This document shows positions 1 through 64,000 of a DNA stretch of 64,000 nucleotides, piece by piece (within the stretch, counting starts at the first letter, position 1; each line of letters opens with the position of its first letter). This DNA comes from an uncultured Flavobacteriaceae bacterium (GTDB lineage: Bacteria; Bacteroidota; Bacteroidia; Flavobacteriales; Flavobacteriaceae). The stretch spans positions 49,082 through 113,081 of the forward strand of contig CAZKAP010000003.1 in the NCBI GenBank assembly GCA_964550895.1. The letters run 5' to 3'. The position numbers and the translations under genes are program-made. A model generated the notes under the pieces. It ran no database searches and was not told where the DNA came from. It saw nothing but the letters and a program-made list of their open reading frames with translations.

Positions 1-74
1 ATGCACTGATATCGGCACTCAGGGATCAGGCATCGGCCAAAGGATTCGTGTGGGTCAGCGAAAAGTAATCCGGA

Positions 75-1091
75 TTAATTATTGGCAGCCGGGCAGTAGC
101 AGTCGTAGCGATTCTCCGGCTGCTCTCCCAGATCATACCCCAGGGTGATCTGATGGAACCCCCCGCTTCCTATACGGATATCCCCAATCTGGTAGGAGTA
201 GTTATAGGCGATCAAAAAACGGTTAAACCGGGCACCGGCCCAGGGGGTGATCATCTGCAGTCGTTGCTGCCCCACCTGACCGTTCAGGAAGAATTCGGTC
301 CCCTCAAAGGTGCGCCGGTAGGAAGCACCGGCAAAAAGAGTGACCTGCTCGTTCAGATCCTTATGGAGTTTGAGGTTCAGGTCCAGGGTGCGTTCGTTGG
401 TAAATTCCGTTAGCTGCAGTAAGAACGAGGGTTCGATCCGGAATGAACCACGTCCGAACACGTATCCCGCAGAAAGCAGGTACCTCCTGAAGTTGTCGAA
501 CTCCACGCCCGAATACCGATCCCGGCCCTGCCCCAGCAGGTTTAGCACGGCAAAATGGGCATAGAATTCGAATAAATTGTACGAAACCCCTGCGTCCACA
601 TTGAAAAATCCCAACGTGCGCTCGTCCACGCCCAATACGGGGTCAGGAACCAGAGTTGGAAATTCGGAGAAATTCAGGGAGCTGACCGTTACCCCCGCGC
701 TGAGTCCGAATGAAAGCTGGTGCAACGTCCTGAAGTCATAGCTCAGCTTGATATGATGCGCATAGGTACCCTTAAAACCGGTCTGGGAATGGTATCCGTT
801 GCTGTCGTTAAAAAGGATGCCCCCAACGCCGCTTCGGTCGTTGAGTCTCCAGTTCAAATTAAACGTTTGGAGCGAAGGCGCGTCCTGTATATCGAACCAT
901 TGCTGCCGGGCCGTCAGCCGGGCCTTACCGCCCTCGCCTATTCCCGCCATGGAAGGATATACCAGGTAGTAGTTATCGGTCAGGTAGTCGAAATATATGG
1001 GTACACCTTCCTGAGCGCGACCGGACAGATAAAAAAGGATGAATACGGCCAGCAGGAAGGTCCGCGAGATTTGGGCGCAACGGGATTTCAT
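75..1091 (-). CDS. PorP/SprF family type IX secretion system membrane protein
   Basis: 338 aa. Signal-like N-terminus (LLAVFILFYLSGRAQ), then the family-typical start PIYFDYLTDNYYLVYPSMAG and beta-barrel-like sequence to the C-terminus. Recognised by eye. Confidence 0.8.
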   Translation of the reverse strand: MKSRCAQISRTFLLAVFILFYLSGRAQEGVPIYFDYLTDNYYLVYPSMAGIGEGGKARLTARQQWFDIQDAPSLQTFNLNWRLNDRSGVGGILFNDSNGYHSQTGFKGTYAHHIKLSYDFRTLHQLSFGLSAGVTVSSLNFSEFPTLVPDPVLGVDERTLGFFNVDAGVSYNLFEFYAHFAVLNLLGQGRDRYSGVEFDNFRRYLLSAGYVFGRGSFRIEPSFLLQLTEFTNERTLDLNLKLHKDLNEQVTLFAGASYRRTFEGTEFFLNGQVGQQRLQMITPWAGARFNRFLIAYNYSYQIGDIRIGSGGFHQITLGYDLGEQPENRYDCYCPAANN

Positions 1092-1228
1092 AGCAGTGTT
1101 CGATTATGCAGAAGTAACGTCATTCGGCACGATTTATTGCCTTTTAAAGCGGACTCAAAGATAGCAGTAGTACCTCTGGTTCTGAGGGAATCCCGTGCTC
1201 AGTTCGTACTTTTGACGAAAATTTTGCC

Positions 1229-2128
1229 ATGAACGAAGTGATCCTTACCGCCAAGCCTACCTCCAACCCTGCCGTTTACAAGTTCCAGGCGAGCATCTTC
1301 CTGGTTCAGGGAGGACCCTACGAATACCGCAACATAGATGAGGCCCAAGATTCTCCTTTGGCGCAGCAACTGTTTCACCTGCCCTTTGTCAAGACCGTTT
1401 ACATCTCGGGGAACTTCGTGGCCATCGAGCGCTTCGATATCGTTGAGTGGGAGGACGTGAAGACCGAACTGGGCCAGAAGCTGGTGGATTACCTGAACGA
1501 AGGCCTGCCCGTGGTCAATGAGTCGGGGCAGAACGAAAGCGGTACTCCCCGTGAGCTGTATGCCGAAATCACACCTAATCCGGCAGTGATGAAGTACGTT
1601 TCCAACCGCCTTATCGTGCCCGCAATGTTCGAATTCAAGAACATAGATGAGGCCGTGGATTCTCCCCTTGCCACACGATTATTCGAATTCCCATATGTTA
1701 AGGAGGTGTTCATGGACGAAAACTACATTTCCGTGACCAAGTACGACCGGGTGGAATGGGACGAGATCAATGTGCCCCTGAGGGATGCCATCATGCAGTT
1801 CCTGAAAAGCGGTGAGCCCGCCGTAAATGCCGAAAGGGGGAGCTCCGCGAGTATGGCTGACGAAAGCGAAAACCAGCAGGAACTGGATGAGACCTCCAAA
1901 AGGATTATCGACATACTGGAGGAATACGTGAAACCGGCCGTAGCCGGGGACGGCGGAAACATCATGTTTAAGGCCTACGAGGAAGAGAGCAAACGGGTCC
2001 ATGTAATCCTTCAGGGTGCCTGTAGCGGTTGCCCGTCTTCTACCTTCACCCTGAAAAACGGTATCGAGACCATGCTCAAAAACATGTTGGGCGATAAGGT
2101 CGAGGAAGTGGTTGCACTCAACGGTTAA
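1229..2128 (+). CDS. NifU/Nfu-type Fe-S cluster scaffold protein (two Nfu_N repeats + NifU C-terminal domain)
   Basis: 299 aa. Two internal repeats (NIDEAQDSPLAQQLFHLPFVKTVYISGNFVAIER and NIDEAVDSPLATRLFEFPYVKEVFMDENYISVTK), then a C-terminal GACSGCPSS CxxC motif. Confidence 0.85.
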   Translation: MNEVILTAKPTSNPAVYKFQASIFLVQGGPYEYRNIDEAQDSPLAQQLFHLPFVKTVYISGNFVAIERFDIVEWEDVKTELGQKLVDYLNEGLPVVNESGQNESGTPRELYAEITPNPAVMKYVSNRLIVPAMFEFKNIDEAVDSPLATRLFEFPYVKEVFMDENYISVTKYDRVEWDEINVPLRDAIMQFLKSGEPAVNAERGSSASMADESENQQELDETSKRIIDILEEYVKPAVAGDGGNIMFKAYEEESKRVHVILQGACSGCPSSTFTLKNGIETMLKNMLGDKVEEVVALNG

Positions 2129-2142
2129 CCGCCAATTCTCCC

Positions 2143-4191
2143 ATGCCAGACAATAGTCGCAAACCCAACTCCCTGATTCACAGCTCCAGCCCCTATCTGT
2201 TGCAGCATGCCTACAATCCGGTGGACTGGAAACCATGGGACGAAAGCATACTGGAGCAAAACCAATCCGGGGGAAAACTGCTGTTGATCAGTATTGGCTA
2301 TTCCGCCTGCCACTGGTGCCATGTCATGGAGGAACACTGCTTTGAAGACCAGGAGGTTGCGGCTTATATGAATGAACATTTCATCAACATCAAGGTAGAT
2401 CGGGAAGAGCGGCCGGATATCGATCACATTTATATGGATGCCCTCCAGCTCATGTCCGGTCAGGGAGGATGGCCGCTGAATGTGGTGGCCTTACCGGATC
2501 AGCGGCCGTTCTGGGGCGCGACCTACCTGCCTAAAGACCGCTGGCTCTCCGCTCTTTCGCAGCTCGTCGACCTGTACGGCAGCGATCCCGCCAGGGTCCA
2601 TTCCTATGCCGCCAACCTGCACCAGGGCCTGCAACAGAACAAACTGCTCACTCCGGCCACCGATGCCAGGCGCGAGAAGGGCCGCATCGACGCCTCCATA
2701 CGGGAGTGGTCCTCCTTATGGGACGAGGTATACGGTGGGAATAACCGGGCTCCCAAATTCATGATGCCAGCCACCCTGGATCTATTGATGCAATACGGCT
2801 GGAAACGCAAGGACAAGGCGGTCCTGGATCACGTTCGCACCACCCTGACGCGCATGGCCTGGGGCGGAATACACGATGTAGTCGGAGGAGGATTCTCCAG
2901 GTATTCCGTCGATGCCCGCTGGCATGTCCCCCATTTCGAAAAAATGCTGTACGATAACGGACTGCTGCTCCGAACATACAGCGATGCCTATACCCTCTTC
3001 GGGGACGAACTCTTCCGCGAAACGGCAGGGGGAATCGTAAACTTCATTAAGGATCAGCTATTGAGCGATTCGGGAGGTTTGTATGCCGCCCTGGATGCGG
3101 ACAGCATGAATAATGAGGGAGTGTCCGAGGAAGGAGCCTACTACGTCTGGACCCAAAAAGAAATCGACGATATACTGACCCAAAGGGAAGCACAGCTGCT
3201 CAAGGCCTGCTTTAACGTGAACGAAAAAGGACATTGGGAAAACGGGAACTTCGTCCTGCTGAGGGACCAGTCCTGGGAGCGCCTCGCCAGCAAACTGAAT
3301 ACGGACGTTGCGGAACTGCGAAACAGCACCGGCAAGTCGCTTTCCCTGCTCAGGAACTACAGGGAGGCGAACCGGAAGTTACCTGCACGGGATACCAAGA
3401 TCATCGCGTCCTGGAATGCCATGACGGGTTCCGGGCTCCTCAGAGCCTATCGTGCCTTCGGTGAGGAATCGCATCGGGAACTCGCCGACCGGATACTGGC
3501 ATTTATTGAGCGTGAACTCATAACCGATGATCGGGGATTCCTCAGGCGCACCTTCGGCAAAGACGGGCTGGAGCGGGAAGGCTTCCTGGACGACTACGCT
3601 TTCCTGATCCGTTTCTATACGGACCGCTATCAGATCCTGCAGCAGAACCGCGATTTGGAGCAGGCCCTGTACTGGACCGATTACGTGCTCGGCACATTCG
3701 ATCGAACCGATGAAGCCCTGCTGGCCTATACCCCGCGAAACCAGGGGGCCCTGATCCGGAGCACCGTGGAGACTGAAGACAATGTGATTCCATCCTCCAA
3801 TGCGGTTATGTGTGAAAACCTCTGGGTACTGGGCAGATTGTTCCCCTCTCGAACGTACACGCAAATCTCGGAGAGGATGCGGGATGCACTCTGGGCTACC
3901 GCAGTACAGCATCCGGGGTATTACGCACTCTGGCTGTCTAACCTGCTCTTCGAAGAAGGGCCGTTCTACGAAGTGGCTGCGATCGGGGAGGGTTACCAGC
4001 AGGGGTTACGGCAATTATACCAAACCTACCACCCGTACCGAATATACGTCGGAGCCCGGACAGCGACGAATTTCCCCGAGGTATTATCAGGCAAGGAACC
4101 CGGTGATGAAACCCGGTATTTTGCCTGTCAGTACGGGCAGTGCCAGCTCCCGGTGACTTCGATTCAACAACTCGAAAAAACAACAGCATGA
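2143..4191 (+). CDS. thioredoxin domain-containing protein (DUF255 / YyaL / SPATA20-like)
   Basis: 682 aa. N-terminal thioredoxin-like signature ISIGYSACHWCHVMEEHCFED...INIKVDREERPDID, then a long helical-toroid-like C-terminal part typical of this family. Confidence 0.85.
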   Translation: MPDNSRKPNSLIHSSSPYLLQHAYNPVDWKPWDESILEQNQSGGKLLLISIGYSACHWCHVMEEHCFEDQEVAAYMNEHFINIKVDREERPDIDHIYMDALQLMSGQGGWPLNVVALPDQRPFWGATYLPKDRWLSALSQLVDLYGSDPARVHSYAANLHQGLQQNKLLTPATDARREKGRIDASIREWSSLWDEVYGGNNRAPKFMMPATLDLLMQYGWKRKDKAVLDHVRTTLTRMAWGGIHDVVGGGFSRYSVDARWHVPHFEKMLYDNGLLLRTYSDAYTLFGDELFRETAGGIVNFIKDQLLSDSGGLYAALDADSMNNEGVSEEGAYYVWTQKEIDDILTQREAQLLKACFNVNEKGHWENGNFVLLRDQSWERLASKLNTDVAELRNSTGKSLSLLRNYREANRKLPARDTKIIASWNAMTGSGLLRAYRAFGEESHRELADRILAFIERELITDDRGFLRRTFGKDGLEREGFLDDYAFLIRFYTDRYQILQQNRDLEQALYWTDYVLGTFDRTDEALLAYTPRNQGALIRSTVETEDNVIPSSNAVMCENLWVLGRLFPSRTYTQISERMRDALWATAVQHPGYYALWLSNLLFEEGPFYEVAAIGEGYQQGLRQLYQTYHPYRIYVGARTATNFPEVLSGKEPGDETRYFACQYGQCQLPVTSIQQLEKTTA

Positions 4192-5045
4192 TTGCCTATC
4201 AGATTGAAATCGACAAAACGGTAAACGGAATTAGTGAACACATCAAACAGGGCATCGAATGGTTCTGGGGTTTTGCTCCCAACCTGGTATCCGCCCTGCT
4301 GATTCTACTTGTCGGCCTGTGGGCCATTGGCCTGGCCAACACTGGACTCAAGCGCTTCTTCGACAAAAAAGATTACGACGTAACCCTGGAACTCTTTATT
4401 CTGAACCTGGTCAAGTACAGCCTCAGGGTATTGTTAATTATACTCATCATTACCCAACTCGGCGTCAAGACCTCGTCCCTGATCGCCGTGCTGGGTGCGG
4501 CCGGTTTGGCTATCGGCCTGGCCTTGCAAGGCTCCTTATCCAACTTTGCCGGAGGTATTTTGCTCCTGATCTTCAAGCCCATGAAAGTCGGTGACTGGAT
4601 CTCGGCCCAGGGCATAGACGGGGAAGTTCAGGAAATCGGGATCTTCAATACCAAAATCAAGACATTTGGTAACCAGGTGGCTTCGATTCCCAATGGTGCC
4701 CTATCCAACGGGAGTATCGTCAATTACGACTCCCTGGAACGCCGCAGGGACAACATTACCATAGGCATTTCCTACAGTTCCGATATCGAACAGGCCCGCC
4801 GGATTATTCTGGATTTGTGCGCCGCTGACGAGCGCATCGACAAGGACCCTGCCCCGCAGGTTCTGCTATCGGAATTGGCCGACAGCTCCGTAAACCTGGC
4901 GGTGAGGTTCTGGGCCCACAACAGCGTATTCTGGCCCGCCCATTTCGAATTGATCGAAAACATGAAAAACGCATTCGACAAGAACGGAATCGAAATCCCA
5001 TTCCCACAGCGTGTGGTTCACCGGATAGGAGACGCTACGGACTAA
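4188..5045 (+). CDS. mechanosensitive ion channel family protein (MscS-like)
   Basis: Start moved to ATG 4188 (MIAYQIE...), which forms an ATGA overlap with the upstream stop. TM helices are followed by the MscS beta-domain (KPMKVGDWI...GEVQEIGIFNTKIKTFGNQVASIPNG). Confidence 0.85.
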   Translation: MIAYQIEIDKTVNGISEHIKQGIEWFWGFAPNLVSALLILLVGLWAIGLANTGLKRFFDKKDYDVTLELFILNLVKYSLRVLLIILIITQLGVKTSSLIAVLGAAGLAIGLALQGSLSNFAGGILLLIFKPMKVGDWISAQGIDGEVQEIGIFNTKIKTFGNQVASIPNGALSNGSIVNYDSLERRRDNITIGISYSSDIEQARRIILDLCAADERIDKDPAPQVLLSELADSSVNLAVRFWAHNSVFWPAHFELIENMKNAFDKNGIEIPFPQRVVHRIGDATD

Positions 5046-5063
5046 GAGGGCACAAAAAAGGTG

Positions 5064-5732
5064 TCAGGGGCTCTTGGGCGTGGAAGTCTGGAAGTCCTTG
5101 AGGTAGTAAGGCTCGAAATACGCGACATCCTCGAAGTGTCCGGCACTGAATCGGGCATCCGCCATTTGCCCCATTGTACGGGCGGAGGGAAGGACATCGG
5201 TGTAATATACCCACCCTTCATCTCCGAGTACTTGCTGGCATTTTGCCGCTCCATCACCCACCAGGTGAAGTTTGTCCGCACCGCGGAAATCCCCGAAGGC
5301 ATCATACGTAATGACCTCCGCCCTCACCTCCCGTAGCGGAGTGAAGTCCGGTGCAAATACCTGGCTGTATACTTCCATACGCCGGGCATCCATAACAGGC
5401 ACTATGCGATCGGGCTCCTCCACCGCCAACGAACGTGCGAGTATCTCCAGGGTGTTCAGGGCGATAAGGGGTACTCCCAGGGCATAACAAATGCCCTTGG
5501 CCGTGGCTACTCCTATACGAAGTCCGGTATAGGAGCCCGGACCCTGGCTTACGGCCACGGCCTTGAGATCCGCAGGCCGGCAACCAGCCTTCTTATGGAG
5601 TTCGTTGATAAAGAGGTGCAGCTTTTCGGAGTGTATGTACCGATCACTGTACTCCTCCCGCACGATCGACTCCCTCCCGTCAAACAAGGAAACGGAGCAA
5701 TTCCTGGACGCGGTTTCCAGACACAGTATCAT
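5064..5732 (-). CDS. tsaB: tRNA threonylcarbamoyladenosine biosynthesis protein TsaB
   Basis: 222 aa. MILCLETASRNCSVSL start and GPGSYTGLRIG motif typical of TsaB/YeaZ. Confidence 0.85.
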   Translation of the reverse strand: MILCLETASRNCSVSLFDGRESIVREEYSDRYIHSEKLHLFINELHKKAGCRPADLKAVAVSQGPGSYTGLRIGVATAKGICYALGVPLIALNTLEILARSLAVEEPDRIVPVMDARRMEVYSQVFAPDFTPLREVRAEVITYDAFGDFRGADKLHLVGDGAAKCQQVLGDEGWVYYTDVLPSARTMGQMADARFSAGHFEDVAYFEPYYLKDFQTSTPKSP

Positions 5733-5757
5733 AGGCTGTCGCTTAGCTGCCGCAAAT

Positions 5758-7155
5758 TTAATCCAGTACTATGGGAAGTCCGAAATAGAATTCGAGGATT
5801 TTAAGGCGGAAAATATAATCGTATTTGGTGCGAATGGCCGTGGCTTCCGCATTGTCGAGCCGTGCCTGGGCCTGGCCGTAATCGAAGGCATTCAGCAATC
5901 CATTTTCGTAGCGCTGGCGGGCATATTCCAAAGCCACGCGTCGGGCCTCTACAGTCTTCAACGCCGCATCGTACGCCAGGTAGAAGGTTTCCACATCCAC
6001 ATAGGCCTGATTGATGGCATTCTCCAGATCGAGTTTGGTTTGTTCGAGTTGCAATTTGCTCTGCAGCACGCCAAGCTTGGCCCGCTTTACATTATTCCGG
6101 GCCGAATTTCCATTGAACAGGGGAATATTCATTTGAAACCCATAGGATATCCCATCGTTGTTCTCCAACTGCGCAACAAAATCCGGTCGAAACACCACGA
6201 AATCGTCTGCCGGATTATTGGGATCCTGATCCGGGTTGGGTGCGATCTGAAAGGCATCGGTCGCAAAGGTATTGTAATTGAAAAAGGCACTCAGTGTGGG
6301 ATAGTAGGAACCCCGGGCTATCGCCAAATCCTTCTCGGCCACTTCTACGTTGGTCTCGGCGAACTTGATATCGTTCCGAAACGACAGGGCCTTCTCGAAG
6401 ATCACCTTGGGGGTATTCTTCAGGATTTCGGAAGCTGGAACGTTGTAGGTATCTTCCGCCAACTGGAAGTTTTCGTAATCCGTAATCTGCAGGAGCTGGG
6501 CGAGGTTAATCCGGGATATAATCACCAGACTCTCCGTATTGGTAATCTGCTGCAACTGAGTGGCGGCAGTGGCCTGCACCTCAAGCAAGTCGCCCTCAGG
6601 GGCGGCTCCTTCGGCTACCAGGTTCCTTACCCGTTCCAGGTCGTTCTTGGTAACCTCGTACTGCGCCCGGGCCACGTTAAGAGCCTCCTTGTTAGAGATG
6701 ACCTGCAGATACGCATTGGCCACATTCAGTCGGATATCGTCCTTCAGGTCTTCCAACCGGTAGCGGCTCGCAATCGTATTGAGCTTGGCGCGCGAGGCCC
6801 TGTTGAAGTTACGGAGTCCGTCGAATAGGGTATATCCGACATTCAGGTTGGCCGAACCGGATAGAATCTCACCCACGGTATTGGTCTGGGTCTGCGGATC
6901 CAGGATCAGACCCCGGCTTTCCCGAGCCGAAATGGAACCGTTCAGGTTGGGCAAGAAGTTACCCAGGGCGTCGGACTTGGCGATGGCCGCATTCTCCAGG
7001 TCGAGTTCGAACTGCTCCACAGTCAGGTTATTATCGATAGCGTACATCACGCACTCCTCCAGGGTCCATTTCTTCTGGGCATGCAAACCGGATCCCAGGA
7101 GAACCGCAAGCAAAAGGGTAAAGGCGTATTTATGGTATGATTTTATTATGATCAT
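5758..7155 (-). CDS. TolC family outer membrane efflux protein
   Basis: 465 aa. Signal peptide and two-repeat helical TolC-like sequence. It is the last gene of the ABC/adaptor operon. Confidence 0.85.
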   Translation of the reverse strand: MIIIKSYHKYAFTLLLAVLLGSGLHAQKKWTLEECVMYAIDNNLTVEQFELDLENAAIAKSDALGNFLPNLNGSISARESRGLILDPQTQTNTVGEILSGSANLNVGYTLFDGLRNFNRASRAKLNTIASRYRLEDLKDDIRLNVANAYLQVISNKEALNVARAQYEVTKNDLERVRNLVAEGAAPEGDLLEVQATAATQLQQITNTESLVIISRINLAQLLQITDYENFQLAEDTYNVPASEILKNTPKVIFEKALSFRNDIKFAETNVEVAEKDLAIARGSYYPTLSAFFNYNTFATDAFQIAPNPDQDPNNPADDFVVFRPDFVAQLENNDGISYGFQMNIPLFNGNSARNNVKRAKLGVLQSKLQLEQTKLDLENAINQAYVDVETFYLAYDAALKTVEARRVALEYARQRYENGLLNAFDYGQAQARLDNAEATAIRTKYDYIFRLKILEFYFGLPIVLD

Positions 7156-7167
7156 CAGTTGTGGTCT

Positions 7168-8307
7168 TTATTCGTTGTTTTCCGCATCTTCCTCTTCCTC
7201 ATCGCCCTTCTTGATAGGTTGGGTCTTGTTCCATTCCTTGACCTTGTCTTCCTCGGTCAGGCCCGAAATGATCTCTACATTAATGCCATCGGACAGCCCA
7301 ATTTCAATATCGCGACGTTCGAATTTCCCCTCTTCGTTAAGGACTTCGACATAGGGCTCATTCGTGGATCGATCGAACTGTAGCAGGGCCTCCTGTATCA
7401 CCAGGACGCTGTCTCTGCTTTCCAACACGAAGGAGGCATTGGCACTGTAGCCGGCACGAATCTGGAATTCCTCATCCAGAGACACTTCGCCTTCGATCTT
7501 AAACTGAACGGCCCCCCCTTCATCCGTACCCTTGGGAGCAACGAATCGAAGAGTGGCCTCGTACTCCTTATCTTCAATGGCCCCCATGGTAATAGTCAGG
7601 GGCATACCGACCTTAAGCTTGCCCACCTCGCCCTCGTCTACCTGGCCTTCAAATATCATTTTACTCAGGTCGGCCAATATGGCCACGGTGGTACCGGCGT
7701 TGAAGTTATTACTCTGTATCACCTGATCCCCTATTTTCACCGGAATCTCGAGTATGGTTCCCGACACCAGGGCACGAATATTGGTATTGGCCTCGGTGAT
7801 TCCGCCGGCAGTTCCCCTGCGGATGATCTGGTAATCGGCCTTGGCATTCTTGAGCTCCTGCTCCGCACGATCATAAGTCAGCTGCAGGTTCAGGTAGTCC
7901 TGGCTCGAGATCACGCCTTTATCGTAAAGCGCCTTGCTGCGATCGTACTCGATCTTGGCATTGTTCCGGGCGAGTTCAGCGTTCCGCACCCTGCCCTGGG
8001 CCTGATTCAGAGCCTGCTCGTTAGGTACCACCTTGATAATGGCGATCAGGTCTCCACTCTTGACTTTGTCCCCCTCTTTCTTGAGGATTTTATCGACGAT
8101 ACCGGTGATCTGGGGTTTGATCTCCACCTCGTCTTCGGGTACTACACTGCCGGTAGCGACCGTTTTCTTCTCTATACTGGAGATAAATGGGGAGTAGGTC
8201 TCGTATTGAACGGACCCTTTGCTGTTTGAACTGATAAAGAACGAAGCAGCGGCAAGACCTCCTACCACCAGGACGACTATCGCGAATATTATCAGAAACT
8301 TCTTCAT
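7168..8307 (-). CDS. efflux transporter periplasmic adaptor subunit (HlyD/MacA-like)
   Basis: 379 aa. N-terminal TM anchor, lipoyl-like segment (VKSGDLIAIIKV) and a coiled-coil hairpin. Paralog of 18086-19177. Confidence 0.85.
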   Translation of the reverse strand: MKKFLIIFAIVVLVVGGLAAASFFISSNSKGSVQYETYSPFISSIEKKTVATGSVVPEDEVEIKPQITGIVDKILKKEGDKVKSGDLIAIIKVVPNEQALNQAQGRVRNAELARNNAKIEYDRSKALYDKGVISSQDYLNLQLTYDRAEQELKNAKADYQIIRRGTAGGITEANTNIRALVSGTILEIPVKIGDQVIQSNNFNAGTTVAILADLSKMIFEGQVDEGEVGKLKVGMPLTITMGAIEDKEYEATLRFVAPKGTDEGGAVQFKIEGEVSLDEEFQIRAGYSANASFVLESRDSVLVIQEALLQFDRSTNEPYVEVLNEEGKFERRDIEIGLSDGINVEIISGLTEEDKVKEWNKTQPIKKGDEEEEDAENNE

Positions 8308-8343
8308 TAGACTGGGTATTTGTTGTTGTTATGCAATCTGTTT

Positions 8344-9609
8344 TTATTCTTCTCGTAATGCCTCTATAGGCCGGATTCTCAGTGCCCTCTGCGCAGGTAT
8401 TAGTCCGATAAGGGTACTGAATACGACCATGATCACCAGGGCCACTATCACAAAGGGAATAGGAACCGTCGGATTTGTATAGGGGAAATCCGTCAGGTCC
8501 TTTGTGGCCCTATCGACCAGCCAAAGCACCAGCGCCCCAAACGAAATGCCGTATATACCCGAAATCAGGGTCAGCACCGTACTCTCGAGTATGATCAGTG
8601 TTCGAACCTCGACGGGTTTGGCCCCCAGGGCCCGTCGCACACCGAGTTCCTTGGTACGCTCCCGGACGGAAATCAGCAGTATGTTCCCGATGGAGATCAC
8701 TCCGGCCAATATGGTGGCAACCCCAATGATCAGGGAGAGCAGCGTCATGCCCGAGGAAAAATTCTTGATGTTGTTAAATATCGCGCCCAGGTTTACGGAG
8801 GAAATCGCCACCTCGTCCGTCGGATCGATGTCCTTCTCGAATTTCAGGACCGCCTTGATGTCTTTCTCGACCTGGACCACGTCCGAGCTGTCGTAAGCCG
8901 CAATCAGCATCCAGTTTACCCGATCCCCGGTATTGTATAACTTCCGGTACGTATTGAACGGGATGTAGATGTCCGTATCGGCGGAAAACGGACTGGATTG
9001 AATAAATTTCTGGACACCGATCACCTGGAAACTCACCCCGTCGATCTCGATAAATTCGCCCACGGCCTTCTCCCCTTTTTCGAAGAGCTCGGCCTTGGCG
9101 CGTTCGCCAATCACACAGACCTTACGCTCGTACTTCATGTCATCGTCATTGATGTAGCGACCGCCCTCATAAATGTCGCGGGTGGCGATTTTCAGAGACA
9201 CAGGGGATTCCCCGTAAACGGCATAGCTTCCCTGTTGCAAGCCGCGCTTGATCACACCACCGGGGCTTCCGAATATCCCTTTGGCATTGGATGGGGCAAT
9301 GAATTCGATATCCGGCACCCGCTTTTTGAGCAGGCTCAGGTCCTCGATCCGGATGGGAACAAAGCGGCCCTTCTTAAAACCCGCGTAGGGTTTGCTGGTG
9401 CGCTGTGCCCAGACGAACATCGTATTGATCGCCGTGCGTTCAAATGCCCGGTCGAATCCATTGTCCAGACCCTTGGCTGCACCGGACATGGTGATGTACA
9501 CAAAGATTCCCCAGAAAACACCGAACATCGTCAACAGGGTGCGCACCCAGTTGCTTCCGATGGAATTGAAGATTTCCTGCCAGGTATTTAAGCTAAAGAG
9601 TAGTTTCAT
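8344..9609 (-). CDS. ABC transporter permease (MacB/FtsX-type)
   Basis: 421 aa. N-terminal TM, large periplasmic domain and C-terminal FtsX bundle (RERTKELGVRRALGA). Paralog of 19198-20451. Confidence 0.85.
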   Translation of the reverse strand: MKLLFSLNTWQEIFNSIGSNWVRTLLTMFGVFWGIFVYITMSGAAKGLDNGFDRAFERTAINTMFVWAQRTSKPYAGFKKGRFVPIRIEDLSLLKKRVPDIEFIAPSNAKGIFGSPGGVIKRGLQQGSYAVYGESPVSLKIATRDIYEGGRYINDDDMKYERKVCVIGERAKAELFEKGEKAVGEFIEIDGVSFQVIGVQKFIQSSPFSADTDIYIPFNTYRKLYNTGDRVNWMLIAAYDSSDVVQVEKDIKAVLKFEKDIDPTDEVAISSVNLGAIFNNIKNFSSGMTLLSLIIGVATILAGVISIGNILLISVRERTKELGVRRALGAKPVEVRTLIILESTVLTLISGIYGISFGALVLWLVDRATKDLTDFPYTNPTVPIPFVIVALVIMVVFSTLIGLIPAQRALRIRPIEALREE

Positions 9610-10839
9610 TTATTCGCTTCTCATGGCCTCAACGGGCTGGATTCGGGCTGCCCTGCGAGCGGGGATCATCCCCGCCAGGATTCCGCAGACGATTAACAAT
9701 ACCGTGGCCGATATGGCAAACCGCCCACTCACGTAAGGATCTTCGATGAAGTAGTCACTCAGTACATCCCCCATATTCTCCAGGATAAGTACGCCTATAC
9801 CCATGCCTATAAAACCGAAGATGATGGTAATTACCGAGGCCTCCAGTAGGATGATTCCAATGATGTCCCTGGGACGGGCCCCTACCGCCTTGCGGATACC
9901 GATCTCACGGGTACGCTCCTTGACCACGAACACCATGATGTTTCCGATAGCCACAATTCCGGCGATGATCGTTCCTATAGCGAAGGAGAGTGCGATCATC
10001 CCCAGGGCCCCTGCAAACTGCTGATTGCGCTCATAGTCACTGGCGATATTGCGTACGAAAATGGCCCGTGTATCGTCGGGGTTTATAAACTTCTTGTCCC
10101 TCAGGAAATTCAGGACATTATTCTGGAAAGCGGTGGCTATCTGAGCGCTGATGCCGGGCTTGAACAAGATGATCAGGAAATCGACTTTATCGGTACTCTT
10201 CTCGATTCGCTGGACTGTCTTGTACGGTACGTAAATGATGCGTTCGGCATTATCCCCGTCGTCGTCCTGAAAGACCCCAACCACCTGAAAAGCGATTCCG
10301 CCTATATCCAGGTAGGTCCCGATAGGGTCCTCATCCCCGTACAGGTCCTTGACCACCATACGCCCGATCACGCATACCTTAGTCCGGTCCTTAAGATCCT
10401 TGTCGTTGATGAAGCGCCCCTTCATCATTATGGTCTGTTCTACTATGCGGTGGGAAGGAGCTACGCCCTGGGTGGTATAGTTGTTGGATTCCTGCTTGTA
10501 GCGCACCAAATTCCCCCGTGAAATCCTGGGGGAAACGGCCGAAAGGAAATTGGCGAAGTTCTCCTGTATATCGGCTATATCGGAATTCTCGAACTCGATA
10601 CGCCGATTGGATTCGTATCCCTTGAACGGTATGGAAGTACGTCCGGGAAAGAAGTAGATTACGTTGGTGGGGTTATTTCCGAAGAACTTGTCGAAGGTAT
10701 TCTTCAGGCCGTTGGTCAGGCCGACCAGGATAACGACGATAAAAATACCCAGGGCCATGGTAAAGCCCGTGAGGAACGTCCGGAGCTTGTTCTTCCGGAG
10801 CGTAGAGTAGATTTCTTTCCAGGCCTCCAGACTAAACAT
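9610..10839 (-). CDS. ABC transporter permease (MacB/FtsX-type)
   Basis: 409 aa. Same architecture (KERTREIGIRKAVGA) and abuts the next permease with no gap. Paralog of 20460-21704. Confidence 0.85.
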   Translation of the reverse strand: MFSLEAWKEIYSTLRKNKLRTFLTGFTMALGIFIVVILVGLTNGLKNTFDKFFGNNPTNVIYFFPGRTSIPFKGYESNRRIEFENSDIADIQENFANFLSAVSPRISRGNLVRYKQESNNYTTQGVAPSHRIVEQTIMMKGRFINDKDLKDRTKVCVIGRMVVKDLYGDEDPIGTYLDIGGIAFQVVGVFQDDDGDNAERIIYVPYKTVQRIEKSTDKVDFLIILFKPGISAQIATAFQNNVLNFLRDKKFINPDDTRAIFVRNIASDYERNQQFAGALGMIALSFAIGTIIAGIVAIGNIMVFVVKERTREIGIRKAVGARPRDIIGIILLEASVITIIFGFIGMGIGVLILENMGDVLSDYFIEDPYVSGRFAISATVLLIVCGILAGMIPARRAARIQPVEAMRSE

Positions 10840-11533
10840 GCGGTGTAACTCTTACCTGTTCGACCTTCTCGTCCTTTACAATCACCCCATCTTTGAGGTA
10901 AACGATTCGCTTACACATGTGGGCGATATCGTCCTCATGTGTGACGACCAGTATGGTGTTTCCCTCATCGTTGATCTTCTGGATCAGGGCCATAACCTCA
11001 TGGGATGTAGTGCTGTCCAGGGCCCCTGTGGGCTCATCGGCCAGTAGTACCTTAGGCTCAGATGCCATGGCACGGGCGATGGCCACGCGCTGCTTCTGTC
11101 CACCGGAAAGCTCGCCGGGAAGGTGCTTGGCCCATTCCCTAAGGCCCACCCTTTCCAGGTATCCCATCGCCTTGCGGTTGCGCTCCTTACGCGCCATCCC
11201 CTGATAATAGAGGGGCAATGCCACGTTCTCCAGCGCAGATTTATAATTGATCAGATTAAACGACTGGAAAACGAAGCCCAGAAACTTGTTGCGATACTCC
11301 GCCGCTTTGGTCTCGTCCAGATTTTTGATGGGAACTCCATCCAACTCGTAGATCCCGGAATCGGCGCTATCCAGTATGCCGATGATGTTTAACAGGGTCG
11401 ACTTTCCCGATCCGGAGGATCCCATAATGGCCACAAGTTCGCCCGATTCCACCGTAAAGTCGATACCCTTGAGAACATGCAGGGAATTCGAGCCCATTTG
11501 GTAGGATTTGTGCAGGTCTTTGATTGTAATCAT
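10832..11533 (-). CDS. ABC transporter ATP-binding protein (MacB/LolD-type)
   Basis: 233 aa. Walker A GSSGSGKST, signature LSGGQKQR, Walker B LLADEPTGALD. Overlaps the downstream permease by 8 nt. Confidence 0.9.
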   Translation of the reverse strand: MITIKDLHKSYQMGSNSLHVLKGIDFTVESGELVAIMGSSGSGKSTLLNIIGILDSADSGIYELDGVPIKNLDETKAAEYRNKFLGFVFQSFNLINYKSALENVALPLYYQGMARKERNRKAMGYLERVGLREWAKHLPGELSGGQKQRVAIARAMASEPKVLLADEPTGALDSTTSHEVMALIQKINDEGNTILVVTHEDDIAHMCKRIVYLKDGVIVKDEKVEQVRVTPHV

Positions 11534-11709
11534 CTGGCGCTTTATTTTGTTAAGGGGAACGTCCTTCCCATAAGACTCTCGAGCTACCGAGGTGTTACCT
11601 GAATTATCTTAATATTTTGTTAACACACACTAAAATTCAGGCTTCGACGGACGAACGGCTTATTTCTACCGACCAACTGCATATGCCCCTCCGATGTTCC
11701 GTTTCTTGT

Positions 11710-12186
11710 TTAACGGTTCTCGAGCGTACAGAGTACAAAGTTACCCGTCCATCTTCGAATACGTGTGTAATTTGAGTTAAATCGAAGTCGGCCTACTGCA
11801 GGATCCATAAGCCAACATCCGTTCCTTTCCGCTTCGTACCGGACCGCATAGTGTAGCGAATTCGATGGTCCGCCCAGGATCAGGATAACGGGCATAGTTA
11901 GACAAAGTCCCTCTAGTCCAGCTTGGACCGCCCGGGGGTCAACCCACATACTCCGGGTCTGCACGCCCCATTTCTCCAAAGCAGCTTCCAAATCGATGAG
12001 ACGGGTTCCCCCGGCTCCTGTACGGCAGGAGTTATACACCTCATCGTAGCCCACCTGTATACCGAAAAACCTGAAAACCGAAACCGCACAGGCGGGTCCG
12101 CAATCGGCGCGGGCCCTTTGTCGGACTTCCACGCCGAGACGGCGAAGATCATGAGGCCTTTGGAAATTGCCACCCCATCGAAACAA
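11710..12186 (-). CDS. stand-alone peptidase C39-like (double-glycine leader / bacteriocin-processing) cysteine protease domain
   Basis: 158 aa with a TTG start; there is no in-frame ATG before residue 80. C39 signature Q23-x5-C29 (VRQRARADCGPACAVSV), H112 (SLHYAVRY) and D128-P (LMDPAVG). No ABC transporter part is attached. Confidence 0.7.
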   Translation of the reverse strand: MFRWGGNFQRPHDLRRLGVEVRQRARADCGPACAVSVFRFFGIQVGYDEVYNSCRTGAGGTRLIDLEAALEKWGVQTRSMWVDPRAVQAGLEGLCLTMPVILILGGPSNSLHYAVRYEAERNGCWLMDPAVGRLRFNSNYTRIRRWTGNFVLCTLENR

Positions 12187-12200
12187 TTGAAACCTGTTTT

Positions 12201-12428
12201 CTATTTACCGTATAAAACGAAAAAGGAAGAAACCCTGCGGTAGAACATGTATTCGAGTACCCAGCGATAAAAGGGACGGGCTATGCGGTATCGGACGGTA
12301 TTGGAATCGATCAATCGGAAGAGATAAACGCTGACATAGCGATCCCTGAGCATTTTTCGGATTGAACGGTCCTGATACGCGGGAAGATAGGACTGTTCGA
12401 AGTCATAAAAAACTGAACCTAAACGCAT
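12201..12428 (-). CDS. hypothetical protein (possible gene remnant)
   Basis: 75 aa with an ATG start. Tyr/Arg/Phe-rich with no recognisable domain. Ends 15 nt upstream of the C39 gene. Confidence 0.25.
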   Translation of the reverse strand: MRLGSVFYDFEQSYLPAYQDRSIRKMLRDRYVSVYLFRLIDSNTVRYRIARPFYRWVLEYMFYRRVSSFFVLYGK

Positions 12429-12953
12429 TAATCGTAATTCTGCTTCATCCGCAACAGATCAAAGATATAACTCTTTAAACAAAACAAGTCTGAATACTCG
12501 ACGGGAGGCTAAGAAGTTATCCACCAAAGGAACCCATCTCCGGTGTATGCTTTTGTCTCGGTTCCGAGGGCAGCGGGTTAAGCAAAAGATTGGCCAGCAT
12601 AGCGCCGGCCAATCCCCATCAGTCATGATCACAGTCTATATGATAGAGCTTCCTGCCGTAATTGAAGCTCTTCACATACAGTTCAAGTATGGCTACGGTC
12701 CAGTTCGGACGGATAAATCCAGCGCGGATATCCATCCTTTCTTCCATGGAAAGCACTCGCATATGAACCCGGCTAGTGGTCACTTACTGATGATTCATAA
12801 ATGAACCCGGTCATGGTCCCTATAAGCACGGCATCTATGGCCAGCATGACCACCAATGGAATAACCGGCAATGGTCTCAGTTCGGATTGGGCAGTTGATA
12901 CAATCAATAGTCTACGGATTTATTCTTTTCCTACTCTTTTCAGGATTTTCGGC

Positions 12954-14192
12954 TTACTCCTTGGTCGAAGCGCTTCGGGATCCCGGGAAGCCAACGACTC
13001 TTCTAAAGTAATGTCCCGGACTGTAGATTTCATTCGCCCGCATCAGATACCTAATCAGGACGATGGACAAAAGGGCGAACGGGTACAGTCGGGGTAAAAG
13101 CGAAGCGATCGTATTCTCTGTATCGCCCGGATGAATCGCTGCCTGCAGCAGTAGAGTCATCACGCCGGAGTCATAACTTTGATATACAGCGTATAACAAT
13201 CCAACAAGAAATAATGAAACCGCCAGGTAATGCAGTAAACCGAGTAGCGCAAGTAGCCGTGAATTCCCTGGATGCAGCCATATACGAGGGTTTTTAAGCC
13301 TCCTCGCCAATTCGACCCTCGCCCGTTCATTCAGCCGGTCTACTCCGGTCAGATCCGTGAGTACCCAATAGCCATCTCCCCTGACTAATGGGTTCAGGTT
13401 CCAGAGCGACCGGAGCAGGATAAGGACCGCCGCCAATTTCCCGGAACCGAAGCCCCATAACTCCGAGGCTGTAAGGAGTGCCGCGCAAAAGGCCCATTCG
13501 AAATAAATCCCCGCCAGGTTAACGTGTACCCTCTTCCGCGGACTCAAACGCCAGGCATCCGTCACATCGGAAAACATCACCGGGAACACCAGATACAACC
13601 CGCCGCCTATAATACCGGGACGCCCACCGTAGTACAGGAGGGCCGAGGCATGTCCGAATTCGTGCAACAATACCGAGCAGGCCGTGATAAGGAGTTCTGC
13701 CGGCCAATTGAGTTCTTCCGGGTCGAGCTGAACCGGATGGGACATCCAAAGACTGACAGTCAGCCATAGCACGACCATCAGCACTGCCGGCCATGCATGC
13801 AGGAAGCTGAACAGCCGGCTCGCAGCCGCCACCCGCTGCCTATCCAGAAGGGTAAACCCCCAAAGGAGATAAGGTGGAATAGTCCCCTCGGGAGCCGGAG
13901 GCGGTTCGTCTAAGAAGAGCCCCTTGTTTCGGAAGCGGGAATCGTAAATACGAAGGACATCTTCCTCTTCAAGACGAGTGCCCAGCTCGGCATTCAGCGC
14001 CGGAGCGACCTGGTGAAGGGACCTGTTCGACCGGAGGAGTCTCAGGAAAAGATAGCCTGACAGGTTCGTTTTCAAATATGTGGATGCTCCTTCTTTCCAG
14101 ACCAGCCACTTTCCCGGTCCCACGGGCTTGAACCGTACGGCAGGGTCGAGCTGTAGCTTCGGTACCGATGCCTGTTTATCCGTATAAGGCAT
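12954..14192 (-). CDS. PqqD/RRE-like domain fused to M50 (site-2-protease-like) membrane zinc metalloprotease
   Basis: 412 aa. Residues ~11-96 follow the PqqD/RRE pattern (PKLQLDPAVRFKPV..KWLVWKEGASTYLKTNLSGYLFLRLL..RSLHQVAPALNAELG..EEDVLRIYDSRFRNKGLF). The multi-TM body carries HEFGH (13650-13664) and NLNPLVRGDG (13371-13400), i.e. HExxH plus NxxPxxxxDG. The ATG overlaps the upstream gene by 17 nt. Confidence 0.7.
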   Translation of the reverse strand: MPYTDKQASVPKLQLDPAVRFKPVGPGKWLVWKEGASTYLKTNLSGYLFLRLLRSNRSLHQVAPALNAELGTRLEEEDVLRIYDSRFRNKGLFLDEPPPAPEGTIPPYLLWGFTLLDRQRVAAASRLFSFLHAWPAVLMVVLWLTVSLWMSHPVQLDPEELNWPAELLITACSVLLHEFGHASALLYYGGRPGIIGGGLYLVFPVMFSDVTDAWRLSPRKRVHVNLAGIYFEWAFCAALLTASELWGFGSGKLAAVLILLRSLWNLNPLVRGDGYWVLTDLTGVDRLNERARVELARRLKNPRIWLHPGNSRLLALLGLLHYLAVSLFLVGLLYAVYQSYDSGVMTLLLQAAIHPGDTENTIASLLPRLYPFALLSIVLIRYLMRANEIYSPGHYFRRVVGFPGSRSASTKE

Positions 14193-16050
14193 CCAGCGCG
14201 TAAATCGTTGAAACGGCTCGGCTCCGAAAGGCCTGTCCGGGCCTGGGGGTTACAAATGGGACGGATTCCCAGGAACCATCCTCGCTTTGAGTTCGAAGCA
14301 GGAAATCCCTGGCATCCCGATAAAACGGATGATGCCCATAGCCAATATCCCGCATACAAAGGGACACAAGAGCCGTTGAGAGCGGGTCAGATTCGGCCCC
14401 GGGCTGCAATCCGAAGCCTCCATCCGGATTCCGGCCTTGGTTCAGGAATTCATCCCATCGCTGTAGGCAATCTCCTTTGAATTCCCCGAGTCTGTAGAGG
14501 TACCGGCCTACCTTGTAGGTTCCGTAGGGCCAGCCCACGTACCACCGGCTGGCCCAGGCCCCCGAGGGCAGTTGTGCATTCTTCAGATAGGCCAAGGATG
14601 CAGACCGGAGGGGCTCCAGCAATAGCGGGCGGTAATCCAGCAGGACATCGTACATATTGGCCACTACCTCGGGGTCCGGACCCATACCCCAGAGGCGGCT
14701 GTTCAATTCCCGCTGCCACTGGGAATTCCTTTGATCAGCACCACCCGTGATCCAGGTCAACATTACCCCTTTACTGTCCAGACCGCAGGATGCATGACGG
14801 CTCAATATTTCGTAGCAGTACCGGTCGATCAGATCGCGCCGGCCCATTCGAAGAAAAAAACGAATGACCTGCGACAAGTCGTCTATATCCGCTGAGAGGT
14901 TAGGCAGACTGGGAAAGTAGGACCACAGGCCGACGGCATGGTCTCGCCGCTGTCTCAGGTAATAGTCCACTTCCCGTTCCAGGTAGTTTCGCATATCGGC
15001 GGATGGGTTTTCCTGTCGGGCCAGGAAATCATCGGCCAGCAAGCGGTAAAAGAGGTCTGAACTATGTATACCCGAAACCCCCCGAAATCCTTCTCCTTCG
15101 GATACGTACATAAAGTGCCTGAGACCCGGCCAATTCCTCTTGCGCTCCTCGTTCAGGAATCCAAGGCCCCGCTGCCTGTGCAGGTCATGGTCAGGACTAA
15201 GTCGACCCGGTTTATCTGCCCCATCGGAAAGGGATACCCTCAATCGGCTGTGGGCCATTTGGACATATCCCAGGGCCTGCTTGTCGTAAAAACGCAATTC
15301 CCTAAGTACCTGTGCAACTGCCCCGCGCCACTGGCCATCACCTGGAATCAGTTGCAGTGCCTGTTCAAGTTGCCCGAACGCCCGCTCGAAAATCCAATGG
15401 GCGTGCCCCTTCAAATACATCGATTTCCTCGCAGCCTCCATCTCCTTTCGGGTCTCGGGCCAGCCGTGTTTGAGCGACCAGGTATACCATACCCAGTTGA
15501 ACCGTCTGGCCGTGAAATCCTCTTCGACATCGACCAGGTCGTCATAGAGCTGCAGGGCCACGGAGAAGCTGGAATGCGATTTCAGTAAGCTCAGGTATAT
15601 CGGCCTCACCGTCTCCCGGTCCTCTGTAAGCAGGAAGAGTCCGTCCAGGGCCAGTTTAGCCAACGCTGATTTGGCCTCGGCCAGTTTGCTGAAATCGTCG
15701 AATCCCAGTTGTTTACCCCCGGCAAATGACCTTTCCGTCCTGACGGCCCATGCCATTTCGGCCTCCCTGGAGGACCACTTTGCCCAGAAGGGGCTTTCCG
15801 GGCTGAAGAGGCCATTCAGTATCGACACGGACTGACGATATGCCCCTAGCAAGGGCAGTAGGGCATCCGGATCAGCCTCATCGACCAGCCGGTCCCATTG
15901 AAGTGCAGCCTGAAAGCACTCCCTGCCGGACGCATCGAGCCGGTTTACTAACGGTCTTTCCACCTGGGGAAAAAAGTCCCTGAACAGGCTCGCGTAGTTT
16001 TGGTAATACGCGTATAATCTATTCCTCAATGGATCTGCCGGATGTGCCAT
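14176..16050 (-). CDS. terpene-synthase-like fusion protein: class I isoprenoid-synthase-like N-domain + class II cyclase / prenyltransferase-repeat C-domain
   Basis: 624 aa. The N-terminal part has DRLVDEAD (15871-15894) and ALQLYDDLVDVEED (DDLVDVEED = 15517-15543), about 117 aa apart. The C-terminal part has SADIDDLSQV (DIDD = 14878-14889) and QW-type repeats AYLKNAQLPSGAW (14554-14592), NQGRNPDGGFG and RDFLLRTQSEDGSW (14269-14310). Confidence 0.65.
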   Translation of the reverse strand: MAHPADPLRNRLYAYYQNYASLFRDFFPQVERPLVNRLDASGRECFQAALQWDRLVDEADPDALLPLLGAYRQSVSILNGLFSPESPFWAKWSSREAEMAWAVRTERSFAGGKQLGFDDFSKLAEAKSALAKLALDGLFLLTEDRETVRPIYLSLLKSHSSFSVALQLYDDLVDVEEDFTARRFNWVWYTWSLKHGWPETRKEMEAARKSMYLKGHAHWIFERAFGQLEQALQLIPGDGQWRGAVAQVLRELRFYDKQALGYVQMAHSRLRVSLSDGADKPGRLSPDHDLHRQRGLGFLNEERKRNWPGLRHFMYVSEGEGFRGVSGIHSSDLFYRLLADDFLARQENPSADMRNYLEREVDYYLRQRRDHAVGLWSYFPSLPNLSADIDDLSQVIRFFLRMGRRDLIDRYCYEILSRHASCGLDSKGVMLTWITGGADQRNSQWQRELNSRLWGMGPDPEVVANMYDVLLDYRPLLLEPLRSASLAYLKNAQLPSGAWASRWYVGWPYGTYKVGRYLYRLGEFKGDCLQRWDEFLNQGRNPDGGFGLQPGAESDPLSTALVSLCMRDIGYGHHPFYRDARDFLLRTQSEDGSWESVPFVTPRPGQAFRSRAVSTIYALDALYG

Positions 16051-17152
16051 ATATGCCTGGTTTTGGATGATCCCCTATAAGAGCCCGACCCGGATTTTCC
16101 TTTCCCAGTTGGCGATGCCAGGGCACATTGGGGTCGAGTCCCGATTTCGAATACGACAGCCCGGTGTCGTTCCCGTGATTAAACAATTCAATCTCCATCC
16201 TGTACTTAAGGAAAGAACCGGAATCGTACACCTCGCCTTCCTCAATAAATCTTACCCGTCTCAGGCTGAACCATGGATCCTTGTAGTCGATCCAGAGCTC
16301 GGTGCACTGTCGACGGAGCCTTCGGCCATGTTGTCCTCCTCCCTTTTCGATATGGGATTCGGGCAGGTACTCATAGAATATGCGGTATGCTCCATCATTT
16401 TCCTCGGGATAGAGTAGTGATCCCGATATATACGAACGCTTGCTGTCCTCGTGGCGCACGCGGAATTCGCAGGTACGATGGCTTCCCGGGCCGGACCGCT
16501 CATGCCAGGACCAAATCCAGCCCGGCCGGAACAGGAAGCCCACGGTGGTATTCAGATAAAACAGTCTGGCAATGTCCCGGTTCGGAACGAACCCCCTGTC
16601 CCAGGGACTCGTCTGAGGCGAGTATTTCAGATAGTCCAGATTGTATCCGTAGATGCTGAATTGCCTGTGCCATTTTCGCCCAGGAGCAAACCGGGTTCGC
16701 AGTCGGCTCACGGCGAACTGGGCCTGAAGCTGACGTTTAGGCATTCCATCGACCCGGAATGCTTCCCGGTAGGTCAGTAGCTGTGGTCGGGATACCCGTT
16801 TGGCACGAATCAGCCGCTGGTAAATGCTTCTGGGATGGGTGGCCACCAGGTTGACTTCGTTCAATTCCAATCGCTTGGGCCACAGATAGACCGTATCCGT
16901 CTGATTGCGCTTCATGCGGTATGCGTCTATGGATTCGAAGCCGATATGGGAAATACGGAGCCGGGGATTAGGATCGGGTATCCGGCATTGGCCCTCCTTA
17001 TCTGAAAATCGTATCCTGCCGGTTTCCCTCTCGGTGATTGCCACATTCTCCAAAGGCCGCATGCGTTCTGCATCCATGACGATCAGGCCGTATCCCTGGG
17101 TCCAAGCCGTCGAAGGCAGCAAGACCATAAGCAAAACTCGTATCCATTTCAT
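16019..17152 (-). CDS. secreted carboxypeptidase-regulatory-like (CarboxypepD_reg) domain protein, function unknown
   Basis: Start moved to ATG 17152 (MKWIRVLLMVLLPSTAWTQ signal peptide). A CarboxypepD_reg-like segment follows (GLIVMDAERMRPLENVAI...DKEGQCRI...LRISHIGFES); the rest is unassigned. Overlaps the downstream gene by 32 nt. Confidence 0.55.
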   Translation of the reverse strand: MKWIRVLLMVLLPSTAWTQGYGLIVMDAERMRPLENVAITERETGRIRFSDKEGQCRIPDPNPRLRISHIGFESIDAYRMKRNQTDTVYLWPKRLELNEVNLVATHPRSIYQRLIRAKRVSRPQLLTYREAFRVDGMPKRQLQAQFAVSRLRTRFAPGRKWHRQFSIYGYNLDYLKYSPQTSPWDRGFVPNRDIARLFYLNTTVGFLFRPGWIWSWHERSGPGSHRTCEFRVRHEDSKRSYISGSLLYPEENDGAYRIFYEYLPESHIEKGGGQHGRRLRRQCTELWIDYKDPWFSLRRVRFIEEGEVYDSGSFLKYRMEIELFNHGNDTGLSYSKSGLDPNVPWHRQLGKENPGRALIGDHPKPGIYGTSGRSIEE

Positions 17153-17186
17153 AGAAAAAGAGTGGCCCGTTCCGGGCCACCCGCAA

Positions 17187-17336
17187 TTAAAATCGAACTT
17201 TGGCGGTGAGTTCGAGGTCACCGTTAGACGGTTCGTACTGAACACCTACGTCTCCGCCGCGGATCCAGCCCATCTCGAATCGCTGTTCGAGTTCCACCAC
17301 ATCAAAGAGGTCCATCAATTCATCGGATTCATGCAT
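17187..17336 (-). CDS. candidate precursor peptide with double-glycine (GG) leader, 49 aa
   Basis: Not in the ORF track because it is under 60 aa. Runs from ATG 17336 to TAA 17187-17189: MHESDELMDLFDVVELEQRFEMGWIRGG|DVGVQYEPSNGDLELTAKVRF. The leader end EMxxIRGG matches the double-glycine consensus at positions -1, -2, -4, -7, -8 and -15. It lies 34 nt upstream of the next gene on the same strand. Confidence 0.5.
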   Translation of the reverse strand: MHESDELMDLFDVVELEQRFEMGWIRGGDVGVQYEPSNGDLELTAKVRF

Positions 17337-17353
17337 CTGCTTACGTTTTTAGG

Positions 17354-17461
17354 TTAATTAGGAATTTTGGGTAGGATGGGAATGGACGGTATGCATCCCT
17401 GCCATTCGACTTCCTGAGGCTCTGTATCCCAGGGCCAGAGCTTTCTGATTTGCTTGAACAT
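17354..17461 (-). CDS. possible 35-aa Trp/Pro-rich small ORF (very uncertain)
   Basis: Runs from ATG 17461 to TAA 17354-17356: MFKQIRKLWPWDTEPQEVEWQGCIPSIPILPKIPN. Starts about 20 nt downstream of a TAGATTTG box and stops 17 nt before the GG-peptide ATG. There is no homology evidence. Confidence 0.15.
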   Translation of the reverse strand: MFKQIRKLWPWDTEPQEVEWQGCIPSIPILPKIPN

Positions 17462-17480
17462 AATAAGGCTTTGTTTTGGG

Positions 17481-17488
17481 CAAATCTA
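17481..17488 (-). promoter_or_regulatory. candidate Bacteroidetes sigma-A -7 promoter element (TAnnTTTG)
   Basis: The minus strand reads TAGATTTG, an exact match to TAnnTTTG, within the 175-nt gap between the wHTH gene and the peptide ORFs. I found no clear -33 TTG. Confidence 0.3.
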
Positions 17489-17511
17489 TCTGGAGCCGGT
17501 GCAGTTTCCTT

Positions 17512-17784
17512 TCATCCGCCATAGAGCTCCGTCGTCTCGTCTTCATTGACGATCATCACACTGATCCGCACCTTCAGGTTGAAGTATTCCTTGTAGAAGT
17601 AGGTCTTACGGGATCGGTCGTATCCGATTCGCGCCTTGAAATCCTTCAACTGTTCGATCAGGTGGTACACCAGCCGTTCACTGATGCGCAGCCTCCCTGC
17701 GAGCTCTGTGGGACTGCCTGTACTTTCGGTTTCGATGGCCTTGTGAATAAACTGAAGCCGTTCGAGATTCCTGATGTTATTCAT
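17512..17784 (-). CDS. small winged-helix-turn-helix protein (putative transcriptional regulator)
   Basis: 90 aa. HTH pattern STGSPTELAGRLRISERLVYHLIEQLKD followed by a wing-like IGYDRSRKTYFY, resembling DeoR/HTH_11 N-terminal domains. Confidence 0.6.
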   Translation of the reverse strand: MNNIRNLERLQFIHKAIETESTGSPTELAGRLRISERLVYHLIEQLKDFKARIGYDRSRKTYFYKEYFNLKVRISVMIVNEDETTELYGG

Positions 17785-18085
17785 ATGCTGTATTTATGGT
17801 TAGCACACCCCGGGGGAAATGGGTGTGGTGGACAACCTAAAACTATACAGCTATACAGGCCATTTGAAAATCAAATACCCGGTCATTTATAAATCCTGAG
17901 ATTCGATGCTTAAAGAAGCGCGGACCAAAATATGACGTATATGAAAGGTTCATGTGCCCAACCCAACCACAGCTTGCATTCGGCGGGTCTCGTCCCAAAA
18001 AGCACTCCAGTAGAAGCCGGCTGCTCCCTTCATCGGCGAGTTCGGGTATTTTATAATTCGTCGGTCGCGTCCGGTGGGATGTTCC

Positions 18086-19177
18086 CTATTTTACATTCCA
18101 GACCTTAATGCGGTCGGATTCACTCAGTCCATCCCGGATTTCGACATAGAGTCCGTCACTGACACCCAGGACCACATCACGGCGCTCGAAGTTCTTTTCG
18201 CCCGTTGCCACCTCCACGAAAGGACGATTGGTCTCCTTGTCGAATTGCAGCAGCCCTTCCTTGATGGCCAGGACACTATCGGCCTGCTCGAGTATAATGG
18301 AGGCATTCGCACTGAGTCCTGCCCGAATAAATACGGAATCCGCCTTCCTGAGCGTGCCCTTGATCTCGAACTGAATGGCCCCGTTCTCCTCGACTCCCTT
18401 GGGCGCAATATAGTCCAGTACGGCATCGAAAACCTGGTTTTTGAGGGCACCAACTGTAATTTCCAATGGCAGATTCTCGGTAACATTCCCTACTTCGGCC
18501 TCGTCGATCTTGCCTTCGAATATCATGCGGTTGATGTCCGCTATAGCCGCGATCGTAGTGCCTTCGTTGAAGTTGTTGGCCTCGATCACCTGGTTCCCCA
18601 CTTCCACGGGTACATCCAGAACCATGCCGCTTACGGTAGCCGTGATCCGTGTATTTGCCGCCTTACCCAACTCCCTGGTGGAACCCGTCCGGACGATGTC
18701 GTATCGCTTACTGGCGGCACTAAACGCCAGGTTGGCCTGATCGTAATTCACCTGGGCCACATCCATATCGGCCTGCGAGATCACCCCCCGTTCGAACAGG
18801 GACTTCTGGCGGTCGTAGTTGCGCTTCTGGTCTGCCCTTCGAATTCGAGCCTCTTCCACCGCATTCCTCGCATCATTGAGTTGCTGCAAATTGGGCACGA
18901 CTTTGATGCGCGCGATGAGGTCTCCCGACTTGACGTAATCGCCACCTTCGACAAATACGGCTTGAATAACGCCGGATATATTGGGCTTGATCAGCACCTC
19001 CTCCTTGGGTATGATCTTGCCTGTGGCTACGGTCTTTCGCACGATGTCACGGCGCTCAGGAGATTCGGTAGTGTAGCTGACGGGATCCTCCTGATTCTTA
19101 GTGTACAGGTAGTACATGGATGCGCCGAATCCGATGACGATCAGGCTGAGAACTGCAATGGTGATCCATTTTTTCAT
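18086..19177 (-). CDS. efflux transporter periplasmic adaptor subunit (HlyD/MacA-like), paralog
   Basis: 363 aa. Aligns along its full length with 7168-8307 (for example SGDLIARIKVVPN... versus SGDLIAIIKVVPN...). Confidence 0.85.
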   Translation of the reverse strand: MKKWITIAVLSLIVIGFGASMYYLYTKNQEDPVSYTTESPERRDIVRKTVATGKIIPKEEVLIKPNISGVIQAVFVEGGDYVKSGDLIARIKVVPNLQQLNDARNAVEEARIRRADQKRNYDRQKSLFERGVISQADMDVAQVNYDQANLAFSAASKRYDIVRTGSTRELGKAANTRITATVSGMVLDVPVEVGNQVIEANNFNEGTTIAAIADINRMIFEGKIDEAEVGNVTENLPLEITVGALKNQVFDAVLDYIAPKGVEENGAIQFEIKGTLRKADSVFIRAGLSANASIILEQADSVLAIKEGLLQFDKETNRPFVEVATGEKNFERRDVVLGVSDGLYVEIRDGLSESDRIKVWNVK

Positions 19178-19197
19178 GACGGTGTTTTAATCAACTG

Positions 19198-20451
19198 CTA
19201 TTCGGTTCGTATGGCTTCTATTGGGCGTACCCGCAGGGCACTCCGGGCGGGAATAAATCCGGCGAGCAGACCGGAGCCCACCAGGAAAAACAGGGCAAGG
19301 GCCACATAGCCGATCTGGACGCTCGGATTGAAAAACATATCGACGGGGCCGACCTGTTCCAGGGCGTAATTGATTCCGTAAATGGTCAGGGCGCCGAAGC
19401 CCACCCCCATCATCCCGCTCAGTACGGTAATCACGGCGGACTCCGCCAGAATCTGATACCGAATCGAGGAGGCCTTCTCCCCTAGGGCCCTTCGAATTCC
19501 GATCTCCCGTGTGCGTTCCTTCACGATGATGAGCATGATGTTGCTTACCCCGATTATACCGGAGAGCAAGACCATGAGGCCAACGACTATGGCGACCAGG
19601 TCCAGCACATCGAAAAGGGACTGCACCTTACCGAATTCCTCGAATATATCGTTGTTGCCAATCGCCCGGTTATCGGTGGGGCTTACCCGGTGATTCCGCT
19701 TCAGCACATCTATGATCTGACCCTTCAGGGCGGTGATGGGAAACTCGTCTTCCGCCGTGATCGCCATCCATCCGACCCGGTCTCCCTGATTAAAGACCTG
19801 GTTGAATGAGGTGAACGGCACATATATGGACTTCTGGTCTTCGGTATCGTCGGCACTCTCGTTCGCCTTCTTGTAGGTTCCGACTACCTGGAAGTTCACG
19901 CCCTGTATCTTGATGTAGGTGCCCAGTACCTCTTCGTCCGATTTATAGAGTTCACGGACTACACCCGGACCGATCACGGCAATCTTACGCCGTTTTTCTA
20001 TGTCCCATGCGTTGATAAACCGACCCAGAGTGATGTCCATGGGTTCCTGGTTCATGATATCCGGAAAATCGGCGAAGATCACATAACTCCCACTCTCCAC
20101 GCCGCGAATAACATTAGGTTCACTGCTGCGCTGTTGGTTGCGGCCGGAAATATACTTCAGGTGAGGGACCTGATCCCGTATGGCCTCCAGGTCACCAACC
20201 CGGTAGCGGATCGGCCGGCCTTTGGGCAATCCATCATAGGCCTCGGTAGTGCTCCGTCCCCAAATGAATACCGTATTGGTGGCTATGTTCCCGAAGTCGA
20301 GGCGAACGCCTTTCTCCAGGCCGTCGTTTACCGCCAGCAGGAGGATGAAGATGTAGATCCCCCAGCCGACGCCGAAGGCCGTCAGTAGCGTCCGGCTCGG
20401 CTTGGCGGCGAGCACCTCCAGTATTTCCCTCCATCGGTCAGCTGAAAACAT
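19198..20451 (-). CDS. ABC transporter permease (MacB/FtsX-type), paralog
   Basis: 417 aa. FtsX C-terminal bundle (KERTREIGIRRALGE). Paralog of 8344-9609. Confidence 0.85.
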   Translation of the reverse strand: MFSADRWREILEVLAAKPSRTLLTAFGVGWGIYIFILLLAVNDGLEKGVRLDFGNIATNTVFIWGRSTTEAYDGLPKGRPIRYRVGDLEAIRDQVPHLKYISGRNQQRSSEPNVIRGVESGSYVIFADFPDIMNQEPMDITLGRFINAWDIEKRRKIAVIGPGVVRELYKSDEEVLGTYIKIQGVNFQVVGTYKKANESADDTEDQKSIYVPFTSFNQVFNQGDRVGWMAITAEDEFPITALKGQIIDVLKRNHRVSPTDNRAIGNNDIFEEFGKVQSLFDVLDLVAIVVGLMVLLSGIIGVSNIMLIIVKERTREIGIRRALGEKASSIRYQILAESAVITVLSGMMGVGFGALTIYGINYALEQVGPVDMFFNPSVQIGYVALALFFLVGSGLLAGFIPARSALRVRPIEAIRTE

Positions 20452-20459
20452 CGTCCTTG

Positions 20460-21704
20460 TTATTCTTCCTTAAGTGCTACTACCACCCGGGTACGGGCGG
20501 CCTTCATGGCCGGAACCAGTCCGGCTATGGTGCCGGCAACTACCAGCACCAGGACCATGGCCGTGGCAATCTTAAAATCTACTGCCGGATACCTGAGGTA
20601 ATCGATAGCCAGATCGGCCCCAAATATCTCCAGCAGCCCCATACTGGCAATGAACCCCATACTGCCGGAAACTACCGTAATAAAAAGGGCCTCGTGCAGA
20701 ATGAGACAGATAAGGCTGGACGGAGTGGCCCCCAGTGCCTTGCGTATGCCGAGCTCACGGGTTCGTTCTTTCACCACGATAAGCATGATGTTGCCCACTC
20801 CGACGATACCCGCAATCAGCGTGCAGATTCCCACAAACCAATTGAATATCGAAATATTGTTGATCAGGTTGTAGTACCGTTCGGTCTCCTCGGCCATACT
20901 CCAGATGAAAATGGCCCGTTCGTCTTCCGGCGCTACCCGATGCTTTCTCTTCAGGTAATCGAAAAACAATGCCTTGACGTGGGCCGTATGAGCCAGGGTT
21001 TCGTCCAGGGTCTCCTTTTCGTATAGGCTGAATGCGTAGTTGCCGACGCGGTTGAATTCGGCAAAGACCACCTCGGCCGTGGTAATAGGAACGTACATGC
21101 GCTGTTCCTCACTTTCATTCATTTCCTCGTAGACTCCGACCACCTTGAAGGGGATGCCTGAGAGTTCGATAAATTCCCCCAGGGGTGAGGAATCTTCCTC
21201 GAAGACTTCGTCCCTGAGCTTCTTTCCGATTACGATCACCTTACTGAGGTTCTCCAAATCCAGCGGATTCAGGAAACGGCCCTCGGCTATGGCCGCATTC
21301 TCGATAAACTGAAACTGGTCGTTTACGGCCTGAATCGAATACGGAAGTGCTTCGTCACCGTAAACGGCCGACACCCCACCGACAAACATGCGGGGAGAAC
21401 CGTATTCGTATTCGGAACCAAAGGCGTCGCTCAAATCATGAAATTCCTCCATGGAGAATCGAATCCTGCGTCCCGGATTCAGGCCGTCGTAGGCCATGGA
21501 AGTCGTTTCGGGCCAGACCCAGAGCGAGGTAGTGGAATCCTGTTCAAACTCGAACTCTATGCCGTTCTCCAGCCCTTTTCCAAAACCCAGAAGTATAACC
21601 AGTATAAAGATTCCCGAACTCACGGCCAGTCCGGTAAGGAAGGTCCTGAGCCTGTTTTTCCAGAGGGTCTCGAGTAACTCCTGCCATCGTTCGAGGTCAA
21701 ACAT
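20460..21704 (-). CDS. ABC transporter permease (MacB/FtsX-type), paralog
   Basis: 414 aa. Its start MFDLERWQELLETLWKNRLRTFLTG compares with MFSLEAWKEIYSTLRKNKLRTFLTG of 9610-10839. Confidence 0.85.
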   Translation of the reverse strand: MFDLERWQELLETLWKNRLRTFLTGLAVSSGIFILVILLGFGKGLENGIEFEFEQDSTTSLWVWPETTSMAYDGLNPGRRIRFSMEEFHDLSDAFGSEYEYGSPRMFVGGVSAVYGDEALPYSIQAVNDQFQFIENAAIAEGRFLNPLDLENLSKVIVIGKKLRDEVFEEDSSPLGEFIELSGIPFKVVGVYEEMNESEEQRMYVPITTAEVVFAEFNRVGNYAFSLYEKETLDETLAHTAHVKALFFDYLKRKHRVAPEDERAIFIWSMAEETERYYNLINNISIFNWFVGICTLIAGIVGVGNIMLIVVKERTRELGIRKALGATPSSLICLILHEALFITVVSGSMGFIASMGLLEIFGADLAIDYLRYPAVDFKIATAMVLVLVVAGTIAGLVPAMKAARTRVVVALKEE

Positions 21705-21914
21705 TTCCGTATATCTTATCGCCCCCTTGCCTCTGTGGGCGACTTCTTTTCAACGCGGAATATCGCCAAATAGTGGGTTGAGGGGTGTTAGTATATTGCT
21801 AAAAAGTGTGTTGCGCATTAACCCGAGAGCATAAACCGATTAAGGCCACACCAGAAAGACTCCCTGCCGGGAATAATGTTACAGAAATTCAGCAGTAAAC
21901 CGCATGCGGGAAGA

Positions 21915-22181
21915 TCAGCCCGCCTGGCCCGTACGGGCCTTTTTATTGCGAAAGCGGGTATACACCAGGAAAATGGCCAGTCCGACCAGGATGTACGGAA
22001 TCACCATCAGGTAGACGATGCCGTCGTTAAGGCCCTGGGCCGCTTCTCCACTGGCTTCGGTTTCCAGCACGGCGCGGCACATAGAGCACTGGGCATGCAG
22101 TGGGATTGACGGAAGCAAAACCGCTATCAGCAAGGCCATCGGCCACAGTACCTCCTGAAACCTCCACACGCCACTAGCCAT
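21915..22181 (-). CDS. small membrane protein associated with cytochrome oxidase cluster (hypothetical)
   Basis: 88 aa. Signal/TM segment, CSMC motif and a C-terminal TM helix. Overlaps the DUF420 gene end by 8 nt. Confidence 0.5.
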   Translation of the reverse strand: MASGVWRFQEVLWPMALLIAVLLPSIPLHAQCSMCRAVLETEASGEAAQGLNDGIVYLMVIPYILVGLAIFLVYTRFRNKKARTGQAG

Positions 22182-22707
22182 AATACGGAGATATCATCAG
22201 GTACACCACCACTCCCGTAACGGCCACATAGAGCCAGATCGGAAAGGTAATCTTCGCCCATTTGCGATGAGCTGCCATCTGATTGAGGTAGGCCTTGAGG
22301 TAGGTCCTCAGAACCAATGGGATAACGACTATAGACAGTATTATATGACTGATAAGGATAAAGAAGTACAGGTACCTCCAGTAGCCTTCCCCTCCGTAGG
22401 GCGTACTATCCGATGTCATGTGATAGGCCACATACATGAGCAGGAATACCAGCGACAGGCCAATGCAGGTGGTGGTCAGCGCCCGGTGGAGTCGCACGTT
22501 TCCCTTCTTTATAGCCAGCAAGGCAGCAATCAGGAGTACGGCAGTCAGGGCATTGATTCCGGCATATATGGGCGGCAGGAAACTCAAAGGCTTCACGTTC
22601 TCCAGGCGTACGCCAAAGAGTATGGCCACCACCAAGGGCACAGCCACAGATACTATATTGATCCACAGGTTCAGTTTCTTCTCTTGCAGGGTCAGTTCCT
22701 GATTCAT
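22174..22707 (-). CDS. DUF420 domain-containing membrane protein
   Basis: 177 aa, four predicted TM helices. The position next to the SCO and cox genes is typical of DUF420. Confidence 0.75.
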   Translation of the reverse strand: MNQELTLQEKKLNLWINIVSVAVPLVVAILFGVRLENVKPLSFLPPIYAGINALTAVLLIAALLAIKKGNVRLHRALTTTCIGLSLVFLLMYVAYHMTSDSTPYGGEGYWRYLYFFILISHIILSIVVIPLVLRTYLKAYLNQMAAHRKWAKITFPIWLYVAVTGVVVYLMISPYYG

Positions 22708-23441
22708 TCTTCCAATAGTTTTCGCAGGTCTTCAATAAGCAGGGTCACCTGCTCCTCTTCCCCGTTTTCATCGGGGGATTCTTCGGGCAGTATCGATCCC
22801 CGGTAGTAAATCAATGGGTTTCCGAATTCGTCCGCACGGCTGCGTATATAGCCTTCCTTATCAATCAGGGCAAAAAGTCCGGAGTGCTCAAAACCCCCGG
22901 GATACTCTTCACCTTCTTCGGCAAGCATATAAAATCCCCGTCGGGACAGTTCGTAGATCGAATCTTTCTCTCCTCCCAGGAAGTACCAGCCCGGTCCGGC
23001 CTGATACCTGCTGGCATAATCCTTTAAGCGCTCAGGGCTATCGTAACGGGGATTGATGGTGATACTGATAATGCCCACCTCTTCACCGAACTCCTCCTGA
23101 ATCGTCCTCAGATTCCGGCTCATGCGCGGGCAGATCGTAGGACAGGTAGTAAAAAAGAAATCCAGCACCCAGACCTTACCCTTCATCTGATCCGATACAA
23201 AGGGGAGGCTGTCCTGGTCGATGAGCCTAAAATCGGGCACGCTTCTCTTGATGCCGTCCTGATACACATAGCCCACCTCCGCACCAGTGGCGCCGGCAGA
23301 CGAGAGCCTCTTGGTATCGACCACCGTTCCTTCCGATATCTTCTCAATCAGGGCGGGTATAGTGAGTACCCCGAAAATGAGTATAATCACAGCAATCCAG
23401 ATGTAAGTCTGTCGCTTCTTACTAGCGGCTCCTGTCGGCAT
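22704..23441 (-). CDS. SCO family copper chaperone (Sco1/SenC)
   Basis: 245 aa. N-terminal TM and thioredoxin fold with a CPTICP (CxxxC) motif in FFFTTCPTICPRM. Confidence 0.85.
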   Translation of the reverse strand: MPTGAASKKRQTYIWIAVIILIFGVLTIPALIEKISEGTVVDTKRLSSAGATGAEVGYVYQDGIKRSVPDFRLIDQDSLPFVSDQMKGKVWVLDFFFTTCPTICPRMSRNLRTIQEEFGEEVGIISITINPRYDSPERLKDYASRYQAGPGWYFLGGEKDSIYELSRRGFYMLAEEGEEYPGGFEHSGLFALIDKEGYIRSRADEFGNPLIYYRGSILPEESPDENGEEEQVTLLIEDLRKLLEE

Positions 23442-24054
23442 AGTTCTTTTTTAGAGCCAAGCGATACTCGGCCAGGATAATCTTGACATCATCCTCCATT
23501 TTATTGTTGATCTCCGCGACGGAAGTAATGTCATAGCCACTCTTAACTCCCTCGTCTTCGTCGTCGTTCCTGCCCCGCTGCTTGGATTCCTTATCCACTA
23601 TGAACACATAGGGCGAGCCCAGGTCTCCCTCCAACTCATAGTCCGGCCCCAATTCGCCAAACAGGGCACGAATTTGATCCTCCGACATTTCCGTAAACTT
23701 CCATCCCTCTACCTCGTTCACACGCCCGAGTTCCTCCGACACCCGATTCCAGCTGGAAGTAGACCCCTCGGTGCCGATCATAACGATCTGGAAGTCATTA
23801 AAGTCCTTAAACTGACGGTAAATCTTCATGTTCAGGTTAAAGAGCTGTCCCTTGCGCCGCTCGGGCTTACTTCCGAGAAAGCCCACAATACTGATTTTTC
23901 CGGTAAAAAGCGTATCCCCTTGTGGCTGTGGCATAGAACGCAGGCTCTCATCCAGTACAGGCAGTCGGCCAAAATTTTGAACACCCGTGGCAAAAAAGAG
24001 GTAAGCGACCAACGGGAGGGCGAAGAGCACCACAAAAACGAAGGTCTTTTTCAT
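23422..24054 (-). CDS. hypothetical membrane-anchored protein in cox cluster
   Basis: Start moved to ATG 24054 (MKKTFVFVVLFALPLVAYLFF). The longer ORF would run through the terminator hairpin at 24072-24107. Confidence 0.5.
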   Translation of the reverse strand: MKKTFVFVVLFALPLVAYLFFATGVQNFGRLPVLDESLRSMPQPQGDTLFTGKISIVGFLGSKPERRKGQLFNLNMKIYRQFKDFNDFQIVMIGTEGSTSSWNRVSEELGRVNEVEGWKFTEMSEDQIRALFGELGPDYELEGDLGSPYVFIVDKESKQRGRNDDEDEGVKSGYDITSVAEINNKMEDDVKIILAEYRLALKKNYADRSR

Positions 24055-24071
24055 AAGCAATTTTGAGGGTA

Positions 24072-24107
24072 CAAAAATAAAAAAAGGCGGCCTATTGAGC
24101 CACCTTT
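24072..24107 (-). terminator. rho-independent terminator after cox subunit IV gene
   Basis: Minus-strand RNA AAAGGUGGC-UCAAUAG-GCCGCCUUU forms a 9-bp stem with one G-U pair, followed by UUUUAUUUUUGU. Confidence 0.6.
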
Positions 24108-24126
24108 TCAATGCCTTAAGTGAGGT

Positions 24127-24510
24127 TTAGAAATTCCAGGTCAGCAGACTTTCCTTAAACACCTCAAATATATAGTCTCCCTCCAATAGCAGGATAAAAG
24201 CCAGGTAGGCAATCAGGAAAAATGCTACCCAGACTACGGTTCTCCTGAGTCCGCTGGTTTCGTCCCTCAAGTGCATGAAATCCCATGCTATATAGTACGC
24301 CTTGACCAGGGTGAGGATGATGAAGATCCAGTTGATCAGCTTCAGACCGAGCAAAAAATTGGAATCCAGATACTCCGGGCGTACGATACCCAGAACAACC
24401 TCAACGGCCGTCACTATGGCCAGGAAAGTGAGTACTCCCCAAATCTTGGTTACGTTAGACGAAAATTTTACTAAACCCCGAAATATTTCCAGCTTGTGTT
24501 CGTGTGCCAT
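24127..24510 (-). CDS. cytochrome c oxidase subunit IV family protein
   Basis: 127 aa, three TM helices, immediately downstream of the subunit III genes. Confidence 0.7.
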   Translation of the reverse strand: MAHEHKLEIFRGLVKFSSNVTKIWGVLTFLAIVTAVEVVLGIVRPEYLDSNFLLGLKLINWIFIILTLVKAYYIAWDFMHLRDETSGLRRTVVWVAFFLIAYLAFILLLEGDYIFEVFKESLLTWNF

Positions 24511-24513
24511 GCC

Positions 24514-25491
24514 TTATACCAAATAAAAGAATGTAAAAACAAATACCCAGACCAGGTCTACAAAGTGCCAGTATAATCCGACCTTTTCCACCATTTCGTA
24601 ATGCCCGCGTTTCTCGTAGGTGCCCATAAGGACGTTAAAGAAGATGATCAGGTTAATCACCACTCCGGAAAATACGTGGAAGCCGTGGAAGCCTGTTATG
24701 AAAAAGAAGAAATCGGCAAACAGGCGGTTTCCGTATTCGTTGCGAATCAGGTTAGCCCCTTCGACCACCCGAACCGTTTGCTTGATGCGTTGCAGGGATT
24801 CCATGCGGCTCAGGATTTCCTTCTTGCCGGCATTCTCTCCCTCCTGTATGATGTTCTCGGTCTTGATCAGCAGATTGGGGCTGGCCTCGAATCCGGCCAC
24901 CACTTCATCCAGCGTTACCGAAGGCATCTTCTCTCCCTCATAGAACCATACCCCCTCGGACTTGACGTGGTTCACCCGGCTTTCGGGTATGCTGGTTGCG
25001 AAGGTCTCCAGGGCCACCCGATCCCCGTTCTGATCTACGAATTGCAGGATCCGCCCACCCTTAGTTTCCAGGGCTCCGTAATCCCCTTTGATGAAAGTCG
25101 CCCATTCCCACGCCTGGGAACCGACGAAGATCAGGCCGCCAAGTACGGTGAGACCCATATACAGCACCACCTTACTCTTCTGCATGCGATGTCCGGCGTC
25201 CACGGCCAGCACCATGGTTACCGAAGACATGATCAGCACGAAGGTCATGAAGGCCACGTATATCATGGGATAGTTGCCATGTACAAACGGCACGTGGGTG
25301 AACACTTCGTCCGCTATGGGCCAGATCTCAACAAATTTAAACCGGGAGAAGCCATAAGCCACGATAAACCCGGAGAAGGTCAGGGCATCCGATACGATGA
25401 AAAACCACATCATCAGTTTGCCATAGCTGGCTCCGAAGGGCCGGCTGCCCCCACCCCACGAATTTTCTTCCGTCGTTAGCGTTGTATCCAT
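24514..25491 (-). CDS. ctaE: cytochrome c oxidase subunit III
   Basis: 325 aa. Heme-copper oxidase subunit III-like TM helices (FFFITGFHGFHVFSGV, YWHFVDLVWVFVF) with a soluble insertion. Confidence 0.85.
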   Translation of the reverse strand: MDTTLTTEENSWGGGSRPFGASYGKLMMWFFIVSDALTFSGFIVAYGFSRFKFVEIWPIADEVFTHVPFVHGNYPMIYVAFMTFVLIMSSVTMVLAVDAGHRMQKSKVVLYMGLTVLGGLIFVGSQAWEWATFIKGDYGALETKGGRILQFVDQNGDRVALETFATSIPESRVNHVKSEGVWFYEGEKMPSVTLDEVVAGFEASPNLLIKTENIIQEGENAGKKEILSRMESLQRIKQTVRVVEGANLIRNEYGNRLFADFFFFITGFHGFHVFSGVVINLIIFFNVLMGTYEKRGHYEMVEKVGLYWHFVDLVWVFVFTFFYLV

Positions 25492-25558
25492 TCAGGAACG
25501 GTTGTTAAAAATTTTGACAAATGTAAGGGATTGCGCTCATTCACAAAACCGGATTGTG

Positions 25559-26140
25559 CTACTTGACCAGAGTCATGAACACGATCAAATATAGCCATAA
25601 GAAATCGAGAAAATGCCAGAACATATTGCTCAACTCCAGGCCAAAATAATTTTCCGAACTGTATTTTCCCTGCGTATGCTTAATCAGCACCACCGTCAGT
25701 GATATCAACCCCGCCGCCAGATGTGCCAGATGAACTGCGGCGATCAGGTAAATGAACGACATCTTTATGGAGCTCCCCACTCCGGTAAAATTATACCCGT
25801 TGGCGAGCATCTGGTTGAAGCCCACAAATTGGAGGACGGCGAACAATATCCCCAGGGCATAGGTAGTGCCCAGCAGCAGTGTGGTCCGCTGGTACTCGTC
25901 GACCTTGATGGCTCTCTTGGCCAATCCGTAGGTAACGCTGCTGGCCAGCAGTACCACGGCAGAAATATAAAAGGCCGGAGGCAGTTCGATACTGCTCAAC
26001 CAGTCCTGTTCCTTACTGCGCACCACATATGCACTGGTCCAGCCAGCAAAACCCATAAAAAGGCTTCCCATGGCGAACCACATCATCATCCTGCGGGCCC
26101 TGATCTCCCGATCCGATAGTTTCTGTTGTACTATATCCAT
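25559..26140 (-). CDS. cytochrome c oxidase subunit III family protein (second copy)
   Basis: 193 aa, ending in the subunit III signature MFWHFLDFLWLYLIVF. Confidence 0.8.
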   Translation of the reverse strand: MDIVQQKLSDREIRARRMMMWFAMGSLFMGFAGWTSAYVVRSKEQDWLSSIELPPAFYISAVVLLASSVTYGLAKRAIKVDEYQRTTLLLGTTYALGILFAVLQFVGFNQMLANGYNFTGVGSSIKMSFIYLIAAVHLAHLAAGLISLTVVLIKHTQGKYSSENYFGLELSNMFWHFLDFLWLYLIVFMTLVK

Positions 26141-27081
26141 CCGGACTGTCGTATAAAGTGATCGATTACGTAAATGAGCTGCAGCAAGGTGATGTACAAT
26201 ACACTGCGGAGCATGAGTTTCCGGGCCGCGGCCCGGGTTCGTTCCAGGTAGAGTTCAAACGCCGCCGTGAGCATGAGTGCACCCAGCAGGCCCACGGCAA
26301 TTACCCCCACCAGCGACAGGGTCAGGCTTCCGGTGTACCCCCAGTAGGGCAAAACCGAAATCAGTATGGTCCACACGGTGTAAAGCACGATCTGAAGGGC
26401 CGTTCCCTGATCGCGCTTCCCGGTAGGCAGCATCTTGAATCCCCCCTTTCTGTAGTCGTCATCCAGCATCCAGGCCAAAGCCCAGAAGTGGGGAAATTGC
26501 CAGAAAAATTGCATCATAAACAGGGTTCCGGCTTCTATGCCGAAGGATCCTGTCGCAGCTACCCATCCCAGCATAAAGGGTATGGCACCCGGTATGGCTC
26601 CCACCAGCACCGATAATGGAGTCCTCGTCTTCAGCGGGGTGTACACCAGTGTGTAAATCAATATGGAAAGGGCCCCGAACAGAGCCGTCCTGGGGTTAAT
26701 GGCTAACAGGCAACCCAGGCCAAAGACAGTTAGGCTAACCCCCAGAACCAGGGCCGTGGGCGGGCTCACCCGCCCGGCCGGTAAAGGCCGGTTTCGGGTT
26801 CGTTTCATCAGGAAATCCAGATCCTTTTCCATGACCTGGTTAAATACATTGGAGGCCCCGACCAGGGCGTACCCTCCAGCGGCGAGCAGCAACAGGGCCC
26901 AGGGATCGAATTGACGCACGGCGAGGAGATATCCGGCCAGGGAAGAGAATACCACGCTCATGGAAAGCCTGACCTTGGTCAGTTCCAGAAAGTCCGACCA
27001 TTTCAGGGACCAGACATTCACCCGCGTAAGAACTCCACCGTATAACTTCATCCGATCGATATTCCTGCAAATATACGGCAT
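26131..27081 (-). CDS. cyoE: protoheme IX farnesyltransferase (heme O synthase)
   Basis: 316 aa UbiA-family membrane protein (NVFNQVMEKDLDFLMKRTRNRPLPAGR). The start could instead be ATG 27051. Confidence 0.9.
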   Translation of the reverse strand: MPYICRNIDRMKLYGGVLTRVNVWSLKWSDFLELTKVRLSMSVVFSSLAGYLLAVRQFDPWALLLLAAGGYALVGASNVFNQVMEKDLDFLMKRTRNRPLPAGRVSPPTALVLGVSLTVFGLGCLLAINPRTALFGALSILIYTLVYTPLKTRTPLSVLVGAIPGAIPFMLGWVAATGSFGIEAGTLFMMQFFWQFPHFWALAWMLDDDYRKGGFKMLPTGKRDQGTALQIVLYTVWTILISVLPYWGYTGSLTLSLVGVIAVGLLGALMLTAAFELYLERTRAAARKLMLRSVLYITLLQLIYVIDHFIRQSGWI

Positions 27082-27154
27082 GGGTTACGGTTACCCAACG
27101 TTCACCGGCGCCATGGGCAGACAAGCGAACCGGTAATTGTACGCTCTATTCGAT

Positions 27155-27835
27155 CTACTGCAAATACACCCGAATGGGTATGGTGTAGTACACCCCCACG
27201 CTGCGATTGCCTTGCACTGCAGGCTGCATCTCAGGAAGCGTTTGAAATACCCGCTCGACTTCGGCGGTGAGCCGCTCATTGGAAGAAGACCCTTCGATTC
27301 GTAGTACCCGGCCCTGCTGATCGATTTCAAACCGAACGTATACCTTAACCTCCCCGGTACCCAGACCAAAATCATCGTGCAAACGGAGGTTCCTGCGGAT
27401 ATGACGATTCATCTTTTCCTGAAAACACCGCTGCAAATTCTCCGCCTCTTCACAACCCGGGAATACCGGCCATCGTTGGATATAAGGACCCAGAGGAATA
27501 GCCTCGGGCTCCTCCTCGTACGCGATGGATGAAACGACCAGAGAATCTGATGTGACTTCCTCAAAGGTTTCCGATTCTATGCCGATATCATCAACCATCA
27601 GGATCTTATCCGGCTCCCTCGGTACGGGCAACTTTTTCAAGGCCACGGGCCCGCTGGATTCCTTCAGTGCGGGAGGCAGCTCCTCCCAAAGCAAAGCGGC
27701 TTCCGGCTCGTAATCTTCACGAAGGTTCAGGGTGGCGACCAGGGTTTTCCATTCCAGGGCCGTATAGACCAAACTTAATGCAAACAGGAGGCCCGCGGCA
27801 AAACGGATGCCCCCATGGGTAGATAATGTTCTCAT
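27155..27835 (-). CDS. TonB C-terminal domain protein (energy transducer TonB-like)
   Basis: 226 aa. N-terminal TM and a C-terminal TonB-type domain (PVFPGCEE...CFQEKMNRHIRRNL...VYVRFEIDQQGRV). Confidence 0.7.
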   Translation of the reverse strand: MRTLSTHGGIRFAAGLLFALSLVYTALEWKTLVATLNLREDYEPEAALLWEELPPALKESSGPVALKKLPVPREPDKILMVDDIGIESETFEEVTSDSLVVSSIAYEEEPEAIPLGPYIQRWPVFPGCEEAENLQRCFQEKMNRHIRRNLRLHDDFGLGTGEVKVYVRFEIDQQGRVLRIEGSSSNERLTAEVERVFQTLPEMQPAVQGNRSVGVYYTIPIRVYLQ

Positions 27836-27936
27836 GCGCTAACGATTAAATTCGTCAGGCCGTTAGTTGTGGGTGAATACAGGCTTCACCTAGCCAATAA
27901 GACCAAGTATCGTACCAGAATGCGTTGAGCCTTTGC

Positions 27937-27967
27937 AAAAAAAAGCCCGTGACTTCCGGTCACGGGC
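27937..27967 (-). terminator. rho-independent terminator after tonB
   Basis: Minus-strand RNA GCCCGUGAC-CGGAA-GUCACGGGC forms a perfect 9-bp stem followed by U8. Confidence 0.75.
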
Positions 27968-27994
27968 CTTCGACATATTTTATTGATACCCCTT

Positions 27995-28699
27995 TTACTG
28001 CAGTCGGAACGTAATGGGAATGCTGAAGGGTACCTTAACGGCACGCCCTCTTTGCTTGCCAGGAGTCATTTTGGGAAGCTTCTTGATGATTCGCATGGCT
28101 TCGGCCTCGAGGTTTTTGTCCGGTCCACGCATGCGAATATCGCCGATGGATCCGTCCTTCTGGATGACGAACATCACATTAACCCTACCCTGTACGCCCA
28201 TTTCCTGGGCAATCTCCGGATAGCGGAAATTCTTCACTATGTGCGCCTGCATTTTCTCCTGAAAACACTGCTTCTTGTTACTGGCCCTCTCGCAACCCGG
28301 GAACACGGGCACATCTTCAATAACGGCGAAAGGAACGGAAATATCTTCTTCCATCTCCTCGGCCACGATATCCTCGACCTCTGCGATTTCCTCTTCGGAA
28401 TCACTCTCTGTATCTTCGATTATCGTTTCTTCCACCTCTTCTTCGTCCTCGACCACCTCGATTACCTCAGGGGCAGCAGGGGGCGGAGGGGGCGGAGGTG
28501 TCTTGATTTGTTCGGTCATGGGGACCTCCTCGTCCAGGTCTTCGTCTACGTTAATAGCGATGTCGTAGTCCTGTGATTTGTCGTACTTCTTCCACTCCAA
28601 TGCAGATAGTACCAGCACCATTACGACGGTGAGGCCTATAACGAAATACAGGCCGCTATTCCTGCTGATATCCGCTTTCGGGTTCTTTTTTGGTTCCAT
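27995..28699 (-). CDS. energy transducer TonB
   Basis: 234 aa. TM anchor, Pro-rich spacer (TPPPPPPPAAPE), acidic stretch and a C-terminal TonB domain (PVFPGCE...CFQEKMQAHIVKNF...VNVMFVIQKDGSI). Confidence 0.8.
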   Translation of the reverse strand: MEPKKNPKADISRNSGLYFVIGLTVVMVLVLSALEWKKYDKSQDYDIAINVDEDLDEEVPMTEQIKTPPPPPPPAAPEVIEVVEDEEEVEETIIEDTESDSEEEIAEVEDIVAEEMEEDISVPFAVIEDVPVFPGCERASNKKQCFQEKMQAHIVKNFRYPEIAQEMGVQGRVNVMFVIQKDGSIGDIRMRGPDKNLEAEAMRIIKKLPKMTPGKQRGRAVKVPFSIPITFRLQ

Positions 28700-28725
28700 T
28701 CCGTTCTTTTTGTGTGTTCGCTAAT

Positions 28726-29202
28726 TTAGTATTTTATCTCAATTTCCCTACCCAACAGCCTTTTTATTAACGTTTGGTATACCGGAAAACTTGTGTAGGA
28801 GATCAAAGCCCCGATTAAAGCTCCCAGGCCATTGGCCAGCATGTCCTCTGCCTCCATCCGTCGGGTGTCCGTCAGCAGCGACTGTAAGACCTCAATGATC
28901 ATACCATAAAAGACCGCCAGCGTAAGGGACAACAAAATCAGATTCAGATACTTGCCCTGATACAGGCGAATGATCCAGCCTTGCTGTTCACCTCCGATCT
29001 GCCAGAGTATGCCCAAAACGCAGAAACCCAGGTAAAAACTGAAGTGTGCTACCTTGTCCAGGTGGGGTATGCTCATGGCATTCGGCACATCCCCGAGGGA
29101 AGGCAACAGACTTAACAGGGTAACCAGAATCAGCCAGCCCCAGAACAGGTAGGAGAACAACGGGTATCTAACCGGTAACCATTTTTTCATATTCCCGGGC
29201 AT
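28726..29202 (-). CDS. VanZ family protein
   Basis: 158 aa, four TM helices, with the VanZ-like motif [11 protein letters not shown]. The start may be ATG 29190 (MKKWLPV). Confidence 0.7.
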
Positions 29203-29548
29203 CCATGAGGCCGTCCAGTTCGGAAGGATCTGAAACCCTGATCTTGATCATCCAGCCTTCCCCGTAAGGATCGCTGTTCACCAGTTCGGCCGTTTGTTCC
29301 AGGGATTCGTTGAATTCGACGATTTCTCCGGTAACCGGCAGGAAGAGGTCCGATACCGTTTTCACGGCCTCCACGGTGCCGAAGACTTCATCCTTATCCA
29401 GGGTCTCGCCTACCGTTTCCACTTCGACATAGATGATGTCGCCCAGTTCGCCCTGGGCAAAATCGGTGATTCCCACAACGGCTATTTCGCCTTCCAGGCG
29501 CACCCATTCGTGTTCCTTGGTATACTTGAGTCCTTCGGGTAGATTCAT
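29168..29548 (-). CDS. gcvH: glycine cleavage system protein H
   Basis: Start moved to ATG 29548 ([16 protein letters not shown]). Lipoyl-lysine motif VEAVKTVSD. Confidence 0.9.
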
Positions 29549-29614
29549 ACTTCGTGTTTTTATGAACACAAAAGTACAATTCCGCAGCCTAGTTCGGCTG
29601 ATTTTTTGAACCGA

Positions 29615-32600
29615 CTAGTTGCCGAAGTTGTACCTCAGGGTGAAGCCGGCATTGATCGAGGTCTGCGGGAAGGCCGTGGATACTTTGAACTGGGAGAAGG
29701 AATGATCGTAGAAGAAAAGCGCATTCAGGCTCTGGCTCAGGGCGTAGTCTGCCGTGAAATTAATTCCCCACAGCTGCTGGCCGGAGGTGATCTGATTGTT
29801 GTCGATATCCAGGTTCCGGATAATCGTCTCGTTGTCCCTGAGAGAAATGTCGGCCTTGAGGTTGAGGTCGCCCTTGAGACGGGTCTGCTCGCCTCCGATA
29901 TTAGTGACAAATCTCACATCCTTGATCCGGTACCCCAGTCCGAGGGTATACTCCCGTCCATTGACTTCCGTAAGCAGATTGTTGTCGAAGCTGAGCGAAA
30001 GGGCCCGGTCCGTTCGTACCTCCGCCAGGACGCTCAAGGAGTTTTCCATTTCGAAGTCGAGACGGATCAGCGGGTTAAACTGGTCGTTCAGCACTACGTT
30101 GCTGATGATATCGTCGGGACGAATATTGCCGGTCTCCGGCTCGAACAGGCCGTTCTGCTTCTCCAGATTGGTCTGAAAATTATTGATGGAATAGGCCGAA
30201 CGATAGCCGTGCTGTATGGAAAACCTGCGGAATCGCTCCTTAAACCACTTGTTCTTCATCAGGCCCGTCCACTTAATGGTCCAGTTGGGAAGGGGGATGT
30301 TGCGAAATGCTCCCAGATTCACATTCTCGGCACTCTGCCCGGTATAGGCGGCTACGAAGGCCGGCAATAGTACATCCTGCTGGGTTTTCCCGAAGCGTTC
30401 GGGGAATCCGTCTGCATCCCGGTTACCGGTATCCAGTCCGGGCTGGGAGGCCAACAACCGGTTCGCTATGGTCAATCGGTTTTCCTTGAACTGTTCGAAT
30501 GTAGTCGAGTTAAACTCATCGCTCTGGCTAAAAGCCGTTGCGATCATGATGTTGGAAATACTAAAGTTACCGCTGTTATTGGTCAGGAGCTGCACGTACT
30601 CAAAATTATCGTCTGCCAGCTGTTCGACGCGGAAATTCTCGAGCAGATTGGTCGCAAACTGACGGTCGGCGACCAGGTCGATGGTAAGGTCCGGTGTCGG
30701 CTGGGCCGTCGCGGTAATGCTCAACTGACGGGACAGGTTCTGCATGAACTGGGAGTTGAACTCGGGAAAGGTCGTCAAAAAGCCCCTTCGGGCGGCGTCG
30801 AAACGCACGTCTGCCTGGCTGCCGAAAACGAATCCCAGGGTAGGCTTGGAAGTGCCGATAAAGCCCACGGAACGGGTATAACCCGGCAATACCGTTCCCC
30901 TGCTCTCGGTATAATTCACCGTACCCCGCTTGACCATGGTGAGGATGTCGACCAGGGTATTGAAGGCCTTGGAGGTCTTTTTGGGCTTCTTCTCCTCTTC
31001 CTCATCCCCGTCCGAAACCGGAGTGAGCGGCCCGCTGCGCGCCGGTGGCTCCGTGCCATCGCGCTTGACCAGTCCGAGATAGTCATACAGTCCCTGCAGG
31101 GTCATGTTCACCACCATATTGTGGGTACTCGCATTCTGCACCGTATTGATATCCTCCCCGGCTACCTCGCGCAATGCGTCTCCTCCCCGTTGCCAGTCGA
31201 AGTTGCTGTTATAGGTGTATTGGGCGGTCATAAAATTCAGGAAGGGAAATTTATCAAGGGGCAGATCGTAATTGACCTGCAAAATCTGGCTATGGCGATT
31301 CGGCTCACCCACATCGAAGAACCCGTCCCAGATATTCAGGTCGGAATTAATCCCCGAGCGATCGTCCCCGTCTGCGTTGAAATAATTGCGGACGATGCTG
31401 TTGTTGGAGGCCGTGAGGTTAGCCCTCAGGGACTTGGTAATGTTGTAGTTGACTGCGTACTGCCAGTTGAAGAGGTAATTGCGCTGCTGCAGCGTCGGGA
31501 GGGCGAGGGTCTCCACCCCGGGTTCGAATACCTCGCGGAAGCGTTGCTGGTTAAAGGTGCGGTTGATGTCGGCATTCATCGAAATACTCGTCGGAAGCAG
31601 ATTGAAATTGAGTTCCTTGAGCCACTGCCAGTAGCGACCGCTGAGAATGGAGTCATTTTTGGCGAACGGAGCGACCTCCAGGGGCTGGAATTCGTGGGCA
31701 TAGACAACGCCGGCATTGATGCGCTGCTCCCTCAGTTCCGCGATCTCGAAATCCCGGTGGTTGGTCTCGTTATAGGAATAGTTGAAGGTAAAATTCTCTA
31801 CGTCGAAAAAGTTGGGCTTGGCATCCGCAGACCGGTCTTTCCTGACACCGATTAGGTTAAAACTGCGCCGTTTGGTATAGTCCTCGGCCTGTTCCCGCAC
31901 GCGATCCGCATCGGCGGGTGTGGCAGCCTGCGAAATTCGATCCTCAAGCTTGAGGTCGTCGTACACCGGGTCGAATTCCGGGGTGATTAGCGTCTCGGAG
32001 AATCCGTAGTTGACCGGCAGTTGAATCCCCCACTTCCCGGGCAGCAACTGACCGACGTTCACATTGGTGACCACATCATAGGTACGCGTGTCTTCCCGGG
32101 CGCGTTCATTCGGAATCTGGTCGATGGAACCGAATCCCGAAGTACTCCGGTTCATGGTCGCCGTCACATTCATGAAGTCGGCCATATTGGCGTCCAGGGC
32201 AGCCGTTGCGGCCCATCCCCCCTGATTATCCAGGCCGGCCAGGCGCAATTCGTTAAACCAGACCTCTCCGCGTGCCGGCAGGTTATCGGTATTCTTTACC
32301 CCCACCATCATGGCCCTGAGGCTGCCCAGTGAAGGGTTCCCCTTGATAGCGATCCGTTGACGCCCGACCGTATGGGGGGTATTCTCGGATACCTCTATAA
32401 GCTGCCCATCCACGAATTCATAATAGGTAAGGTCGCTGAGTGTTCCCTGTTCAATCCCCCTGGATTTGATCAGATTCAGCTGGTCCAGATCGAGGTTGAT
32501 CTCGTTGACCTCGGGCCAGATCTCACGGGGAGAGCGGGCAGTGAATGGGGTGAATTCAAGCGGCAGTTCGATCTGATAGAAATTCTCCGAGAAGTCGGTT

Positions 32601-35600
32601 CCGATACGAAGGAAGCCGACCAGCGGAGTTTCGCCGCCGCCGTAGTCGCTCTCCAGCACTTCTTCGGCATGCATAAACATGCGTATCCGCTCATACTGAC
32701 GCACATCGATGTTAATGTTCTTAAATACGCCCCGGGAATCCTGGGGCTCGAGGTCCTCCAGCAAGAAAGATAGGGACTGCTCATTCTGCCGGATGATGGT
32801 GTTGTTGTTGTTGAGCTGCTCGCGCACTACCCCGGGGGGTAGTACATAGGGAATGGGGATACGGCCGCTGTTCTCCTCTATATTCACCGTATTCACATCG
32901 ACAGTAGTCAGGTCGTCGGCCGGATCGTCCTCATTGGTCTGCAACGTACTCAGGTAGGTCCGCCAGTCGCCCCGAACCAGGTCCAGCGTAGCGAATCTCA
33001 GCACCACATCGCTATTAAAGCCCGTGAGGTACATCCGCATGAAACTGATGGAACGGAAGTCCGCTATGCCCCCTACCGCATCAGTGAAATCGCTCAGGGG
33101 AATCTTATATTGAATCCAGCGCCGGTTGAGCTGCTGACCGTTGGCCAGGGTCGGAGTGACCCCTTCCCGTATGTCGGTCACGTACTGGTCGTCTATGGTC
33201 GTATTGGGCTTTATGGGAATGCGGTACTCGTAATAGCTATTTACCGTATTCATAGTGAGATCCCGGTCGATATCCTCGACATCGGGCAGGGTAGTGGAAC
33301 CCCGGTCGGTGTTGGTGACGCTGACCGGAGAGTTGCCTTCAGGATTGTTAAAATCCAGATATCGCTCGAGTATTCCCCCTTCACGCGCAAGGTAATAGGT
33401 ATAATTGTCCAGAGCCGGGTCGTCTCCGGGATTGTTGTAAACGGCGGCCTCCGCTTCGTCCGACAACCCGTCCAGCCCCAGATCCTGCAGGGAACGATTG
33501 GCCTCGTTGGCATCAAAGGCATACACCAGGGACTGAGAGGAAGGCACCTGCCCCCATGAGGTCGGGGACACCAGCACGTCCCCATCCGTGGCTGGCAGGC
33601 CGTTTTCGTACTGCTTTCGCCCGTCCTTGAGTATATCCTCCGAAATGTTTCCCAGATTGATCACGAGTTCTCCCGCATCCGTGGCGATACCATCCACATA
33701 GGGGTCCAGTACCCAGAACTGCACGAATTCCACATTGGACTGCTCGAAATTCGTACTGCTCAGCGGGCGCATGATACCCCCCCATTTCTGCTCCGGTGAC
33801 AGCCCGTCGAAGCCCGGGTTATTGTTGTAAGGACCTTTTCGTTCGGGGTAGTACGCCAGGTCGAGTGTACCCTGTACCGTGGTCTGACCCTGGGCGATAT
33901 CCACCGTGGGGAAGACCTCGTCGATGAATACCCTACGGGTTTCATTCAGGGAAACATCATTGTCAGTTAGGCCCGACGGCCGCTGGTTCGTATAAAAGAT
34001 CGGATCGATGGTGTACCAGGCCATTTTAGCCCTTCCGTAACCCGAAGTCAGGTTCAGAGGATCGTCCGGAGTGGAGCCGGGTAGGCTGTTGCCCGGGAAG
34101 AACTCCAGGGGCGGGCTTGCCAGTGTCCAGCCCAGGAAGCCCCGCACATCGATAAGCGCCTGAGCGCCTTCGAAATCGTCCAGATAGGAGGTGGTCTCCC
34201 CATTAAAATCGGCATTCTTTGGGGAATTCGGACTCAGCAACGCCACCTCTCCCCTCAGGGACAGGTTAGAGGGCGCATCGGTATCGATATTGGGCAGTTT
34301 ATTGGCCAGCCTCGTGAGAAAGGGCAACTCGGTTGAGAAGATACCGTTCAGCCCGAAGACCGTGTTGTTCACCGGCTCCACCCCGAAATTCGCCTTTTGG
34401 GTCAGGGGCCTTTCGTTCAGGTTGATCAGCGTACCGTTGATCACGAAATTTTCGTTGAAGGTATGCTCCACATTCACACCGGTGAACCGACGAGTCTGCT
34501 GACCGAAAACCGCATTGTTCTCCACGGAAATATTGATCGGGACATTGCTCGCCTCCAGACTCGGGTCCAGCAGTTGAACCGTGCCCCCTTGATAATTGAC
34601 CGTATAGTCCACCCCTTCCTGCAACTGCCGGCCACCTGCCGTCACCCGGACGGAGCCCCGCGGCACGTTAAACGCTCCGATGGGGATTCCACTCTGTCCC
34701 TGCGACTTGTAGCGACCCTTGATCTGAAACCGGTTCTTGGCCGCATCCTCCAGCGAGGCCGCCTTGGTTTTGGCATAGAGGTCACGGAATACATATTTTT
34801 CCTGGTTCGGGTTGTATCCCTGGTCGTTCTCCACATCGTATACCTCGGAGGCATCGTTTCTGAGCAGTTCGAAGAGGTATTCCCCAAAGGGCTCCACCTT
34901 AGTAAAGATGATGCGTCCGCTCTGGGTTTCCACGGTACGGCCGGGAATGAAATCGAAGAAGCCGTCACCGCCCTCCTGCACGTCGTTGTAGACATTGAGG
35001 CGGTCGAAGTTGAACACATTGATCAATATGCGGTCCTGAAGACCGTCCGGCCAGCCCTGGGCCGGGTCCACCGGTGTGATGTAATTCCTCGGGCTGGGAT
35101 CCGAATACAGGATGTTCAGTTTAAAATCCTCCTGGCTAAGCTGGAACGCACCCGTGGAGTAGATGTTCTTCATCATCAGATCCCATATGGGGTCATCCAC
35201 ATTCGTGATATTACTCTTGAGCAGTTTCAGGATCAGAGTGTTGTTCTCGACCACGGGGGCCTGGGCACCGGCAGAAACGGAGGTCGCCTCTATGGAACCA
35301 TTGGCAAATTCCCCCACCTGATACACCTGTCCGTTGAAGGTATACTGGAAGGCCACCGCCAATACCTCATCGTTGCTGAGCCTCTGGTTCAGCGAAATGT
35401 AGCCCAATTGGGAGTCGAACTGGTAGTCCCTGCCCGGCTCCAGTTTCTGGGCATTCTCGAGGAAGGTGTAGTCAAAACCCTGATTGGCCACGTAACCCCC
35501 GGGTATGTTAAACGCGTTTTCCACCGTGGCGATATCGCGTATACCGGCAGTCAAGACACCATCGGCCCCAATGCGAACCGGATCGTAATCGTTAGCGCCG

Positions 35601-36775
35601 TTCTGCGGAAGGCCGCTGGCGGACTCGGGATTGAAAAAGCCTGCCGGTGCACCCCCTGCCCTGCCAATGCGCGTTCGCTCCGCCCGGGTCTCCCCCAGGT
35701 CTTGTATGGCCACCACATTCCTTACGTTGAGGGTCTGCTGGCTGCGATTGGTCACCCAAACCTCCAAACGGGTGATCTGAACCTGACTCTGGACAAAAGG
35801 ATAACTCTCGAGGGCGCGATCGTAATTGTCCCGGAAGTACTGAGAGAGGAAGAAATGCCGGTCCTCGTCGTAATCCATGGCCGTAAGCAGGAAGTCGTCT
35901 ATGGTTCCCCCGCCCTGGGCCACTACCGAATTATTCTGGGACTGTTGCTCTGAGAAAACGGCGGTCACCCGCGTCCTGCCAAACTGAAGTTCGGTCTTGA
36001 CACCGAACAGGCTCTGGGCACCCGAGATCAGCGCACCGCTCAGCGGCATGTTCACGTTACCGATCTCGATATTTTGGAGTATATCATCCTCGGTGGGCTT
36101 ATACTCGAGTTTGATAAGGTTCTGGAAATCGAAAGTAGCCTCGGTGTCGTACTGGGCACTAACCTCGAGTCGTTCGCCGACCTTGCCCAGCAGGCTGAGC
36201 TGAATACGCTGGTCGAAGTCCAGGGACAGGTTCGAGCGGTTACGGGGAGAAAGGGAGGGGTTGTCGTTCTTCTGCCACAGTACTCCCAAATCCATGGCAA
36301 CCGAACCCTGGGGGATCACCTCTATCGTATTTCCACCGAAAATGGTCTCGAAAAAGTTCGAGTTCACATAGAAATTGGGCAACAGGTTCCTGCGAGCCTC
36401 TTCGGCCCCCTCCTTCTTACCGGAAAAGGCGTCGATCTTCTCTTTAAAGTACCCCTTTATGGATTCCCGTCTTACCAGTTCGTAATACTGATCAGGAGTT
36501 AAAAACAGGGGATAGTTAACGGAGTATCCGCCCACCTGTTCGGTGTAGACGTAGCGATCTATGGTGGGATCGTAGGTATACTTGGAAATAACGCTATCTG
36601 GATTCGGTAATTTGAGCTCTCCCAGTGCCACCCCGGTCTTAACCGAGTCCCTAACGGTACTGTCCTGTACCTGCTCCTGACCGTAGAGGAAACCGCTGAA
36701 CAACAGTGCGGCCATAAGTGTCCGGACGGCCCTTTTCGCGGGTGCTCTCAGGATGGCTCTGCTCCCTGTTTCCAA
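29615..36775 (-). CDS. sprA: cell surface protein SprA (T9SS translocon / gliding motility)
   Basis: 2386-aa giant beta-barrel-type protein with a signal peptide. The size and the position next to ruvA are typical of Bacteroidota sprA. The ORF start at 36775 is TTG; an alternative ATG lies at 36715. Confidence 0.9.
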   Translation of the reverse strand: METGSRAILRAPAKRAVRTLMAALLFSGFLYGQEQVQDSTVRDSVKTGVALGELKLPNPDSVISKYTYDPTIDRYVYTEQVGGYSVNYPLFLTPDQYYELVRRESIKGYFKEKIDAFSGKKEGAEEARRNLLPNFYVNSNFFETIFGGNTIEVIPQGSVAMDLGVLWQKNDNPSLSPRNRSNLSLDFDQRIQLSLLGKVGERLEVSAQYDTEATFDFQNLIKLEYKPTEDDILQNIEIGNVNMPLSGALISGAQSLFGVKTELQFGRTRVTAVFSEQQSQNNSVVAQGGGTIDDFLLTAMDYDEDRHFFLSQYFRDNYDRALESYPFVQSQVQITRLEVWVTNRSQQTLNVRNVVAIQDLGETRAERTRIGRAGGAPAGFFNPESASGLPQNGANDYDPVRIGADGVLTAGIRDIATVENAFNIPGGYVANQGFDYTFLENAQKLEPGRDYQFDSQLGYISLNQRLSNDEVLAVAFQYTFNGQVYQVGEFANGSIEATSVSAGAQAPVVENNTLILKLLKSNITNVDDPIWDLMMKNIYSTGAFQLSQEDFKLNILYSDPSPRNYITPVDPAQGWPDGLQDRILINVFNFDRLNVYNDVQEGGDGFFDFIPGRTVETQSGRIIFTKVEPFGEYLFELLRNDASEVYDVENDQGYNPNQEKYVFRDLYAKTKAASLEDAAKNRFQIKGRYKSQGQSGIPIGAFNVPRGSVRVTAGGRQLQEGVDYTVNYQGGTVQLLDPSLEASNVPINISVENNAVFGQQTRRFTGVNVEHTFNENFVINGTLINLNERPLTQKANFGVEPVNNTVFGLNGIFSTELPFLTRLANKLPNIDTDAPSNLSLRGEVALLSPNSPKNADFNGETTSYLDDFEGAQALIDVRGFLGWTLASPPLEFFPGNSLPGSTPDDPLNLTSGYGRAKMAWYTIDPIFYTNQRPSGLTDNDVSLNETRRVFIDEVFPTVDIAQGQTTVQGTLDLAYYPERKGPYNNNPGFDGLSPEQKWGGIMRPLSSTNFEQSNVEFVQFWVLDPYVDGIATDAGELVINLGNISEDILKDGRKQYENGLPATDGDVLVSPTSWGQVPSSQSLVYAFDANEANRSLQDLGLDGLSDEAEAAVYNNPGDDPALDNYTYYLAREGGILERYLDFNNPEGNSPVSVTNTDRGSTTLPDVEDIDRDLTMNTVNSYYEYRIPIKPNTTIDDQYVTDIREGVTPTLANGQQLNRRWIQYKIPLSDFTDAVGGIADFRSISFMRMYLTGFNSDVVLRFATLDLVRGDWRTYLSTLQTNEDDPADDLTTVDVNTVNIEENSGRIPIPYVLPPGVVREQLNNNNTIIRQNEQSLSFLLEDLEPQDSRGVFKNINIDVRQYERIRMFMHAEEVLESDYGGGETPLVGFLRIGTDFSENFYQIELPLEFTPFTARSPREIWPEVNEINLDLDQLNLIKSRGIEQGTLSDLTYYEFVDGQLIEVSENTPHTVGRQRIAIKGNPSLGSLRAMMVGVKNTDNLPARGEVWFNELRLAGLDNQGGWAATAALDANMADFMNVTATMNRSTSGFGSIDQIPNERAREDTRTYDVVTNVNVGQLLPGKWGIQLPVNYGFSETLITPEFDPVYDDLKLEDRISQAATPADADRVREQAEDYTKRRSFNLIGVRKDRSADAKPNFFDVENFTFNYSYNETNHRDFEIAELREQRINAGVVYAHEFQPLEVAPFAKNDSILSGRYWQWLKELNFNLLPTSISMNADINRTFNQQRFREVFEPGVETLALPTLQQRNYLFNWQYAVNYNITKSLRANLTASNNSIVRNYFNADGDDRSGINSDLNIWDGFFDVGEPNRHSQILQVNYDLPLDKFPFLNFMTAQYTYNSNFDWQRGGDALREVAGEDINTVQNASTHNMVVNMTLQGLYDYLGLVKRDGTEPPARSGPLTPVSDGDEEEEKKPKKTSKAFNTLVDILTMVKRGTVNYTESRGTVLPGYTRSVGFIGTSKPTLGFVFGSQADVRFDAARRGFLTTFPEFNSQFMQNLSRQLSITATAQPTPDLTIDLVADRQFATNLLENFRVEQLADDNFEYVQLLTNNSGNFSISNIMIATAFSQSDEFNSTTFEQFKENRLTIANRLLASQPGLDTGNRDADGFPERFGKTQQDVLLPAFVAAYTGQSAENVNLGAFRNIPLPNWTIKWTGLMKNKWFKERFRRFSIQHGYRSAYSINNFQTNLEKQNGLFEPETGNIRPDDIISNVVLNDQFNPLIRLDFEMENSLSVLAEVRTDRALSLSFDNNLLTEVNGREYTLGLGYRIKDVRFVTNIGGEQTRLKGDLNLKADISLRDNETIIRNLDIDNNQITSGQQLWGINFTADYALSQSLNALFFYDHSFSQFKVSTAFPQTSINAGFTLRYNFGN

Positions 36776-36782
36776 AATTGCC

Positions 36783-37364
36783 TTACAGATTTTTAAGCGC
36801 GAATTTAATCATATCCTCCACATCCAAATCCGCGTTGGATTCCAGGGATTGATTGATAACGTGTTCGGTTTGTTTTCTCGAGTATCCGAGAACTTCTAAA
36901 GCAGATAACGCTTCTTCCTTTCGGGTATTGCTTCCCGTATTTGAAAGTTGTTCACCGATGGAGACCCGTCTGGCCTTGTCTTTCAGGTCCAGGATCACAC
37001 GCTGGGCAGTCTTTGCCCCTATGCCCTTGACGGCCTGGATTTTCCGGACATCCTCTTTGAGTATGGCCTGATGGAGCTGATCGGGTGGAAGTGAGGAGAG
37101 CACGGTTCTCGCCGTTTGGGTGCCTATGCCCGAAACTCCGATCAGCAAACGGAACATCTCCCGTTCTTCAAGTTCCGCGAATCCGTAAAGGCTATGGCTG
37201 TCCTCCTTGATGTGCAGGTGAGTAAACACGCGCACCCTGCCCGAATCGGGAAGCAAGGAATACGAATGCAGTGAAATGTGAATCAGGTATCCAATTCCCT
37301 GACAATCCAGGATGAGTTCCGTGGGTGTCTTCTCCTCGATCTCTCCTTCGACAAAGGTTATCAT
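36783..37364 (-). CDS. ruvA: Holliday junction branch migration protein RuvA
   Basis: 193 aa. MITFVEGEIEEKTP... start and HhH motifs (GVSGIGTQTA, KGIGAKTAQR). Confidence 0.95.
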   Translation of the reverse strand: MITFVEGEIEEKTPTELILDCQGIGYLIHISLHSYSLLPDSGRVRVFTHLHIKEDSHSLYGFAELEEREMFRLLIGVSGIGTQTARTVLSSLPPDQLHQAILKEDVRKIQAVKGIGAKTAQRVILDLKDKARRVSIGEQLSNTGSNTRKEEALSALEVLGYSRKQTEHVINQSLESNADLDVEDMIKFALKNL

Positions 37365-37404
37365 CAGCTATATCATTAGGTTGTAGCGCGATTCGCTTTT
37401 GGTC

Positions 37405-39684
37405 TCAGGCATTCATGCCGTCGTCCCTGCCCTGGGCATCCACTACGGCAACGGCCGTCATATTGACAATCTCCTGCACGCTGGCTCCCAGTTGCAGGAT
37501 GTGGACAGGCCTTTGCAGTCCCATCATAACCGGTCCGACCGATTCCGCATGGAGTCCCTTTAGCATTTTATAGGTTATGTTGGCCGATTCGAGATTGGGA
37601 AAGATGAGTACATTCACCTTCTTGCCTGCGATCCTCGAGAAAGGGAAGTTGCGTATCCCCAGTTCCTGATCGAGAGCGAAGTCGGTTTGTATCTCCCCAT
37701 CCACTGCCAGGTCCGGATGCTCCCGATGAAGCAACTTAACCGCCTCACGAACCTTTTCCGCCCTGGGATGGGATGAGGATCCGTAGTTGGCATAGGAAAG
37801 GAAGGCCACCACGGGCGGATAACCGAAGTGGCGGGCAACCCGGGAAGCCATCAAGCCGATTTCGGCCAGTTCCTCGGCCGAAGGATCGATATTGATGCTG
37901 GTATCGGCCAGGAACAGGGGGCCGAAGTCTGTCAGAAGTATATTGAGGGTCGCTGCTTTGCGCACCCCCTGGGCTCGCCCGACGACCTTGAATACAGGGC
38001 GCAGTACCATGGGAAATGCCCGGGAATAGCCTGAAATCATAGCATCTGCGTCGCCTTCGACGACCATCTGAGATCCGAAGAAATTGCGCCGCTTCATATT
38101 GGCCCCCGCACTGTATTCGGTCTCTCCGCTACGTTGCCGGTTCTTCCAGTAGTTCGTACTGTAGCGCTCGCGCCTTTCCCTGGACTCTTCCGATTGAGGG
38201 TTAAGTATGGGTATATCCCCGTGGAAGTCGAGCTCCTGCATGTGCGCGCGTATGCGATCCTCATTGCCCAGGAGTATCGGTCGGGCAATGCCTTCCTCGT
38301 ACACGATCTGAGCCGCCTTAACCACATCGAGCAGATCGGCCTCGGTGAATACCACCCTCTTGGGGTCCAGTCGTGCCTGGTCGTGCAGGCTGCGAATGAA
38401 TTTATTGTCCTTACCCGAACGCCGGAGCAATGCCTCCTCGTACGCATCCCAGTCCTGTATAGAGTGCCGGGCCACCCCGCTCTCTATGGCCGCCCGGGCC
38501 ACTGCGGGGGGGATTCTGTAAATAAGCCTGGGATCAAAGGGCTTGGGAATGATGTACTCCCTTCCAAAAGTCAGGCGGGTATGCGCGTAGGCCACATTGA
38601 CCTGTTCGGGTACCGGTTCCTTAGCGAGCTCCGCCAGGGCGCGTACCGCAGCCATCTTCATCTCCTCGTTAATTTTAGAAGCACGCACATCCAGTGCTCC
38701 TCGGAAGATGAAGGGGAAACCCAGCACATTGTTGACCTGATTTGGATGATCGGACCGGCCGGTAGCCATGATGATGTCTTTGCGGGTTTCGCAGGCCAGC
38801 TCATAGGAAATCTCGGGATCGGGGTTGGCCATGGCGAATACGATGGGGTTTTCCGCCATCGAATCCAGCATTTCAGGGGTGACGATATCGGCGATCGACA
38901 GGCCGATGAACACGTCGGCCTCCTTCATGGCATCTCGCAGGGTCTGCAGATCCCGGTCCGTAGCGAATTCCCGCTTCTGCCCGCTCAGTCCCTCACGATC
39001 ACTGCGGATGACTCCTTTGCTGTCCAGCATAACGATGTGCTCTGGGCGGGCCCCGAAGGCCTTGTACATACGGGAACAGGATATGGCCGCTGCTCCCGCG
39101 CCGCTTACGACGATCCGGACCTCTTCAATCTTCTTTTCGGCCAACTCCAAAGCATTCAAAAGGGCGGCGGCCGAGATAATGGCCGTACCGTGCTGATCGT
39201 CGTGCATCACGGGGATGTCCAACTCCTCCTTAAGCCTCTGTTCAATGGCAAAGGCCTCAGGCGCCTTAATGTCCTCGAGGTTGATCCCGCCAAAGGTCGG
39301 AGCAATTGTGCGCACCGTTTCCACGAATCGATCGACATCCTCGGTATCCAGTTCGATATCAATACCGTCGATATCTGCAAATATTTTAAACAGCAGGCAT
39401 TTCCCCTCCATTACGGGCTTGGAGGCCGCAGGTCCAATATTGCCCAGGCCCAGTACGGCCGTTCCGTTCGTAATAACGGCAACCGTGTTCCCCTTGATGG
39501 TATAATCATAGGCCTTTTCCGGATCCTTCTCGATTTCCAGACAGGGCTCGGCCACACCGGGAGAATATGCCAGGGCGAGGTCTCTCTGCGAGGCATAGGG
39601 CTTGGTGGGAACAATTTTAATCTTTCCGGGCTGAGGCTGGGAATGGTAAGCGAGTGCCTCTTTCTTCAGCTTGCCTTTACTCAT
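37405..39684 (-). CDS. maeB: NADP-dependent malic enzyme (malic enzyme + PTA-like domain)
   Basis: 759 aa. [12 protein letters not shown] and [12 protein letters not shown] motifs, followed by a phosphotransacetylase-like C-terminal half. Confidence 0.95.
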
Positions 39685-39769
39685 TTAGGAAGTAATTACC
39701 CTGTAAATGTATAAGTAATCCCCCATACCTGACTTGCTTTTATGGGAAATAACCCAACCTGCACATCCA

Positions 39770-41491
39770 CTACCAGAAGTAGATCACGATTATAGCCGTC
39801 ATGGTCAGGAGAATCATCGCCAGGTTGCGGTAGTTCTGATACCACGGGAGGGGTTTGAGCTCCTCGGTTTCCTGCCGGAATATCTCCATACGGTAGGTAT
39901 AGTGCTTCACTTTTTCGCTGTCGGGCTTGCCCGTGGCCAGGCTGACCAGGACGTGCACAAAAACACTAATGGCGAAAAGCACATTGGCCTTGGCCAGGAA
40001 GTGCAGATCATTGAGTTCAGGATACCAGCCATTGACCTGCGATAGAATCATGAATAGCGCGAAGAGTCCTCCGGTGATCAGGCTCACGAAGGCCCCATGG
40101 GCATTGGCCCTTTTCCAGAAAAGTCCCAGGATAAAGGCCGATACCACCGGCGGACTGGTAAAGGCGATGACCAGCTGCAGATACACCCACAGGGAACTGC
40201 TGACCTTCTCGATAAAAGGCACCCAGGCAGAGGCGAGTACCACCAGTATTAAGGTCGCAATCTGCCCCACCCGCACGAGTTGTTTGCTGCTGAGTCTGGG
40301 GTTGATCTGGCGCACGAAATCCATAGTGATCAGGGTTGAGGCCGAATTGAATGTGGCCGATACCGACGACATCATGGCCGCCAGCAGGCCGGCGACGACC
40401 AGCCCGAGTATACCCGTGGGCAGGAGCTGAAATAGCAATACGGGGTAGGTGAGATTGGTACAGTCCGATAGGTTTTCGCACACCCCTTCCCCGGAGGGAA
40501 GCGGATAGTTCAGCTCGGATATGTCCAGATTGTTGAAAAGAAGCAGGGCCAGAACTCCGGGAACCACCATGATAAAGATAACAGGAAGCTTAAGCAGACC
40601 AGCAAAGAGCGCGCCCCAGCGACCGTGATTCAGATCCTTGGCGCCCAACACCCGCTGCACCATAAACTGATTGTTGGCCCAGAAATAAAAACCCAGAAGG
40701 GCCACACCCGATATCAGGCCCCACCAGGGCATAAACTCGTCATTGCCCGGTCGCACCAGGCTGAATACCTCATCGGCGTTGGAAGGCATGTAGAAGCCCT
40801 TCTCCGCCCGTTCCCCGAAATCCACCTGCCCGGCTGCCAGTCGCTCGTCCAGCATGGACATCATTCCGTTCCATCCGACACCGAGCTCGCTGAAGGCGAA
40901 GTAGGTGAGCAGACAGGAACCAATAATCAGGAGGATGGCCTGTATGACCTCGGTCTGTATCACCGAGTTCAACCCCCCCGGTATGGTATAGGCAGCCGCT
41001 GCTACGGCCAGAATGATGATGATTACCGGAGTTGAAATCTCCGGGAATAATAATTTGAGTACGATACTGCCCACGTAGAGTCCGGCTGCCGTATCCACCA
41101 GGACATTACCGACGATGGTGATGAGCGAGAAGTAATAACGCGAACGGGAATCGTATCGTTTTTCCAGGAATTCCGGCATGGTATACACCCCCGACTTCAG
41201 ATAGAAGGGCAGGAAAAAAATGGCGAAGAAAATCAGGATCACCACGGCATACCACTCGTAATTGTACACGTTTACATTGGTCTGAAACCCATCGGATGCC
41301 AGGCCCACCAGGGTGGAGCTGGAGATGTTGGCCGAAAACAGCGCGATCCCCACTATGGGCCAGGTCATGGTCCTTCCGCCCAGGAAATAGTCTTCTGAAC
41401 TGCTGCGTTTCGATTTGGAAATCCCGTATATGACGATTCCTATCAGGTATACAACGATCACTACCAGATCAAGAGCGGAGAGGGTATTCAT
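39770..41491 (-). CDS. sodium:solute symporter family transporter
   Basis: 573 aa multi-TM protein with an SSF-like N-terminus (DYFLGGRTMTWPIVGIALFSANISS). Confidence 0.9.
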   Translation of the reverse strand: MNTLSALDLVVIVVYLIGIVIYGISKSKRSSSEDYFLGGRTMTWPIVGIALFSANISSSTLVGLASDGFQTNVNVYNYEWYAVVILIFFAIFFLPFYLKSGVYTMPEFLEKRYDSRSRYYFSLITIVGNVLVDTAAGLYVGSIVLKLLFPEISTPVIIIILAVAAAAYTIPGGLNSVIQTEVIQAILLIIGSCLLTYFAFSELGVGWNGMMSMLDERLAAGQVDFGERAEKGFYMPSNADEVFSLVRPGNDEFMPWWGLISGVALLGFYFWANNQFMVQRVLGAKDLNHGRWGALFAGLLKLPVIFIMVVPGVLALLLFNNLDISELNYPLPSGEGVCENLSDCTNLTYPVLLFQLLPTGILGLVVAGLLAAMMSSVSATFNSASTLITMDFVRQINPRLSSKQLVRVGQIATLILVVLASAWVPFIEKVSSSLWVYLQLVIAFTSPPVVSAFILGLFWKRANAHGAFVSLITGGLFALFMILSQVNGWYPELNDLHFLAKANVLFAISVFVHVLVSLATGKPDSEKVKHYTYRMEIFRQETEELKPLPWYQNYRNLAMILLTMTAIIVIYFW

Positions 41492-41591
41492 AGAAGTGCA
41501 GCGTTTATCCGTTACGGTTCATTCAACGATACGTCGGAAGAAAAGTTAAATATTGAATGTTTTGAGCCGTAAGATAGGATTTTCGCGGAAA

Positions 41592-42518
41592 TTAAGACTT
41601 CTTTAGGAATTCGAGGTTCCGCATAAGCCCGGTGTATTTCGTCCGCTTAACGGCCGATTTACTGAAAATCTCCCCAAATACGTCCTCGGTGAGCTCCTCC
41701 CACTCGCCCCGGCTATATCCCAGTATTTCCTCGCGCGGCCTGAAGGCCGGCTCGGCCGTTGGCGTACTGAAGCGATTCCAGGGGCAGACGTCCTGGCAGA
41801 TGTCACAACCGAACATCCAGTCCTCGAAAGTACCTGCGAAGGCGGACGGGATCTCCTCCCTCAGCTCTATGGTAAAATAGGATATGCACCGGGAGGCATC
41901 CACCGTGTACGGGAGGGGTATGGCATCCGTAGGACAGGCATCTATGCAGGCCGTACAACTTCCGCAGTGATCCGTAACCGGTCCGTCTTCGGGCAGTTCA
42001 AGATCGGATATCAACTCGGCCAGAAAGTAGAAGGACCCTTCCGATTTGGTGAGCAGGTTACTGTGCTTGCCGATCCACCCCAGCCCGGAGCGCGCGGCCC
42101 AGGCCTTCTCCAGTATAGGTGCCGAATCGACGAATACGCGACCATTCACCTCCCCGATCTCATCACGAATAAAGGCCAGCAATTCCTTGAGCTTTCGCCT
42201 CAACACATAGTGGTAATCCTCTCCGTAGGCGTATTTGGAGATCCGGGGAGCATCCGGGCGCTGCTCCCGCTCCGGATAGTAGTTGAAAAGCAGGGAGACG
42301 ACGGTCCGGGCGCCGGGCACTAACTTCCGGGGATCCAGCCTCTTGTCAAAGTGGTTCTCCATATACCCCATGGAACCGTGGAAACCCTGCCTGAGCCAAT
42401 GTTCCAGCCGGGGTGCCTCTTCGTCGAGGAATTCGGCCCGGGATACACCCATGGAAAGGAAACCCAGACGGCGGACTTCCAGGCTGATGAGTTGCTTATG
42501 ACGATCCGGGATACCCAT
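41592..42518 (-). CDS. queG: epoxyqueuosine reductase QueG
   Basis: Start moved to ATG 42518 (MGIPDRHKQ...) so that it does not overlap ruvB. Ferredoxin-type motifs [12 protein letters not shown] and CDICQDVCP. Confidence 0.9.
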
Positions 42519-42522
42519 CTCG

Positions 42523-43557
42523 TCAGGAGGTAAAGAGGTCAGGTCCGCCGGCACCCTGACCGGGTACCCGGCCCAGATGCTTATAGGCCCGTTCCGTGGC
42601 TTCCCTACCCCTGGGGGTACGCATAATAAAACCCTGCTGAATGAGGAAAGGTTCGTATACCTCTTCGATGGTATCGGCATTTTCGGATACGGCCGTCGCC
42701 AAAGTGGTTATGCCCACCGGGCCTCCCTTAAATTTGTCTATGAGTGTGGTCAGTATCTTGTTGTCCATCTCATCCAGGCCATGGGCATCCACATTCAGTG
42801 CCTTAAGCCCGTACTGGGCAATGGCCAGGTCGATATTACCGTCGCCCTTAATCTGAGCGAAATCACGTACCCTTCGAAGGAGTGCATTGCAAATCCGCGG
42901 GGTCCCGCGACTCCTTCCGGCAATTTCCCGGGCGGCATCGGCCCAAATACCGACCTGCAGTATATCGGCACTGCGGGATACGATGTCGGCGAGCAGGTCG
43001 TCGTCGTAGTACTCCAGGCGACTCTGTATACCGAAGCGGGCCCGCATTGGCGCCGTCAGCAGCCCCGACCGTGTAGTCGCCCCGACCAGGGTAAAGGGGT
43101 TCAGGTTGATCTGAACCGATCTCGCGTTGGGGCCGGTTTCGATCATAATGTCGATTCGGTAGTCCTCCATGGCCGAATACAGATATTCCTCCACTACGGG
43201 GCTCAGGCGGTGTATCTCGTCGATAAAGAGTACGTCCCTTTCCGAAAGGTTCGTTAGCAGGCCCGCCAGGTCGCCGGGTTTGTCCAGCACCGGACCGGAG
43301 GTGATCTTGATTCCCACCCCCAGCTCGTTGGCCAGTATATGGGCCAGGGTAGTCTTACCGAGACCGGGAGGACCGTGCAATAGGGTGTGGTCCAGGGCCT
43401 CGCCCCGCATATTGGCCGCCTCTACGAAAATCTTCAGGTTTTCAAGCACCTTCTGCTGGCCGGTGAAATCGTCGAAACGCTCGGGTCGCAGTGCCTTTTC
43501 TATCGCCAGTTCCTCGTTGGAATAGCGCTCGGGAGATGGGTCCAGATTTTCGTTCAT
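42523..43557 (-). CDS. ruvB: Holliday junction DNA helicase RuvB
   Basis: 344 aa. Walker [10 protein letters not shown], Walker [10 protein letters not shown], and a RuvB C-terminal winged helix. Confidence 0.95.
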
Positions 43558-44390
43558 TCGGTGTCTTTCAATTCCCTCTTGATGAGCTGACTCTGATTCA
43601 GGAAACGATTTATGGTTATGGCGGGTTCCCCGTAAAACTCGGTCCGCGACCTGCCCTGTGAATTCAGGGTGAGTCTGTCGGTGATAAACAGGTTGGCATC
43701 CGGATTCTGATCGAGCTCCACCTCGGCTACTTTGGTCTGAAATCCGAAGCCTCTGAATCGGGAATTGCCCAGCTGCTTCAACTCCAGTCGATCCCCGGTT
43801 CCCTCCAATTCAAAACTGGCATATTCGTCCAGGCTGATCCGATTCTCCTCCGCAGTGGCGTAGATTCGCGCCGTGGAATTTCCCCTGGCCTCGACCAGCA
43901 GGGCATCTGCATCCACATTGAATTTCAGCCGTGCCGACCCCTCCAGTCGCACCTCAGCCCGGCGTACGTTAGCCTGGGCCTCCAGTGAACAGCGATCTGC
44001 AACCTCCAGGGTGAGGGTCTCGGGGGTGAGGACCTCAGGAACCACCACCTCGCCCACCTTGACCCGAATATGGTCGAGCTCAGTGTAAAATACCTTCATG
44101 GTCAAGGACTTTGCACGAGTAATGCGGTAATAAAGGTCGATATAAAGGACCTCGTCCCGCACCTCAATGGACATCACATCCTTGATGTTATCGTCAGCAA
44201 CCAGCTCGAAGCGGGGGGTGATCCCGGGGAGCAGTTCGATCTCGATATCCCCCTCCAGGACGACTTCGCGAAAAAAGTCCAGCCGTTCCGCGTAGCGCTC
44301 TACCTGCCGACTCCCCTTAAGCGTCGGTAGTTTCTGTGCCAGAGAAGGTATGGTAACCAACAATACAATGGTGATCAGGATTCGTTTCAT
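43554..44390 (-). CDS. DUF2807 / head GIN domain-containing lipoprotein-like protein
   Basis: 278 aa. Signal peptide and repetitive beta-helix-like segments. Overlaps the ruvB start by 4 nt. Confidence 0.65.
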
Positions 44391-44437
44391 ATCCTAAAGT
44401 TACAGGTAAATCTCTTTCGGTCTGTTCGGACTTCGGC

Positions 44438-44466
44438 AAACAAAAAAACCCGGCCGAGGCCGGGTT
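44438..44466 (-). terminator. rho-independent terminator after ctaD
   Basis: Minus-strand RNA AACCCGG-CCUCGG-CCGGGUU is followed by UUUUUGUUUG. Confidence 0.7.
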
Positions 44467-44482
44467 ATTGAGAGGCATTCCC

Positions 44483-46321
44483 TCAGTGTGTAAGCTCTTC
44501 CTCGTTCTCCTTGATGGGCACGGTCTGCGGCACGAAATCCTGTCCGGGAATGATGTACTCTCCCTTCTCGTCTACTTTACTGTAGTCGTAGGCCCAACGA
44601 TGAACATGAGGTATGGCGCCCGGCCAGTTACCATGTATGTGCTTCTGAGAAGCCGTCCACTCCAGCGTATTGGAACCCCAGGGATTCTTCGAGGCCCGTT
44701 TTCCGTAGAAAATGCTGCTGATGAAGTTGTATACGAAAACCAACTGCGCTAAACCGGCTATCAGGGCAAAAACCGTCATGAGAACCTGCACATCGGTAAG
44801 CTCATCGAACATGGGGAAGGCCGTATTCTGATAATACCTACGAGGTACTCCGGCCATACCGACGAAGTGCATGGGGAAAAATATTCCATAGGCACACACG
44901 GCGGTGACCCAGAAATGGATATACCCCAGGTTCTTATTCATCATCCGTCCCTGGAACATAATGGGGAACCAGTGGTAGATGCCCGCGAACAGACCGTATA
45001 AGGCGGATATACCCATAACCAGGTGGAAGTGAGCCACCACGAAATAGGTGTCGTGTACATTAATATCCAGAAAACTGTTCCCCAGGATTATCCCGGTAAG
45101 GCCACCGGTTATAAACGTGGATACCAGCCCTATCGAGAACAGCATGGCCGGATTCAGTTGCAGATTACCCTTCCAGAGTGTGGTAATATAATTGAAAGCT
45201 TTAACCGCAGATGGAATAGCGATCAAAAGGGTTGTAAAGGTAAATACTGCCCCCAGGAACGGGTTCATCCCGGAGATGAACATGTGGTGGCCCCATACCA
45301 CCGTGGACAGAAATGCGATGGCCAGTATGGATGCAACCATGGCGCGATAACCGAAGATGGGTTTCCGCGCATTGGTGGCCATAACCTCAGAGGTAATGCC
45401 CAACGCAGGCAAAAGCACTATATACACCTCAGGGTGCCCCAGGAACCAGAAGAGGTGTTCGTACAGTACCGGAGATCCTCCCTGGTAGTGCAGTACCTCG
45501 CCCTGTATGAAGATATCTGAAAGGAAGAACGAAGTGCCGAAGCTTCGGTCCATCACCATCATCAATGCTGCGGATAGGAGAACCGGGAAGGATACCACAC
45601 CGATAATGGCCGTCACGAAAAACGCCCATACAGTCAACGGCAGTCGCGTCATCGTCATACCCTTGGTCCTGAGATTAAGAACGGTTACGATGTAGTTCAG
45701 TGACCCCATCAGTGACGAAGCAATAAAGATAGCCATTGAGACCAGCCATAGGGTCATCCCCAGACCGGAACCGGGCTGGGCCATGGGTAGTGCACTCAGG
45801 GGAGGATAAATCGTCCAACCGGCAGCAGCGGGCCCAGCCTCGGCGAAAAGTGAAACTACCATGATCACGCTGGACACAAAGAACAGCCAGTACGAGATCA
45901 TATTCAGAAACGGAGATGCCATGTCCCGTGCTCCGACCTGCAACGGAATGAGCAGGTTACTGAATGTCCCGGACAATCCTGCCGTGAGCACGAAGAACAC
46001 CATCAGCGTCCCGTGTATGGTTACCAGGGCGAGATAGATGTCCGCATCCATGACGCCATCGGGTGCCCATTTGCCCAACAGGGCTTCAAATACCGGGAAA
46101 GACTCCCCGGGCCATGCGAGCTGCATACGGAAAAGCAGCGACATCGCAATACCAATAAAGCCCATAATCAGGCCCGTAATCAGGTATTGCTTGGCGATCA
46201 TCTTGTGATCCTGGCTAAAAATGTATTTCGTGATAAATGTATCCTTGTGATGGTGCCCGTGGTCCTCATCGTGCGGATGACCCTGGGACTCTACCTGAGG
46301 ATCCTGTACCTCTACAGCCAT
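44483..46321 (-). CDS. ctaD: cytochrome c oxidase subunit I
   Basis: 612 aa with heme-copper oxidase subunit I signatures (WFLGHPEVYIVLLPALG, HHMF, FHLVMG). The N-terminus is His-rich. Confidence 0.95.
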   Translation of the reverse strand: MAVEVQDPQVESQGHPHDEDHGHHHKDTFITKYIFSQDHKMIAKQYLITGLIMGFIGIAMSLLFRMQLAWPGESFPVFEALLGKWAPDGVMDADIYLALVTIHGTLMVFFVLTAGLSGTFSNLLIPLQVGARDMASPFLNMISYWLFFVSSVIMVVSLFAEAGPAAAGWTIYPPLSALPMAQPGSGLGMTLWLVSMAIFIASSLMGSLNYIVTVLNLRTKGMTMTRLPLTVWAFFVTAIIGVVSFPVLLSAALMMVMDRSFGTSFFLSDIFIQGEVLHYQGGSPVLYEHLFWFLGHPEVYIVLLPALGITSEVMATNARKPIFGYRAMVASILAIAFLSTVVWGHHMFISGMNPFLGAVFTFTTLLIAIPSAVKAFNYITTLWKGNLQLNPAMLFSIGLVSTFITGGLTGIILGNSFLDINVHDTYFVVAHFHLVMGISALYGLFAGIYHWFPIMFQGRMMNKNLGYIHFWVTAVCAYGIFFPMHFVGMAGVPRRYYQNTAFPMFDELTDVQVLMTVFALIAGLAQLVFVYNFISSIFYGKRASKNPWGSNTLEWTASQKHIHGNWPGAIPHVHRWAYDYSKVDEKGEYIIPGQDFVPQTVPIKENEEELTH

Positions 46322-46360
46322 AGCAATCGTATTTTATTCGTTTTCTTTTTCCAGCAATTA

Positions 46361-47434
46361 TTATTCCGCGGCGGGGAGCAGCATCTCGTCGAACGTCTTC
46401 TGCTCCGCCAGCCAGGCGTTGTATTCTTCCTCGGTCTCCACTATAATCTTTAACTGCATGTTATAGTGCGACTTACCGCATATTTTGTTGCACAAAAGTA
46501 CATAATCAAATTCCCAGGGATCGGAATTATCTCTTCCCTCGGCAGCCCATTCGGCCCGTATGGCATTCGTCCGTTTGACTTTGTCCACTACATCCGGATT
46601 CAGGCGCATCTCTTCGGTAGTCACCGTAGGCGTAAACGAGAACTGGGTAACCATACCCGGAACGCAGTTCATCTGCGCACGGAAGTGCGGCATATAGGCC
46701 GAGTGCAGCACATCCTGAGAACGCATCTTGAAATTTACCTTACGCCCCACGGGCAGGTGCAGCTCTTTGACTATGATATCATCGCTCGAATACGGATCGG
46801 ATTCATCCAGCCCGAGCACGTTGGCGCGATCAATATCGATCAATCGAACACTCGCCGAGCCCAGTACATTGTCCTGACCACCGTAGCGGGCGGTCCAGTT
46901 AAACTGCTGGGCGTATAGCTCAACCTCCAGAGGGTCGCCTTCGTCATTGATATCCGTAATGTCGATCCAGGCTCCCAGTCCGTAGATGATCAATCCGGCC
47001 AGTACCACTACCGGAATCAGTGTCCAGATGGCTTCCAGACGATCGTTATCCGCATAGAAGAGCGCTTTTTTCCCTTTCTCCCCTCGATACCGGTAACCGA
47101 AGTAGTGCAGCAGTGCCTGTGTAACCACCTGTACGAAGAAGATGATCGCCAGGGTAATGCCCATCATCCGATCGTAGTTGGGCCCGAAATCGGAGGCCGC
47201 TTCAGGCAAAAGGAACTTACCGTAGCGCACCAGGCTGAAGATGGTAATTCCGTAAATAAAAATCAGGAACGCGAAAAGGAGGTAGCCATTGTTCTTGTTA
47301 TCGGTGTCATTGGCCACCTCGGGATGCCCATCCTGTTTGGTACTCAACTGGGAGAACTCAAAGATTTTTCCCATTTGCCATATGGCTATGGCAACCAGGA
47401 CCAATACACTAAGTATCAATATCGTCGATGTCAT
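46361..47434 (-). CDS. ctaC: cytochrome c oxidase subunit II
   Basis: 357 aa. Two TM helices and a cupredoxin domain with CuA ligands (HSAYMPHF...CNKICGKSHYNM). Confidence 0.9.
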   Translation of the reverse strand: MTSTILILSVLVLVAIAIWQMGKIFEFSQLSTKQDGHPEVANDTDNKNNGYLLFAFLIFIYGITIFSLVRYGKFLLPEAASDFGPNYDRMMGITLAIIFFVQVVTQALLHYFGYRYRGEKGKKALFYADNDRLEAIWTLIPVVVLAGLIIYGLGAWIDITDINDEGDPLEVELYAQQFNWTARYGGQDNVLGSASVRLIDIDRANVLGLDESDPYSSDDIIVKELHLPVGRKVNFKMRSQDVLHSAYMPHFRAQMNCVPGMVTQFSFTPTVTTEEMRLNPDVVDKVKRTNAIRAEWAAEGRDNSDPWEFDYVLLCNKICGKSHYNMQLKIIVETEEEYNAWLAEQKTFDEMLLPAAE

Positions 47435-47449
47435 TCTGAGTGTGTACTT

Positions 47450-48934
47450 TTAATATTCAAACTGCTTGCTCTCCTCGATAAACGGACTGTTGGCCGGCAC
47501 CAGCGGATACTTGGCCAGCGCACTGAAAACCGTGTATATAAAGAGTCCCCCAACGAAGAGTATACCCCCGATTTCCGGGATACCAAATCCGTAGTAAGGA
47601 CCGACCGTTCCGGGCATGACCATGTTGAACACGTCCATATAATGTCCAATTAAAATAACGATTCCCGTGGTAACCACAAACCAGTTTATCCGCTTGTAGT
47701 GACTGCGCATCAGCACCAGCAGCGGGAATACGAAATTCAACACCACCATAGTAAAGAAGGGCAGCTGGTAGTCGTCGAAACGCATTTGATAGTACGTGAC
47801 CTCTTCGGGTATATTGGCGTACCATATCAGCATAAACTGGCTGAACCACAAATAGGTCCAGAAGATGCTGATCCCAAACATAAACTTGGCCAGATCGTGT
47901 ATGTGACTGTCATTGACCACATCGAGATAACCCTTGGACTTCAGGTAAATGGTTATCAGTGCAATAGTCGTAATGCCCGAAACAAACATACTGGCAAAAA
48001 TATACCAGCCAAAGAGGGTGCTAAACCAATGGGGGTCCAGGCTCATGATCCAGTCCCAGGACATCATGGATTCGGAGATCAGGTAGATCACCAGAAAACC
48101 CGCGGACCATTTGAAGTTGCGCGAGTAGTTTTTGACATCACCAGGTTCGGCCTGGTCCTGGGCCAGAGAAAGTCTGCGCGATACTCTTTGATAGAGGATC
48201 CATAACCCCAGATAGATGGCCGATCGGAGCAGGAACCCAACCGGGTTTAAATAGCCTTTTTTCTTGGTCAGCAGGTGATCGGCCTCAACGGTTTCCGCAT
48301 CCATCCAAACAAACAGGTGGTTCATATGGGCCACAGAGAGGACAAAGATGATAAACAGCACAATCCCGCCGGGAACCATATACGAGGTAATGGCCTCCAT
48401 CACGCGGAATAATAGCGGTGACCAGCCCGCCTGTGCCGCACGGTTTACTGCGTAGAAGGCAAGGACGCCAAGAGCCGTCATGAAAAAGAAGAAGGCGGCC
48501 ACATACAGCGCAGACCAGGGTCGGTTCTGCATCTGGTGCAACATAATGGTGTCCGGATCGTGATGGCCTCCACCGTGATGGCCATCTCCGTGAGCCGCTG
48601 CGGCGCTTTGATGCGCGTCGCTTGCATGTTCTCCATGCGCGCCTTCTTCCCCGTGATCCTCACCGGTTGTATGGGATGGATCGCTATGGGATTCCTGCGG
48701 CAGCAGGGCCATTTCGCCTGCGTCCAACATGGCCAGATCGCGACGGTCGTGCGAGTCCAGAACACCGTGGCCTCCGCCGTGCCCATCGCCATGGCCTTCA
48801 GCCTTTTCCAGGCGCTGCCTGGCTTCCTCGACGGTCGACGGCGTGTCGAAAAAACCGTAGGCAAGACAGAGGACACCCAGAACCATCAGCACGATGGAAC
48901 TCGTTTTTAATCTGCTGGAAAAAGTGTAGTTCAT
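47450..48934 (-). CDS. actF: alternative complex III membrane subunit ActF (quinol:cytochrome c oxidoreductase quinone-binding subunit 2)
   Basis: 494 aa NrfD-like multi-TM protein in the position after actE, carrying a His/Gly/Asp-rich insertion. Confidence 0.75.
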   Translation of the reverse strand: MNYTFSSRLKTSSIVLMVLGVLCLAYGFFDTPSTVEEARQRLEKAEGHGDGHGGGHGVLDSHDRRDLAMLDAGEMALLPQESHSDPSHTTGEDHGEEGAHGEHASDAHQSAAAAHGDGHHGGGHHDPDTIMLHQMQNRPWSALYVAAFFFFMTALGVLAFYAVNRAAQAGWSPLLFRVMEAITSYMVPGGIVLFIIFVLSVAHMNHLFVWMDAETVEADHLLTKKKGYLNPVGFLLRSAIYLGLWILYQRVSRRLSLAQDQAEPGDVKNYSRNFKWSAGFLVIYLISESMMSWDWIMSLDPHWFSTLFGWYIFASMFVSGITTIALITIYLKSKGYLDVVNDSHIHDLAKFMFGISIFWTYLWFSQFMLIWYANIPEEVTYYQMRFDDYQLPFFTMVVLNFVFPLLVLMRSHYKRINWFVVTTGIVILIGHYMDVFNMVMPGTVGPYYGFGIPEIGGILFVGGLFIYTVFSALAKYPLVPANSPFIEESKQFEY

Positions 48935-48938
48935 GGAC

Positions 48939-49502
48939 CTATTGGGTTAAATCGCTTTTCAACTTCATTACGTATTCGCTCACCTGCCACAATTTCTCTT
49001 CGCTTCCGATCTGGGCCGCGTAGGAGCCCATAGAATTCAGGCCGTAGTACATGGTGTGGTAGGTGCTGCCTGCGGTGATGTTACGGGCGGCATCGTCGTA
49101 GCTGGGTACACCGAGTATCTTTTCCTGCTGTACCAGCCACCCCTGACCATCTCCTTTGGCCCCGTGACAAATAGCGCAATAGATGTCGTAGAGTTCCTTT
49201 CCCTTGGCCAGGTCTTGCTCCCTGCTAAGCGAATCCAGAGGGCTCTGTAGGACCCGCGCCTGTTCCTTGTCCTCCGGGGTGTCTTCGTATTCGAAGGGCA
49301 GGTATCCTCTTCGAATCGTATTTTCCGGCGGCAACAGGGCAGCCTGCCCCCCGAGAAATTCGGCTTCCTGATAGGTTTCATAGCCTATGGACTCGTACAT
49401 GTCTGGCATGAACTGATAATTCGGCTTACTCTTGTCGAAACACGAGGTCAGCAAAAGTAATCCTCCGAGGAGTGCAAAATATCGTGTCAGGCTTATCTTC
49501 AT
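48939..49502 (-). CDS. actE: alternative complex III monoheme cytochrome c subunit ActE
   Basis: 187 aa. Lipoprotein-like signal (LLLTSCF) and a single CAICHG heme motif. Confidence 0.8.
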   Translation of the reverse strand: MKISLTRYFALLGGLLLLTSCFDKSKPNYQFMPDMYESIGYETYQEAEFLGGQAALLPPENTIRRGYLPFEYEDTPEDKEQARVLQSPLDSLSREQDLAKGKELYDIYCAICHGAKGDGQGWLVQQEKILGVPSYDDAARNITAGSTYHTMYYGLNSMGSYAAQIGSEEKLWQVSEYVMKLKSDLTQ

Positions 49503-49503
49503 C

Positions 49504-50025
49504 TTAATTCAATTTAGGTACCTGGACCTCTACGGCTCCGGTATCCAGTAACAATTCGGTCAGTGTATCCTGGCTTCCCTTGAGTTCCACTTCCACCAGG
49601 AAGTGATCGTCGGTAGTGCGCTTATCCGGGTTCTCTGACTTCTTGAACGGCCACATCTTGCTCCTCAGATAAAATGTAATGACCATGAGGTGGGCAGCGA
49701 AAAATACAGTGAGTTCGAACATGATCGGAACAAAGGCCGGCATGTTCTGCAAGTAGGAAAAACTGGGTTTACCCCCGATATCCTGTGGCCAGTCCACGAT
49801 CATGATATAATTCATCAGTACGACAGAAACGGTAAGTCCAATCACCCCGTAAATAAAAGCGGCAATGGAAATACGCGTCTCTTCCAGTCCCATGACCTTG
49901 TCGAGTCCGTGAACCGGAAACGGAGTGTAAATCTCCTCTATGTGATACTTCTCTGACTTCAGCTTTTTAACAGCCTTGACCAGTATATCGTCGTCGTGAT
50001 AGAGTGCTCGTATAATCGTTGACAT
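49504..50025 (-). CDS. actD: alternative complex III membrane subunit ActD (DUF3341)
   Basis: 173 aa, two TM helices, in the conserved position between actC and actE. Confidence 0.8.
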   Translation of the reverse strand: MSTIIRALYHDDDILVKAVKKLKSEKYHIEEIYTPFPVHGLDKVMGLEETRISIAAFIYGVIGLTVSVVLMNYIMIVDWPQDIGGKPSFSYLQNMPAFVPIMFELTVFFAAHLMVITFYLRSKMWPFKKSENPDKRTTDDHFLVEVELKGSQDTLTELLLDTGAVEVQVPKLN

Positions 50026-50037
50026 GATACCCCGTTC

Positions 50038-51789
50038 TTAGTTTAACAATCGTTTTGCCTGACCGGCCCAGTCGTCCCTCTCGGCACGTCCGGGGAATGA
50101 ACCGGTGATCCGATCCAGCAGACCGTATTCTTCGCGCCCCAGCTTGCTCAGCTGGTTGAAAGTGTATATTCCTAAACGGTTCAGTGCCTTCTCCATGATC
50201 GGGCCGATACCGTTAATCTTCTGCAGATTATCTCCCATGCCTTTGGACGGATCAAAAAGCCCCAATCGGTTCATCAGTAGTTGGGCCTCGGGTGCCCCTC
50301 CCAGATTATAGCCTTCGCCCTCTGCGGCTTCAGCCTCCTCCTGCTCCACGGGTTCAGGATCGTAGATGACCACCTTTCCTCGGGGTGGCATTTCATACAA
50401 CGCCTTCCCCGCCTCCCTAAGGGCCTTGAATCGCTCGCCCGAAGACTTCAGTATGGTTTTGACTTCAGCCTGAGCTATCACGGGGAATGTCCTGGCGTAC
50501 AACAGGAACAGCACAAAGAAAAATCCGAGGGTGCCTATGAATATTCCGATATCTACGAAAGTAGGCGAGAACATTGTCCAGGACGAGGGAAGGTAATCCC
50601 TGTGCGTAGAGGTCACGATAATAACGAAACGCTCGAACCACATCCCTATGTTCACTACTATGGATATGATAAAGGAAGCCGTAACACTGGTTCGTATCTT
50701 CTTAAACCACATCACCTGAGGTGAGAATACGTTACACGTCATCATCATCCAATAGGCCCAGAGGTAGGGACCGGTTGCCCGATTCAGGAAGGCGTACTGC
50801 TCGTACTCTACCCCCGAATACCAGGCGATAAAGAGTTCCGTGATGTACGCGCAGCCCACTATGGACCCCGTGATCATGATTACGATGTTCATCAGTTCTA
50901 TGTGCTGCAGCGTGATGTAGGCCTCCAGATTCAGGACCTTGCGCATGATAATCAGCAGGGTCTGCACCATGGCGAATCCGGAGAAGATCGCACCCGCAAC
51001 GAAGTAAGGGGGAAATATGGTAGTGTGCCATCCGGGAATGACCGAGGTGGCGAAGTCAAAAGAAACAATGGTGTGGACGGAAAGTACCAGTGGAGTTGCC
51101 AGACCCGCGAGTACGAGAGAAACCTCCTCGAATCGCTGCCAGTCCTTGGCGCGTCCCGTCCAGCCGAAACTGAGTAATCCGTATATTTTCTTCTGAAACG
51201 GCTTAACGGCCCGGTCTCGGATCATGGCAAAGTCCGGTAGCAGCCCCGTCCACCAGAAAACCAGAGAGACGGACAGGTAGGTCGAAATGGCAAATACGTC
51301 CCAGAGCAGGGGGGAATTGAAGTTCACCCAGAGCGATCCGTACTGGTTGGGAATGGGCAACACCCAATAAGCCACCCAGATTCGACCCATGTGAATCAGT
51401 GGAAACAATCCGGCCTGAATCACGGAGAATATAGTCATCGCCTCTGCAGAGCGGTTGATGGCCATCCTCCATTTCTGACGAAAAAGAAGGAGTACGGCTG
51501 AGATCAGCGTACCGGCGTGACCAATTCCCACCCACCAGACGAAGTTGGTAATGTCCCAGGCCCAGTTAACAGTCTTGTTGAGACCCCAGACCCCGATACC
51601 TGTTGCAATGGTATAGATGATACAGCCTACGCCCCATAGGAACGCCACCAGGGCGATGGAAAATACCACCCACCACTGACGGTTGGGCATACCTTCGACG
51701 GGCCGGGCAATGTCCCTGGTTACATCGTGGTAACCCTTGTCTCCCAGTACCAGGGGCCTTCGTATTGGTGCTTCGTAATGCGAACCCAT
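50038..51789 (-). CDS. actC: alternative complex III quinol-binding membrane subunit ActC (NrfD/PsrC-like) with C-terminal HhH-like extension
   Basis: 583 aa. NrfD-type polytopic core of about 440 aa, followed by a soluble tail of about 143 aa ending in DNLQKINGIGPIMEKALNRLGIYTFNQLSKL. Confidence 0.85.
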   Translation of the reverse strand: MGSHYEAPIRRPLVLGDKGYHDVTRDIARPVEGMPNRQWWVVFSIALVAFLWGVGCIIYTIATGIGVWGLNKTVNWAWDITNFVWWVGIGHAGTLISAVLLLFRQKWRMAINRSAEAMTIFSVIQAGLFPLIHMGRIWVAYWVLPIPNQYGSLWVNFNSPLLWDVFAISTYLSVSLVFWWTGLLPDFAMIRDRAVKPFQKKIYGLLSFGWTGRAKDWQRFEEVSLVLAGLATPLVLSVHTIVSFDFATSVIPGWHTTIFPPYFVAGAIFSGFAMVQTLLIIMRKVLNLEAYITLQHIELMNIVIMITGSIVGCAYITELFIAWYSGVEYEQYAFLNRATGPYLWAYWMMMTCNVFSPQVMWFKKIRTSVTASFIISIVVNIGMWFERFVIIVTSTHRDYLPSSWTMFSPTFVDIGIFIGTLGFFFVLFLLYARTFPVIAQAEVKTILKSSGERFKALREAGKALYEMPPRGKVVIYDPEPVEQEEAEAAEGEGYNLGGAPEAQLLMNRLGLFDPSKGMGDNLQKINGIGPIMEKALNRLGIYTFNQLSKLGREEYGLLDRITGSFPGRAERDDWAGQAKRLLN

Positions 51790-51823
51790 AATTTTCTTAT
51801 TCCTTACTTCTTAGGTTGTACAA

Positions 51824-54800
51824 TTAAGCCTCATCCGTGTTGCGGACCTTCACCTGATAAAACACGTTGGGCTGAGTGCCCACATGCTCCAGCAGGTGGT
51901 ACATGCGGTCGTTCTTCTTCAGCTTCGAAACTTCGCTCTCCGGATCGTTGATATCTCCGAATACCAACGCTCCTGAAGAACAGGCCGTGGAACAGGCAGT
52001 TTGGAACTCCTCGTCCCTGACCTCGCGTCCGTCGCGTTTGGCGTCGAGTATTGCCTTCTGGGTGTTTTGAATGCAGAAAGAGCATTTCTCCATGACCCCA
52101 CGGGAGCGAACGGTGACATCGGGATTGAGCACCATACGGCCCAGATCGTTATTCATATGGAAGTCGAACTCGTCGTTCTTGCCGTATTCGAACCAGTTAA
52201 ATCGACGCACTTTGTACGGGCAGTTGTTGGCGCAGTAGCGAGTCCCGATGCACCGATTGTATACCATGTGATTGTGACCCTGGCGACTGTGGGAAGTCGC
52301 GGCAACCGGACAAACCGTTTCGCAGGGCGCGTGGTTACAGTGCTGGCACATTACCGGCTGGAAGGCCACCTGGGGGTTTTCCGCGGGATCTTCCATCTGC
52401 CGGAAGCCTTGAAGGCTTCCGTTCTCTCCGAACAGACCTTCCAGGGACTCCTTGCGCTCCACATCCCCGGCAAAAGTCTCCTCAGAGGAATAGTAGCGGT
52501 CGATCCTGAGCCAGTGCATATCCCGGGACATACGGACTTCGGCCTTCCCGACCACAGGCACGTTGTTTTCAGCGTGGCATGCGATCACACAGGCTCCGCA
52601 GCCCGTACAAGCATTCAGGTCTATTGAAAGGTTAAAGTGGTGGCCTATGGAACGGTCAAAGCTCTCCCACAGGTCTACCGAAGTCGCGGGCACCTCCTGG
52701 TGATTCAGTGAAACCACGGGCACCGGATTCCAGCTCGAAGGATCTTCGGTATTGTATTCATTTAGTGTGGCCTCCTTGATAATGTCTCCCCTACCCATGA
52801 GGGTTTTGTGCAACTGCACACTGGCAAATTCATGGCGACCATCCACCTTCTCCAGGGTAACTTCCTGTACCCGGGAGAAATTCTTATACAGGCGATAGGC
52901 GTTTACACCGGTTCTCATTTCCTCCTGCAGACCGGCTTCCCTTCCGTATCCCACGGAGAGCCCATACGTACCCTGGGCCTGACCGGGCTGCACAACCACC
53001 GGCACCCGCTCGAGCACCTGGTCGTCGACACGCACGCTAACGTAGGAACCGTTCATGCCCCCGTTGTCCGAATAGGTATTCTGTATATCCAGTCGCTCCG
53101 CGTCAGCCTTGGACACAGTAATGTAGTTATCCCAGGAAACACGGGAAATGGGATCGGGGAACTCCTGTAGCCAGGGATTATTCGCCTGCTGGCCATCACC
53201 CATGCCCACTTTACTGTACAGGATCAGGGACTGGTCGGGATTTGGCGTACTCACCAGAGCCCTGAGTGAAACTGCCAGGCTCGCCACAGGGTTTTCGGCT
53301 TCCAGGGAACCTTCCTGTTCCTCAGCAGTAGCAGACTCCACCTCCCGGACCAACAAACCGTCCTGAAGGGTCTTATTCCAGCCGGCCCCACCGAGTATAT
53401 TCTCCTCCCAGTTCTTCTTTACATATTCGTAATAGCTGCCCTCTGAACCCATCCAGGTGAGCAGACAGTCGCCCATATGTCGGGTATCGAACAATTCCCG
53501 GATCACCGGCTGAACCAAACTGTAGTGCCCTTTTTTGATCTCCAGATCTCCCCAGGACTCCAGGTAGTGCGAGCCCGCGCCTGCGTAGGTGGAAGACTGC
53601 GCAGTCTCGTCCCATGCAAACGAAAGCGATACCGACAGGTCCACTTGTTTCAGGGCATCAGCAAAACGCACACCCTCGGACAGCGTATAAACGGGATTGA
53701 CTCCATCCATCAGCAATAACCCCACCCTGCCCGACTCCATGTCCGACAAGAGCTGATTGACTGCATCCGATGAACCCTGGCGAACATATCTGGGTCGCTG
53801 AGGATCAAACGCTTCACTTTGAATGAGTTTATTAATAGCCAGGGCAACAGCCTGGGCGTCTTTATCATCTATTCCGCAGACAACAACTGCGCGGGTTCCC
53901 GCCCTTTTAATCTCCTCTGCTATGCGATCCACATAGCCATCGATACTGGAATCAACGCCTCCACCAATATTGCTTCCGTTGAGCTTGCCAAAGAGCTTGG
54001 CCAGGCCTATTTTGATCTGAGCCGGCTTCAACGGTATGCGCTTATCGGCATTGGAACCCGTAAGACTCATATTGGACTCCAGGTGAATATGCCGGGACAT
54101 CTTGCCGTTTCTCGGCACCCTGTTTTTGGCATAACCGGTTTCATAGCCCCCGCCCTGCCAGTCGGACAGGAAATCCGCGTCGAAGGAAATGATCAGATCC
54201 GCTCTGGAAAAATCGTAATCGGCCAGCGCCCGTTCACCATAAGCTTCTTCAAAAGCCGATAGAGCAGCCTCCTCAGACACCGCATCGTAAACAACATGCG
54301 AAACTCCGGGAAAAGCCTCGTTGAATTCACCGATCAGGCGCTTCATACTCGGACTTGCATACGTCCTGGTGAGTAGCACTGCTTTTTTTCCACTGACGTT
54401 CAGTTGCGACAGCTTTGAAGTCACTGCCTGGTCAATCATGGACCAGTCGGCCGGACTCTCCCCACTCATAGGACGCTGTAGCCTGTAACGATCGTAAAGT
54501 GTGAGTACGGACGCATTGACCCGTGCGTTGACCGCTCCGAGAGAACCTTCCATTTTATTGAGCTCAATCTTGATCGGACGACCCTCTCTGGTCTTGACCA
54601 GCACATTGGCGAAGTCGAAGCCATCGGCTATGGATGTCGCGTAATAGTTAGCCACACCAGGCACCAGCTCATTGGGCTGAACCACGTAGGGGATAGATTT
54701 CTTGACCGGACCCTCGCAGGCAGCCATAGTTGCGGCAGCCGTGCTAAAGCCAAGATATTTCAGGAAATCCCTGCGATTGGTCTGCGAACCATCGAGAGAC

Positions 54801-54928
54801 TTTTTGTCTTCCATGAAACCTTCTACGGGCAGCTTCTCGGTGAACTCATCGGCTCTCAGCTGATCGACTACAGGATTCCCCTCCTGTAACTCTATATCCG
54901 CCTTCCAGTATTTTTTCTTTGATGCCAT
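51824..54928 (-). CDS. actB: alternative complex III subunit ActB (molybdopterin-oxidoreductase-like + 4Fe-4S ferredoxin domains)
   Basis: Start moved to ATG 54928 (MASKKKYW); position 54952 is GTG. Tat-like motif NRRDFLKYLGFSTAAATMAA and Cys clusters CTGCGACVIAC, CQHCNHAPC and CIGTRYCANNCP. Confidence 0.9.
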   Translation of the reverse strand: MASKKKYWKADIELQEGNPVVDQLRADEFTEKLPVEGFMEDKKSLDGSQTNRRDFLKYLGFSTAAATMAACEGPVKKSIPYVVQPNELVPGVANYYATSIADGFDFANVLVKTREGRPIKIELNKMEGSLGAVNARVNASVLTLYDRYRLQRPMSGESPADWSMIDQAVTSKLSQLNVSGKKAVLLTRTYASPSMKRLIGEFNEAFPGVSHVVYDAVSEEAALSAFEEAYGERALADYDFSRADLIISFDADFLSDWQGGGYETGYAKNRVPRNGKMSRHIHLESNMSLTGSNADKRIPLKPAQIKIGLAKLFGKLNGSNIGGGVDSSIDGYVDRIAEEIKRAGTRAVVVCGIDDKDAQAVALAINKLIQSEAFDPQRPRYVRQGSSDAVNQLLSDMESGRVGLLLMDGVNPVYTLSEGVRFADALKQVDLSVSLSFAWDETAQSSTYAGAGSHYLESWGDLEIKKGHYSLVQPVIRELFDTRHMGDCLLTWMGSEGSYYEYVKKNWEENILGGAGWNKTLQDGLLVREVESATAEEQEGSLEAENPVASLAVSLRALVSTPNPDQSLILYSKVGMGDGQQANNPWLQEFPDPISRVSWDNYITVSKADAERLDIQNTYSDNGGMNGSYVSVRVDDQVLERVPVVVQPGQAQGTYGLSVGYGREAGLQEEMRTGVNAYRLYKNFSRVQEVTLEKVDGRHEFASVQLHKTLMGRGDIIKEATLNEYNTEDPSSWNPVPVVSLNHQEVPATSVDLWESFDRSIGHHFNLSIDLNACTGCGACVIACHAENNVPVVGKAEVRMSRDMHWLRIDRYYSSEETFAGDVERKESLEGLFGENGSLQGFRQMEDPAENPQVAFQPVMCQHCNHAPCETVCPVAATSHSRQGHNHMVYNRCIGTRYCANNCPYKVRRFNWFEYGKNDEFDFHMNNDLGRMVLNPDVTVRSRGVMEKCSFCIQNTQKAILDAKRDGREVRDEEFQTACSTACSSGALVFGDINDPESEVSKLKKNDRMYHLLEHVGTQPNVFYQVKVRNTDEA

Positions 54929-54939
54929 AAAATTTCTGC

Positions 54940-56322
54940 CTAATAGTGACACTTACCGCATTCAATACCACCCATCTGGGCGGCAGTAAGCGATTCTACA
55001 CCGTACTTTTCCGAAAGTTGTTTGTGGATCTTATCGTAATACTCATTGTCGGCCAGCTGCACCTCGGTTTCCCGGTGGCAGTTGATACACCAGCCCATAG
55101 TGAGCGGTGAATACTGGTAGAGTATCTCCATTTCCTCCACTGGACCGTGGCAGGTCTGACATTCGATCTGACCGGCAACCACGTGCTGGGAGTGGTTGAA
55201 GTAGGCGTAATCCGGCAAGTTGTGGATGCGCACCCATTCCACAGGCTGCGTTTCACCGGTATATTGCTGAGTATCCTCGTCCCATCCAACGGCCTTGTAG
55301 AGTTTCTTGATCTCTCCGGTGTAAAACTCGTTGGTGTACCCGTTGGCCAGATCCTCAGCCGAAGGCCCCTCGGGCGTACCCTTGTACTCGTAAATGGACT
55401 TGTGGCAATTCATGCAGACATTCAGAGACGGGATGCCCGAGTGCTTGGACTCCAAAGCTGAGGAGTGGCAGTACGTACACTCGATCTTATTGACCCCGGC
55501 ATGAATACGATGCGAGTAGTGGATGGGCTGTACAGGAGCATAGCCCTGGTCGATGCCAATCTGCATCATGTATGCGTAAACATAGTACGTTCCGATAAGC
55601 AGAAATGCCACCACAGAGACGAATACCAGAAACTGATTCTCCGCGAACGCCTGCCAGATGGGCTTACCTCTCGCCTTCTTAACTTCCTCTAGATCGACCT
55701 GATTGGCAACGGCTATTCTTCTCAGGGTTGCGTTGACGGTCACCAGCATCACGACCAGCACCAGGAGAACGAAGGCCAGAACACCCAGTATCAATTCGTT
55801 GGAGATCCCGGAAGAGCCTGTATCCGAGGCCCCTTCCGTGGCGGCTACAGGGGTAACTGCCGGAGCGGGAGGGGGAGCGGCCGTGTAGGCCAGTATATTA
55901 TCGATATCCTCGTCTGAAAGGGTCGGAAAGGCATTCATGGCCACCTGATTCCATTCGTTGTAAACCCGGTTGGCATAGTCGTCTCCCGAGGCGATCAGAC
56001 CCGCAGAGTTGCGTATCCATTTATACAACCACTCCCGATCCAGCCCCTCATCCTCATAAAGACGCTGCTCCACGTTGGCCAGGGCAGGCCCTGTCATATT
56101 CCGATTCAGAGCGTGACAGGCCGCGCAGTTCTGATTGAACAGTGTCTTCCCTGCGGCCGGATCACCCCCCAGATCCTCTGCGGGGGCAGTTTCGGCTGCG
56201 GGATCCACTACGGCCTCCTCCTGAGCGGACAGGGTTGCTGGGAATACGAAAGAAATGAATAGGACAAACCTGTAAATGTAACTGGAATAGCACAGACGAG
56301 GGAGGCGTGGCACCTTTCTCAT
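54940..56322 (-). CDS. actA: alternative complex III multiheme cytochrome c subunit ActA
   Basis: Start moved to ATG 56322 (MRKVPRLPRL...); position 56409 is TTG. Six CxxCH motifs: CAACH, CTYCH, CMNCH, CQTCH, CINCH and CGKCH. Confidence 0.85.
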   Translation of the reverse strand: MRKVPRLPRLCYSSYIYRFVLFISFVFPATLSAQEEAVVDPAAETAPAEDLGGDPAAGKTLFNQNCAACHALNRNMTGPALANVEQRLYEDEGLDREWLYKWIRNSAGLIASGDDYANRVYNEWNQVAMNAFPTLSDEDIDNILAYTAAPPPAPAVTPVAATEGASDTGSSGISNELILGVLAFVLLVLVVMLVTVNATLRRIAVANQVDLEEVKKARGKPIWQAFAENQFLVFVSVVAFLLIGTYYVYAYMMQIGIDQGYAPVQPIHYSHRIHAGVNKIECTYCHSSALESKHSGIPSLNVCMNCHKSIYEYKGTPEGPSAEDLANGYTNEFYTGEIKKLYKAVGWDEDTQQYTGETQPVEWVRIHNLPDYAYFNHSQHVVAGQIECQTCHGPVEEMEILYQYSPLTMGWCINCHRETEVQLADNEYYDKIHKQLSEKYGVESLTAAQMGGIECGKCHY

Positions 56323-56554
56323 ATTTCTCTTGGTTTCTGGTATGTCGGGGGCTAAAAAATCGAGAACTCCAACAAATATCGAGCCTGACACCTCCCGAAT
56401 TGGCAACAAAAATAAGCCAAGGCCGTATAACTTGAAACGTTAACGAATTGATAATAACAATTTATAACCGGTCTAAATAGGATAATTCTATTTTGTTTAA
56501 CTTCCAATTAATCAAAACTTTACGATATTTGATCACACAAGAATTTCGACTCAA

Positions 56555-56917
56555 ATGAAAGTTCTCTATATCACTGGAACCCTAGTATTTACCACTTTCC
56601 TAATCCGGTCTCAGGAAGGTGTAATCCAAATCCAGCAAGACCCCGTCTTAAACGAATTGATCGAGCTATATAAGGACGCCCGAACGCAGAATTCATACTA
56701 CCAAATACAACTCGGTTTCGGATCTCTCGAAATGGCAAGAAAGCTTCAGGCAGATGCAGCAGCGGTTTTTCCACAATGGCCCCCGCGGCTGGAATTCGAA
56801 CACACCACCTACAGAGTTCGCATTGGGCAGTTCTACAACATACTGGATGCAGAGCGAAACTTCCGCATGGTGCGCCAGCAGTTTCCCCAGGCCATACTCC
56901 TTCGTCCGGAGGAATAA
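56555..56917 (+). CDS. SPOR domain-containing protein
   Basis: 120 aa. Signal/TM segment, then a SPOR-like segment (YYQIQLGFGSLEMARKLQADAAAVFP...YRVRIGQFYNILDAERNFRMV). Confidence 0.75.
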   Translation: MKVLYITGTLVFTTFLIRSQEGVIQIQQDPVLNELIELYKDARTQNSYYQIQLGFGSLEMARKLQADAAAVFPQWPPRLEFEHTTYRVRIGQFYNILDAERNFRMVRQQFPQAILLRPEE

Positions 56918-57009
56918 TTCCTGTTGAGGATAAGTCAGACCCCGGATTTTCCGGTATCGTACAGCTCAAGAAGTGATACGGCCTTCGCTGACCGGAGCCG
57001 GGCTTCTCG

Positions 57010-59691
57010 CTAAAGGGTCTTGCGCACGGCCACTTCCTGGAAGGCCTCGACGGTATCCTCTACCCTGATGTCGTTGTAATTCTTGATCTGGAGTCCGCAA
57101 TCGTAGCCTTTGGACACTTCCTTGACATCGTCCTTGAAACGCTTCAGAGAAGCGAGTTCACCCGTGAAGATGACCACGCCGTCCCGGATCAGGCGGATAC
57201 GGGAATTCCGGAATATCTTTCCGTCCGTTACCATACAACCTGCAATGGTACCAATCTTGGATATCTTGAATGTTTCCCTGATCTCTGCGGTTCCGGTGAC
57301 CTCCTCCTTCATTTCCGGAGAAAGCATACCCTCCATGGCGTCTTTCAGGTCGTTGATGGCGTCATAAATGATGGAATAGGTCCGAATATCGATTTCCTCG
57401 CGTTCGGCAACGGCTCTTGCGTTGCCCATAGGACGGACATTGAATCCAATAATGATAGCCTCCGATGCGCTGGCGAGCATTACGTCGTTTTCCGTAATCG
57501 CACCGACTCCTTTGTGGATCACATTGACCTGTATCTCGTCCGTGGACAATTTCTGGAAGGAGTCGGTCAATGCCTCTACGGAACCATCCACATCACCGCG
57601 CAGGATGATATTGAGTTCTTTGAATTCACCCAGGGCGATTCGCCTTCCGATTTCATCCAGAGTGATATGACGCTGGGCCCGAACACTCTGTTCCCGTTGA
57701 AGCTGTGAACGCTTGGCCGCGATCTGCTTGGCATCCCGTTCGTCCTCCATAACCACGAAACGGTCTCCCGCCTGAGGGGATCCGTCCAGGCCCAGTATAA
57801 TAATCGGTGTGGCAGGACCTACCTCTTGAACGTTCTTACCTCGCTCGTCCTGCATGGCCTTGATCTTTCCGCTGCAGGTACCGGCCAGCACGTAATCTCC
57901 TATTTTGAGTGTACCGGATTGAACCAGTATGGTGGAGACGTAGCCCCTTCCCTTATCCAGGGAAGCCTCGACTACGGTGCCCGTTGCCAGCCTCTCGGGA
58001 TTGGATTTAAGTTCGAGCAATTCCGCCTCCAGCAGAACCTTCTCCAGGAGCTCTTTCACCCCCTGACCGTTCTTGGCCGAAATATCATGAGACTGGATCT
58101 TGCCCCCCCAATCTTCCACCAGGAGGTTCATGGCAGCCAGCCCTTCCTTGATTTTGTCCGGATTGGCGGTGGGACGGTCGATCTTATTGATGGCGAATAC
58201 AATGGGTACGTTGGCAGCCTGGGCATGGCTGATCGCCTCCTTGGTCTGAGGCATGATGTCGTCATCTGCCGCGATCACTATGATGGCTATATCCGTTACC
58301 TGGGCTCCTCGTGCGCGCATGGCGGTAAAGGCCTCGTGCCCCGGTGTATCCAGGAAAGTAATGCGCTGACCGCTGTCCAACATCACCGAGTATGCCCCGA
58401 TGTGCTGGGTAATGCCCCCGCTTTCTCCCGCTATAACATTCTCTTTCCTGATGTAGTCCAAAAGGGAAGTCTTTCCGTGGTCCACGTGACCCATTACGGT
58501 CACGATGGGAGCCCGCGGCTTCAGGTCTTCCGCATTGTCTTCGACTTCCTCTATGGCTTCCTCCATCTCCGTCTTGACGAATTCGACCTCATAGCCAAAT
58601 TCTTCCGCCACTATGGAGAGCGTTTCCGCATCGAGTCGCTGATTCAGCGTTACCATAATACCCAGGGCCATACAGGCCGATATGATTTCTGTAGTAGAAA
58701 CATCCATCATCGTGGCCACCTCATTCACGGTAACGAATTCGGTGACTTTAAGGACTTTGCTATCCAGTTCCTGTTGCTCCAGATCCCGCTCGGTCTGCTG
58801 GCGATGCTGATCTCTTTTCTCCCTTCGATACTTGGCGCCCTTTCCTCGGCTGGTCTTACCCTGCAATTTCTCCAGGGTTTCCCGCACCTGCTTTTGCACT
58901 TCCTCCTCGGTGGGCTCCACACGAGGCTCGTTGGTACGGCCGCGATTACCCGCCGGTTTCCGTCCACGACCCCCTCCGGGGCCCGAATCGGAAACGATGC
59001 GCTTCCTTCTCTTCTTCCTATCGGGCCCGTCGTCTTTTTTGGTGGAATCCTCCTTTTTCTTCTTGGGTCGCTCGAACTTGGACAAATCAATCTTGTCCCC
59101 CGTAATCTTGGGGCCGGTGAGCTTCTTGTAATTGGTGGTTATCGACTGAGGCTCATCAGGTGCAGCCTCGGCACTTTTCTCCGGCGCCTTCTCGGGCGGA
59201 GCCTCCTTTTCCACCTCCTGGGCTGGCGGGGGATCCACAGAGGCAGAAGGAGCTTCTTCCTTGGCCGGAATGGGTTCCGTATCGGGTTTCGCAACAGGAG
59301 ACTGGGTTTCTTTCCTTGACTTATCACCATCCAGATCGATTTTCCCAACGGTTTTGGGGCCGGCCAGGTTGGCCTTAGCCTTTATCGTTTCTTCGCTGGC
59401 CTGACGACGTTCGCGCGCGAGACGTTTTTCCTCAAGCTCCTGTTCGATCTGTATCCTCAGGGCCTCCTTCTCCTTTCGCTTCTCTTCCCCTACTTCAACC
59501 GAGGCTACCTTCTTGCTCTTGTCTGTCTGGAATTCGTCCAACAATACCTGGTACACCTCGCCGGTAATCTTGGTAGTCGGCCGCGCCTCCACCTCGAATC
59601 CCTTGGTATGCAAGTAGTCCACAGCACGGTCCAGGGAAATGTTTAATTCCCTGAGTACCTTATTTAATCGTATGGTTGGGTTACCCGACAT
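57010..59691 (-). CDS. infB: translation initiation factor IF-2
   Basis: 893 aa. Low-complexity Lys/Glu/Pro N-terminal region, then GTPase motifs ([28 protein letters not shown]). Confidence 0.95.
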
Positions 59692-59730
59692 ATATTACTT
59701 TCTGCTCCTTAAATTCGCTGCAAATATAGA

Positions 59731-60963
59731 TTAATCTTCAAACTCCGCTTTGAGGATTTTCAAGACTTCGTCTACGGTTTCCTCCTCTAAATCAGTACGT
59801 TTAATCAGATCTTCCTTCTCGAGTTCGAGTACGCTCCGGGCCGTATCCAGGCCGATTTTGTGAAACTCATCGATGATCCACTTATCGATCTCATCCGAGA
59901 ATTCACTCAGTTCTACGTCCTCTTCCACGCCTTCCCTAAACACATCTATCTCATATCCAGTGAGTTGCCCAGCAAGGCGAATGTTGTGCCCCCCACGACC
60001 GATAGCCTTGGAGACCTCTTCGGGCTTCAGATATACCTGAGCCGTCATCTTCTCGTCATTGAGCTTCACCGAAGAAACCCGGGCCGGGCTCAGCGCACGG
60101 GTAACCATGAGCTGGGGATTATTCGTCCAGTTAATCACATCGATGTTCTCATTTCCGAGTTCGCGGACGATGCCGTGGATACGGGAGCCTTTCATCCCCA
60201 CACAGGCCCCGACAGGATCGATGCGATCGTCGTAGGAATCCACGGCTACCTTCGCCTTCTCTCCAGGGATACGGACCGCCTTCTTGATCGTGATCAGCCC
60301 GTCGAATACCTCGGGGATTTCCTGAAAAAACAATTGCTCCAGAAACTTGGGCGATGTCCTTGACATGATAATGGAGGGCTTAGTACCCTTGAGTTCCACT
60401 CTTTCAATGATACCGCGTACGTTGTCTCCCTTGCGGAAAAAATCCGACGGAATCTGGTGCTCCTTGGGCAGTATGATTTCGTTGCCTTCATCGTCGAGCA
60501 GAATCACCGCCTTGTGGCGCACGTGATGCACCTCCGCATTGTAAATCTCTCCCTCCAGGTCTTTGAATTGCTTGTAGAGGGTAGTGCTGTCGTGCTCGCT
60601 GATCTTGGCGATCAGATTCTGGCGTAGGGCCAGTATGGATCGCCTCCCGAGATCGATCAGCTTGACCTCCTCGGAAACGTCTTCCCCCACTTCGAAGTCG
60701 GGCTCGATCTTTCGGGCATCGGAGAGCGAAATCTCCTCGTTGGGCTCCTCCACCTCCCCGTCTTCAACTACCACCCGATTCCTCCAGATCTCCAGGTCAC
60801 CCTTATCCGGGTTAATGATGATGTCAAAGTTATCATCGGAACCGAATTTCTTCTTCAGGGCATTTCTGAATACTTCTTCCAGGATCGCCATCAGCGTCAC
60901 CCGGTCGATGAATTTGTCGTCCTTGAACTCGGAAAACGACTCTATGAGCGCCAGATTCTCCAT
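59731..60963 (-). CDS. nusA: transcription termination/antitermination factor NusA
   Basis: 410 aa. S1 and KH domains (GACVGMKGSRI, AIGRGGHNIRLA). Sits in the rimP-nusA-infB operon order. Confidence 0.95.
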   Translation of the reverse strand: MENLALIESFSEFKDDKFIDRVTLMAILEEVFRNALKKKFGSDDNFDIIINPDKGDLEIWRNRVVVEDGEVEEPNEEISLSDARKIEPDFEVGEDVSEEVKLIDLGRRSILALRQNLIAKISEHDSTTLYKQFKDLEGEIYNAEVHHVRHKAVILLDDEGNEIILPKEHQIPSDFFRKGDNVRGIIERVELKGTKPSIIMSRTSPKFLEQLFFQEIPEVFDGLITIKKAVRIPGEKAKVAVDSYDDRIDPVGACVGMKGSRIHGIVRELGNENIDVINWTNNPQLMVTRALSPARVSSVKLNDEKMTAQVYLKPEEVSKAIGRGGHNIRLAGQLTGYEIDVFREGVEEDVELSEFSDEIDKWIIDEFHKIGLDTARSVLELEKEDLIKRTDLEEETVDEVLKILKAEFED

Positions 60964-60970
60964 GGTTCGA

Positions 60971-61435
60971 TTAGAATTTTAAAATAACTGTTGCCATTTC
61001 TATCTCCGTAAAATCAATGTCTTTCTCTTTCGTTACCGTAACCTTTCCCTTGCCTACCGGCTTGGGTTCCCGGGCTTTCCAGGTCAGATGAATGCCCTGT
61101 TTGCGAACCTCGTTCAGCGTGGCCTCTACCTCTTCTCCATCCTTCGTCCTTACCTTGAGTTTTCTTCCAATGTGCTTTCCGTATTGACGGGGCATGGTAA
61201 GCGGGGTCGAAGCTCCCGCAGAACTTACCTCCAGTGAAAAGTCCTGATCTTCCCGATCGAGCTGATGTTCGATGCTTCGGCTTATGGATATACAGTCGTC
61301 CAGATTCACTCCCTTATCCCCGTCCAGTACGATCCGTATCTGATGGGATGGGGTTATATGCCATTCGATCAGGAATAAATCCGGGCGATCTTCCAGCGCG
61401 GCCCCGAGTAGGCTCCGCACCTGCTCTTCCAACAT
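60971..61435 (-). CDS. rimP: ribosome maturation factor RimP
   Basis: Start set to ATG 61435; the codon at 61438 is TTG. About 154 aa, directly upstream of nusA. Confidence 0.9.
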   Translation of the reverse strand: MLEEQVRSLLGAALEDRPDLFLIEWHITPSHQIRIVLDGDKGVNLDDCISISRSIEHQLDREDQDFSLEVSSAGASTPLTMPRQYGKHIGRKLKVRTKDGEEVEATLNEVRKQGIHLTWKAREPKPVGKGKVTVTKEKDIDFTEIEMATVILKF

Positions 61436-61448
61436 CAAATTTCAGTAT

Positions 61449-61474
61449 TAAAAGAGGGGACTCGTGGTCCCCTC
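61449..61474 (-). terminator. probable rho-independent terminator after MFS transporter gene
   Basis: Minus-strand RNA GAGGGGAC-CACGA-GUCCCCUC forms an 8-bp stem followed by UUUUAAUACUG, which is a short U-run. Confidence 0.5.
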
Positions 61475-61547
61475 GTGAATAGTTCTATCCGTTCAGAAGC
61501 GCAAAGGTATAATATTTCTTAAACAAATGAAATACATCTTGTTTGCA

Positions 61548-63107
61548 TCAGGAAGCATGTAACTCGCCTTCCTCCTGTATGTGGACGTCGGTGTCGTCAT
61601 CTACCCTTAGAGTGAGCAACCCCGACAGGATCATGGAGGCCCCTCCGGTAATAAGTACGTAGACCGTCTCACCGCCGAAAAACTGATTGACCAGGAAACC
61701 CAGAATGGAGGCCGCGACCATCTGTGGGATCACGATAAAGAAGTTGAACACCCCCATGTAGTACCCCATCTTCTGAGCCGGCAAGGCCCCGGTGAGCATG
61801 GCATAAGGGATCGATAGCACACTGGCCCAGGCCACTCCCACCCCCACCATGGAAAGGATAAGAAGGTTGGGGTCTTTGATAACATATACAGATGCCAGAC
61901 CCAATCCGCCCAGGAACAGGGCAATCAGGTGGGTCATTTTTCTTCCCACTTTTTTGGCCATCAGCGGTATGGTAAAGGCAACCAGGGCGGCTACCCCGTT
62001 GTAAACCGCAAAGAGGATGCCCACCCAGTTGGCTGCCTCGTTGTAGAGCTCCGAGGTCGTATCTCCGGTACCGTAGACGTGATTCGCCACCGCGGAGGTG
62101 CTGTAGATCCACATGGAGAAGAGACCGAACCAGGAGAAGAACTGCACCCAGGCCAGCTGCTTCATGGTTTTGGGCATCATGAGCAAATCGGTCATGATAA
62201 TCACGAAACCGGTTCGCCCCTTTATCCTTCTCACCACAGAGGCGAGCACGAAAAGTACCCCTACCACGGCCAGCCCAACGGATACTACATAGAGCTCCTT
62301 TTTGAGGTTCGCCTGACTGAGATAGGTCGTGGACAAGGCTCCCAGGATAAAGAGGCCCAGTCCGAAATTCTGCAGTCGAGAAATCCTTCGGGCATTCTCT
62401 TCCGGACTCAGGTGCACCGGCCCGCTATCGTGGGCCTCCTCGAAGGATGTCAGCTCTTCAGGGCTGTACTCACGGGATTTGAAAACGGTCCACAATACGG
62501 CGGTGAGAAAGACGAAGGCCCCGAAGTAAAAGGACCACTTGACCGACTCGGGTACGATCCCCTCCGGGGCTGTTTTCTCCATACCCAGCCCATTGGTGAG
62601 TACATAGGGCAACAGGGAGCCCACCACTGCACCTACTCCAATAAAAAAACTCTGCATGGAAAAACCCAGGGTACGCTGATCGGCGGGAAGATTATCCCCC
62701 ACAAAGGCCCGGAAGGGCTCCATGGAAACGTTGATCGACGCGTCCATAATCCAGAGCATGCCGGCTGCCACCCAGAGCGCAGGAGAGTTGGGCATGATCA
62801 TAAGGGCGATCGAGGCGAATATGGCTCCGACCAAAAAGTAGGGCCGTCTCCTGCCCAGACGGGTCCAGGTACGGTCGCTGAAATATCCGATAATGGGCTG
62901 CACCACCAGACCGGTCACGGGTGCGGCTATCCAAAGGATGGGAATGTCCTCCACTTCTGCACCCAGCGTCTCGAATATCCGGGAGGTGTTGGCATTCTGT
63001 AGGGCAAACCCGAACTGTATGCCCAGGAATCCGAAACTCATGTTCCAGATCTCCCAGAAGCTCAATTTCTTTTTACGCGGGCGTCCCGCCGCCATAGTGG
63101 TATCCAT
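61548..63107 (-). CDS. MFS transporter (GPH/SLC45-like sugar:cation symporter)
   Basis: 519 aa, 12-TM-like. N-terminus KKKLSFWEIWNMSFGFLGIQFGFALQNANTSRIF and motif DRTWTRLGRRRP. Confidence 0.85.
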   Translation of the reverse strand: MDTTMAAGRPRKKKLSFWEIWNMSFGFLGIQFGFALQNANTSRIFETLGAEVEDIPILWIAAPVTGLVVQPIIGYFSDRTWTRLGRRRPYFLVGAIFASIALMIMPNSPALWVAAGMLWIMDASINVSMEPFRAFVGDNLPADQRTLGFSMQSFFIGVGAVVGSLLPYVLTNGLGMEKTAPEGIVPESVKWSFYFGAFVFLTAVLWTVFKSREYSPEELTSFEEAHDSGPVHLSPEENARRISRLQNFGLGLFILGALSTTYLSQANLKKELYVVSVGLAVVGVLFVLASVVRRIKGRTGFVIIMTDLLMMPKTMKQLAWVQFFSWFGLFSMWIYSTSAVANHVYGTGDTTSELYNEAANWVGILFAVYNGVAALVAFTIPLMAKKVGRKMTHLIALFLGGLGLASVYVIKDPNLLILSMVGVGVAWASVLSIPYAMLTGALPAQKMGYYMGVFNFFIVIPQMVAASILGFLVNQFFGGETVYVLITGGASMILSGLLTLRVDDDTDVHIQEEGELHAS

Positions 63108-63321
63108 AGGTCAGGTGATTGAGAATTTCCCGGTTAATTTAGACAAACATTGCGAAATCATTAAAGGGTAATTCGGCTATTCCCTGGAAAAGCAGGATTT
63201 CAGGCGCGGACATCTTACCGATCCATCCCGGCAGATCGGTCGATCCGCGACTCACCCAAAACGAATTCTAAGCCGGCTGAACCGACATTCTACTGCCCCT
63301 TGGATACAGGAGGGTCTTTAG

Positions 63322-64000
63322 CTAGGGGGCCTGAATAGCTTCCCTAATCGCCTCTTCGAGCCCGTAAACTGCATCCAGTCGCCTATCCACGGCTTGCCGG
63401 GCATTAAAGGCCCGGCCCAGGTCGCCAATCAAATAGCTTTCGTATGGGTTGTCCTCCATCAGTTCGCGGAAATTCTCGGAGATTTCCCGGGTATCTTTAA
63501 GTGTTTTCAGCAGTTCGTAGAACCCGGCGTTCTGGTCCTCTCCCCAGGTAAGTACTTCGGTCTTTATATCCTGGCCGAAATAGGAATTGGTAACCGGTGC
63601 CATGAGGGGCTCAAACACTTCCTCTATAAGTTGGTCCTGGGCCTGATAGATTCGCCTCAACTCCTCATAATCCGCATAGTACTGGATCAGGGATTGCAGC
63701 AGATCCTTCTGGGTAAAACCGGAAAAAGCACCGGCAGATTTCGCGGCATCAAAAGATGAACCGTAGGATATGGGAATAGGCCCATAGTACAGAGGCTCGG
63801 AATGCATCCTGAATTCGACCCCGCTTACGGGCAGATCGGGATTGCGCACTCTGCCGAGCAACCAGCTGGCATTTTCGATCCTGTTTTCCTGATAGAGTTT
63901 CATCCTTAGCAACTCGTTGCGGTCCTTTTCCAGGTCGTCCAGTACATCCTTATAAAAAACCCTTTCCGCCCTGAGTTCCCCAACACGGGTGTTCCAGTTG
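63322..64000 (-). CDS. hypothetical protein, 5' end outside window
   Basis: The reading frame stays open from the stop at 63322 up to the window edge (...NWNTRVGELRAERVFYKDVLDDLEKDRNELLRMKLYQ...). The track's start at 63912 is a TTG inside this frame. Confidence 0.4.
   Translation of the reverse strand, partial: NWNTRVGELRAERVFYKDVLDDLEKDRNELLRMKLYQENRIENASWLLGRVRNPDLPVSGVEFRMHSEPLYYGPIPISYGSSFDAAKSAGAFSGFTQKDLLQSLIQYYADYEELRRIYQAQDQLIEEVFEPLMAPVTNSYFGQDIKTEVLTWGEDQNAGFYELLKTLKDTREISENFRELMEDNPYESYLIGDLGRAFNARQAVDRRLDAVYGLEEAIREAIQAP

Follow-up and report, generated by a model that had tools for sequence, protein, structure and literature searches.

Fused prenyltransferase-cyclase (PC) maturases acting on Trp residues of ribosomal peptides have been described in the form of ChrPC and NctPC (Hubrich et al., Chem 2024, as reported in PMC13290415 and PMC13647313). 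According to the summary given in PMC13290415, the P domain of ChrPC uses C10-C20 donors to attach a prenyl chain to an internal Trp, and this chain is cyclised by the C domain. Trp-specific trans-IDS-like prenyltransferases have in common a Gln located just before the SARM, and the characterised trans-IDS-like peptide prenyltransferases all act on Trp (PMC13290415).

Here, we analysed a 64,000-nt stretch of DNA (the window) and conclude that one of its regions is very probably a gene cluster for a ribosomal peptide bearing a cyclised isoprenoid on Trp, of the ChrPC type. The original prediction held that the gene combination corresponds to no described RiPP class. However, the ChrPC/NctPC maturase type was published in 2024, as reported in PMC13290415 and PMC13647313, and the window enzyme, compared here with ChrPC as described there, appears to belong to this already described type.

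Gene content of the locus

The minus-strand open reading frames (ORFs) previously assigned to the cluster were all found in the ORF list at the same positions, and nearly all genes of the original inventory were confirmed based on this list and on Pfam and NCBIfam searches. The features are as follows:

17512..17784, minus strand: small winged-helix-like regulator, 90 aa, at the cluster head (ORF; weak Pfam HTH_11 match, E 0.004)
17481..17488, minus strand: TAGATTTG promoter-like box (sequence match to TAnnTTTG)
17187..17336, minus strand: precursor peptide, 49 aa (ORF, leader HMM, codon changes)
17160..17182, minus strand: G+C-rich hairpin and T-run (10-pair stem, 8 G-C pairs)
16019..17152, minus strand: secreted 377-aa protein with N-terminal CarboxypepD_reg-like domain (CarbopepD_reg_2 E 3e-4; start at ATG 17152)
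14176..16050, minus strand: whole 624-aa predicted PC maturase (ORF; Pfam, profile, fold)
15196..16050, minus strand: predicted P domain, residues 1-285 of the PC maturase (profile, AF2 model, Foldseek)
14176..15183, minus strand: predicted C domain, residues about 290-624 of the PC maturase (SQHop_cyclase_C E 3.5e-10; Foldseek)
12954..14192, minus strand: 412-aa predicted membrane metalloprotease, M50 type (HExxH, NxxPxxxxDG, hydrophobic segments)
12773..12907, minus strand: sORF A, 44 aa, hydrophobic (conserved in relatives)
12619..12783, minus strand: sORF B, 54 aa (conserved in relatives)
12459..12632, minus strand: sORF C, 57 aa, doubtful (weakly conserved)
12201..12428, minus strand: 75-aa conserved protein, directly 5' of the C39 gene (homologues in L001 and L003)
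11710..12186, minus strand: stand-alone C39 cysteine peptidase, 158 aa, TTG start (Pfam Peptidase_C39 E 1.9e-16)
5758..11533, minus strand: MacB-type export set, whole (ORFs, Pfam, NCBIfam)
10832-11533, minus strand: ABC ATPase of the export set
9610-10839 and 8344-9609, minus strand: FtsX permeases of the export set
7168-8307, minus strand: HlyD adaptor of the export set
5758-7155, minus strand: TolC of the export set

As proposed, the ORF coordinates give gene overlaps of 32 nt, at 16019-16050, and of 17 nt, at 14176-14192. The downstream genes for an ABC ATPase, two FtsX permeases, an HlyD adaptor and TolC are present as predicted (ORFs, NCBIfam). The MacB/TolC set is also found 3' of the cluster in the related loci L001, L021 and L053, and the start of a MacB-type set follows the cluster in L003 and L012, where both contigs end. 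The predicted wHTH gene (17512-17784) is present as an ORF with the weak HTH_11 match listed above, and its homologues flank related clusters, occupying the same position in 9-11 of these loci (phmmer 1e-15 to 1e-56).

The TAGATTTG box lies approximately 145 nt 5' of the precursor ATG and matches TAnnTTTG, which we take to be the Bacteroidota -7 promoter consensus. Of the predicted promoter box, the sequence itself (17481-17488) and its position, kept in two related loci (TAGATTTG in L001 and TAGGTTTG in L003, each with an upstream GAAAGGAAACTGCA block), stand, whereas the 29 occurrences of the pattern TANNTTTG by itself do not exceed chance (22.6 expected). The hairpin and T-run are located immediately 3' of the precursor stop codon, with 8 of the 10 stem pairs being G-C, and recur at the same place in L001 and also in L003, where the stem sequence is different. 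The hairpin is probably an attenuator that holds the precursor transcript above the enzyme transcript.

A predicted prenyltransferase-cyclase fusion

Sequence comparisons and structural modelling indicate that the 624-aa protein is a two-domain fusion, a prenyltransferase followed by a cyclase. The AF2 model (pLDDT 87.9) consists of a helical domain (residues 1-274) and an alpha/alpha barrel (residues 290-624). The family includes 740 representatives at E ≤ 1e-30, and almost all of the top 150 are full-length two-domain proteins, with few fragments.

The P domain contains the motifs D53xxxD57 and Q167xxD170D171xxD174xxxD178, the first Asp-rich motif being DxxxD, not DDxxD; among 132 family representatives, each of the residues D53, D57, Q167, D170, D171, D174 and D178 is retained in 118-129. 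The P-domain profile matched polyprenyl and GGPP synthases in the PDB (1.3e-6 to 1e-4), with the FARM and SARM regions aligned. The AF2 model of the domain has a pLDDT of 92.5, and the top 50 Foldseek matches all display the trans-IDS fold (TM 0.6-0.69), including the Trp prenyltransferase Ord1. By profile and fold, the P domain is a predicted trans-IDS-like prenyltransferase, for which homology suggests activity on peptide Trp.

The C domain (residues 290-624) carries the motif D388-I-D390-D391. Of the 132 representatives, 131 retain D388, 126 retain D390 and 106 retain D391, and many Trp and Tyr residues of the domain are invariant among them. The 624-aa protein is matched by SQHop_cyclase_C above the Pfam cut-off (E 3.5e-10), and the best Foldseek matches of the C domain were 8paj/8pak (TM 0.64-0.75) and MstE (TM 0.62-0.67; all normalised by target length), indicating a single-domain MstE-like class II terpene cyclase. 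In the HMM comparisons with SHC and MstE, the aligned part is limited to the QW repeats and stops short of the DxDD region, so the designation of D390 as the putative catalytic Asp rests on motif and position. The original reading of a protein combining Asp-rich motifs with DIDD agrees with a trans-IDS fold in the N-terminal part and a class II cyclase in the C-terminal part, and profile and structure searches place both domains in isoprenoid enzyme superfamilies.

A precursor peptide with an invariant Trp

The precursor, MHESDELMDLFDVVELEQRFEM-GW-IRGG-DVGVQYEPSNGDLELTAKVRF, contains the leader motif VELEQRFEM, followed two residues later by its single Trp (residue 24) and by GG at residues 27-28. 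Relative to L001, the PC gene of which is 72% identical, it has accumulated 13 synonymous and 0 non-synonymous codon changes and is under purifying selection. The leader HMM identified 87 precursors in 48 of the 80 sources, often as tandem copies, with the leader motif EELExRxE(M/L). Trp is present in all 75 distinct family cores, compared to 19 expected, and occupies position 2 or 3 after the leader motif in 63 of them. Unlike the Trp, the GG is not conserved family-wide, being present in only 8 of the 42 loci counted. Of the two sORFs originally proposed at this site, the 49-aa peptide (17187-17336) is real; the 62-aa sORF (17358-17546) spans the promoter region, is matched in the 72%-identical relative alone and not in L003, and is probably not a gene.

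In 71 of the 79 fetched loci, from Bacteroidota, Chloroflexota, Cyanobacteria, Acidobacteriota and Gemmatimonadota, the PC gene is immediately next to one for a membrane protease with HExxH/NxxPxxxxDG motifs. Consistent with the prediction of a functional unit, the neighbourhood comparison found the PC gene together with this protease and with Trp-containing precursors across phyla. Five related loci also contain an IPP isomerase gene.

Secreted protein, peptidases and small ORFs

The secreted CarboxypepD_reg-like protein was identified as predicted, with CarbopepD_reg_2 matching above the Pfam cut-off in five homologues. The N terminus of the 377-aa protein, MKWIRVLLMVLLPSTAWTQG, resembles a signal peptide by eye, and its relatives are located between the precursor and PC genes in 29 + 13 + 3 Bacteroidota loci; no relative was found in PDB or NCBIfam.

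The 412-aa protein contains HEFGH at residue 177, NLNPLVRGDG at residue 265 and hydrophobic segments, and gives sub-threshold matches to the NCBIfam models daptide_HExxH (E 2.6e-35) and YydH/LiaK (E 1.6e-12). Pfam Peptidase_M50 (PF02163) matched 10 of 10 homologues (E 1e-6 to 1e-3, one above cut-off) and, at E ≤ 1, not the window protein itself. This M50-type protein is presumed to be the leader peptidase. The proposed RRE-M50 fusion holds for the HExxH/NxxPxxxxDG membrane protein, whereas the PqqD/RRE part yielded weak matches only: the profile of the N-terminal 105 residues matched PqqD 5sxy (E 0.18), the LynD N terminus (0.37) and MusD (0.66), and Pfam PqqD matched 4 of 28 family members (best E 1e-3), with the window protein not among them. 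The N-terminal soluble domain may be an RRE.

The predicted stand-alone C39 peptidase is evident from Pfam Peptidase_C39 (PF03412; 60.5 bits against a cut-off of 22) and from DCG at residue 28, HYAV at 112 and DP at 128, with no signal peptide seen by eye. Just 8 of the 79 fetched loci contain a C39 gene. The region 12187-12953, originally considered a degenerate spacer, instead contains four tandem, slightly overlapping small ORFs conserved at the protein level in L001, L003 and L027 and partly in L053. sORF A ends in …YESSVSDH and has one hydrophobic segment; its L027 homologue carries a double-glycine leader (…KELKGG followed by ILPVLLV…), which is lacking in the window. sORF B, …LSMEERMDIRAG followed by FIRPNWTVAILELYVKSFNYGRKLYHIDCDHD, has AG in place of GG, with homologues carrying GG leaders (…EIRGG, …RLKGG and …QAKGG); compared to L001, its core is nearly unchanged, most of the non-synonymous changes being located in the leader part. 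sORF B matched neither a Pfam nor an NCBIfam family. sORF C is approximately 48% identical over 50 residues to its L001 counterpart, with no clear counterpart beyond L001 among the compared loci, and the 75-aa protein has homologues in L001 (9e-43) and L003 (3e-22). sORFs A and B may be substrates of the C39 peptidase.

Proposed pathway and alternative explanations

We infer Trp prenylation and cyclisation from homology to ChrPC as summarised in PMC13290415, with the prenyl donor length and both cleavage sites being deduced. The 49-aa precursor would be overproduced, the hairpin past its stop codon attenuating read-through, and its conserved leader (…VELEQRFEM) would be recognised by the maturation enzymes. 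The trans-IDS-like P domain, with its Asp-rich motifs and Mg2+, would ionise a C10-C20 prenyl diphosphate and alkylate Trp24 of the precursor, whereupon the Asp of D-I-D-D in the C domain would protonate the distal double bond, leading to folding of the chain into rings. The M50-type membrane protease would remove the leader, and the product would presumably be exported by the adjoining MacB-type ABC/HlyD/TolC set. The C39 peptidase would belong to an add-on module and would most likely process sORFs A and B; the WIRGG site of the precursor may be a further target. One observation speaks against this scheme: in the sub-lineage of the window, which has a C39 gene, the Trp occupies position -5 of a canonical E-M-x-x-I-x-G-G site. 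The Trp segment could therefore be severed from the C-terminal 21-mer, and such a cut would not fit a simple picture of a leader followed by a modified core. The predicted prenylated, probably prenyl-cyclised exported peptide is favoured by the modelled folds of the P and C domains together with the precursor and protease linkage.

In double-glycine leaders, which are cleaved by C39 peptidases, the GG (or GA/GS) is preceded by an acidic position -8 and by hydrophobic positions -7 and -4. EMGWIRGG fits this consensus, with E at -8, M at -7 and I at -4 followed by GG, and the precursor could represent a double-glycine bacteriocin from which the intact C39 peptidase frees the 21-residue DVGVQYEPSNGDLELTAKVRF, with the terpene enzyme acting on this core or elsewhere. 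WxxGG precursors are associated with C39 genes (Fisher p 0.008), and there is strong conservation in the C-terminal part of the precursor, the last residues of which are …AKV(K/R)F in the sub-lineage of the window. We nevertheless consider this explanation unlikely. A leader ending in EMGWIRGG, as originally predicted, would enclose the invariant Trp, the expected modification site, whereas the 21-mer lacks Trp, the residue used by all characterised trans-IDS-like peptide prenyltransferases (PMC13290415). Moreover, it is the Trp and not the GG that is invariant in the family, most loci have the M50-like protease but no C39 gene, and the C39 gene adjoins its own GG-leader small ORFs.

Both domains of the 624-aa protein come from terpenoid enzyme superfamilies, and its homologues are named 'squalene-hopene cyclase' in the sources. 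Yet it is highly improbable that the protein is a bifunctional terpene synthase for a free terpenoid, neighboured by an unrelated bacteriocin cluster, given that the linkage to the M50-like protease (71/79 loci) and Trp-containing precursors persists over several phyla, that there are 32- and 17-nt overlaps between the genes, that the first Asp-rich motif is not DDxxD and that one characterised member acts on peptides, according to PMC13290415. The AG of sORF B, the missing GG leader of sORF A and the TTG start of the C39 gene would be compatible with a decaying remnant without product, but there is very little likelihood of this, with all large ORFs being intact, synonymous changes relative to L001 exceeding non-synonymous ones (precursor 13/0, sORF A 17/7, 75-aa gene 19/6) and the promoter box and hairpin being conserved.

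Comparison with described systems

The C domain shares the single alpha/alpha-barrel class II terpene cyclase fold with MstE and 8paj/8pak, which are stand-alone enzymes, the substrate of MstE being prenylated dihydroxybenzoate rather than a peptide (PDB entry titles). The 412-aa protease resembles the daptide MpaP-type (NF041824), YydH/LiaK (NF058609) and Peptidase M50 proteins in being an HExxH and NxxPxxxxDG polytopic membrane protein encoded beside a RiPP maturase, but scores below both NCBIfam cut-offs and, with an N-terminal soluble domain of its own, makes up a distinct subfamily. As in the C39 processing of class II bacteriocins, the C39 domain has Cys, His and Asp, and GG-leader small peptides adjoin it in relatives; however, the window C39 is stand-alone, not fused to an ABC exporter, and the exporter is MacB-type.

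ComQ of Bacillus, which acts on ComX, PalQ and Ord1 share trans-IDS-like Trp prenylation and the Gln before the second Asp-rich motif (PMC13290415) but are devoid of a fused cyclase domain; furthermore, the ring of ComX is closed via the indole and not the prenyl chain, and the substrate of Ord1 is free Trp (PMC13290415). NctPC (steromaze), as summarised in PMC13290415, is likewise a fused prenyltransferase-cyclase acting on ribosomal-peptide Trp with an MstE-like C domain; the P domain of the window enzyme differs in being predicted as all-helical and trans-IDS-like. The closest resemblance is to ChrPC, which, by its published description, is a single chain in which an MstE-like cyclase domain follows an N-terminal trans-IDS-like prenyltransferase domain, the substrate being a ribosomal peptide that contains an internal Trp. 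The evidence for homology to ChrPC is indirect: several Chryseobacterium genomes (L018, L026, L029, L030, L044 and L061) encode full-length homologues of the window protein with the same neighbours, although these are only 28-31% identical to it. To this shared core, the sub-lineage of the window adds the WxxGG site after the Trp, the C39 peptidase, the GG-leader small ORFs, the 75-aa protein and a conserved adjoining MacB/TolC exporter.

Gene organization of the cluster

The cluster is part of a co-directional string of ORFs on the minus strand (5758-17784), the coordinates of which, as recovered from the ORFs of the window, matched those of the original prediction.

Features of the gene string and its surroundings, in minus-strand order
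18086-20451 (-) and beyond: second, paralogous set of HlyD adaptor and FtsX permease, adjoining the cluster on its upstream side
90-aa protein: weak HTH match (Pfam and NCBIfam scans)
17358-17546 (-): 62-aa small ORF, no match in Pfam or NCBIfam scans
17481-17488 (-): promoter box TAGATTTG
17187-17336 (-): 49-aa precursor peptide, no match in Pfam or NCBIfam scans
17160-17182 (-): 10-pair hairpin with T-run
377-aa secreted protein: weak CarboxypepD_reg-like match (Pfam and NCBIfam scans)
14176-16050 (-): 624-aa protein (PC), SQHop_cyclase_C at residues 462-600 (E 3.5e-10, exceeding the Pfam cut-off)
12954-14192 (-): 412-aa membrane protein (M50-like), no match in the Pfam scan; NCBIfam 'daptide biosynthesis intramembrane metalloprotease' (E 2.6e-35) and 'YydH/LiaK epipeptide maturation metalloprotease' (E 1.6e-12), both under cut-off
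12201-12907 (-): four tandem, slightly overlapping small ORFs between the M50-like and C39 genes
158-aa protein: Peptidase_C39 (Pfam, E 1.9e-16)
Gene downstream of the cluster: MacB/LolD-like ABC ATPase (Pfam and NCBIfam scans)

The predicted overlaps of 32 and 17 nt between adjacent genes follow from the ORF coordinates, and the predicted catalytic motifs are present in both peptidases, namely HEFGH and NLNPLVRGDG in the 412-aa protein and DCG, HYAV and DP in the 158-aa protein. The peptide cluster lies between two MacB-type sets, an arrangement shared by 2 related loci, L001 and L003.

The promoter box named in the original prediction is present at 17481-17488. Its consensus, TAnnTTTG, is not more frequent in the window than expected by chance, and a sigma-70 promoter scan (2 found versus 5.5 expected) was uninformative here; the position of the box is nevertheless kept in both L001 and L003, together with an upstream block. 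A strong hairpin with a T-run immediately follows the stop codon of the precursor gene, and the T-run extends to the start codon of the following gene; this element recurs in L001, and also in L003, where the stem sequence differs. The 62-aa ORF, the other small ORF of the original prediction, overlaps the promoter box and the 3'-terminal part of the regulator gene and is probably not a gene, since it has no counterpart in L003.

A probable fused prenyltransferase-cyclase and the adjacent protease

Residue conservation in PC was assessed first among 14 aligned homologues and then across 132 family representatives. Near-invariant blocks in the latter comprise D53xxxD57 and Q167-x-x-D170-D171-x-x-D174-x-x-x-D178 in the N-terminal half, and W376-S-Y-F-P, D388-I-D390-D391 and many aromatic residues in the C-terminal half. 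The full-length AlphaFold model (pLDDT 87.9) consists of a helical domain (residues 1-274) and an alpha/alpha barrel (residues 290-624). Searched against PDB sequences, the profile of the N-terminal domain matched polyprenyl and geranylgeranyl diphosphate synthases (1.3e-6 and 6.3e-6), with both Asp-rich regions aligned. When this domain was modelled separately (pLDDT 92.5), the top 50 fold matches were all trans-isoprenyl diphosphate synthase folds, among them the tryptophan prenyltransferase Ord1.

The best fold matches of the complete PC model in the PDB were single-domain myxobacterial 'squalene-hopene cyclases' (8paj and 8pak; TM 0.64-0.75 of target), followed by the single-domain class II cyclase MstE (TM 0.62-0.67); drimenyl diphosphate synthase and SHC were further matches, and protein farnesyltransferase beta was weaker. 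The profile-based alignments with SHC and MstE stopped short of the DxDD region, so the catalytic Asp could not be placed by sequence. That the barrel might be a peptide binder of the LanC-like or protein-prenyltransferase-beta-like type was rejected on two grounds: class II cyclases clearly outscore farnesyltransferase beta (E 1e-11 versus 1e-4), and the DxDD motif shows conservation.

The original prediction described the 412-aa protein as a PqqD/RRE-like domain fused to an M50 protease. The protease part holds at the family level: the protein is clearly homologous to proteins matching Peptidase_M50, the Pfam model being matched by 10 of 10 homologues, one of them exceeding the cut-off. Support for the RRE part is weak. 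When the first 105 residues were used as a profile, PqqD, LynD and MusD were found at no better than E 0.18-0.66, the top matches being spurious (designed beta-trefoil repeats), and Pfam PqqD matched 4 of 28 family members. A phmmer search against PDB sequences yielded no match for either the M50-like protein or the secreted 377-aa protein.

Distribution and gene content of related loci

A word-indexed protein search, which returned 16 relatives of PC, suggested that the family is rare, but an exhaustive profile search and a genome scan showed that it is large. The former yielded 740 representatives at 50% identity (E<=1e-30), nearly all of the top 150 being full-length two-domain proteins, and the latter, with one genome per species, revealed 72 loci in at least 5 bacterial phyla. 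Within the Bacteroidota, PC loci were found in Chryseobacterium, Epilithonimonas, Elizabethkingia, Capnocytophaga, Flavobacterium, Maribacter, Tenacibaculum and others; further loci came from Balneolaceae, Chloroflexota, Nostoc and Cyanothece, Acidobacteriota and Gemmatimonadota. The name of ChrPC, a described fused prenyltransferase-cyclase maturase, presumably refers to Chryseobacterium.

When the window proteins were searched against six-frame ORFs of all 79 loci, an M50-like protease adjoined the PC gene in 71. Peptides resembling the 49-mer were present in 25 loci, the secreted 377-aa protein in 14 and a C39 peptidase in 8. Clustering of neighbours increased the count for secreted CarboxypepD_reg-like proteins to 29+13+3 loci and recovered variable accessory genes: 19 loci encode a radical SAM/SPASM protein and have Cys-rich cores, 5 encode an IPP isomerase, 5 a glycosyltransferase and 4 a CPBP protease. 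The fixed core of the ChrPC-type family consists of the PC enzyme, the M50-like protease and precursors in which Trp follows the leader motif EELExRxE(M/L).

Gene content beyond this core is variable. In non-Bacteroidota loci (L046, L056, L058, L059 and L067 from Chloroflexota, and others), the PC/M50-like pair is accompanied by a radical SAM/SPASM protein of approximately 520 aa and the precursors are Cys-rich, several carrying Trp at the extreme C terminus (…NVNGVLW, …NGSGW). L009, L011, L028, L037 and L042 carry, within or beside the cluster, a gene of about 167 aa that was recognised by eye as type-1 IPP isomerase-like, consistent with a need for isoprenoid supply. In L004-L007, a 29%-identical PC/M50-like pair and its precursor reside on an apparent conjugative element (PRTRC, ThiF/E2-like, SSB and MobC genes), with a TraB/PrgY/GumN-family protein replacing the secreted CarboxypepD_reg-like protein. 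L013 carries an expanded set of 6 precursors and 2 M50-like genes, L044 has 6 consecutive precursors, and L019 and L031 each contain 2 complete tandem PC/M50-like pairs with differing precursor types.

Precursor peptides and a putative double-glycine module

Neither NCBIfam nor Pfam holds a model for the precursor or the small ORFs. A leader HMM detected 87 candidate precursors; 48 of the 80 sources contain them, frequently as tandem sets of up to 6. Their common leader is (F/L)xVEELExR(Y/F/L)E(M/L), after which the tail varies. Trp is present in all 75 distinct tails, compared with 19 expected from the local Trp frequency; since the tails are mutually related, the nominal probability makes too much of this excess, and yet the pattern is plain. 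Exactly one Trp occurs in 66 of the 75, and in 63 the first Trp is located 2 or 3 positions after the leader motif. The precursors of the window and L001 are identical in protein sequence despite 13 synonymous changes, the PC genes being only 72% identical. In the sub-lineage of the window (window, L003, L009, L010, L021, L027 and L053), the cores finish with an alternating stretch whose last residue is aromatic (…AKVKF, …AKVRF, …GKIEF); these C termini resemble the C-terminal signal of outer-membrane beta-barrel proteins, as a resemblance only.

The region 12187-12953, originally described as a degenerate spacer, contains 4 small ORFs. Translated comparison with other loci revealed conserved protein segments in successive frames across diverged loci, and L001, L003 and L027 have the same 4 ORFs, L053 having part of the set. 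Codon changes relative to L001 (synonymous/non-synonymous) are 17/7 in sORF A and 19/6 in the 75-aa gene, compared with 192/176 in PC. The cleavage region of sORF B reads …EIRGG|FIRPNW… in L001, …RLKGG|YIRPNW… in L003 and …QAKGG|WLRPNW… in L027, the site in the window being RAG|F; in L027, sORF A likewise carries a GG leader. The sORF B core retains a Trp (RPNW). Judged by these sequences, the 2 small ORFs look like class-II-bacteriocin-type peptides, and the C39 gene therefore has candidate substrates of its own.

Precursors with WxxGG are associated with C39 genes (2 x 2 table with 4, 4, 2 and 32 loci; Fisher p 0.008), and hence the main peptide may also be cut by C39 at GG28; the Trp and the conserved 21-residue C-terminal part would then end up on different fragments. 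We regard it as unlikely that, in the sub-lineage of the window, the terpene-bearing Trp occupies position -5 of a genuine double-glycine site with a dedicated C39, the modified precursor being split in two and sORF A and B co-processed. Were this so, a short terpenylated fragment, roughly GW*IRGG after M50 cleavage, would act as a ComX-like lipopeptide signal or as a transient membrane anchor removed upon export, and a separate second peptide of 21 residues would end in …AKVRF. The same C39 would process the sORF A and B peptides, one cluster thereby giving rise to a terpenylated peptide and unmodified bacteriocin-like peptides.

Comparison with described maturases

According to a review (PMC13290415), peptides with cyclised isoprenoid units were first reported recently (Hubrich et al. 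2024, Chem). In ChrPC, as recounted there, a trans-IDS-like prenyltransferase domain is fused to a cyclase domain; an internal Trp is modified with C10-C20 donors, and the cyclase domain cyclises the prenyl group after Trp prenylation. NctPC, the second such fusion maturase discussed there, follows the same logic with a barrel-fold prenyltransferase and an MstE-like cyclase domain. Trp-specific trans-IDS-like prenyltransferases have in common a Gln that shortly precedes the second Asp-rich motif (PMC13290415). Elsewhere, 'steromaze' has been grouped with cyanobactins and ComX as terpene-RiPP hybrids (PMC13647313).

The 624-aa protein has every feature of the ChrPC enzyme type that could be checked, and the cluster therefore belongs to this described kind: it is a ChrPC-type member rather than a new class of system. 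The original observation was largely correct, and homology supports the chemistry that it proposed from sequence alone, an isoprenoid enzyme acting on a ribosomal peptide, but the claim that no described RiPP class matches was mistaken, as ChrPC-type maturases had already been described (PMC13290415). Our results show the ChrPC-type family to be large, spread over at least 5 phyla and built on a fixed core; PC, the M50-like protease and the leader/Trp features provide simple rules for mining more clusters, and Q167, D170/D171 and D390 of PC are concrete targets for mutation. To the described ChrPC type, the window locus adds a testable question, namely how a double-glycine/C39 module combines with Trp terpenylation.

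Follow-up and report, generated by a model that had tools for sequence, protein, structure and literature searches.

The PC gene, which encodes a candidate bifunctional prenyltransferase–cyclase of 624 amino acids, occupies positions 14176–16050 of the analyzed stretch of 64,000 nucleotides (the window). These boundaries agree with a preliminary description of the locus, which had left out the strand; the open reading frame listing places the gene on the minus strand, as are all features given below, and has it overlapping the genes on both flanks. On the upstream side, PC adjoins a gene (16019–17152) for a 377-amino acid signal-peptide protein with a weak CarboxypepD_reg-like domain at its N terminus (Pfam CarbopepD_reg_2, E 3e-4, under cut-off), for which no relative was found in the PDB. 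We placed its start at the ATG at 17152, because a hairpin falls within the longer open reading frame that starts with GTG. Homologs of the 377-residue protein adjoin PC in 11 loci and are also found in the type-B locus L075. The hairpin (17160–17182) is GC-rich, with 10 base pairs (8 of them G–C) followed by the T-run TTTTTC, and its RNA fold reaches −22.2 kcal/mol (z = −3.6). It lies directly 3′ of the stop codon of a small gene (17187–17336) just upstream of the PC region and is a candidate attenuator or terminator. The small gene encodes a candidate precursor peptide of 49 amino acids, MHESDELMDLFDVVELEQRFEM-GW24-IRGGDVGVQYEPSNGDLELTAKVRF, in which GW comes after the leader motif VELEQRFEM, with Trp-24 as the candidate acceptor. 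Further upstream, a 90-amino acid HTH protein (17512–17784; weak HTH_11 and HTH_23 matches) is a candidate regulator; its homologs adjoin the cluster in 11 loci at 37–98% identity.

Downstream, the PC stop is overlapped by 17 nucleotides by the gene of a 412-amino acid HExxH intramembrane metalloprotease (12954–14192), a candidate leader peptidase that matches NCBIfam daptide_HExxH (2.6e-35) and RiPP_HExxH_LiaK (1.6e-12), both under cut-offs. Two small accessory peptide genes (12619–12907) encode 44 amino acids (12773–12907) and 54 amino acids (12619–12783). They are followed by a stand-alone C39 cysteine peptidase domain of 158 amino acids (11710–12186; Pfam Peptidase_C39, 1.9e-16), whose gene occurs in 8 loci, and by an ABC ATPase, two MacB/FtsX permeases, an HlyD-type adaptor, and an outer-membrane factor (5758–11533), which are candidates for export or self-protection. 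The exporter families were assigned by Pfam on the syntenic genes of locus L001 (OEP for the outer-membrane factor), and in L016 and L048 the cluster is likewise followed by this set of genes. The operon contains no gene for a prenyl-diphosphate synthase, and neither aromatic-acid nor polyketide genes were returned when it was searched against Pfam and NCBIfam. This gene neighborhood is indicative of a RiPP pathway.

The AlphaFold model of the whole PC protein (pLDDT 88.8, pTM 0.81) consists of two domains, an N-terminal P domain (residues 1–275; 15226–16050) and a C domain (residues 290–624; 14179–15183). They are connected by a linker (residues 276–289; 15184–15225) that has block pLDDT values of 62–65, is devoid of secondary structure, and varies in length and sequence among homologs. 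A word-seeded search yielded 16 homologs, and conservation in the family extends along the entire protein; the 15 full-length homologs that we aligned share 25–72% identity with the window protein. [quoted passage not shown] The sequence motifs that it had listed in both halves were found again by reading and by regular-expression search. Its view that domain order and compact size are unusual did not hold, as the same fusion of P and C domains is widespread and is found in ChrPC (Hubrich et al., Chem 2024, 10:3224; PMC13290415). As described there, ChrPC combines an N-terminal trans-IDS-like prenyltransferase, which uses C10–C20 donors to prenylate a Trp at an internal position of a ribosomal precursor peptide, with an MstE-like monodomain class II cyclase that cyclizes the prenyl chain. 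Because ChrPC was already published with this architecture, the design of the window protein is not unprecedented.

The P domain is all-helical (pLDDT 88.7). Its Foldseek matches are almost all prenyl-chain synthases, not terpene synthases, with TM values of 0.62–0.66 to GGPP and octaprenyl-PP synthases (GGPPS 5JFQ, OPPS; 3WJO, 4JXN), and the Trp prenyltransferase Ord1 (9V4J) is also among the matches (TM 0.57–0.68). A profile search matched polyprenyl synthases with the first and second Asp-rich motifs (FARM and SARM) in register with 3TC1, 4LOB, and 8HDL, the best match, trans-prenyltransferase 8HDL, being marginal (E 0.0017). Pfam polyprenyl_synt (PF00348) weakly matches 5 of 12 family members (best E 0.0011), and a Pfam search of the window protein itself gave no PF00348 match. 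At the FARM position lies the reduced motif D53-R-L-V-D57 (15880–15894), part of DRLVDEAD (residues 53–60), which aligns with the DDxxD of octaprenyl-PP synthase 3TC1. Asp-57 is invariant and Asp-53 conserved among the 15 homologs, and both residues may serve in Mg2+/diphosphate binding of the prenyl donor.

The second Asp-rich motif and its upstream Gln, Q167-LYDDLVDVEE-D178 (15517–15552), lie within SVALQLYDDLVDVEEDFTARRF (residues 163–184), with Asp-53 and Asp-170 separated by 117 residues. In the alignment of the 15 homologs, Gln-167, Asp-171, and Asp-178 are invariant, and Asp-170 and Asp-174 nearly so; the DDLVD starting at residue 170 is the only DDxxD of the protein. The profile search aligned this region with the FQxxDDxxD of polyprenyl synthases and with 8HDL. 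Of the two similarities proposed earlier for this segment, that to the polyprenyl-synthase motif is supported by the profile alignment, whereas that to SQS/PSY is not, the best matches being polyprenyl synthases. The Gln is not diagnostic, because ordinary chain-elongating synthases also possess a Gln before the SARM. ChrPC features a conserved Gln right before its second Asp-rich motif, and this residue and the first SARM Asp have been assigned to recognition of the Trp indole in ComQ, PalQ, Ord1, and ChrPC (PMC13290415).

Two other assignments of the P domain were considered. The preliminary description had seen hallmarks of class I and class II terpene synthases in one polypeptide; the class II part is supported, whereas a class I terpene synthase or cyclase was rejected for the N-terminal domain, which resembles prenyl-chain synthases in its fold and, like the rest of the protein, lacks an NSE/DTE motif ([ND]Dxx[ST]xxxE) in a regular-expression search. 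The domain also differs from a canonical chain-elongating trans-prenyl diphosphate synthase, as its first motif is DxxxD and it has no PF00348 match.

The C domain (∼335 residues) forms one (α/α)6 barrel only and resembles monodomain class II terpene cyclases. phmmer found 8PAJ (3.9e-11) and squalene–hopene cyclase (SHC; 1e-6), the domain profile found SHC (1.8e-32) and 8PAK (4.7e-22), and the N-terminal half of the domain as a separate profile had no PDB match. Structurally, Foldseek aligned the domain with 8PAJ (E 9e-12, target-normalized TM 0.76) and with the MstE structures 6SBB–6SBG (target-normalized TM 0.62–0.68; 6SBB with E 2e-8 and TM 0.67–0.68). Pfam SQHop_cyclase_C matches residues 462–600 above the gathering score, and the domain carries the QW-type repeats QLPSGAW (position 493) and QSEDGSW (position 588) and a GRNPDGGFG repeat (residues 539–547). 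A squalene–hopene or oxidosqualene cyclase, which is a βγ didomain, was rejected based on the single barrel and on NCBIfam scores far under cut-off (TIGR01787, 39.4 bits versus 322.7; TIGR01507, 20.6 versus 431); the possibility raised earlier that the two halves form one ordinary βγ cyclase was likewise not borne out by the model.

The candidate general-acid motif, D388-I-D390-D391 (14878–14889), lies within NLSADIDDLSQV (residues 384–395) at the N terminus of a modeled helix (residues 389–401) and is the only DxDD of the protein. It is a candidate counterpart of the DxD acid motif of the MstE/8PAJ/8PAK group; in the profile alignment, Asp-388 and Asp-390 pair with Asp-100 and Asp-102 of the ADADSTAN motif of 8PAK. 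In MstE, the proven general acid is Asp-109, to which Asp-388 and Asp-390 may be equivalent. Although Asp-388 and Asp-390 are invariant among the homologs and match the DxD of the 8PAK cyclase, the third Asp varies (DSDL in P0013, DADS in P0014), as might be expected if the peptide were prenylated while the barrel were no cyclase, but a lipid- or peptide-binding module or the site of another acid-catalyzed step, and the product stayed linear. This possibility would also fit the restriction of sequence similarity with proven cyclases to the C-terminal QW-repeat half, and α/α toroids do include the prenyl-binding β subunits of protein prenyltransferases, proteins that rank further down among the fold and profile matches of the C domain. 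However, Foldseek E values are 1e-11 to 1e-8 for cyclases compared with 1e-4 for these β subunits, and ChrPC, a relative by architecture and context, does cyclize its prenyl chain (PMC13290415). We therefore regard a non-cyclase barrel as unlikely and favor a class II cyclase domain.

Searching with the P domain at E ≤ 1e-30 retrieved 428 proteins, each representing one 50%-identity cluster. Among the best 150 of these 428, 103 are of fusion length, and 98 of the 103 carry DxD[DESLN] in the equivalent region of the C-terminal half. Two very different cyclase-domain subtypes are found on the same P domain, the subtype of the window (WSYFP...ADxDDLGQ...GPDxEVVAN) and a second one (LWGYN...DADST), whose motif is nearer to 8PAJ/8PAK. 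Members occur in at least Bacteroidota, Cyanobacteria, Chloroflexota, and Acidobacteriota, and MAGs of Gemmatimonadota as well as a single archaeal MAG also gave matches. Identity to homologs from Chryseobacterium, Epilithonimonas, and Elizabethkingia amounts to 27–31%; six genomes of Chryseobacterium, presumably the genus to which the "Chr" of ChrPC refers, contain homologs with 28–31% identity. The role of PC proteins is hidden in databases, because their current labels read "hypothetical," "terpene cyclase/mutase family," or "prenyltransferase/squalene oxidase repeat-containing."

In Bacteroidota, Cyanobacteria, Chloroflexota, and Acidobacteriota, PC genes come together with a family of precursors whose leader is conserved. 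Precursor homologs adjoining PC genes display the leader F-x-V-E-E-L-E-x-R-x-E-M with a Trp after it, and the motif common to the family is (D/E)-(L/V)-x-E-L-E-x-R-(L/Y/F)-E-(L/M). In 117 of 120 motif peptides a Trp follows the leader motif, in 74 of them at a distance of 1–2 residues. The window precursor is 100% identical in protein sequence to that of a 72%-identical sister locus, and the two genes differ in 13 of 150 nucleotides, with 13 synonymous and 0 nonsynonymous changes; the window precursor is thus under strong purifying selection. In the clade of the window, the Trp lies at position −5 of a double-glycine-like site, E-M-G-W-I-R-G-G/D, with Glu at −8, Met at −7, Ile at −4, and the two glycines at −2 and −1.

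The true or additional substrates could instead be the downstream peptides, as the 54-residue peptide is encoded in the same operon and contains a single conserved Trp (FIRPNW, WLRPNW, or SNW). The 44- and 54-residue peptides, however, lack the family-wide leader motif, occur among the fetched loci in just five (L001–L003, L022, and L048) besides the window, and track the C39 peptidase, present in all of these, rather than PC, whereas the 49-residue type is near-universal. One or both peptides of the pair end their leader in a double glycine (...GG) in L022 and L048, where the two also share a C-terminal DH[DE]. We consider it quite improbable that these peptides take the place of, or join, the upstream 49-residue peptide, which remains our preferred substrate. 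Least probable of all, and very much so, is an action on a non-peptide small molecule next to unrelated bacteriocins, with the barrel cyclizing as MstE does on prenylated benzoate: PDB titles name small meroterpenoids as what MstE and other monodomain cyclases act on and the P domain has the fold of chain-elongating synthases, but motif-bearing peptides with Trp were present in 65 of 75 scanned sequences and a homolog of the RiPP-type HExxH protease next to PC in 66 of 74 loci from several phyla, PC overlaps both flanking genes, the DDxxD that normal chain elongation requires is missing from the FARM, and the operon is devoid of aromatic-acid or polyketide genes.

Taken together, PC is most likely a bifunctional RiPP maturase of the prenyltransferase–cyclase type, which would prenylate a Trp of the upstream-encoded peptide and then cyclize the attached chain. 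Prenyl transfer followed by cyclization, possibly on a peptide, had also been proposed in the preliminary description and agrees with all tests applied here, being supported by both folds and by the RiPP operon with its conserved Trp precursor. Two PC-type maturases have been characterized so far, ChrPC and NctPC (PMC13290415). With the first description of this type of enzyme dating from 2024, the window enzyme is a new member of a recently discovered kind and, by its predicted activity, a divergent representative of an already published design. We infer homology to ChrPC from architecture and context, with ChrPC compared by its description only; the candidate Trp of the window precursor corresponds to the internal Trp acceptor described for ChrPC. 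In contrast to the ChrPC system, the window operon also encodes a stand-alone C39 peptidase, a CarboxypepD_reg-like protein, and two further small peptides. NctPC, from a cyanobacterial proteusin pathway, is also a fused prenyltransferase–cyclase with an MstE-like C domain, and it geranylgeranylates Trp and then cyclizes the chain; its P domain, however, is an ABBA (cyanobactin-type) barrel, whereas that of the window is an all-helical trans-IDS fold (PMC13290415).

Like the P domain, ComQ, PalQ, and Ord1 have a helical trans-IDS fold with Asp-rich motifs and a Gln preceding the SARM, and all use Trp as acceptor (PMC13290415), but they stand alone without a cyclase, usually take shorter donors, and show marginal sequence similarity. 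MstE and the myxobacterial 8PAJ/8PAK, like the C domain, are single α/α barrels of ∼340–365 residues with QW-type repeats, yet they are stand-alone enzymes with small-molecule substrates, and the C domain of the window is a distinct subtype. Plant and fungal bifunctional diterpene synthases and SHC have DxDD-type protonation in common with PC, and the combination with Asp-rich, Mg-dependent diphosphate chemistry is a further parallel. The diterpene synthases differ in their βγ didomain, NSE/DTE class I part, opposite domain order, and free isoprenoid substrates, and SHC is a βγ didomain that requires 631 amino acids for the cyclase alone, compared with one barrel in the window protein.

Starting from the modeled folds, motif conservation, gene linkage, and precursor family found here, we propose a pathway in which donor length, site of attack on the Trp, cyclization, cleavage site, and export step are inferred only. 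The P domain would bind a prenyl diphosphate, probably C15–C20, via Mg2+ at the reduced FARM (Asp-53 and Asp-57), ionize it, and alkylate the indole of Trp-24 in the 49-residue precursor, with VELEQRFEM probably serving as the recognition element for the enzyme and the Gln-167/Asp-170–Asp-171 region positioning the indole. The C domain would then protonate the prenyl chain on the peptide at its distal double bond, with Asp-388/Asp-390 (and possibly Asp-391) as the general acid, to give a mono- or polycyclic terpenoid. Leader removal could be carried out by the translationally coupled HExxH intramembrane protease, and the lipopeptide may be exported by the adjacent MacB-type ABC, HlyD, and outer-membrane factor system.

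With two adjacent glycines located after the Trp (GWIRGG), cleavage by the C39 peptidase at this position, if it occurs, would separate the modified Trp from the C-terminal part of the peptide. It is conceivable, if doubtful, that the terpenoid ends up on the leader side of the C39 site or that the product is a multi-peptide bacteriocin. The leader-side terpenoid may transiently anchor the peptide in the membrane for its processing and export, the lipidated N-terminal fragment may itself be the active species, or only one component of a multi-peptide bacteriocin may be terpenylated. If true, any of these would be a use of peptide terpenylation that is not described for either ChrPC or NctPC.

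Peptides with cyclized terpenoid lipids are a very recently recognized class of natural products. The locus described here, from a marine-type Bacteroidota genome, adds an operon that is divergent and compact and seems to be complete, encoding a candidate regulator, precursor, HExxH protease, and exporter besides the PC enzyme. The size and span of the family, its shared leader motif, and its two cyclase subtypes offer a handle for genome mining and for the engineering of lipidated peptides.

The only ORF at 14176–16050 (minus strand) encodes the putative prenyltransferase-cyclase (PC) protein of 624 amino acids. The translation carries each motif of the preliminary description in its reported place: DRLVDEAD (aa 53–60), SVALQLYDDLVDVEEDFTARRF (aa 163–184), NLSADIDDLSQV (aa 384–395), the QW-type repeats QLPSGAW (position 493) and QSEDGSW (position 588), and GRNPDGGFG (aa 539–547). 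The protein possesses a single DDxxD motif (DDLVD at 170) and a single DxDD motif (DIDD at 388). Across 15 aligned full-length homologues that share 25–72% identity with the window protein, six residues (D57, Q167, D171, D178, D388, and D390) are invariant and two more (D170 and D174) nearly so, indicating that these motifs are more than chance resemblances.

A Pfam search gave SQHop_cyclase_C (aa 462–600) as the sole match of the PC protein and none in the N-terminal half. AlphaFold modeling from the family alignment yielded a confident structure with two domains (pLDDT 88.8, pTM 0.81 for the whole protein): an all-helical domain (aa 1–275) and a helical barrel (aa 290–624), connected by a poorly defined linker (aa 276–289).

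The N-terminal domain reached a pLDDT of 88.7 when modeled alone. Foldseek matched this model with GGPP, octaprenyl-PP, and further polyprenyl synthases (TM 0.62–0.66), and with the tryptophan prenyltransferase Ord1. A profile of the domain gave weak, consistent matches to polyprenyl synthases and to the trans-prenyltransferase 8HDL. In its alignment, D53xxxD57 coincides with the first Asp-rich motif and QLYDDxxD with the second, in agreement with the likeness to the polyprenyl-synthase motif FQxxDDxxD proposed from the sequence; the reduction of the first motif to DxxxD is a point against the chemistry proposed below. [quoted passage not shown] The likeness of the second motif to squalene and phytoene synthases (SQS/PSY) did not hold up, as the CrtM-like structure 8ISA ranked only 15th in the Foldseek search (TM 0.46), beneath many polyprenyl synthases.

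The C-terminal half is predicted to be a single class II-type barrel. The top Foldseek matches of the whole model are the 342–347-residue chains of the single-barrel myxobacterial structures 8PAJ and 8PAK (E 9e-12, target-normalized TM 0.76). Drimenyl-diphosphate synthase, squalene-hopene cyclase (SHC), and the monodomain class II cyclase MstE (E 2e-8, TM 0.62–0.68) are also among the best matches. A C-domain profile retrieved SHC (1.8e-32) and 8PAK (4.7e-22), and its alignment sets D388 and D390 opposite both aspartates of the 8PAK motif ADADSTAN. Only the long 8PAK profile alignment covers this region; a PDB search aimed at placing D388/D390 against D109 of MstE, with a profile restricted to the first half of the C domain, gave no significant match. 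An ordinary β-γ didomain cyclase, the alternative named in the preliminary description, is rejected because the model contains one barrel and the NCBIfam squalene-cyclase models score far below cut-off (39 bits versus 323).

The two-domain architecture had been taken as unusual and unprecedented, which is out of date: enzymes of this kind were described in 2024 (Hubrich et al., as summarized in review PMC13290415). According to this summary, the P domain of ChrPC prenylates an internal Trp with C10–C20 donors, and the C domain then cyclizes the prenyl group. NctPC is described as performing a ChrPC-like prenylation and cyclization, but with an ABBA-fold P domain, and its C domain is likened to MstE (PMC13290415).

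In the window protein, the stretch Q167-L-Y-D170-D171 is invariant or near-invariant across the family. A Gln before the second Asp-rich motif occurs in ordinary synthases as well, which is a point against giving weight to Q167. The review describes such a Gln, directly preceding the second Asp-rich motif, as common to the trans-IDS-like Trp prenyltransferases ComQ, PalQ, Ord1, and ChrPC, and places it, along with that motif's first Asp, near the indole N–H (PMC13290415). The window protein reproduces exactly the arrangement so described. Its proposed kinship to ChrPC is drawn from fold, motifs, domain order, and genomic context. The earlier functional proposal of prenyl transfer followed by cyclization, possibly on a peptide, is supported. 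By analogy to the enzymes summarized in the review, the window protein is best regarded as a divergent member of the kind described in 2024. Accessories specific to its clade comprise a C39 peptidase, a pair of extra peptides, and a CarboxypepD_reg-like protein.

Within the family, the P domain occurs fused with either of two very different C domains. Type A, which includes the window protein, is characterized by GGWSYFP...[AP]DxDDLGQ...GPDxEVVAN, and type B by LWGYN...W-x-x-DADS[ST]xFALLAL, a motif that resembles the ADADSTAN of 8PAJ/8PAK. The P domains of the window protein and a type-B protein are 32% identical, whereas their C domains gave no BLASTP alignment. Type-B proteins comprise P0040, P0224 (locus L075), and ∼65 others from the P-domain HMM search, with Flavobacterium, Tenacibaculum, Zunongwangia, Kordia, and Chitinophagaceae as hosts. 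Type-B loci share the precursor leader and the HExxH neighbor with type-A loci; in Flavobacterium crocinum, the type-B locus has the same layout, with a precursor (...FQVEELEKRYEFGW...), a CarboxypepD_reg-like protein, the PC enzyme, and an HExxH protease. Type-A homologues occur in six Chryseobacterium genomes, and no Chryseobacterium is found among the named type-B proteins; the “Chr” of ChrPC presumably stands for this genus.

The family is widely distributed. A word-seeded search had pointed to a rare family of 16 proteins, a word-filter artefact: scanning species-representative genomes by pattern revealed 72 PC loci (in Chryseobacterium, Epilithonimonas, Elizabethkingia, Flavobacterium, Maribacter, Tenacibaculum, Capnocytophaga, Nostoc, Chloroflexota, Acidobacteriota, and others), and the P-domain profile, used in an exhaustive HMM search, returned 1928 representatives at E≤1e-3 (428 at E≤1e-30). 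Fusions (≥600 aa) account for 103 of the 150 best P-domain matches. A homologue of the HExxH protease adjoins PC in 66 of 74 loci, and 65 of 75 scanned sequences contain a peptide bearing the leader motif E-[LIVM]-[ED]-x-R-[LFYIM]-[EQ]-[MFLTI], indicating that precursor, PC enzyme, and HExxH protease form the conserved unit. Almost all motif peptides (117/120) have a Trp after the motif; in 74 of the 120, mainly from Bacteroidota, it follows within at most two residues, as ...R(Y/F)EM-(G/A/K)-W.

Five loci (L008, L039, L014, L026, and L062) contain 4–6 tandem precursor genes with a shared leader and hypervariable cores. Many of these cores are Cys-rich, e.g. GWKVNLEICTGDACNEQ, with CxxxC-rich ones in Chloroflexota, which suggests further modifications (disulfides or thioethers) alongside terpenylation. 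A third domain is found in some family proteins: a GldB_lipo/DUF2268 predicted Zn-protease-like domain at the C-terminus of P0014 (874 aa) and P0105 (988 aa), and a MauE membrane domain at the N-terminus of P0060 (978 aa), suggesting maturases fused with processing or membrane modules.

In the window, the PC gene belongs to a minus-strand operon and overlaps both flanking genes, sharing 32 nt with the one at its start and 17 nt with the one at its end. Downstream follows the gene for a 412-aa HExxH intramembrane metalloprotease (12954–14192), related in NCBIfam to the daptide and YydH/LiaK RiPP proteases. Upstream lie the gene for a 377-aa signal-peptide protein (16019–17152) with a weak CarboxypepD_reg-like domain, no sequence relative in the PDB, and no NCBIfam match; ahead of it the 49-aa precursor ORF MHESDELMDLFDVVELEQRFEMGWIRGGDVGVQYEPSNGDLELTAKVRF (17187–17336); and a gene for a small HTH protein. 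A strong 10-bp GC-rich hairpin with a T-run (17160–17182, minus strand) is located 4 nt past the precursor stop and just ahead of the next ATG (17152), and its position indicates that a 408-aa ORF with a GTG start is over-extended. Hairpins of this kind are typical of attenuators that boost the precursor-to-enzyme transcript ratio in RiPP operons. The operon contains no prenyl-diphosphate synthase gene, a further point against the chemistry proposed below.

A sister locus (L001), recovered from two sequencing runs and one uncultured Flavobacteriaceae MAG, shares this gene order. The precursor protein is 100% identical in both loci, and all 13 differences in its 150 nt of DNA are synonymous, which argues that the precursor is a real and strongly constrained gene. 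Over 11700–17340 of the window, the flanking transport and regulator proteins are 93–98% identical to those of the sister locus, and the maturation proteins 72% (PC), 67% (HExxH), 62% (377-aa protein), and 59–63% (C39). DNA identity declines gradually from 82–89% in the flanks to 65–80% in the core, with no sharp boundary. The divergence of the enzymes may reflect a recent gene replacement, rapid evolution around a frozen substrate, or old recombination.

Further downstream of PC, a pair of neighboring genes for small peptides (44 and 54 aa, 12619–12907, minus strand) is followed by a 75-aa ORF (12201–12428, minus strand; MRLGSVFYDFEQSYLPAYQDRS...) and a stand-alone C39 peptidase (11710–12186, minus strand). 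The 75-aa product, with many Tyr, Arg, and Phe residues, matched no family; a counterpart with 92% identity is encoded in the sister locus, and none was found in the other loci. The peptide pair, which co-occurs with the stand-alone C39 peptidase, has counterparts in L022 (4787–5117) and L048 (10987–11248), where at least one peptide of the pair has a leader ending in GG (KELKGG/ILPV..., TQAKGG/WLRPNW..., KKIHGG/LAPF...). The two peptides have a DH[DE]-type C-terminal end in common. The window versions are degenerate, with IRAG/F in the 54-aa peptide and no GG in the 44-aa peptide. Together with the C39 peptidase, the pair seems to form a double-glycine bacteriocin module of the two-peptide type, an addition to the terpenyl-peptide cluster.

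The RiPP genes are flanked by two MacB/FtsX-type permease and HlyD-adaptor sets: FtsX, FtsX, and HlyD (18086–21704, minus strand) and, beyond the C39 peptidase, ABC ATPase, FtsX, FtsX, HlyD, and OMF (5758–11533, minus strand), the latter also carried behind the cluster by L016 and L048. This arrangement suggests that a tripartite efflux locus either received the cluster as an insertion or was recruited by it. Elsewhere, the window consists of ordinary Bacteroidota chromosomal DNA, which encodes, among others, SprA of type IX secretion/gliding (2386 aa, 29615–36775, minus strand), IF-2, a malic enzyme-PTA fusion, cytochrome oxidase subunit I, and ferredoxin-type and NrfD-type proteins, probably of alternative complex III.

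The folds, conservation, and linkage are results of the present analysis, and the chemistry of the pathway is modeled on ChrPC and NctPC as the review summarizes them. The leader VELEQRFEM is probably recognized by the PC enzyme. The P domain would ionize a prenyl diphosphate, held via Mg2+ at D53/D57, and alkylate Trp24, and the D388/D390(/D391) motif of the C domain would protonate the distal double bond, with cyclization of the chain. Where the precursor is processed is in question, because a GG pair follows the Trp in the precursor of the window clade (GWIRGG). The HExxH protease would cut off the leader, and a MacB-type system would export the product.

Follow-up and report, generated by a model that had tools for sequence, protein, structure and literature searches.

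The window analysed here, a stretch of 64,000 nucleotides from an uncultured Flavobacteriaceae bacterium, carries on its reverse strand a gene cluster in which a 412-aa RRE-M50 fusion protein is encoded downstream of a 624-aa prenyltransferase-cyclase-like enzyme and a 49-aa peptide. The features of the cluster are compiled in Table 1, and related loci are denoted by L and a number. The ATG of the protease gene (14190-14192) precedes the TAA of the upstream 624-aa gene (14176-14178), and the 17-nt overlap with the terpene-synthase-like gene that the original prediction had described was thus borne out by the stop and start coordinates in a translation check.

Table 1. Features of the RRE-M50 gene cluster and of the encoded protease.
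Feature	Position	Strand	Basis
RRE-M50 fusion gene, 412 aa	12954..14192	(-)	open reading frame, NF041824 match, AF2 model
RRE/PqqD-like winged-helix domain, residues 11-92 (beta1-3, alpha1-3)	13917..14162	(-)	AF2/DSSP, profile, Foldseek
Pro-rich linker FLDEPPPAPEGTIPPYL, residues 93-109	13866..13916	(-)	translation; pLDDT down to 82 there
Six-TM M50/site-2-protease body, residues 110-400	12993..13865	(-)	AF2 helices, hydropathy, 3b4r profile, SpoIVFB fold
HEFGH zinc-binding/catalytic motif (H177, E178, H181), residues 177-181	13650..13664	(-)	translation; invariant in 62 relatives
NLNPLVRGDG (N265, P268, D273, G274), residues 265-274	13371..13400	(-)	translation; P268, D273, G274 invariant
Fused prenyltransferase-like (DDxxD) and class II cyclase-like enzyme, 624 aa	14176..16050	(-)	SQHop_cyclase_C, 8paj
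CarboxypepD_reg-like secreted protein, probable start MKWIRV at 17149	16019..17245	(-)	PF13715, E 3e-4
Precursor peptide, 49 aa, leader ELMDLFDVVELEQRFEM then GW; proposed substrate	17187..17336	(-)	orthologue identity, leader motif
HTH protein heading the cluster, 90 aa	17512..17784	(-)	HTH_11, E 0.004
Small hydrophobic ORF A, 44 aa	12773..12907	(-)	ORF; L099 homologue with classic GG leader
Small ORF B, 54 aa (or 47 aa from ATG 12762), GG-type leader	12619..12783	(-)	ORF, homologues
Stand-alone C39 peptidase	11710..12186	(-)	PF03412, E 1.9e-16

The 412-aa protein had been predicted to combine a PqqD/RRE domain with an M50 protease. A direct comparison of the window protein with Pfam revealed no match to PF05402 or PF02163 at E<=1; a holin match (E 0.17) was dismissed as spurious, as were the KAS II hits that were the sole result of a phmmer search of the PDB (E 0.27) and are attributed to chance. 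Since the protein misses these direct HMM checks, the evidence was drawn from profiles and folds, and the fusion is supported by family profiles, by Pfam matches of relatives and by structural comparison. At E<=1e-3 the family comprises 8258 representative clusters, and 3192 are still retrieved at E<=1e-10; most are about 400 aa long, with alignments that begin at query residues 10-50. The NCBIfam model of the daptide intramembrane metalloprotease, NF041824, matches residues 20-351 (E 2.6e-35), with 122.3 bits against a cut-off of 300 bits. The analysis as a whole shows family membership at the superfamily level, the fold, the catalytic residues and a conserved gene neighbourhood.

The AlphaFold2 model of the complete protein has a mean pLDDT of 89.8, with values above 90 in the N-terminal domain. 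According to DSSP, this domain consists of strands at residues 19-25 (VRFKPVG), 28-33 (KWLVWK) and 39-43 (YLKTN) and helices at 44-54, 59-70 and 76-87, in agreement with the order of strands followed by helices that had been proposed from the translation. The profile of the N-domain family matches the PqqD structures 5vrd (E 5.1e-4) and 5sxy (E 9.9e-4) and, with E 0.052, LynD, and PF05402 is matched by five of the 22 orthologous N-domains (best E 2.9e-5), with no match of the window N-domain at E<=1. In a Foldseek search with the AlphaFold model, in which E-values for both the protein and the N-domain were all above 1e-3, the top 18 matches of the N-domain were without exception RiPP RREs. The best was TbiB1 (5v1u; TMq 0.57, TMt 0.69, rmsd 2.7 A, prob 1.00), and the other RRE structures matched were lasso B1, LynD, TruD, TigE, ThcOx and SkfB. 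The top matches TbiB1 and lasso B1 are RREs that were crystallised with leader peptides. Both profile and modelled fold thus support the assignment of the N-domain to the RRE/PqqD-type winged helices. A few orthologous N-domains also match HTH-type Pfam families weakly.

The predicted polytopic membrane body with HEFGH and NLNPLVRGDG was likewise recovered by translation, AlphaFold2 helices and hydropathy. In the model, HEFGH lies within helix 163-187 near the cytoplasmic end of TM2, NLNPLVRGDG closes helix 249-265 at the cytoplasmic end of TM4, and a re-entrant beta-hairpin is formed by residues 195-208. The residues H177, E178, H181, P268, D273 and G274 are invariant in an alignment of 62 family members, and both motifs are therefore not attributable to chance. 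The family profile matches MjS2P (3b4r, E 0.0037) and aligns NLNPLVRGDG with NLIPAFPMDG of that enzyme; D273 is the predicted third zinc ligand. Moreover, 48 of the 62 relatives match PF02163 (Peptidase_M50) at E<=0.01, and Foldseek returned SpoIVFB (8vjm) with prob 0.99 and E 0.04. Relatives, profile and modelled fold consequently support a body of the M50/site-2 protease type. Hydropathy analysis yielded K+R counts per loop of 17/2/8/4 on the side of the RRE and 0/0/0 on the opposite side, so that the positive-inside rule places the RRE, like the two zinc motifs, on the cytoplasmic side. The topology prediction that the original note had suggested as a check thus puts the RRE on the same side of the membrane as the active site.

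The C-terminal domain of the upstream 624-aa enzyme matches SQHop_cyclase_C (E 3.5e-10) and the monodomain cyclase 8paj (E 3.9e-11). Its N-terminal domain yielded no HMM match, and its DDxxD motif (YDDLVDVEED) was read from the sequence. In L005, L006, L009-L012, L074 and L102, the gene immediately upstream of the protease encodes a homologue of the enzyme. The CarboxypepD_reg-like protein is, judged by gene position, a conserved member of the cluster, with homologues in the matching position in L001, L006 and L009 and proteins of the same Pfam family in L033, L002 and L003. The HTH protein has a homologue of 98% identity in L001 and homologues of 58-60% identity at the matching position in L006 and L099. 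Separate genes for a MacB-type ABC transporter, HlyD and TolC flank the cluster in the window.

The translational coupling by the 17-nt overlap, together with the lack of a Pfam-detectable RRE in the 624-aa protein, would also suit a fusion protein that acts as a scaffold or export gate rather than, or not only as, a protease. As a scaffold, its RRE would hold the precursor at the membrane for a prenyltransferase-cyclase that draws on membrane-associated isoprenoid donors; as a gate, it would link translocation to proteolysis in the manner suggested for EpeP, which is thought both to cleave and to export (PMC10885120). PqqD-M50-HlyD fusions occur among the relatives (P0020), whereas the window has HlyD, ABC and TolC genes of its own. 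Furthermore, the invariance of all catalytic residues favours proteolysis as the selected function, and the portion of a review that deals with ChrPC (PMC13290415) describes it as a bifunctional enzyme and mentions no partner there. A role as scaffold or gate is consequently regarded as unlikely.

The 49-aa precursor shares 100% amino acid identity with its copy in L001, the locus of a protease orthologue of 67% identity. The two coding sequences differ by 13 nucleotide changes, all of them at third codon positions (13 synonymous, 0 non-synonymous), a pattern that indicates extreme purifying selection on the peptide. A precursor with a leader of the type FxVEELExR(L/F/Y)E(M/L) neighbours the protease gene of the window, and a survey that was seeded from a five-member alignment and picked loci by their protease or cyclase gene only revealed the same arrangement in about 20 loci. 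These belong to Bacteroidota, Balneola, Acidobacteriota (Silvibacterium), Cyanobacteriota (Hormoscilla) and Ignavibacteria. In most precursors, including that of the window, a Trp follows the motif at a distance of one to three residues; motif-bearing precursors without a Trp beside the motif are those of L002/L003, L016, L023, L033, L051 and L100. The leader and the protease also recur with other tailoring genes, namely a radical SAM gene in L033, a lipid-A-type acyltransferase-PqqD fusion in L016, and SQHop-like and radical SAM genes in L003 and L051. Because the same leader and protease recur while the tailoring genes differ, the leader tracks the protease.

Both neighbouring peptides had been put forward as substrates. 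This is supported for the 49-aa peptide, by virtue of the leader motif shared across phyla, but not for the 35-aa ORF (17354-17461), which was rejected as a second precursor: it is devoid of the leader motif and matches only the locus of the 67%-identical orthologue, which was sampled twice (L001/L004). Its substitutions by codon position (6/2/9) form an ambiguous pattern, and the region could equally be conserved promoter or 5' UTR DNA.

The distribution of the protease is sporadic, as it was detected in six of 150 other genomes of the same family. Inspection of 16-20 kb around the gene in these six genomes revealed motif-bearing precursors in five and a prenyltransferase(-cyclase)-like gene in four. 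This pattern bears on the reading in which the protein is a site-2 protease with a regulatory role, unrelated to the peptides nearby, and its winged helix a binding domain for DNA or a signalling protein. The winged-helix fold is generic, canonical site-2 proteases are regulators, and the weak HTH-type matches of a few N-domains would fit such a role. However, the top structural matches are all RiPP RREs with no DNA-binding winged HTH protein among them, the best sequence profile matches are to PqqD, and the cluster genes scanned contain no anti-sigma/ECF sigma pair. On the grounds of the RRE folds, the PqqD profiles and the sporadic, precursor-linked distribution the regulatory reading was rejected as highly improbable.

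A stand-alone C39 peptidase is encoded on the other side of the protease gene, beyond the small ORFs A and B. L001 and L099 share the gene order M50 - small ORFs - C39 - ABC ATPase with the window. The homologue of ORF A in L099 reads MKRTLSIPEMKKVRGG|FLPFVVILVIDATLLGFMSGYIYES..., and the leader of ORF B ends in RAG in the window and in RGG in L001, with substitutions by codon position of 6/8/15. These features suggest that ORFs A and B, and not the 49-aa precursor, are the probable substrates of the C39 peptidase. Alternatively, both proteases might act on this precursor in sequence, with the M50 enzyme cutting at the junction of leader and Trp and the C39 enzyme after IRGG, which would release a short prenylated fragment or a C-terminal 21-mer. 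The 49-aa peptide does read E(-8)M(-7)xxI(-4)xGG, which comes near the double-glycine consensus, GWLKGG recurs in L006, and the window, L001, L005 and L099 each have a C39 gene alongside the module. Elsewhere in the precursor family, however, the corresponding stretch varies (GWIKSA, GWLKSI, GWFAGA, KGWLSI, KAWDVS), and the GG was rejected as a general cleavage site for want of conservation. Moreover, better C39 substrates are encoded between the protease genes, as exemplified by ORF B in L001 with L(-12)/E(-8)/I(-4)/GG and by the GG leader of ORF A in L099. Sequential action on one precursor is therefore given little weight. The prediction of the M50 enzyme as a second protease beside C39 accordingly holds as far as the presence of both is concerned, but the C39 peptidase likelier serves other peptides.

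Taken together, it is likely that the gene product is the leader peptidase of a ribosomal natural product, composed of a cytoplasmic RRE, a Pro-rich linker and a six-TM zinc protease of the M50/site-2 type, and that its substrate, on the strength of the shared motif, is most likely the neighbouring 49-aa precursor. The originally proposed leader-guided protease for the neighbouring peptide fits both the co-occurrence of motif and protease across phyla and the location of RRE and active site on the same side. According to this model, the RRE would dock the conserved acidic leader of the precursor (LFDVVELEQRFEM), the ChrPC-like 624-aa enzyme would attach an isoprenoid to the Trp two residues past the leader motif, and the lipidated core would partition into the inner leaflet, where the membrane-embedded active site would cleave between leader motif and core before the MacB-type ABC, HlyD and TolC gene products export the matured peptide. 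The binding, the cleavage site, the order of the steps and the export are those parts of the mechanism that we infer.

A broader reading, which we offer tentatively and hold to be somewhat doubtful, is that the FxVEELExRLEM leader and the RRE-M50 protein together make up a portable cassette that is reused by unrelated tailoring chemistries and provides an intramembrane maturation checkpoint for lipidated members. The chemistries would include a prenyltransferase-cyclase, radical SAM enzymes and a lipid-A-type acyltransferase-RRE fusion, in hosts that include Bacteroidota, Ignavibacteria, Acidobacteriota and Cyanobacteriota. At the checkpoint, the scissile bond would reach the zinc site only once an isoprenoid or acyl group draws the leader-adjacent residue into the bilayer. 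Such a checkpoint offers a testable rationale for the use of intramembrane proteolysis in lipidated RiPPs.

Site-2 proteases with a fused RRE have been published before, in the form of daptide DapP/MpaP, and the design as such is not new. What is new here, as read from gene content, is its context: RRE-M50 proteins with FxVEELExRLEM precursors in about 20 loci of four phyla, where a ChrPC-like gene is usually present. Within the literature searched, RRE-fused site-2 proteases are discussed for daptides only. The same design appears here to serve a second, recently described class, peptides with cyclised isoprenoids on Trp, and apparently several uncharacterised Bacteroidota clusters as well. 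The protein is thereby a candidate leader peptidase for the heterologous production of mature prenylated peptides, and the protease together with the ELExRLE leader provides a compact handle for genome mining.

A comparison with known systems places the protein closest in architecture to DapP/MpaP, with which it shares the N-terminal RRE followed by an M50 body, a length of about 380-410 aa and an NF041824 alignment that spans the N-domain. In the accessible part of the report by Ren et al. (bioRxiv 10.1101/2023.03.08.531785), MpaP is an RRE-dependent intramembrane peptidase to which leader removal is assigned rather than reconstituted, and the daptide leader, ELExMEAP ending at -1, carries an acidic motif of the ELE..ME type. 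In contrast to daptide proteases, the window protein scores well below the NF041824 cut-off, the best E-value among 62 close relatives being 1.3e-46, and the neighbours scanned contain no daptide genes (DUF-RRE DapB, alcohol dehydrogenase, aminotransferase, methyltransferase). The window precursor ends in Phe and the daptide precursor in Thr, and the host belongs to the Bacteroidota, whereas daptide hosts are Actinomycetota and Bacillota. Membership in the daptide class was rejected on the NF041824 score and the neighbourhood.

The YydH/EpeP/LiaK proteases (NF058609) are likewise M50 intramembrane proteases for RiPP maturation, and their model matches residues 138-290 (E 1.6e-12). However, with 246 positions it covers the protease core only and leaves the N-domain unmatched, and the tailoring enzyme of epipeptides is a radical SAM epimerase. 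The lasso peptide pair of B1 (RRE, e.g. TbiB1) and B2 (Cys protease) resembles the fusion in that an RRE holds the leader for the protease cut, but in the lasso system the cut is made by a soluble, transglutaminase-like cysteine protease instead of a membrane metalloprotease. Canonical site-2 proteases such as MjS2P (3b4r), SpoIVFB and RseP share HExxH and NxxPxxxxDG in transmembrane helices as well as the re-entrant beta-hairpin. Their accessory domains are of the PDZ or CBS type and their substrates are regulators anchored in the membrane, whereas the protein described here has an RRE as accessory domain and presumably acts on a peptide that is soluble at first and lipidated later.

ChrPC-type RiPP clusters with a cyclised isoprenoid on Trp were reportedly described by Hubrich et al. 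in Chem in 2024. The cluster of the window resembles them, ChrPC being matched by description, in the putative fusion of a trans-IDS-like prenyltransferase with a class II cyclase beside a Trp-bearing precursor. In the accessible part of the review cited above (PMC13290415), ChrPC both prenylates an internal Trp and carries out the cyclisation there. Epilithonimonas loci encode full-length homologues of the 624-aa enzyme with 30% identity and carry the same protease downstream.

The protease gene, which encodes the fusion of an RiPP recognition element (RRE) and an M50 protease, overlaps the stop of the upstream gene for the 624-aa enzyme by 17 nt, and the motifs HEFGH (residues 177-181) and NLNPLVRGDG (residues 265-274) are present in the deduced protein, as stated in the original prediction. 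In an AlphaFold2 model calculated from 62 relatives (mean pLDDT 89.8, pTM 0.87), the secondary structure elements formerly assigned by hand recurred: the N-domain comprises strands at residues 19-25, 28-33 and 39-43 and helices at 44-54, 59-70 and 76-87, and is followed by a proline-rich linker of lower confidence and by a helical membrane body, which includes a beta-hairpin (residues 195-208). Residues H177, E178, H181, P268, D273 and G274 are invariant in the 62-member alignment.

The expected Pfam assignment was not obtained with the window protein alone, which lacks a match to PqqD or Peptidase_M50 at E<=1. The NCBIfam model NF041824 ('daptide biosynthesis intramembrane metalloprotease') matches residues 20-351 including the N-domain (E 2.6e-35), with a score of 122 bits that is below the 300-bit cut-off, and the YydH/LiaK epipeptide protease model matches residues 138-290. 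An exhaustive search yielded relatives in 8258 representative clusters at E<=1e-3 and 3192 at E<=1e-10; since most relatives have a length of about 400 aa and their alignments start at query residues 10-50, the two-domain design represents a large family. The membrane body could be placed among the M50/site-2 proteases, as predicted, by the Peptidase_M50 matches of 48 of the 62 aligned proteins and by a match of the family profile to the M. jannaschii S2P structure 3b4r (E 0.0037), in which both zinc motifs are aligned.

Additionally, deviating architectures were observed. Homologues of 540-870 aa with long N- and C-terminal extensions occur in loci L013-L083, mostly from Streptomyces and other Actinomycetota, and the two tested (L018 and L019) gave no Pfam match at E<=0.01. 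PqqD, M50 and HlyD domains are combined in another, separate family with a length of about 700 aa (P0020, P0023 and P0008). In two Tenacibaculum loci (L074, 9965-12040; L014, 9941-12022), the RRE-M50 protein reaches about 690 aa and carries a MauE (PF07291) membrane domain at its C-terminus. The Cys-rich cores of the L074 precursors suggest a coupling to disulfide formation; a precursor ORF was not found in L014.

With respect to the N-domain, PqqD was matched by three and a PaaA-like N-terminal domain family by two of the 62 aligned proteins, and PF05402 by five of 22 N-domains from the fetched loci. A profile of these 22 domains matches the PqqD structures 5vrd (E 5.1e-4) and 5sxy (E 9.9e-4), followed by LynD. 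The best Foldseek matches of the full model were leader-bound TbiB1, SpoIVFB, LynD, TigE and lasso B1, and the first 18 matches of an N-domain-only model (pLDDT 72) were all RiPP RREs, among them TbiB1 (TMq 0.57, TMt 0.69, rmsd 2.7 A, prob 1.00). As no Foldseek E-value was below 1e-3, the fold assignment draws on the agreement among the hits and on the independent profile result, which together support a PqqD/RRE-like domain.

Hydropathy and model helices indicated six transmembrane segments, with HEFGH in the last third of TM2 and NLNP...DG at the end of TM4. The N-terminal region contains 17 Lys and Arg residues and the loops sharing its side of the membrane contain 2, 8 and 4, compared with none (0, 0 and 0) in the three loops across the membrane. 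The positive-inside rule thus predicts that the RRE and both zinc motifs face the cytoplasm, the compartment in which a ribosomal precursor would be encountered.

Features of the window cluster in gene order
Feature	Coordinates	Strand	Remark
HTH protein	17512-17784	minus	first in order
49-aa ORF	17187-17336	minus	second
CarboxypepD_reg-like protein	16019-17245	minus	third
624-aa enzyme	14176-16050	minus	fourth; squalene-hopene-cyclase-like C-domain
RRE-M50 protease	12954-14192	minus	fifth; 412 aa
ORF A	12773-12907	minus	hydrophobic; conserved
ORF B	12619-12783	minus	conserved
75-aa ORF	12201-12428	minus	Tyr/Arg-rich
C39 peptidase	11710-12186	minus	stand-alone
MacB-type ABC, HlyD and TolC genes		minus	last

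An orthologue with 67% identity lies in the same gene order in L001, an uncultured Flavobacteriaceae MAG. Its copy of the 49-aa peptide (4835-4984) shows 100% protein identity, all 13 nucleotide differences lying at third codon positions, with tailoring enzymes only 67-72% identical; judged by these substitutions, the whole peptide, core included, is under very strong constraint. Third positions account for 23 of the 30 substitutions between the 75-aa ORF and its 92%-identical L001 counterpart; this ORF is probably a real gene, with a possible role in immunity. A secreted CarboxypepD_reg-like protein recurs beside the precursor or protease in the window, L006, L009, L033 and L002/L003.

Among 80 loci fetched via the protease, homologues of the 624-aa enzyme are encoded directly upstream of it in Symbiothrix, Flavobacteriales, Flavobacterium, Epilithonimonas, Apibacter and Tenacibaculum, and downstream in Balneola (L029); further loci, including Silvibacterium and Hormoscilla, contain prenyltransferase-domain-only versions. 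Small ORFs beside the protease or cyclase genes share the leader FxVEELExR(L/F/Y)E(M/L), in most cases with a Trp 1-3 residues past it (EMGW, EMKGW, EMKAW, ETKPW, ELCNW); the respective stretch of the 49-aa peptide is ...LFDVVELEQRFEMGWIRGG... In an independent sample, the protease was present in six of 150 other genomes of the same family, five with motif-bearing precursors nearby (three with the adjacent Trp) and four with a prenyltransferase(-cyclase)-like gene. The cyclase fusion was found in three of 400 other genomes of a phylum sample, and the two full-length genes have the protease and a precursor nearby, with the protease directly adjacent in L102. In Flavobacterium resistens DSM 19382 (L009, 6333-6981), four tandem precursor genes have the leader F(S)(I/V)EELExRLEM in common, and their cores, which differ, are rich in Cys and His. 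A further precursor, the fifth, is located 5 kb upstream, as is a second prenyltransferase-like gene.

Elsewhere, different tailoring genes accompany the leader and RRE-M50 pair. In Phocaeicola sartorii (L033) these are a radical SAM gene, together with a core rich in Cys; L051 encodes an SQHop-like protein and radical SAM, L003 these and a P450, and L016, from an Ignavibacteria MAG, a fusion of a lipid-A-type acyltransferase and a PqqD domain. Accordingly, the protease RRE is the best candidate reader of the leader motif, the loci being sampled from the protease and exclusivity lying beyond the reach of this sample. L033 (5468-12686; DSM 21941) encodes, in order, the radical SAM enzyme, a precursor of 67 aa (ELEDRLE leader), a CarboxypepD_reg-like protein of 763 aa, the RRE-M50 protease and a Wzy_C/TPR protein; a prenyltransferase-cyclase gene was not detected in this region. 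L016 (2784-6597) comprises, in order, a precursor with the leader ...SLEELEKKIEF and a CC-containing core, the acyltransferase with its C-terminal PqqD/RRE, a TPR protein and the protease, and is possibly an acyl-lipidated RiPP cluster.

The M50 and C39 proteases might possibly act in sequence on one peptide. The GG within the 49-aa peptide is unconserved across its family, and the overlapping ORFs A and B have counterparts in L001 (9277-9565) and in L099 (8757-9010), a distant same-family genome that keeps the order M50 - A - B - C39 - ABC ATPase; we therefore think that each protease has its own substrates. A classic double-glycine leader is found in one of the two ORFs, depending on the locus: the ORF A homologue of L099 begins MKRTLSIPEMKKVRGG, and ORF B of L001 contains ...EERREIRGG with L(-12), E(-8), I(-4) and GG, the window copy having AG. 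Together, the two ORFs resemble a two-peptide bacteriocin, or a bacteriocin with its partner, that would be served by the C39 peptidase.

The C-domain of the 624-aa enzyme matches monodomain class II cyclases (8paj, E 3.9e-11), and its N-domain contains a DDxxD motif and gave no HMM match. A review (PMC13290415) describes ChrPC as a fusion of a trans-IDS-like prenyltransferase domain and a cyclase domain that uses C10-C20 donors to prenylate an internal Trp, the prenyl group being cyclised afterwards. By a putative mechanism, the acidic leader would be bound by the cytoplasmic RRE, the Trp beside the motif would be prenylated and the prenyl group cyclised, and the lipidated residue would enter the inner leaflet; the cytoplasm-facing intramembrane zinc site would cleave near the motif end, by analogy with the daptide leader motif ELExMEAP, reported to reach position -1 by Ren et al. 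(bioRxiv 10.1101/2023.03.08.531785), and the product would be exported by the flanking ABC/HlyD/TolC system. The domain matches and the conserved precursor and leader context support the original interpretation as a leader-guided membrane protease for the neighbouring peptide. M50 enzymes for epipeptides and pearlins are listed in a review of RiPP leader proteases (PMC10885120), and in view of this and the daptide literature the RRE and site-2 protease architecture is already published. The gene context is the informative part. The protease belongs to this known kind but is not a daptide protease; by its gene neighbourhood, it is assigned to a ChrPC-like prenylated-peptide cluster.

Follow-up and report, generated by a model that had tools for sequence, protein, structure and literature searches.

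A 49-amino-acid peptide gene beside a predicted prenyltransferase-cyclase fusion in an uncultured marine Flavobacteriaceae: probable precursor of a ChrPC-type, tryptophan-prenylated peptide

To our knowledge, the first report of peptides with cyclised terpene groups dates from 2024, and the number characterised is still very small. ChrPC was reportedly described originally by Hubrich, Kandy, Chepkirui and colleagues, among them Chekan and Piel, in Chem 10:3224, 2024. A 2026 review gives ChrPC a trans-IDS-like P domain, by which an internal Trp is prenylated from C10-C20 donors, and a C domain, by which the prenyl group is cyclised; according to the same review, the trans-IDS-like Trp prenyltransferases have in common a Gln just upstream of the SARM that recognises the indole (PMC13290415). 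The ComX quorum-sensing pheromone of Bacillus is a short ribosomal peptide that is prenylated on a Trp by a trans-IDS-like enzyme, ComQ, and afterwards released by proteolysis (PMC13290415; PMC10853753); ComQ has been reported to be without a SARM (PMC10853753). In the NctPC ('steromaze' proteusin) system of Nostoc, a Trp is geranylgeranylated and a fused cyclase domain then carries out the cyclisation (PMC13290415; PMC13647313).

The window (the whole stretch of 64,000 nucleotides that was analysed) holds what is most likely an uncharacterised member of the kind of system described in 2024, not a new kind, and provides a compact, testable example from an uncultured marine Flavobacteriaceae. 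The features on which the comparison turns were as follows.

17187..17336 (-): putative precursor peptide gene, 49 aa plus stop
17336..17271 (-): proposed leader, residues 1-22, ending in the family motif LFDVVELEQRFEM
17270..17190 (-): proposed core, residues 23-49
17265..17267 (-): codon 24 (TGG), the sole Trp and predicted prenyl acceptor; W24 is invariant in an 18-sequence alignment
17253..17258 (-): codons 27-28 (GG), present in the translation and taken as a C39 cleavage site in an earlier, sequence-only reading of this DNA
14176..16050 (-): 624-aa predicted prenyltransferase-cyclase fusion, recognised from Pfam, alignment invariants, models, fold matches and PDB profile matches

As in ChrPC, a P-C fusion lies beside a small precursor with an internal Trp, the enzyme has FARM- and SARM-like Asp motifs with a Gln before the SARM and a class II cyclase domain, and homologues of the window enzyme occur in Chryseobacterium (~30% identity) and relatives. 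Membership of the ChrPC type is most likely on the strength of this architecture, the motifs and the Chryseobacterium homologues, ChrPC being compared by its description in the review. Features of the marine subclade of the window that go beyond ChrPC as so described are a C39 peptidase encoded on its own, a GG following the Trp, the 75-aa ORF, a small HTH protein and MacB-type pumps in the flanks. The likeness to ComX/ComQ extends to a trans-IDS-like enzyme and a Trp-containing short ribosomal peptide, but the window enzyme has a cyclase domain in addition, its peptide has an unrelated leader motif and, unlike ComQ, the 624-aa enzyme family keeps DDxxD; no ComP/ComA-type kinase or regulator genes were present among the ORFs of 5000-22000 or in the syntenic loci L001 and L005. 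In NctPC the prenyltransferase domain has the ABBA fold and the precursor is a proteusin (NHLP), whereas the window has a trans-IDS-like P domain and a short acidic helix leader.

The 49-aa ORF had been singled out by the sequence-only reading and its translation proved exact: it runs from an ATG at 17336 to a TAA at 17189-17187 (-), encodes MHESDELMDLFDVVELEQRFEMGWIRGGDVGVQYEPSNGDLELTAKVRF and is without an in-frame start further upstream. Both of the ORFs that had been said to mask it were present, a 408-aa version of the next gene, extended to a GTG start (16019..17245), and, on the opposite strand, an antisense ORF of 150 aa (16905..17357, +), and the plausible start of the next gene, an ATG at 17152, does lie 34 nt past the stop codon on the same strand. 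The description of the ORF as unannotated held for the ORF track only, as an identical 49-aa protein has already been called, nameless, in NCBI and Logan assemblies.

The comparison by codon position that had been proposed for the ORF was made with L010, an uncultured Flavobacteriaceae MAG in which the whole region is ~80% identical to the window at the nucleotide level. The two ORFs differ by 13 substitutions, all of them third-position and all synonymous (dS 0.61, dN 0), which bears out the claim of a genuine small gene. The peptide is thus 100% identical in L010, while the adjacent enzymes share 62-72% amino acid identity; at that divergence the probability of 49 unchanged residues is P ~1e-7 or less. 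In a second orthologue (L004, L005) the peptide is 73% identical and its 624-aa-type enzyme 42% identical, with dN 0.19 and dS 1.6 for the ORF against L005. The 49-aa ORF is a real gene under strong purifying selection and, given these identities (100% and 73% against 62-72% and 42% for the enzymes), the peptide is the most constrained element of its own cluster. That conservation is higher in the peptide than in its maturases suggests sequence-specific recognition by a target or receptor. Between the window and L010, identity is 98-100% for the peptide, HTH and ABC proteins but only 62-72% for the enzymes, which raised the suspicion of an enzyme cassette swapped by recombination. This was rejected, as the ~80% nucleotide identity is uniform over the region; the gap reflects different constraint.

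Three further features lie immediately around the peptide gene.

17512..17784 (-): 90-aa HTH-like protein, candidate regulator, with weak HTH_11 and HTH_23 matches
17481..17488 (-): TAGATTTG, putative -7 promoter box, a consensus match to the Bacteroidota TAnnTTTG ~145 nt before the ATG
17160..17182 (-): GC-rich stem-loop and T-run, beginning 5 nt past the stop codon of the precursor

The HTH-like protein shares 98% identity with its L010 counterpart, and its gene keeps its place upstream of the precursor gene throughout the subclade; the block ATAGrTTTG is conserved at the putative -7 box in a seven-locus alignment. Of 18 precursors from related loci that were folded, 17 have a stem-loop of different sequence at the same position; that of the window is likely to be a partial terminator or a transcript-stabilising element between the precursor and maturase genes. 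A short ORF with a terminator-like hairpin directly 3' to it could also be spurious, or could regulate the downstream operon in cis as an upstream ORF (attenuator). We consider this extremely improbable: it is effectively refuted by the codon-position pattern (13/13 substitutions against L010 synonymous), and it sits badly with conservation at the protein level across phyla, with an invariant motif and Trp, and with the tandem paralogues at other loci, whose hypervariable tails are typical of precursors.

The 624-aa protein comprises an N-terminal domain (residues ~1-285) resembling trans-IDS-like prenyltransferases and a C-terminal domain (~290-624) resembling class II terpene cyclases. A full-length alignment was made with fourteen homologues, and invariance was judged over 11-14 of these: Q167, D171 and D178 were invariant, and D170, D174 and D57 of the first motif were nearly so (90% or more). 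The first Asp-rich motif lies around D57 and the second reads Q167-L-Y-D170-D171-x-x-D174-x-x-x-D178, the conserved Gln (Q167) being directly upstream of it, as in the Trp-recognition feature outlined in PMC13290415. A model of residues 1-285 (pLDDT 90.4) matched the folds of GGPPS (5jfq), OPPS (5ze6/3wjo) and HepPPS (5h9d), and also that of the Trp farnesyltransferase Ord1 (9v4g/9v4h), all at TM 0.58-0.69. By PDB profile, the Q167-L-Y-D170-D171 stretch aligned to the SARM of the solved trans-prenyltransferases 8hdl and 4lob.

The C-terminal domain matched Pfam SQHop_cyclase_C (PF13243, 3.5e-10) and a squalene-hopene cyclase (SHC) profile (4e-30). In the model of the full 624 aa (pLDDT 87.9) it superposed on the monodomain class II cyclases 8paj and 8pak (TMt 0.75), with further fold matches to MstE, SHC and drimenyl-diphosphate synthase. 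The putative DxDD motif is D388-I-D390-D391, within W-S-Y-F-P-x(6)-A-D388-I-D390-D, and D388 and D390 are invariant. This assignment was made by likeness of position and context to 8paj, which has ADADS where the ADIDD segment aligns (GGWGFSLATPADADST), and to the SHC acid motif GGFAFQ...PDVDDTA, which the ADIDD segment resembles. An alternative DxDD equivalent, GPDPEVVAN, was offered by HMMER against SHC at 1.7 bits and was judged unreliable. Taken together, the trans-IDS features at the N-terminus and the class II cyclase features at the C-terminus make the protein, as judged by alignment and model, a prenyltransferase-cyclase fusion of two-domain architecture. When scanned with one genome per species, homologues of the enzyme were found at 72 loci in Bacteroidota, Chloroflexota, Acidobacteriota, Cyanobacteria and Gemmatimonadota. 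IPP isomerase genes were seen inside two related clusters.

Direct searches with the peptide revealed few relatives. A word-indexed homology search with the 49-mer returned the identical protein and one 73% relative only, an exhaustive phmmer search against 1.84 billion representatives gave just 5 matches at E up to 1e-3, and no relevant precursor model in Pfam or NCBIfam matched the peptide or 17 relatives at E up to 1. The family became visible through loci fetched via the 624-aa enzyme, followed by a six-frame motif scan for small same-strand ORFs beside its homologues. Most enzyme loci carried one to six such adjacent ORFs, often two to six in tandem, and 108 unique peptides were recovered with the leader motif F-x-V-E-E-L-E-x-R-[FYL]-E-[ML] followed by a hypervariable tail. 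Conservation and synteny, which the sequence-only reading had proposed to check, were found as leader-motif peptides beside homologues of the 624-aa enzyme, though hardly at all by searching with the 49-mer itself.

A Trp follows the motif in 105 of the 108 peptides, lying one or two residues past it in 66, and only three peptides are without one. Trp accounts for 4.0% of tail residues and for none of 2957 leader residues. In the 18-sequence alignment of the relatives of the window peptide, F11, E15, L16, E17, R19, E21 and W24 are invariant, and at multi-precursor loci such as L046 conservation ends exactly at the Trp, which would place the leader/core boundary at or just before this residue. 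The tail of the window peptide alternates in pattern about an S/P-[ND]-G turn, with K-V-[KR]-F at its end; its last 21 residues are 100% identical in L010 and recognisable across the subclade as ...G-x-x-x-x-x-K-V-K-F. By analogy with ChrPC, as described in PMC13290415, W24 is the predicted acceptor. The absence of Cys from the core, which had seemed puzzling, would be explained if the chemistry is Trp prenylation and not thioether formation.

The peptide gene is the first of an operon that continues with the genes of a 377-aa secreted protein, the 624-aa fusion enzyme and a 412-aa HExxH protease. Downstream of the peptide gene, and on the same strand, the following were recognised in addition to the fusion enzyme.

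16019..17152 (-): secreted protein of 377 aa, CarbopepD_reg_2-like in its N-terminal domain (Pfam match below cut-off)
12954..14192 (-): 412-aa HExxH membrane metalloprotease, candidate leader peptidase, with HEFGH at residue 177 and hydrophobic segments
12201..12428 (-): ORF of 75 aa, basic and rich in aromatic residues, lying 14 nt ahead of the C39 gene
11710..12186 (-): stand-alone C39 peptidase, 158 aa (Pfam Peptidase_C39, 1.9e-16)
5758..11533 (-): possible export module of ABC ATPase, permeases, adaptor and TolC-like protein, comprising the next four entries
11533..10832 (-): ABC ATPase (ABC_tran), 98% identical to its L001/L010 counterpart
10839..9610 and 9609..8344 (-): two FtsX/MacB-type permeases (MacB_PCD and FtsX on the L001 proteins at these positions)
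8307..7168 (-): HlyD-type adaptor (BSH_RND on the L001 protein at this position)
7155..5758 (-): TolC-like protein, by inspection only

The 377-aa protein begins MKWIRVLL..., which is signal-peptide-like, and a CarbopepD_reg_2 match was found in the protein at the same position upstream of the fusion enzyme at 7 of 9 related Bacteroidota loci, above cut-off in 5. The 75-aa ORF is 92% identical in L010 and 55% identical in L005. The export module may be involved with the peptide.

The 412-aa protein matched two NCBIfam models, though short of the cut-off in each case: daptide_HExxH (2.6e-35; 122 bits, with 300 required) and YydH/LiaK (1.6e-12). It recalls the HExxH leader peptidases of daptides (MpaP) and epipeptides (YydH/LiaK), being encoded likewise in a RiPP operon. 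A daptide-like system was rejected, given the score of 122 against 300 bits and the lack of daptide enzymes in the cluster, and unlike epipeptide loci the cluster encodes no epipeptide maturases. Of the 81 loci that were fetched, duplicates and truncated contigs among them, 69 have a homologue of this protease in the flanking sequence retrieved. The precursor, the enzyme and the protease are found together in different phyla, and Trp is near-universal in the tails; the claim that a leader-plus-core precursor is tied functionally to the coupled genes downstream of it was upheld.

The C39 peptidase had been noted in the same gene string, and its catalytic Gln, Cys, His and Asp columns are conserved in the window protein, so that a proteolytic role is likely. 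The ORF is listed from a TTG and its true start is probably later, near VEVRQ. C39 domains were detected with a purpose-built HMM only in the window, L001/L010, L005, L055, L029, L011 and L013.

Double-glycine leaders have GG (or GA, GS) at -2/-1, hydrophobic residues at -4, -7, -12 and -15, and Glu at -8. Such a leader had been assigned to the 49-aa peptide, and G, G, I(-4), M(-7), E(-8) and V(-15) are all there, the residue at -12 being Glu and not hydrophobic. Read in this way, the peptide would be a bacteriocin-like precursor cut by C39 after G28, its product would be the 21-aa DVGVQYEPSNGDLELTAKVRF, and residues 1-28, including W24, would be discarded. The resemblance to the double-glycine peptides of C39-ABC transporters (class II bacteriocins, lanthipeptides and the Bacteroidota GG type) takes in the GG, the hydrophobic -4 and -7, the Glu at -8 and, in the same gene string, a C39 peptidase whose catalytic residues are intact; moreover, full C39-ABC transporters with HlyD are encoded at sister loci, and conservation is also high over the 21-aa tail. 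However, E(-8) and M(-7) are where the family motif F-x-V-E-E-L-E-x-R-[FYL]-E-[ML] ends, and most of the 108 peptides bearing that motif come from loci without GG or C39. The GG column itself reads SG, ST, AA, AE, SI, SA, GA or SV in aligned sister peptides, even beside complete C39-ABC transporters: at L011 and L013, which encode these, the peptides read WIKSG, WIKSA and WLKSI. Within the subclade GG and C39 were not significantly associated (5/9 versus 2/7, Fisher p = 0.36), and no C39 was present within 7 kb downstream of the GG-bearing L023 and L024. As Gly makes up 12% of tail residues, GG dipeptides are common by chance, and no curated GG-leader or bacteriocin-signal model in Pfam or NCBIfam matches. 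Moreover, the sole Trp precedes GG27-28: a cut after G28 would leave the presumed 21-aa core without the predicted modification, and the universally co-occurring prenyltransferase-cyclase would modify a residue that is thrown away. A double-glycine precursor with a 21-aa product is accordingly unlikely in our view. The assignment of a GG leader was partly right, in that the residues are present, and is in tension with the variability of the GG column and the origin of E(-8) and M(-7) in the family motif; cleavage after the GG is hypothetical. A convincing positional match to a GG leader can arise from an unrelated conserved leader motif.

These data favour the 49-aa ORF as the precursor (A-peptide) of a ChrPC-type RiPP, and we regard this Trp-prenylation model, taken as a whole and resting on analogy with ChrPC, as probable; confidence is lower for the leader/core boundary and the export steps. 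Leader residues 1-22 (...LFDVVELEQRFEM) would recruit the 624-aa fusion enzyme, the N-terminal trans-IDS-like domain of which would transfer a C10-C20 prenyl group to Trp24, after which the C-terminal class II cyclase domain, with the DxDD as general acid, would cyclise the isoprenoid. The HExxH intramembrane protease may then cut the leader off at or just before G23-W24, and the lipidated peptide (~GW*IRGG-DVGVQYEPSNGDLELTAKVRF, ~27 aa, with the lipid near its N-terminus) would be exported, possibly via the adjacent MacB-type ABC, HlyD and TolC genes. The GG would serve as a linker before the conserved tail, and the stand-alone C39 might provide an additional or alternative cleavage. The acceptor Trp24, the donor and its length and the cyclisation we infer by analogy with ChrPC; the cleavage sites and the export route are likewise proposals.

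An active-looking C39 and a GG three residues past W24 fit a cleavage of the GG type, and this counts against the Trp-prenylation model, as do the three family peptides that have no Trp. Since two distinct proteases are encoded, both might act, HExxH before W24 and C39 after G28, to give a short prenylated and cyclised ~GW*IRGG resembling ComX together with a separate 21-aa fragment. Many tails in the family are very short after the Trp (W-DCVQPC, W-VEYNPCECQPK), which makes small Trp-lipidated products plausible, and a conjugative element carries related clusters beside a gene of the TraB/PrgY family. Against such dual processing, the GG is neither conserved nor significantly linked to C39, the strongly conserved 21-aa tail would need a function of its own, and the cluster encodes no sensor kinase or other obvious receptor; we think it quite unlikely. 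Much the same doubt attaches to a fuller version, in which the ChrPC-type pathway of the marine Flavobacteriaceae subclade would have gained a C39-dependent cut at the GG, yielding a ComX-like diffusible signal and a 21-aa beta-hairpin-like peptide, with export via a split C39 and a MacB-type tripartite pump. How lipopeptides of this type are processed and exported becomes a concrete, answerable question at this locus, where genes for an HExxH protease and a C39 peptidase occur together and a GG sits just past the acceptor Trp.

The family can be stated as a rule, an acidic leader F-x-V-E-E-L-E-x-R-[FYL]-E-[ML] and then a Trp, which no Pfam or NCBIfam model captures at present. With its help, over 100 precursor genes now hidden in the genomes of at least five phyla could be annotated. 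Among the related loci, those of Chloroflexota and Acidobacteriota have Cys-rich tails, and at L048 the upstream gene of ~500 aa, the one tested, encodes a radical SAM enzyme.

Two short sequences 5' of the 49-aa precursor gene were both kept across seven related loci, and folding placed a stem-loop on its 3' side:

17481-17488, minus strand: putative -7 box TAGATTTG, matching the Bacteroidota consensus TAnnTTTG
17346-17357, minus strand: A-rich block TTAACCTAAAAA, immediately 5' of the precursor ATG
17160-17182, minus strand: stem-loop, directly 3' of the precursor stop codon

The conservation of TAGATTTG and TTAACCTAAAAA implies that the precursor is transcribed from a putative promoter of its own, with ~135 nt of 5' UTR. 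A stable stem-loop followed the stop codon in 17/18 precursors folded from the window and related loci (besides the window, L010, L005, L012, L014, L023, L029, L055, L011, L070, L037, L006, L017, L024, L030, L036 and L054). The stem sequences differed between loci and it was the position, rather than the sequence, that was conserved, which suggests that the structure serves in transcript attenuation or stabilisation at the junction of the precursor and the maturase genes.

The gene immediately upstream of the prenyltransferase-cyclase (the enzyme) matched CarbopepD_reg_2 in seven of the nine Bacteroidota loci tested, and the secreted proteins at this position, listed below, ranged from ~285 to 410 aa:

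window 16019-17152, minus strand: secreted protein with an N-terminal CarbopepD_reg_2-like domain, directly upstream of the enzyme gene
L012:3955-5187, L024:6827-7969, L036:6809-7960, L054:6772-7962, L070:5785-6984 and L021:7037-7891: counterparts at the same position

This protein appears to be a fourth component conserved in the cluster.

A further small gene candidate precedes the C39 gene by 14 nt:

12201-12428, minus strand: 75-aa ORF, basic and aromatic-rich

This ORF was 92% identical in L010 and 55% identical in L005, and no family match was found for it. The ~525 nt that separate the 75-aa ORF from the stop codon of the protease gene (12429-12953) contain no convincing ORF; in the equivalent region of L001, the gene callers called ORFs of 50 and 88 aa.

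The RiPP cluster in the window is bracketed by two MacB-type sets:

18086-21704, minus strand: upstream set, lacking an ATPase and made up of an HlyD-like adaptor plus two FtsX permeases
5758-11533, minus strand: downstream set, ATPase, two FtsX permeases, HlyD-like adaptor and TolC-like gene

The same bracketing was present in L001, L005 and L010 and was partial in L014, L023 and L055; the cluster looks to have been inserted into a conserved efflux locus.

The distant version of the cluster in L006-L009 (e.g. L006:8289-13098) lies amid PRTRC-system, SSB and (faint) MobC genes, neighbours that suggest a conjugative element. In these loci a TraB_PrgY_gumN-family protein is encoded between precursor and enzyme, as is a secreted protein of 109 aa. 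Pheromone control in enterococci is linked to TraB/PrgY proteins.

Precursors from Chloroflexota and Acidobacteriota (L048, L058, L060, L061, L064, L069) share the leader motif and have long Cys-rich tails, often with Trp as the last residue. A ~500-aa gene lies 5' of the precursor in L048, L060 and L064; that of L048, the only one tested, is a radical SAM enzyme. Together with the Cys-rich tails, this suggests hybrid systems, combining thioether or other radical SAM chemistry with Trp prenylation. Isopentenyl-diphosphate isomerase genes occur within two related clusters (L011:11129-11587 and L030:1328-1825), the latter also having a Ser/Thr-kinase-like gene upstream.
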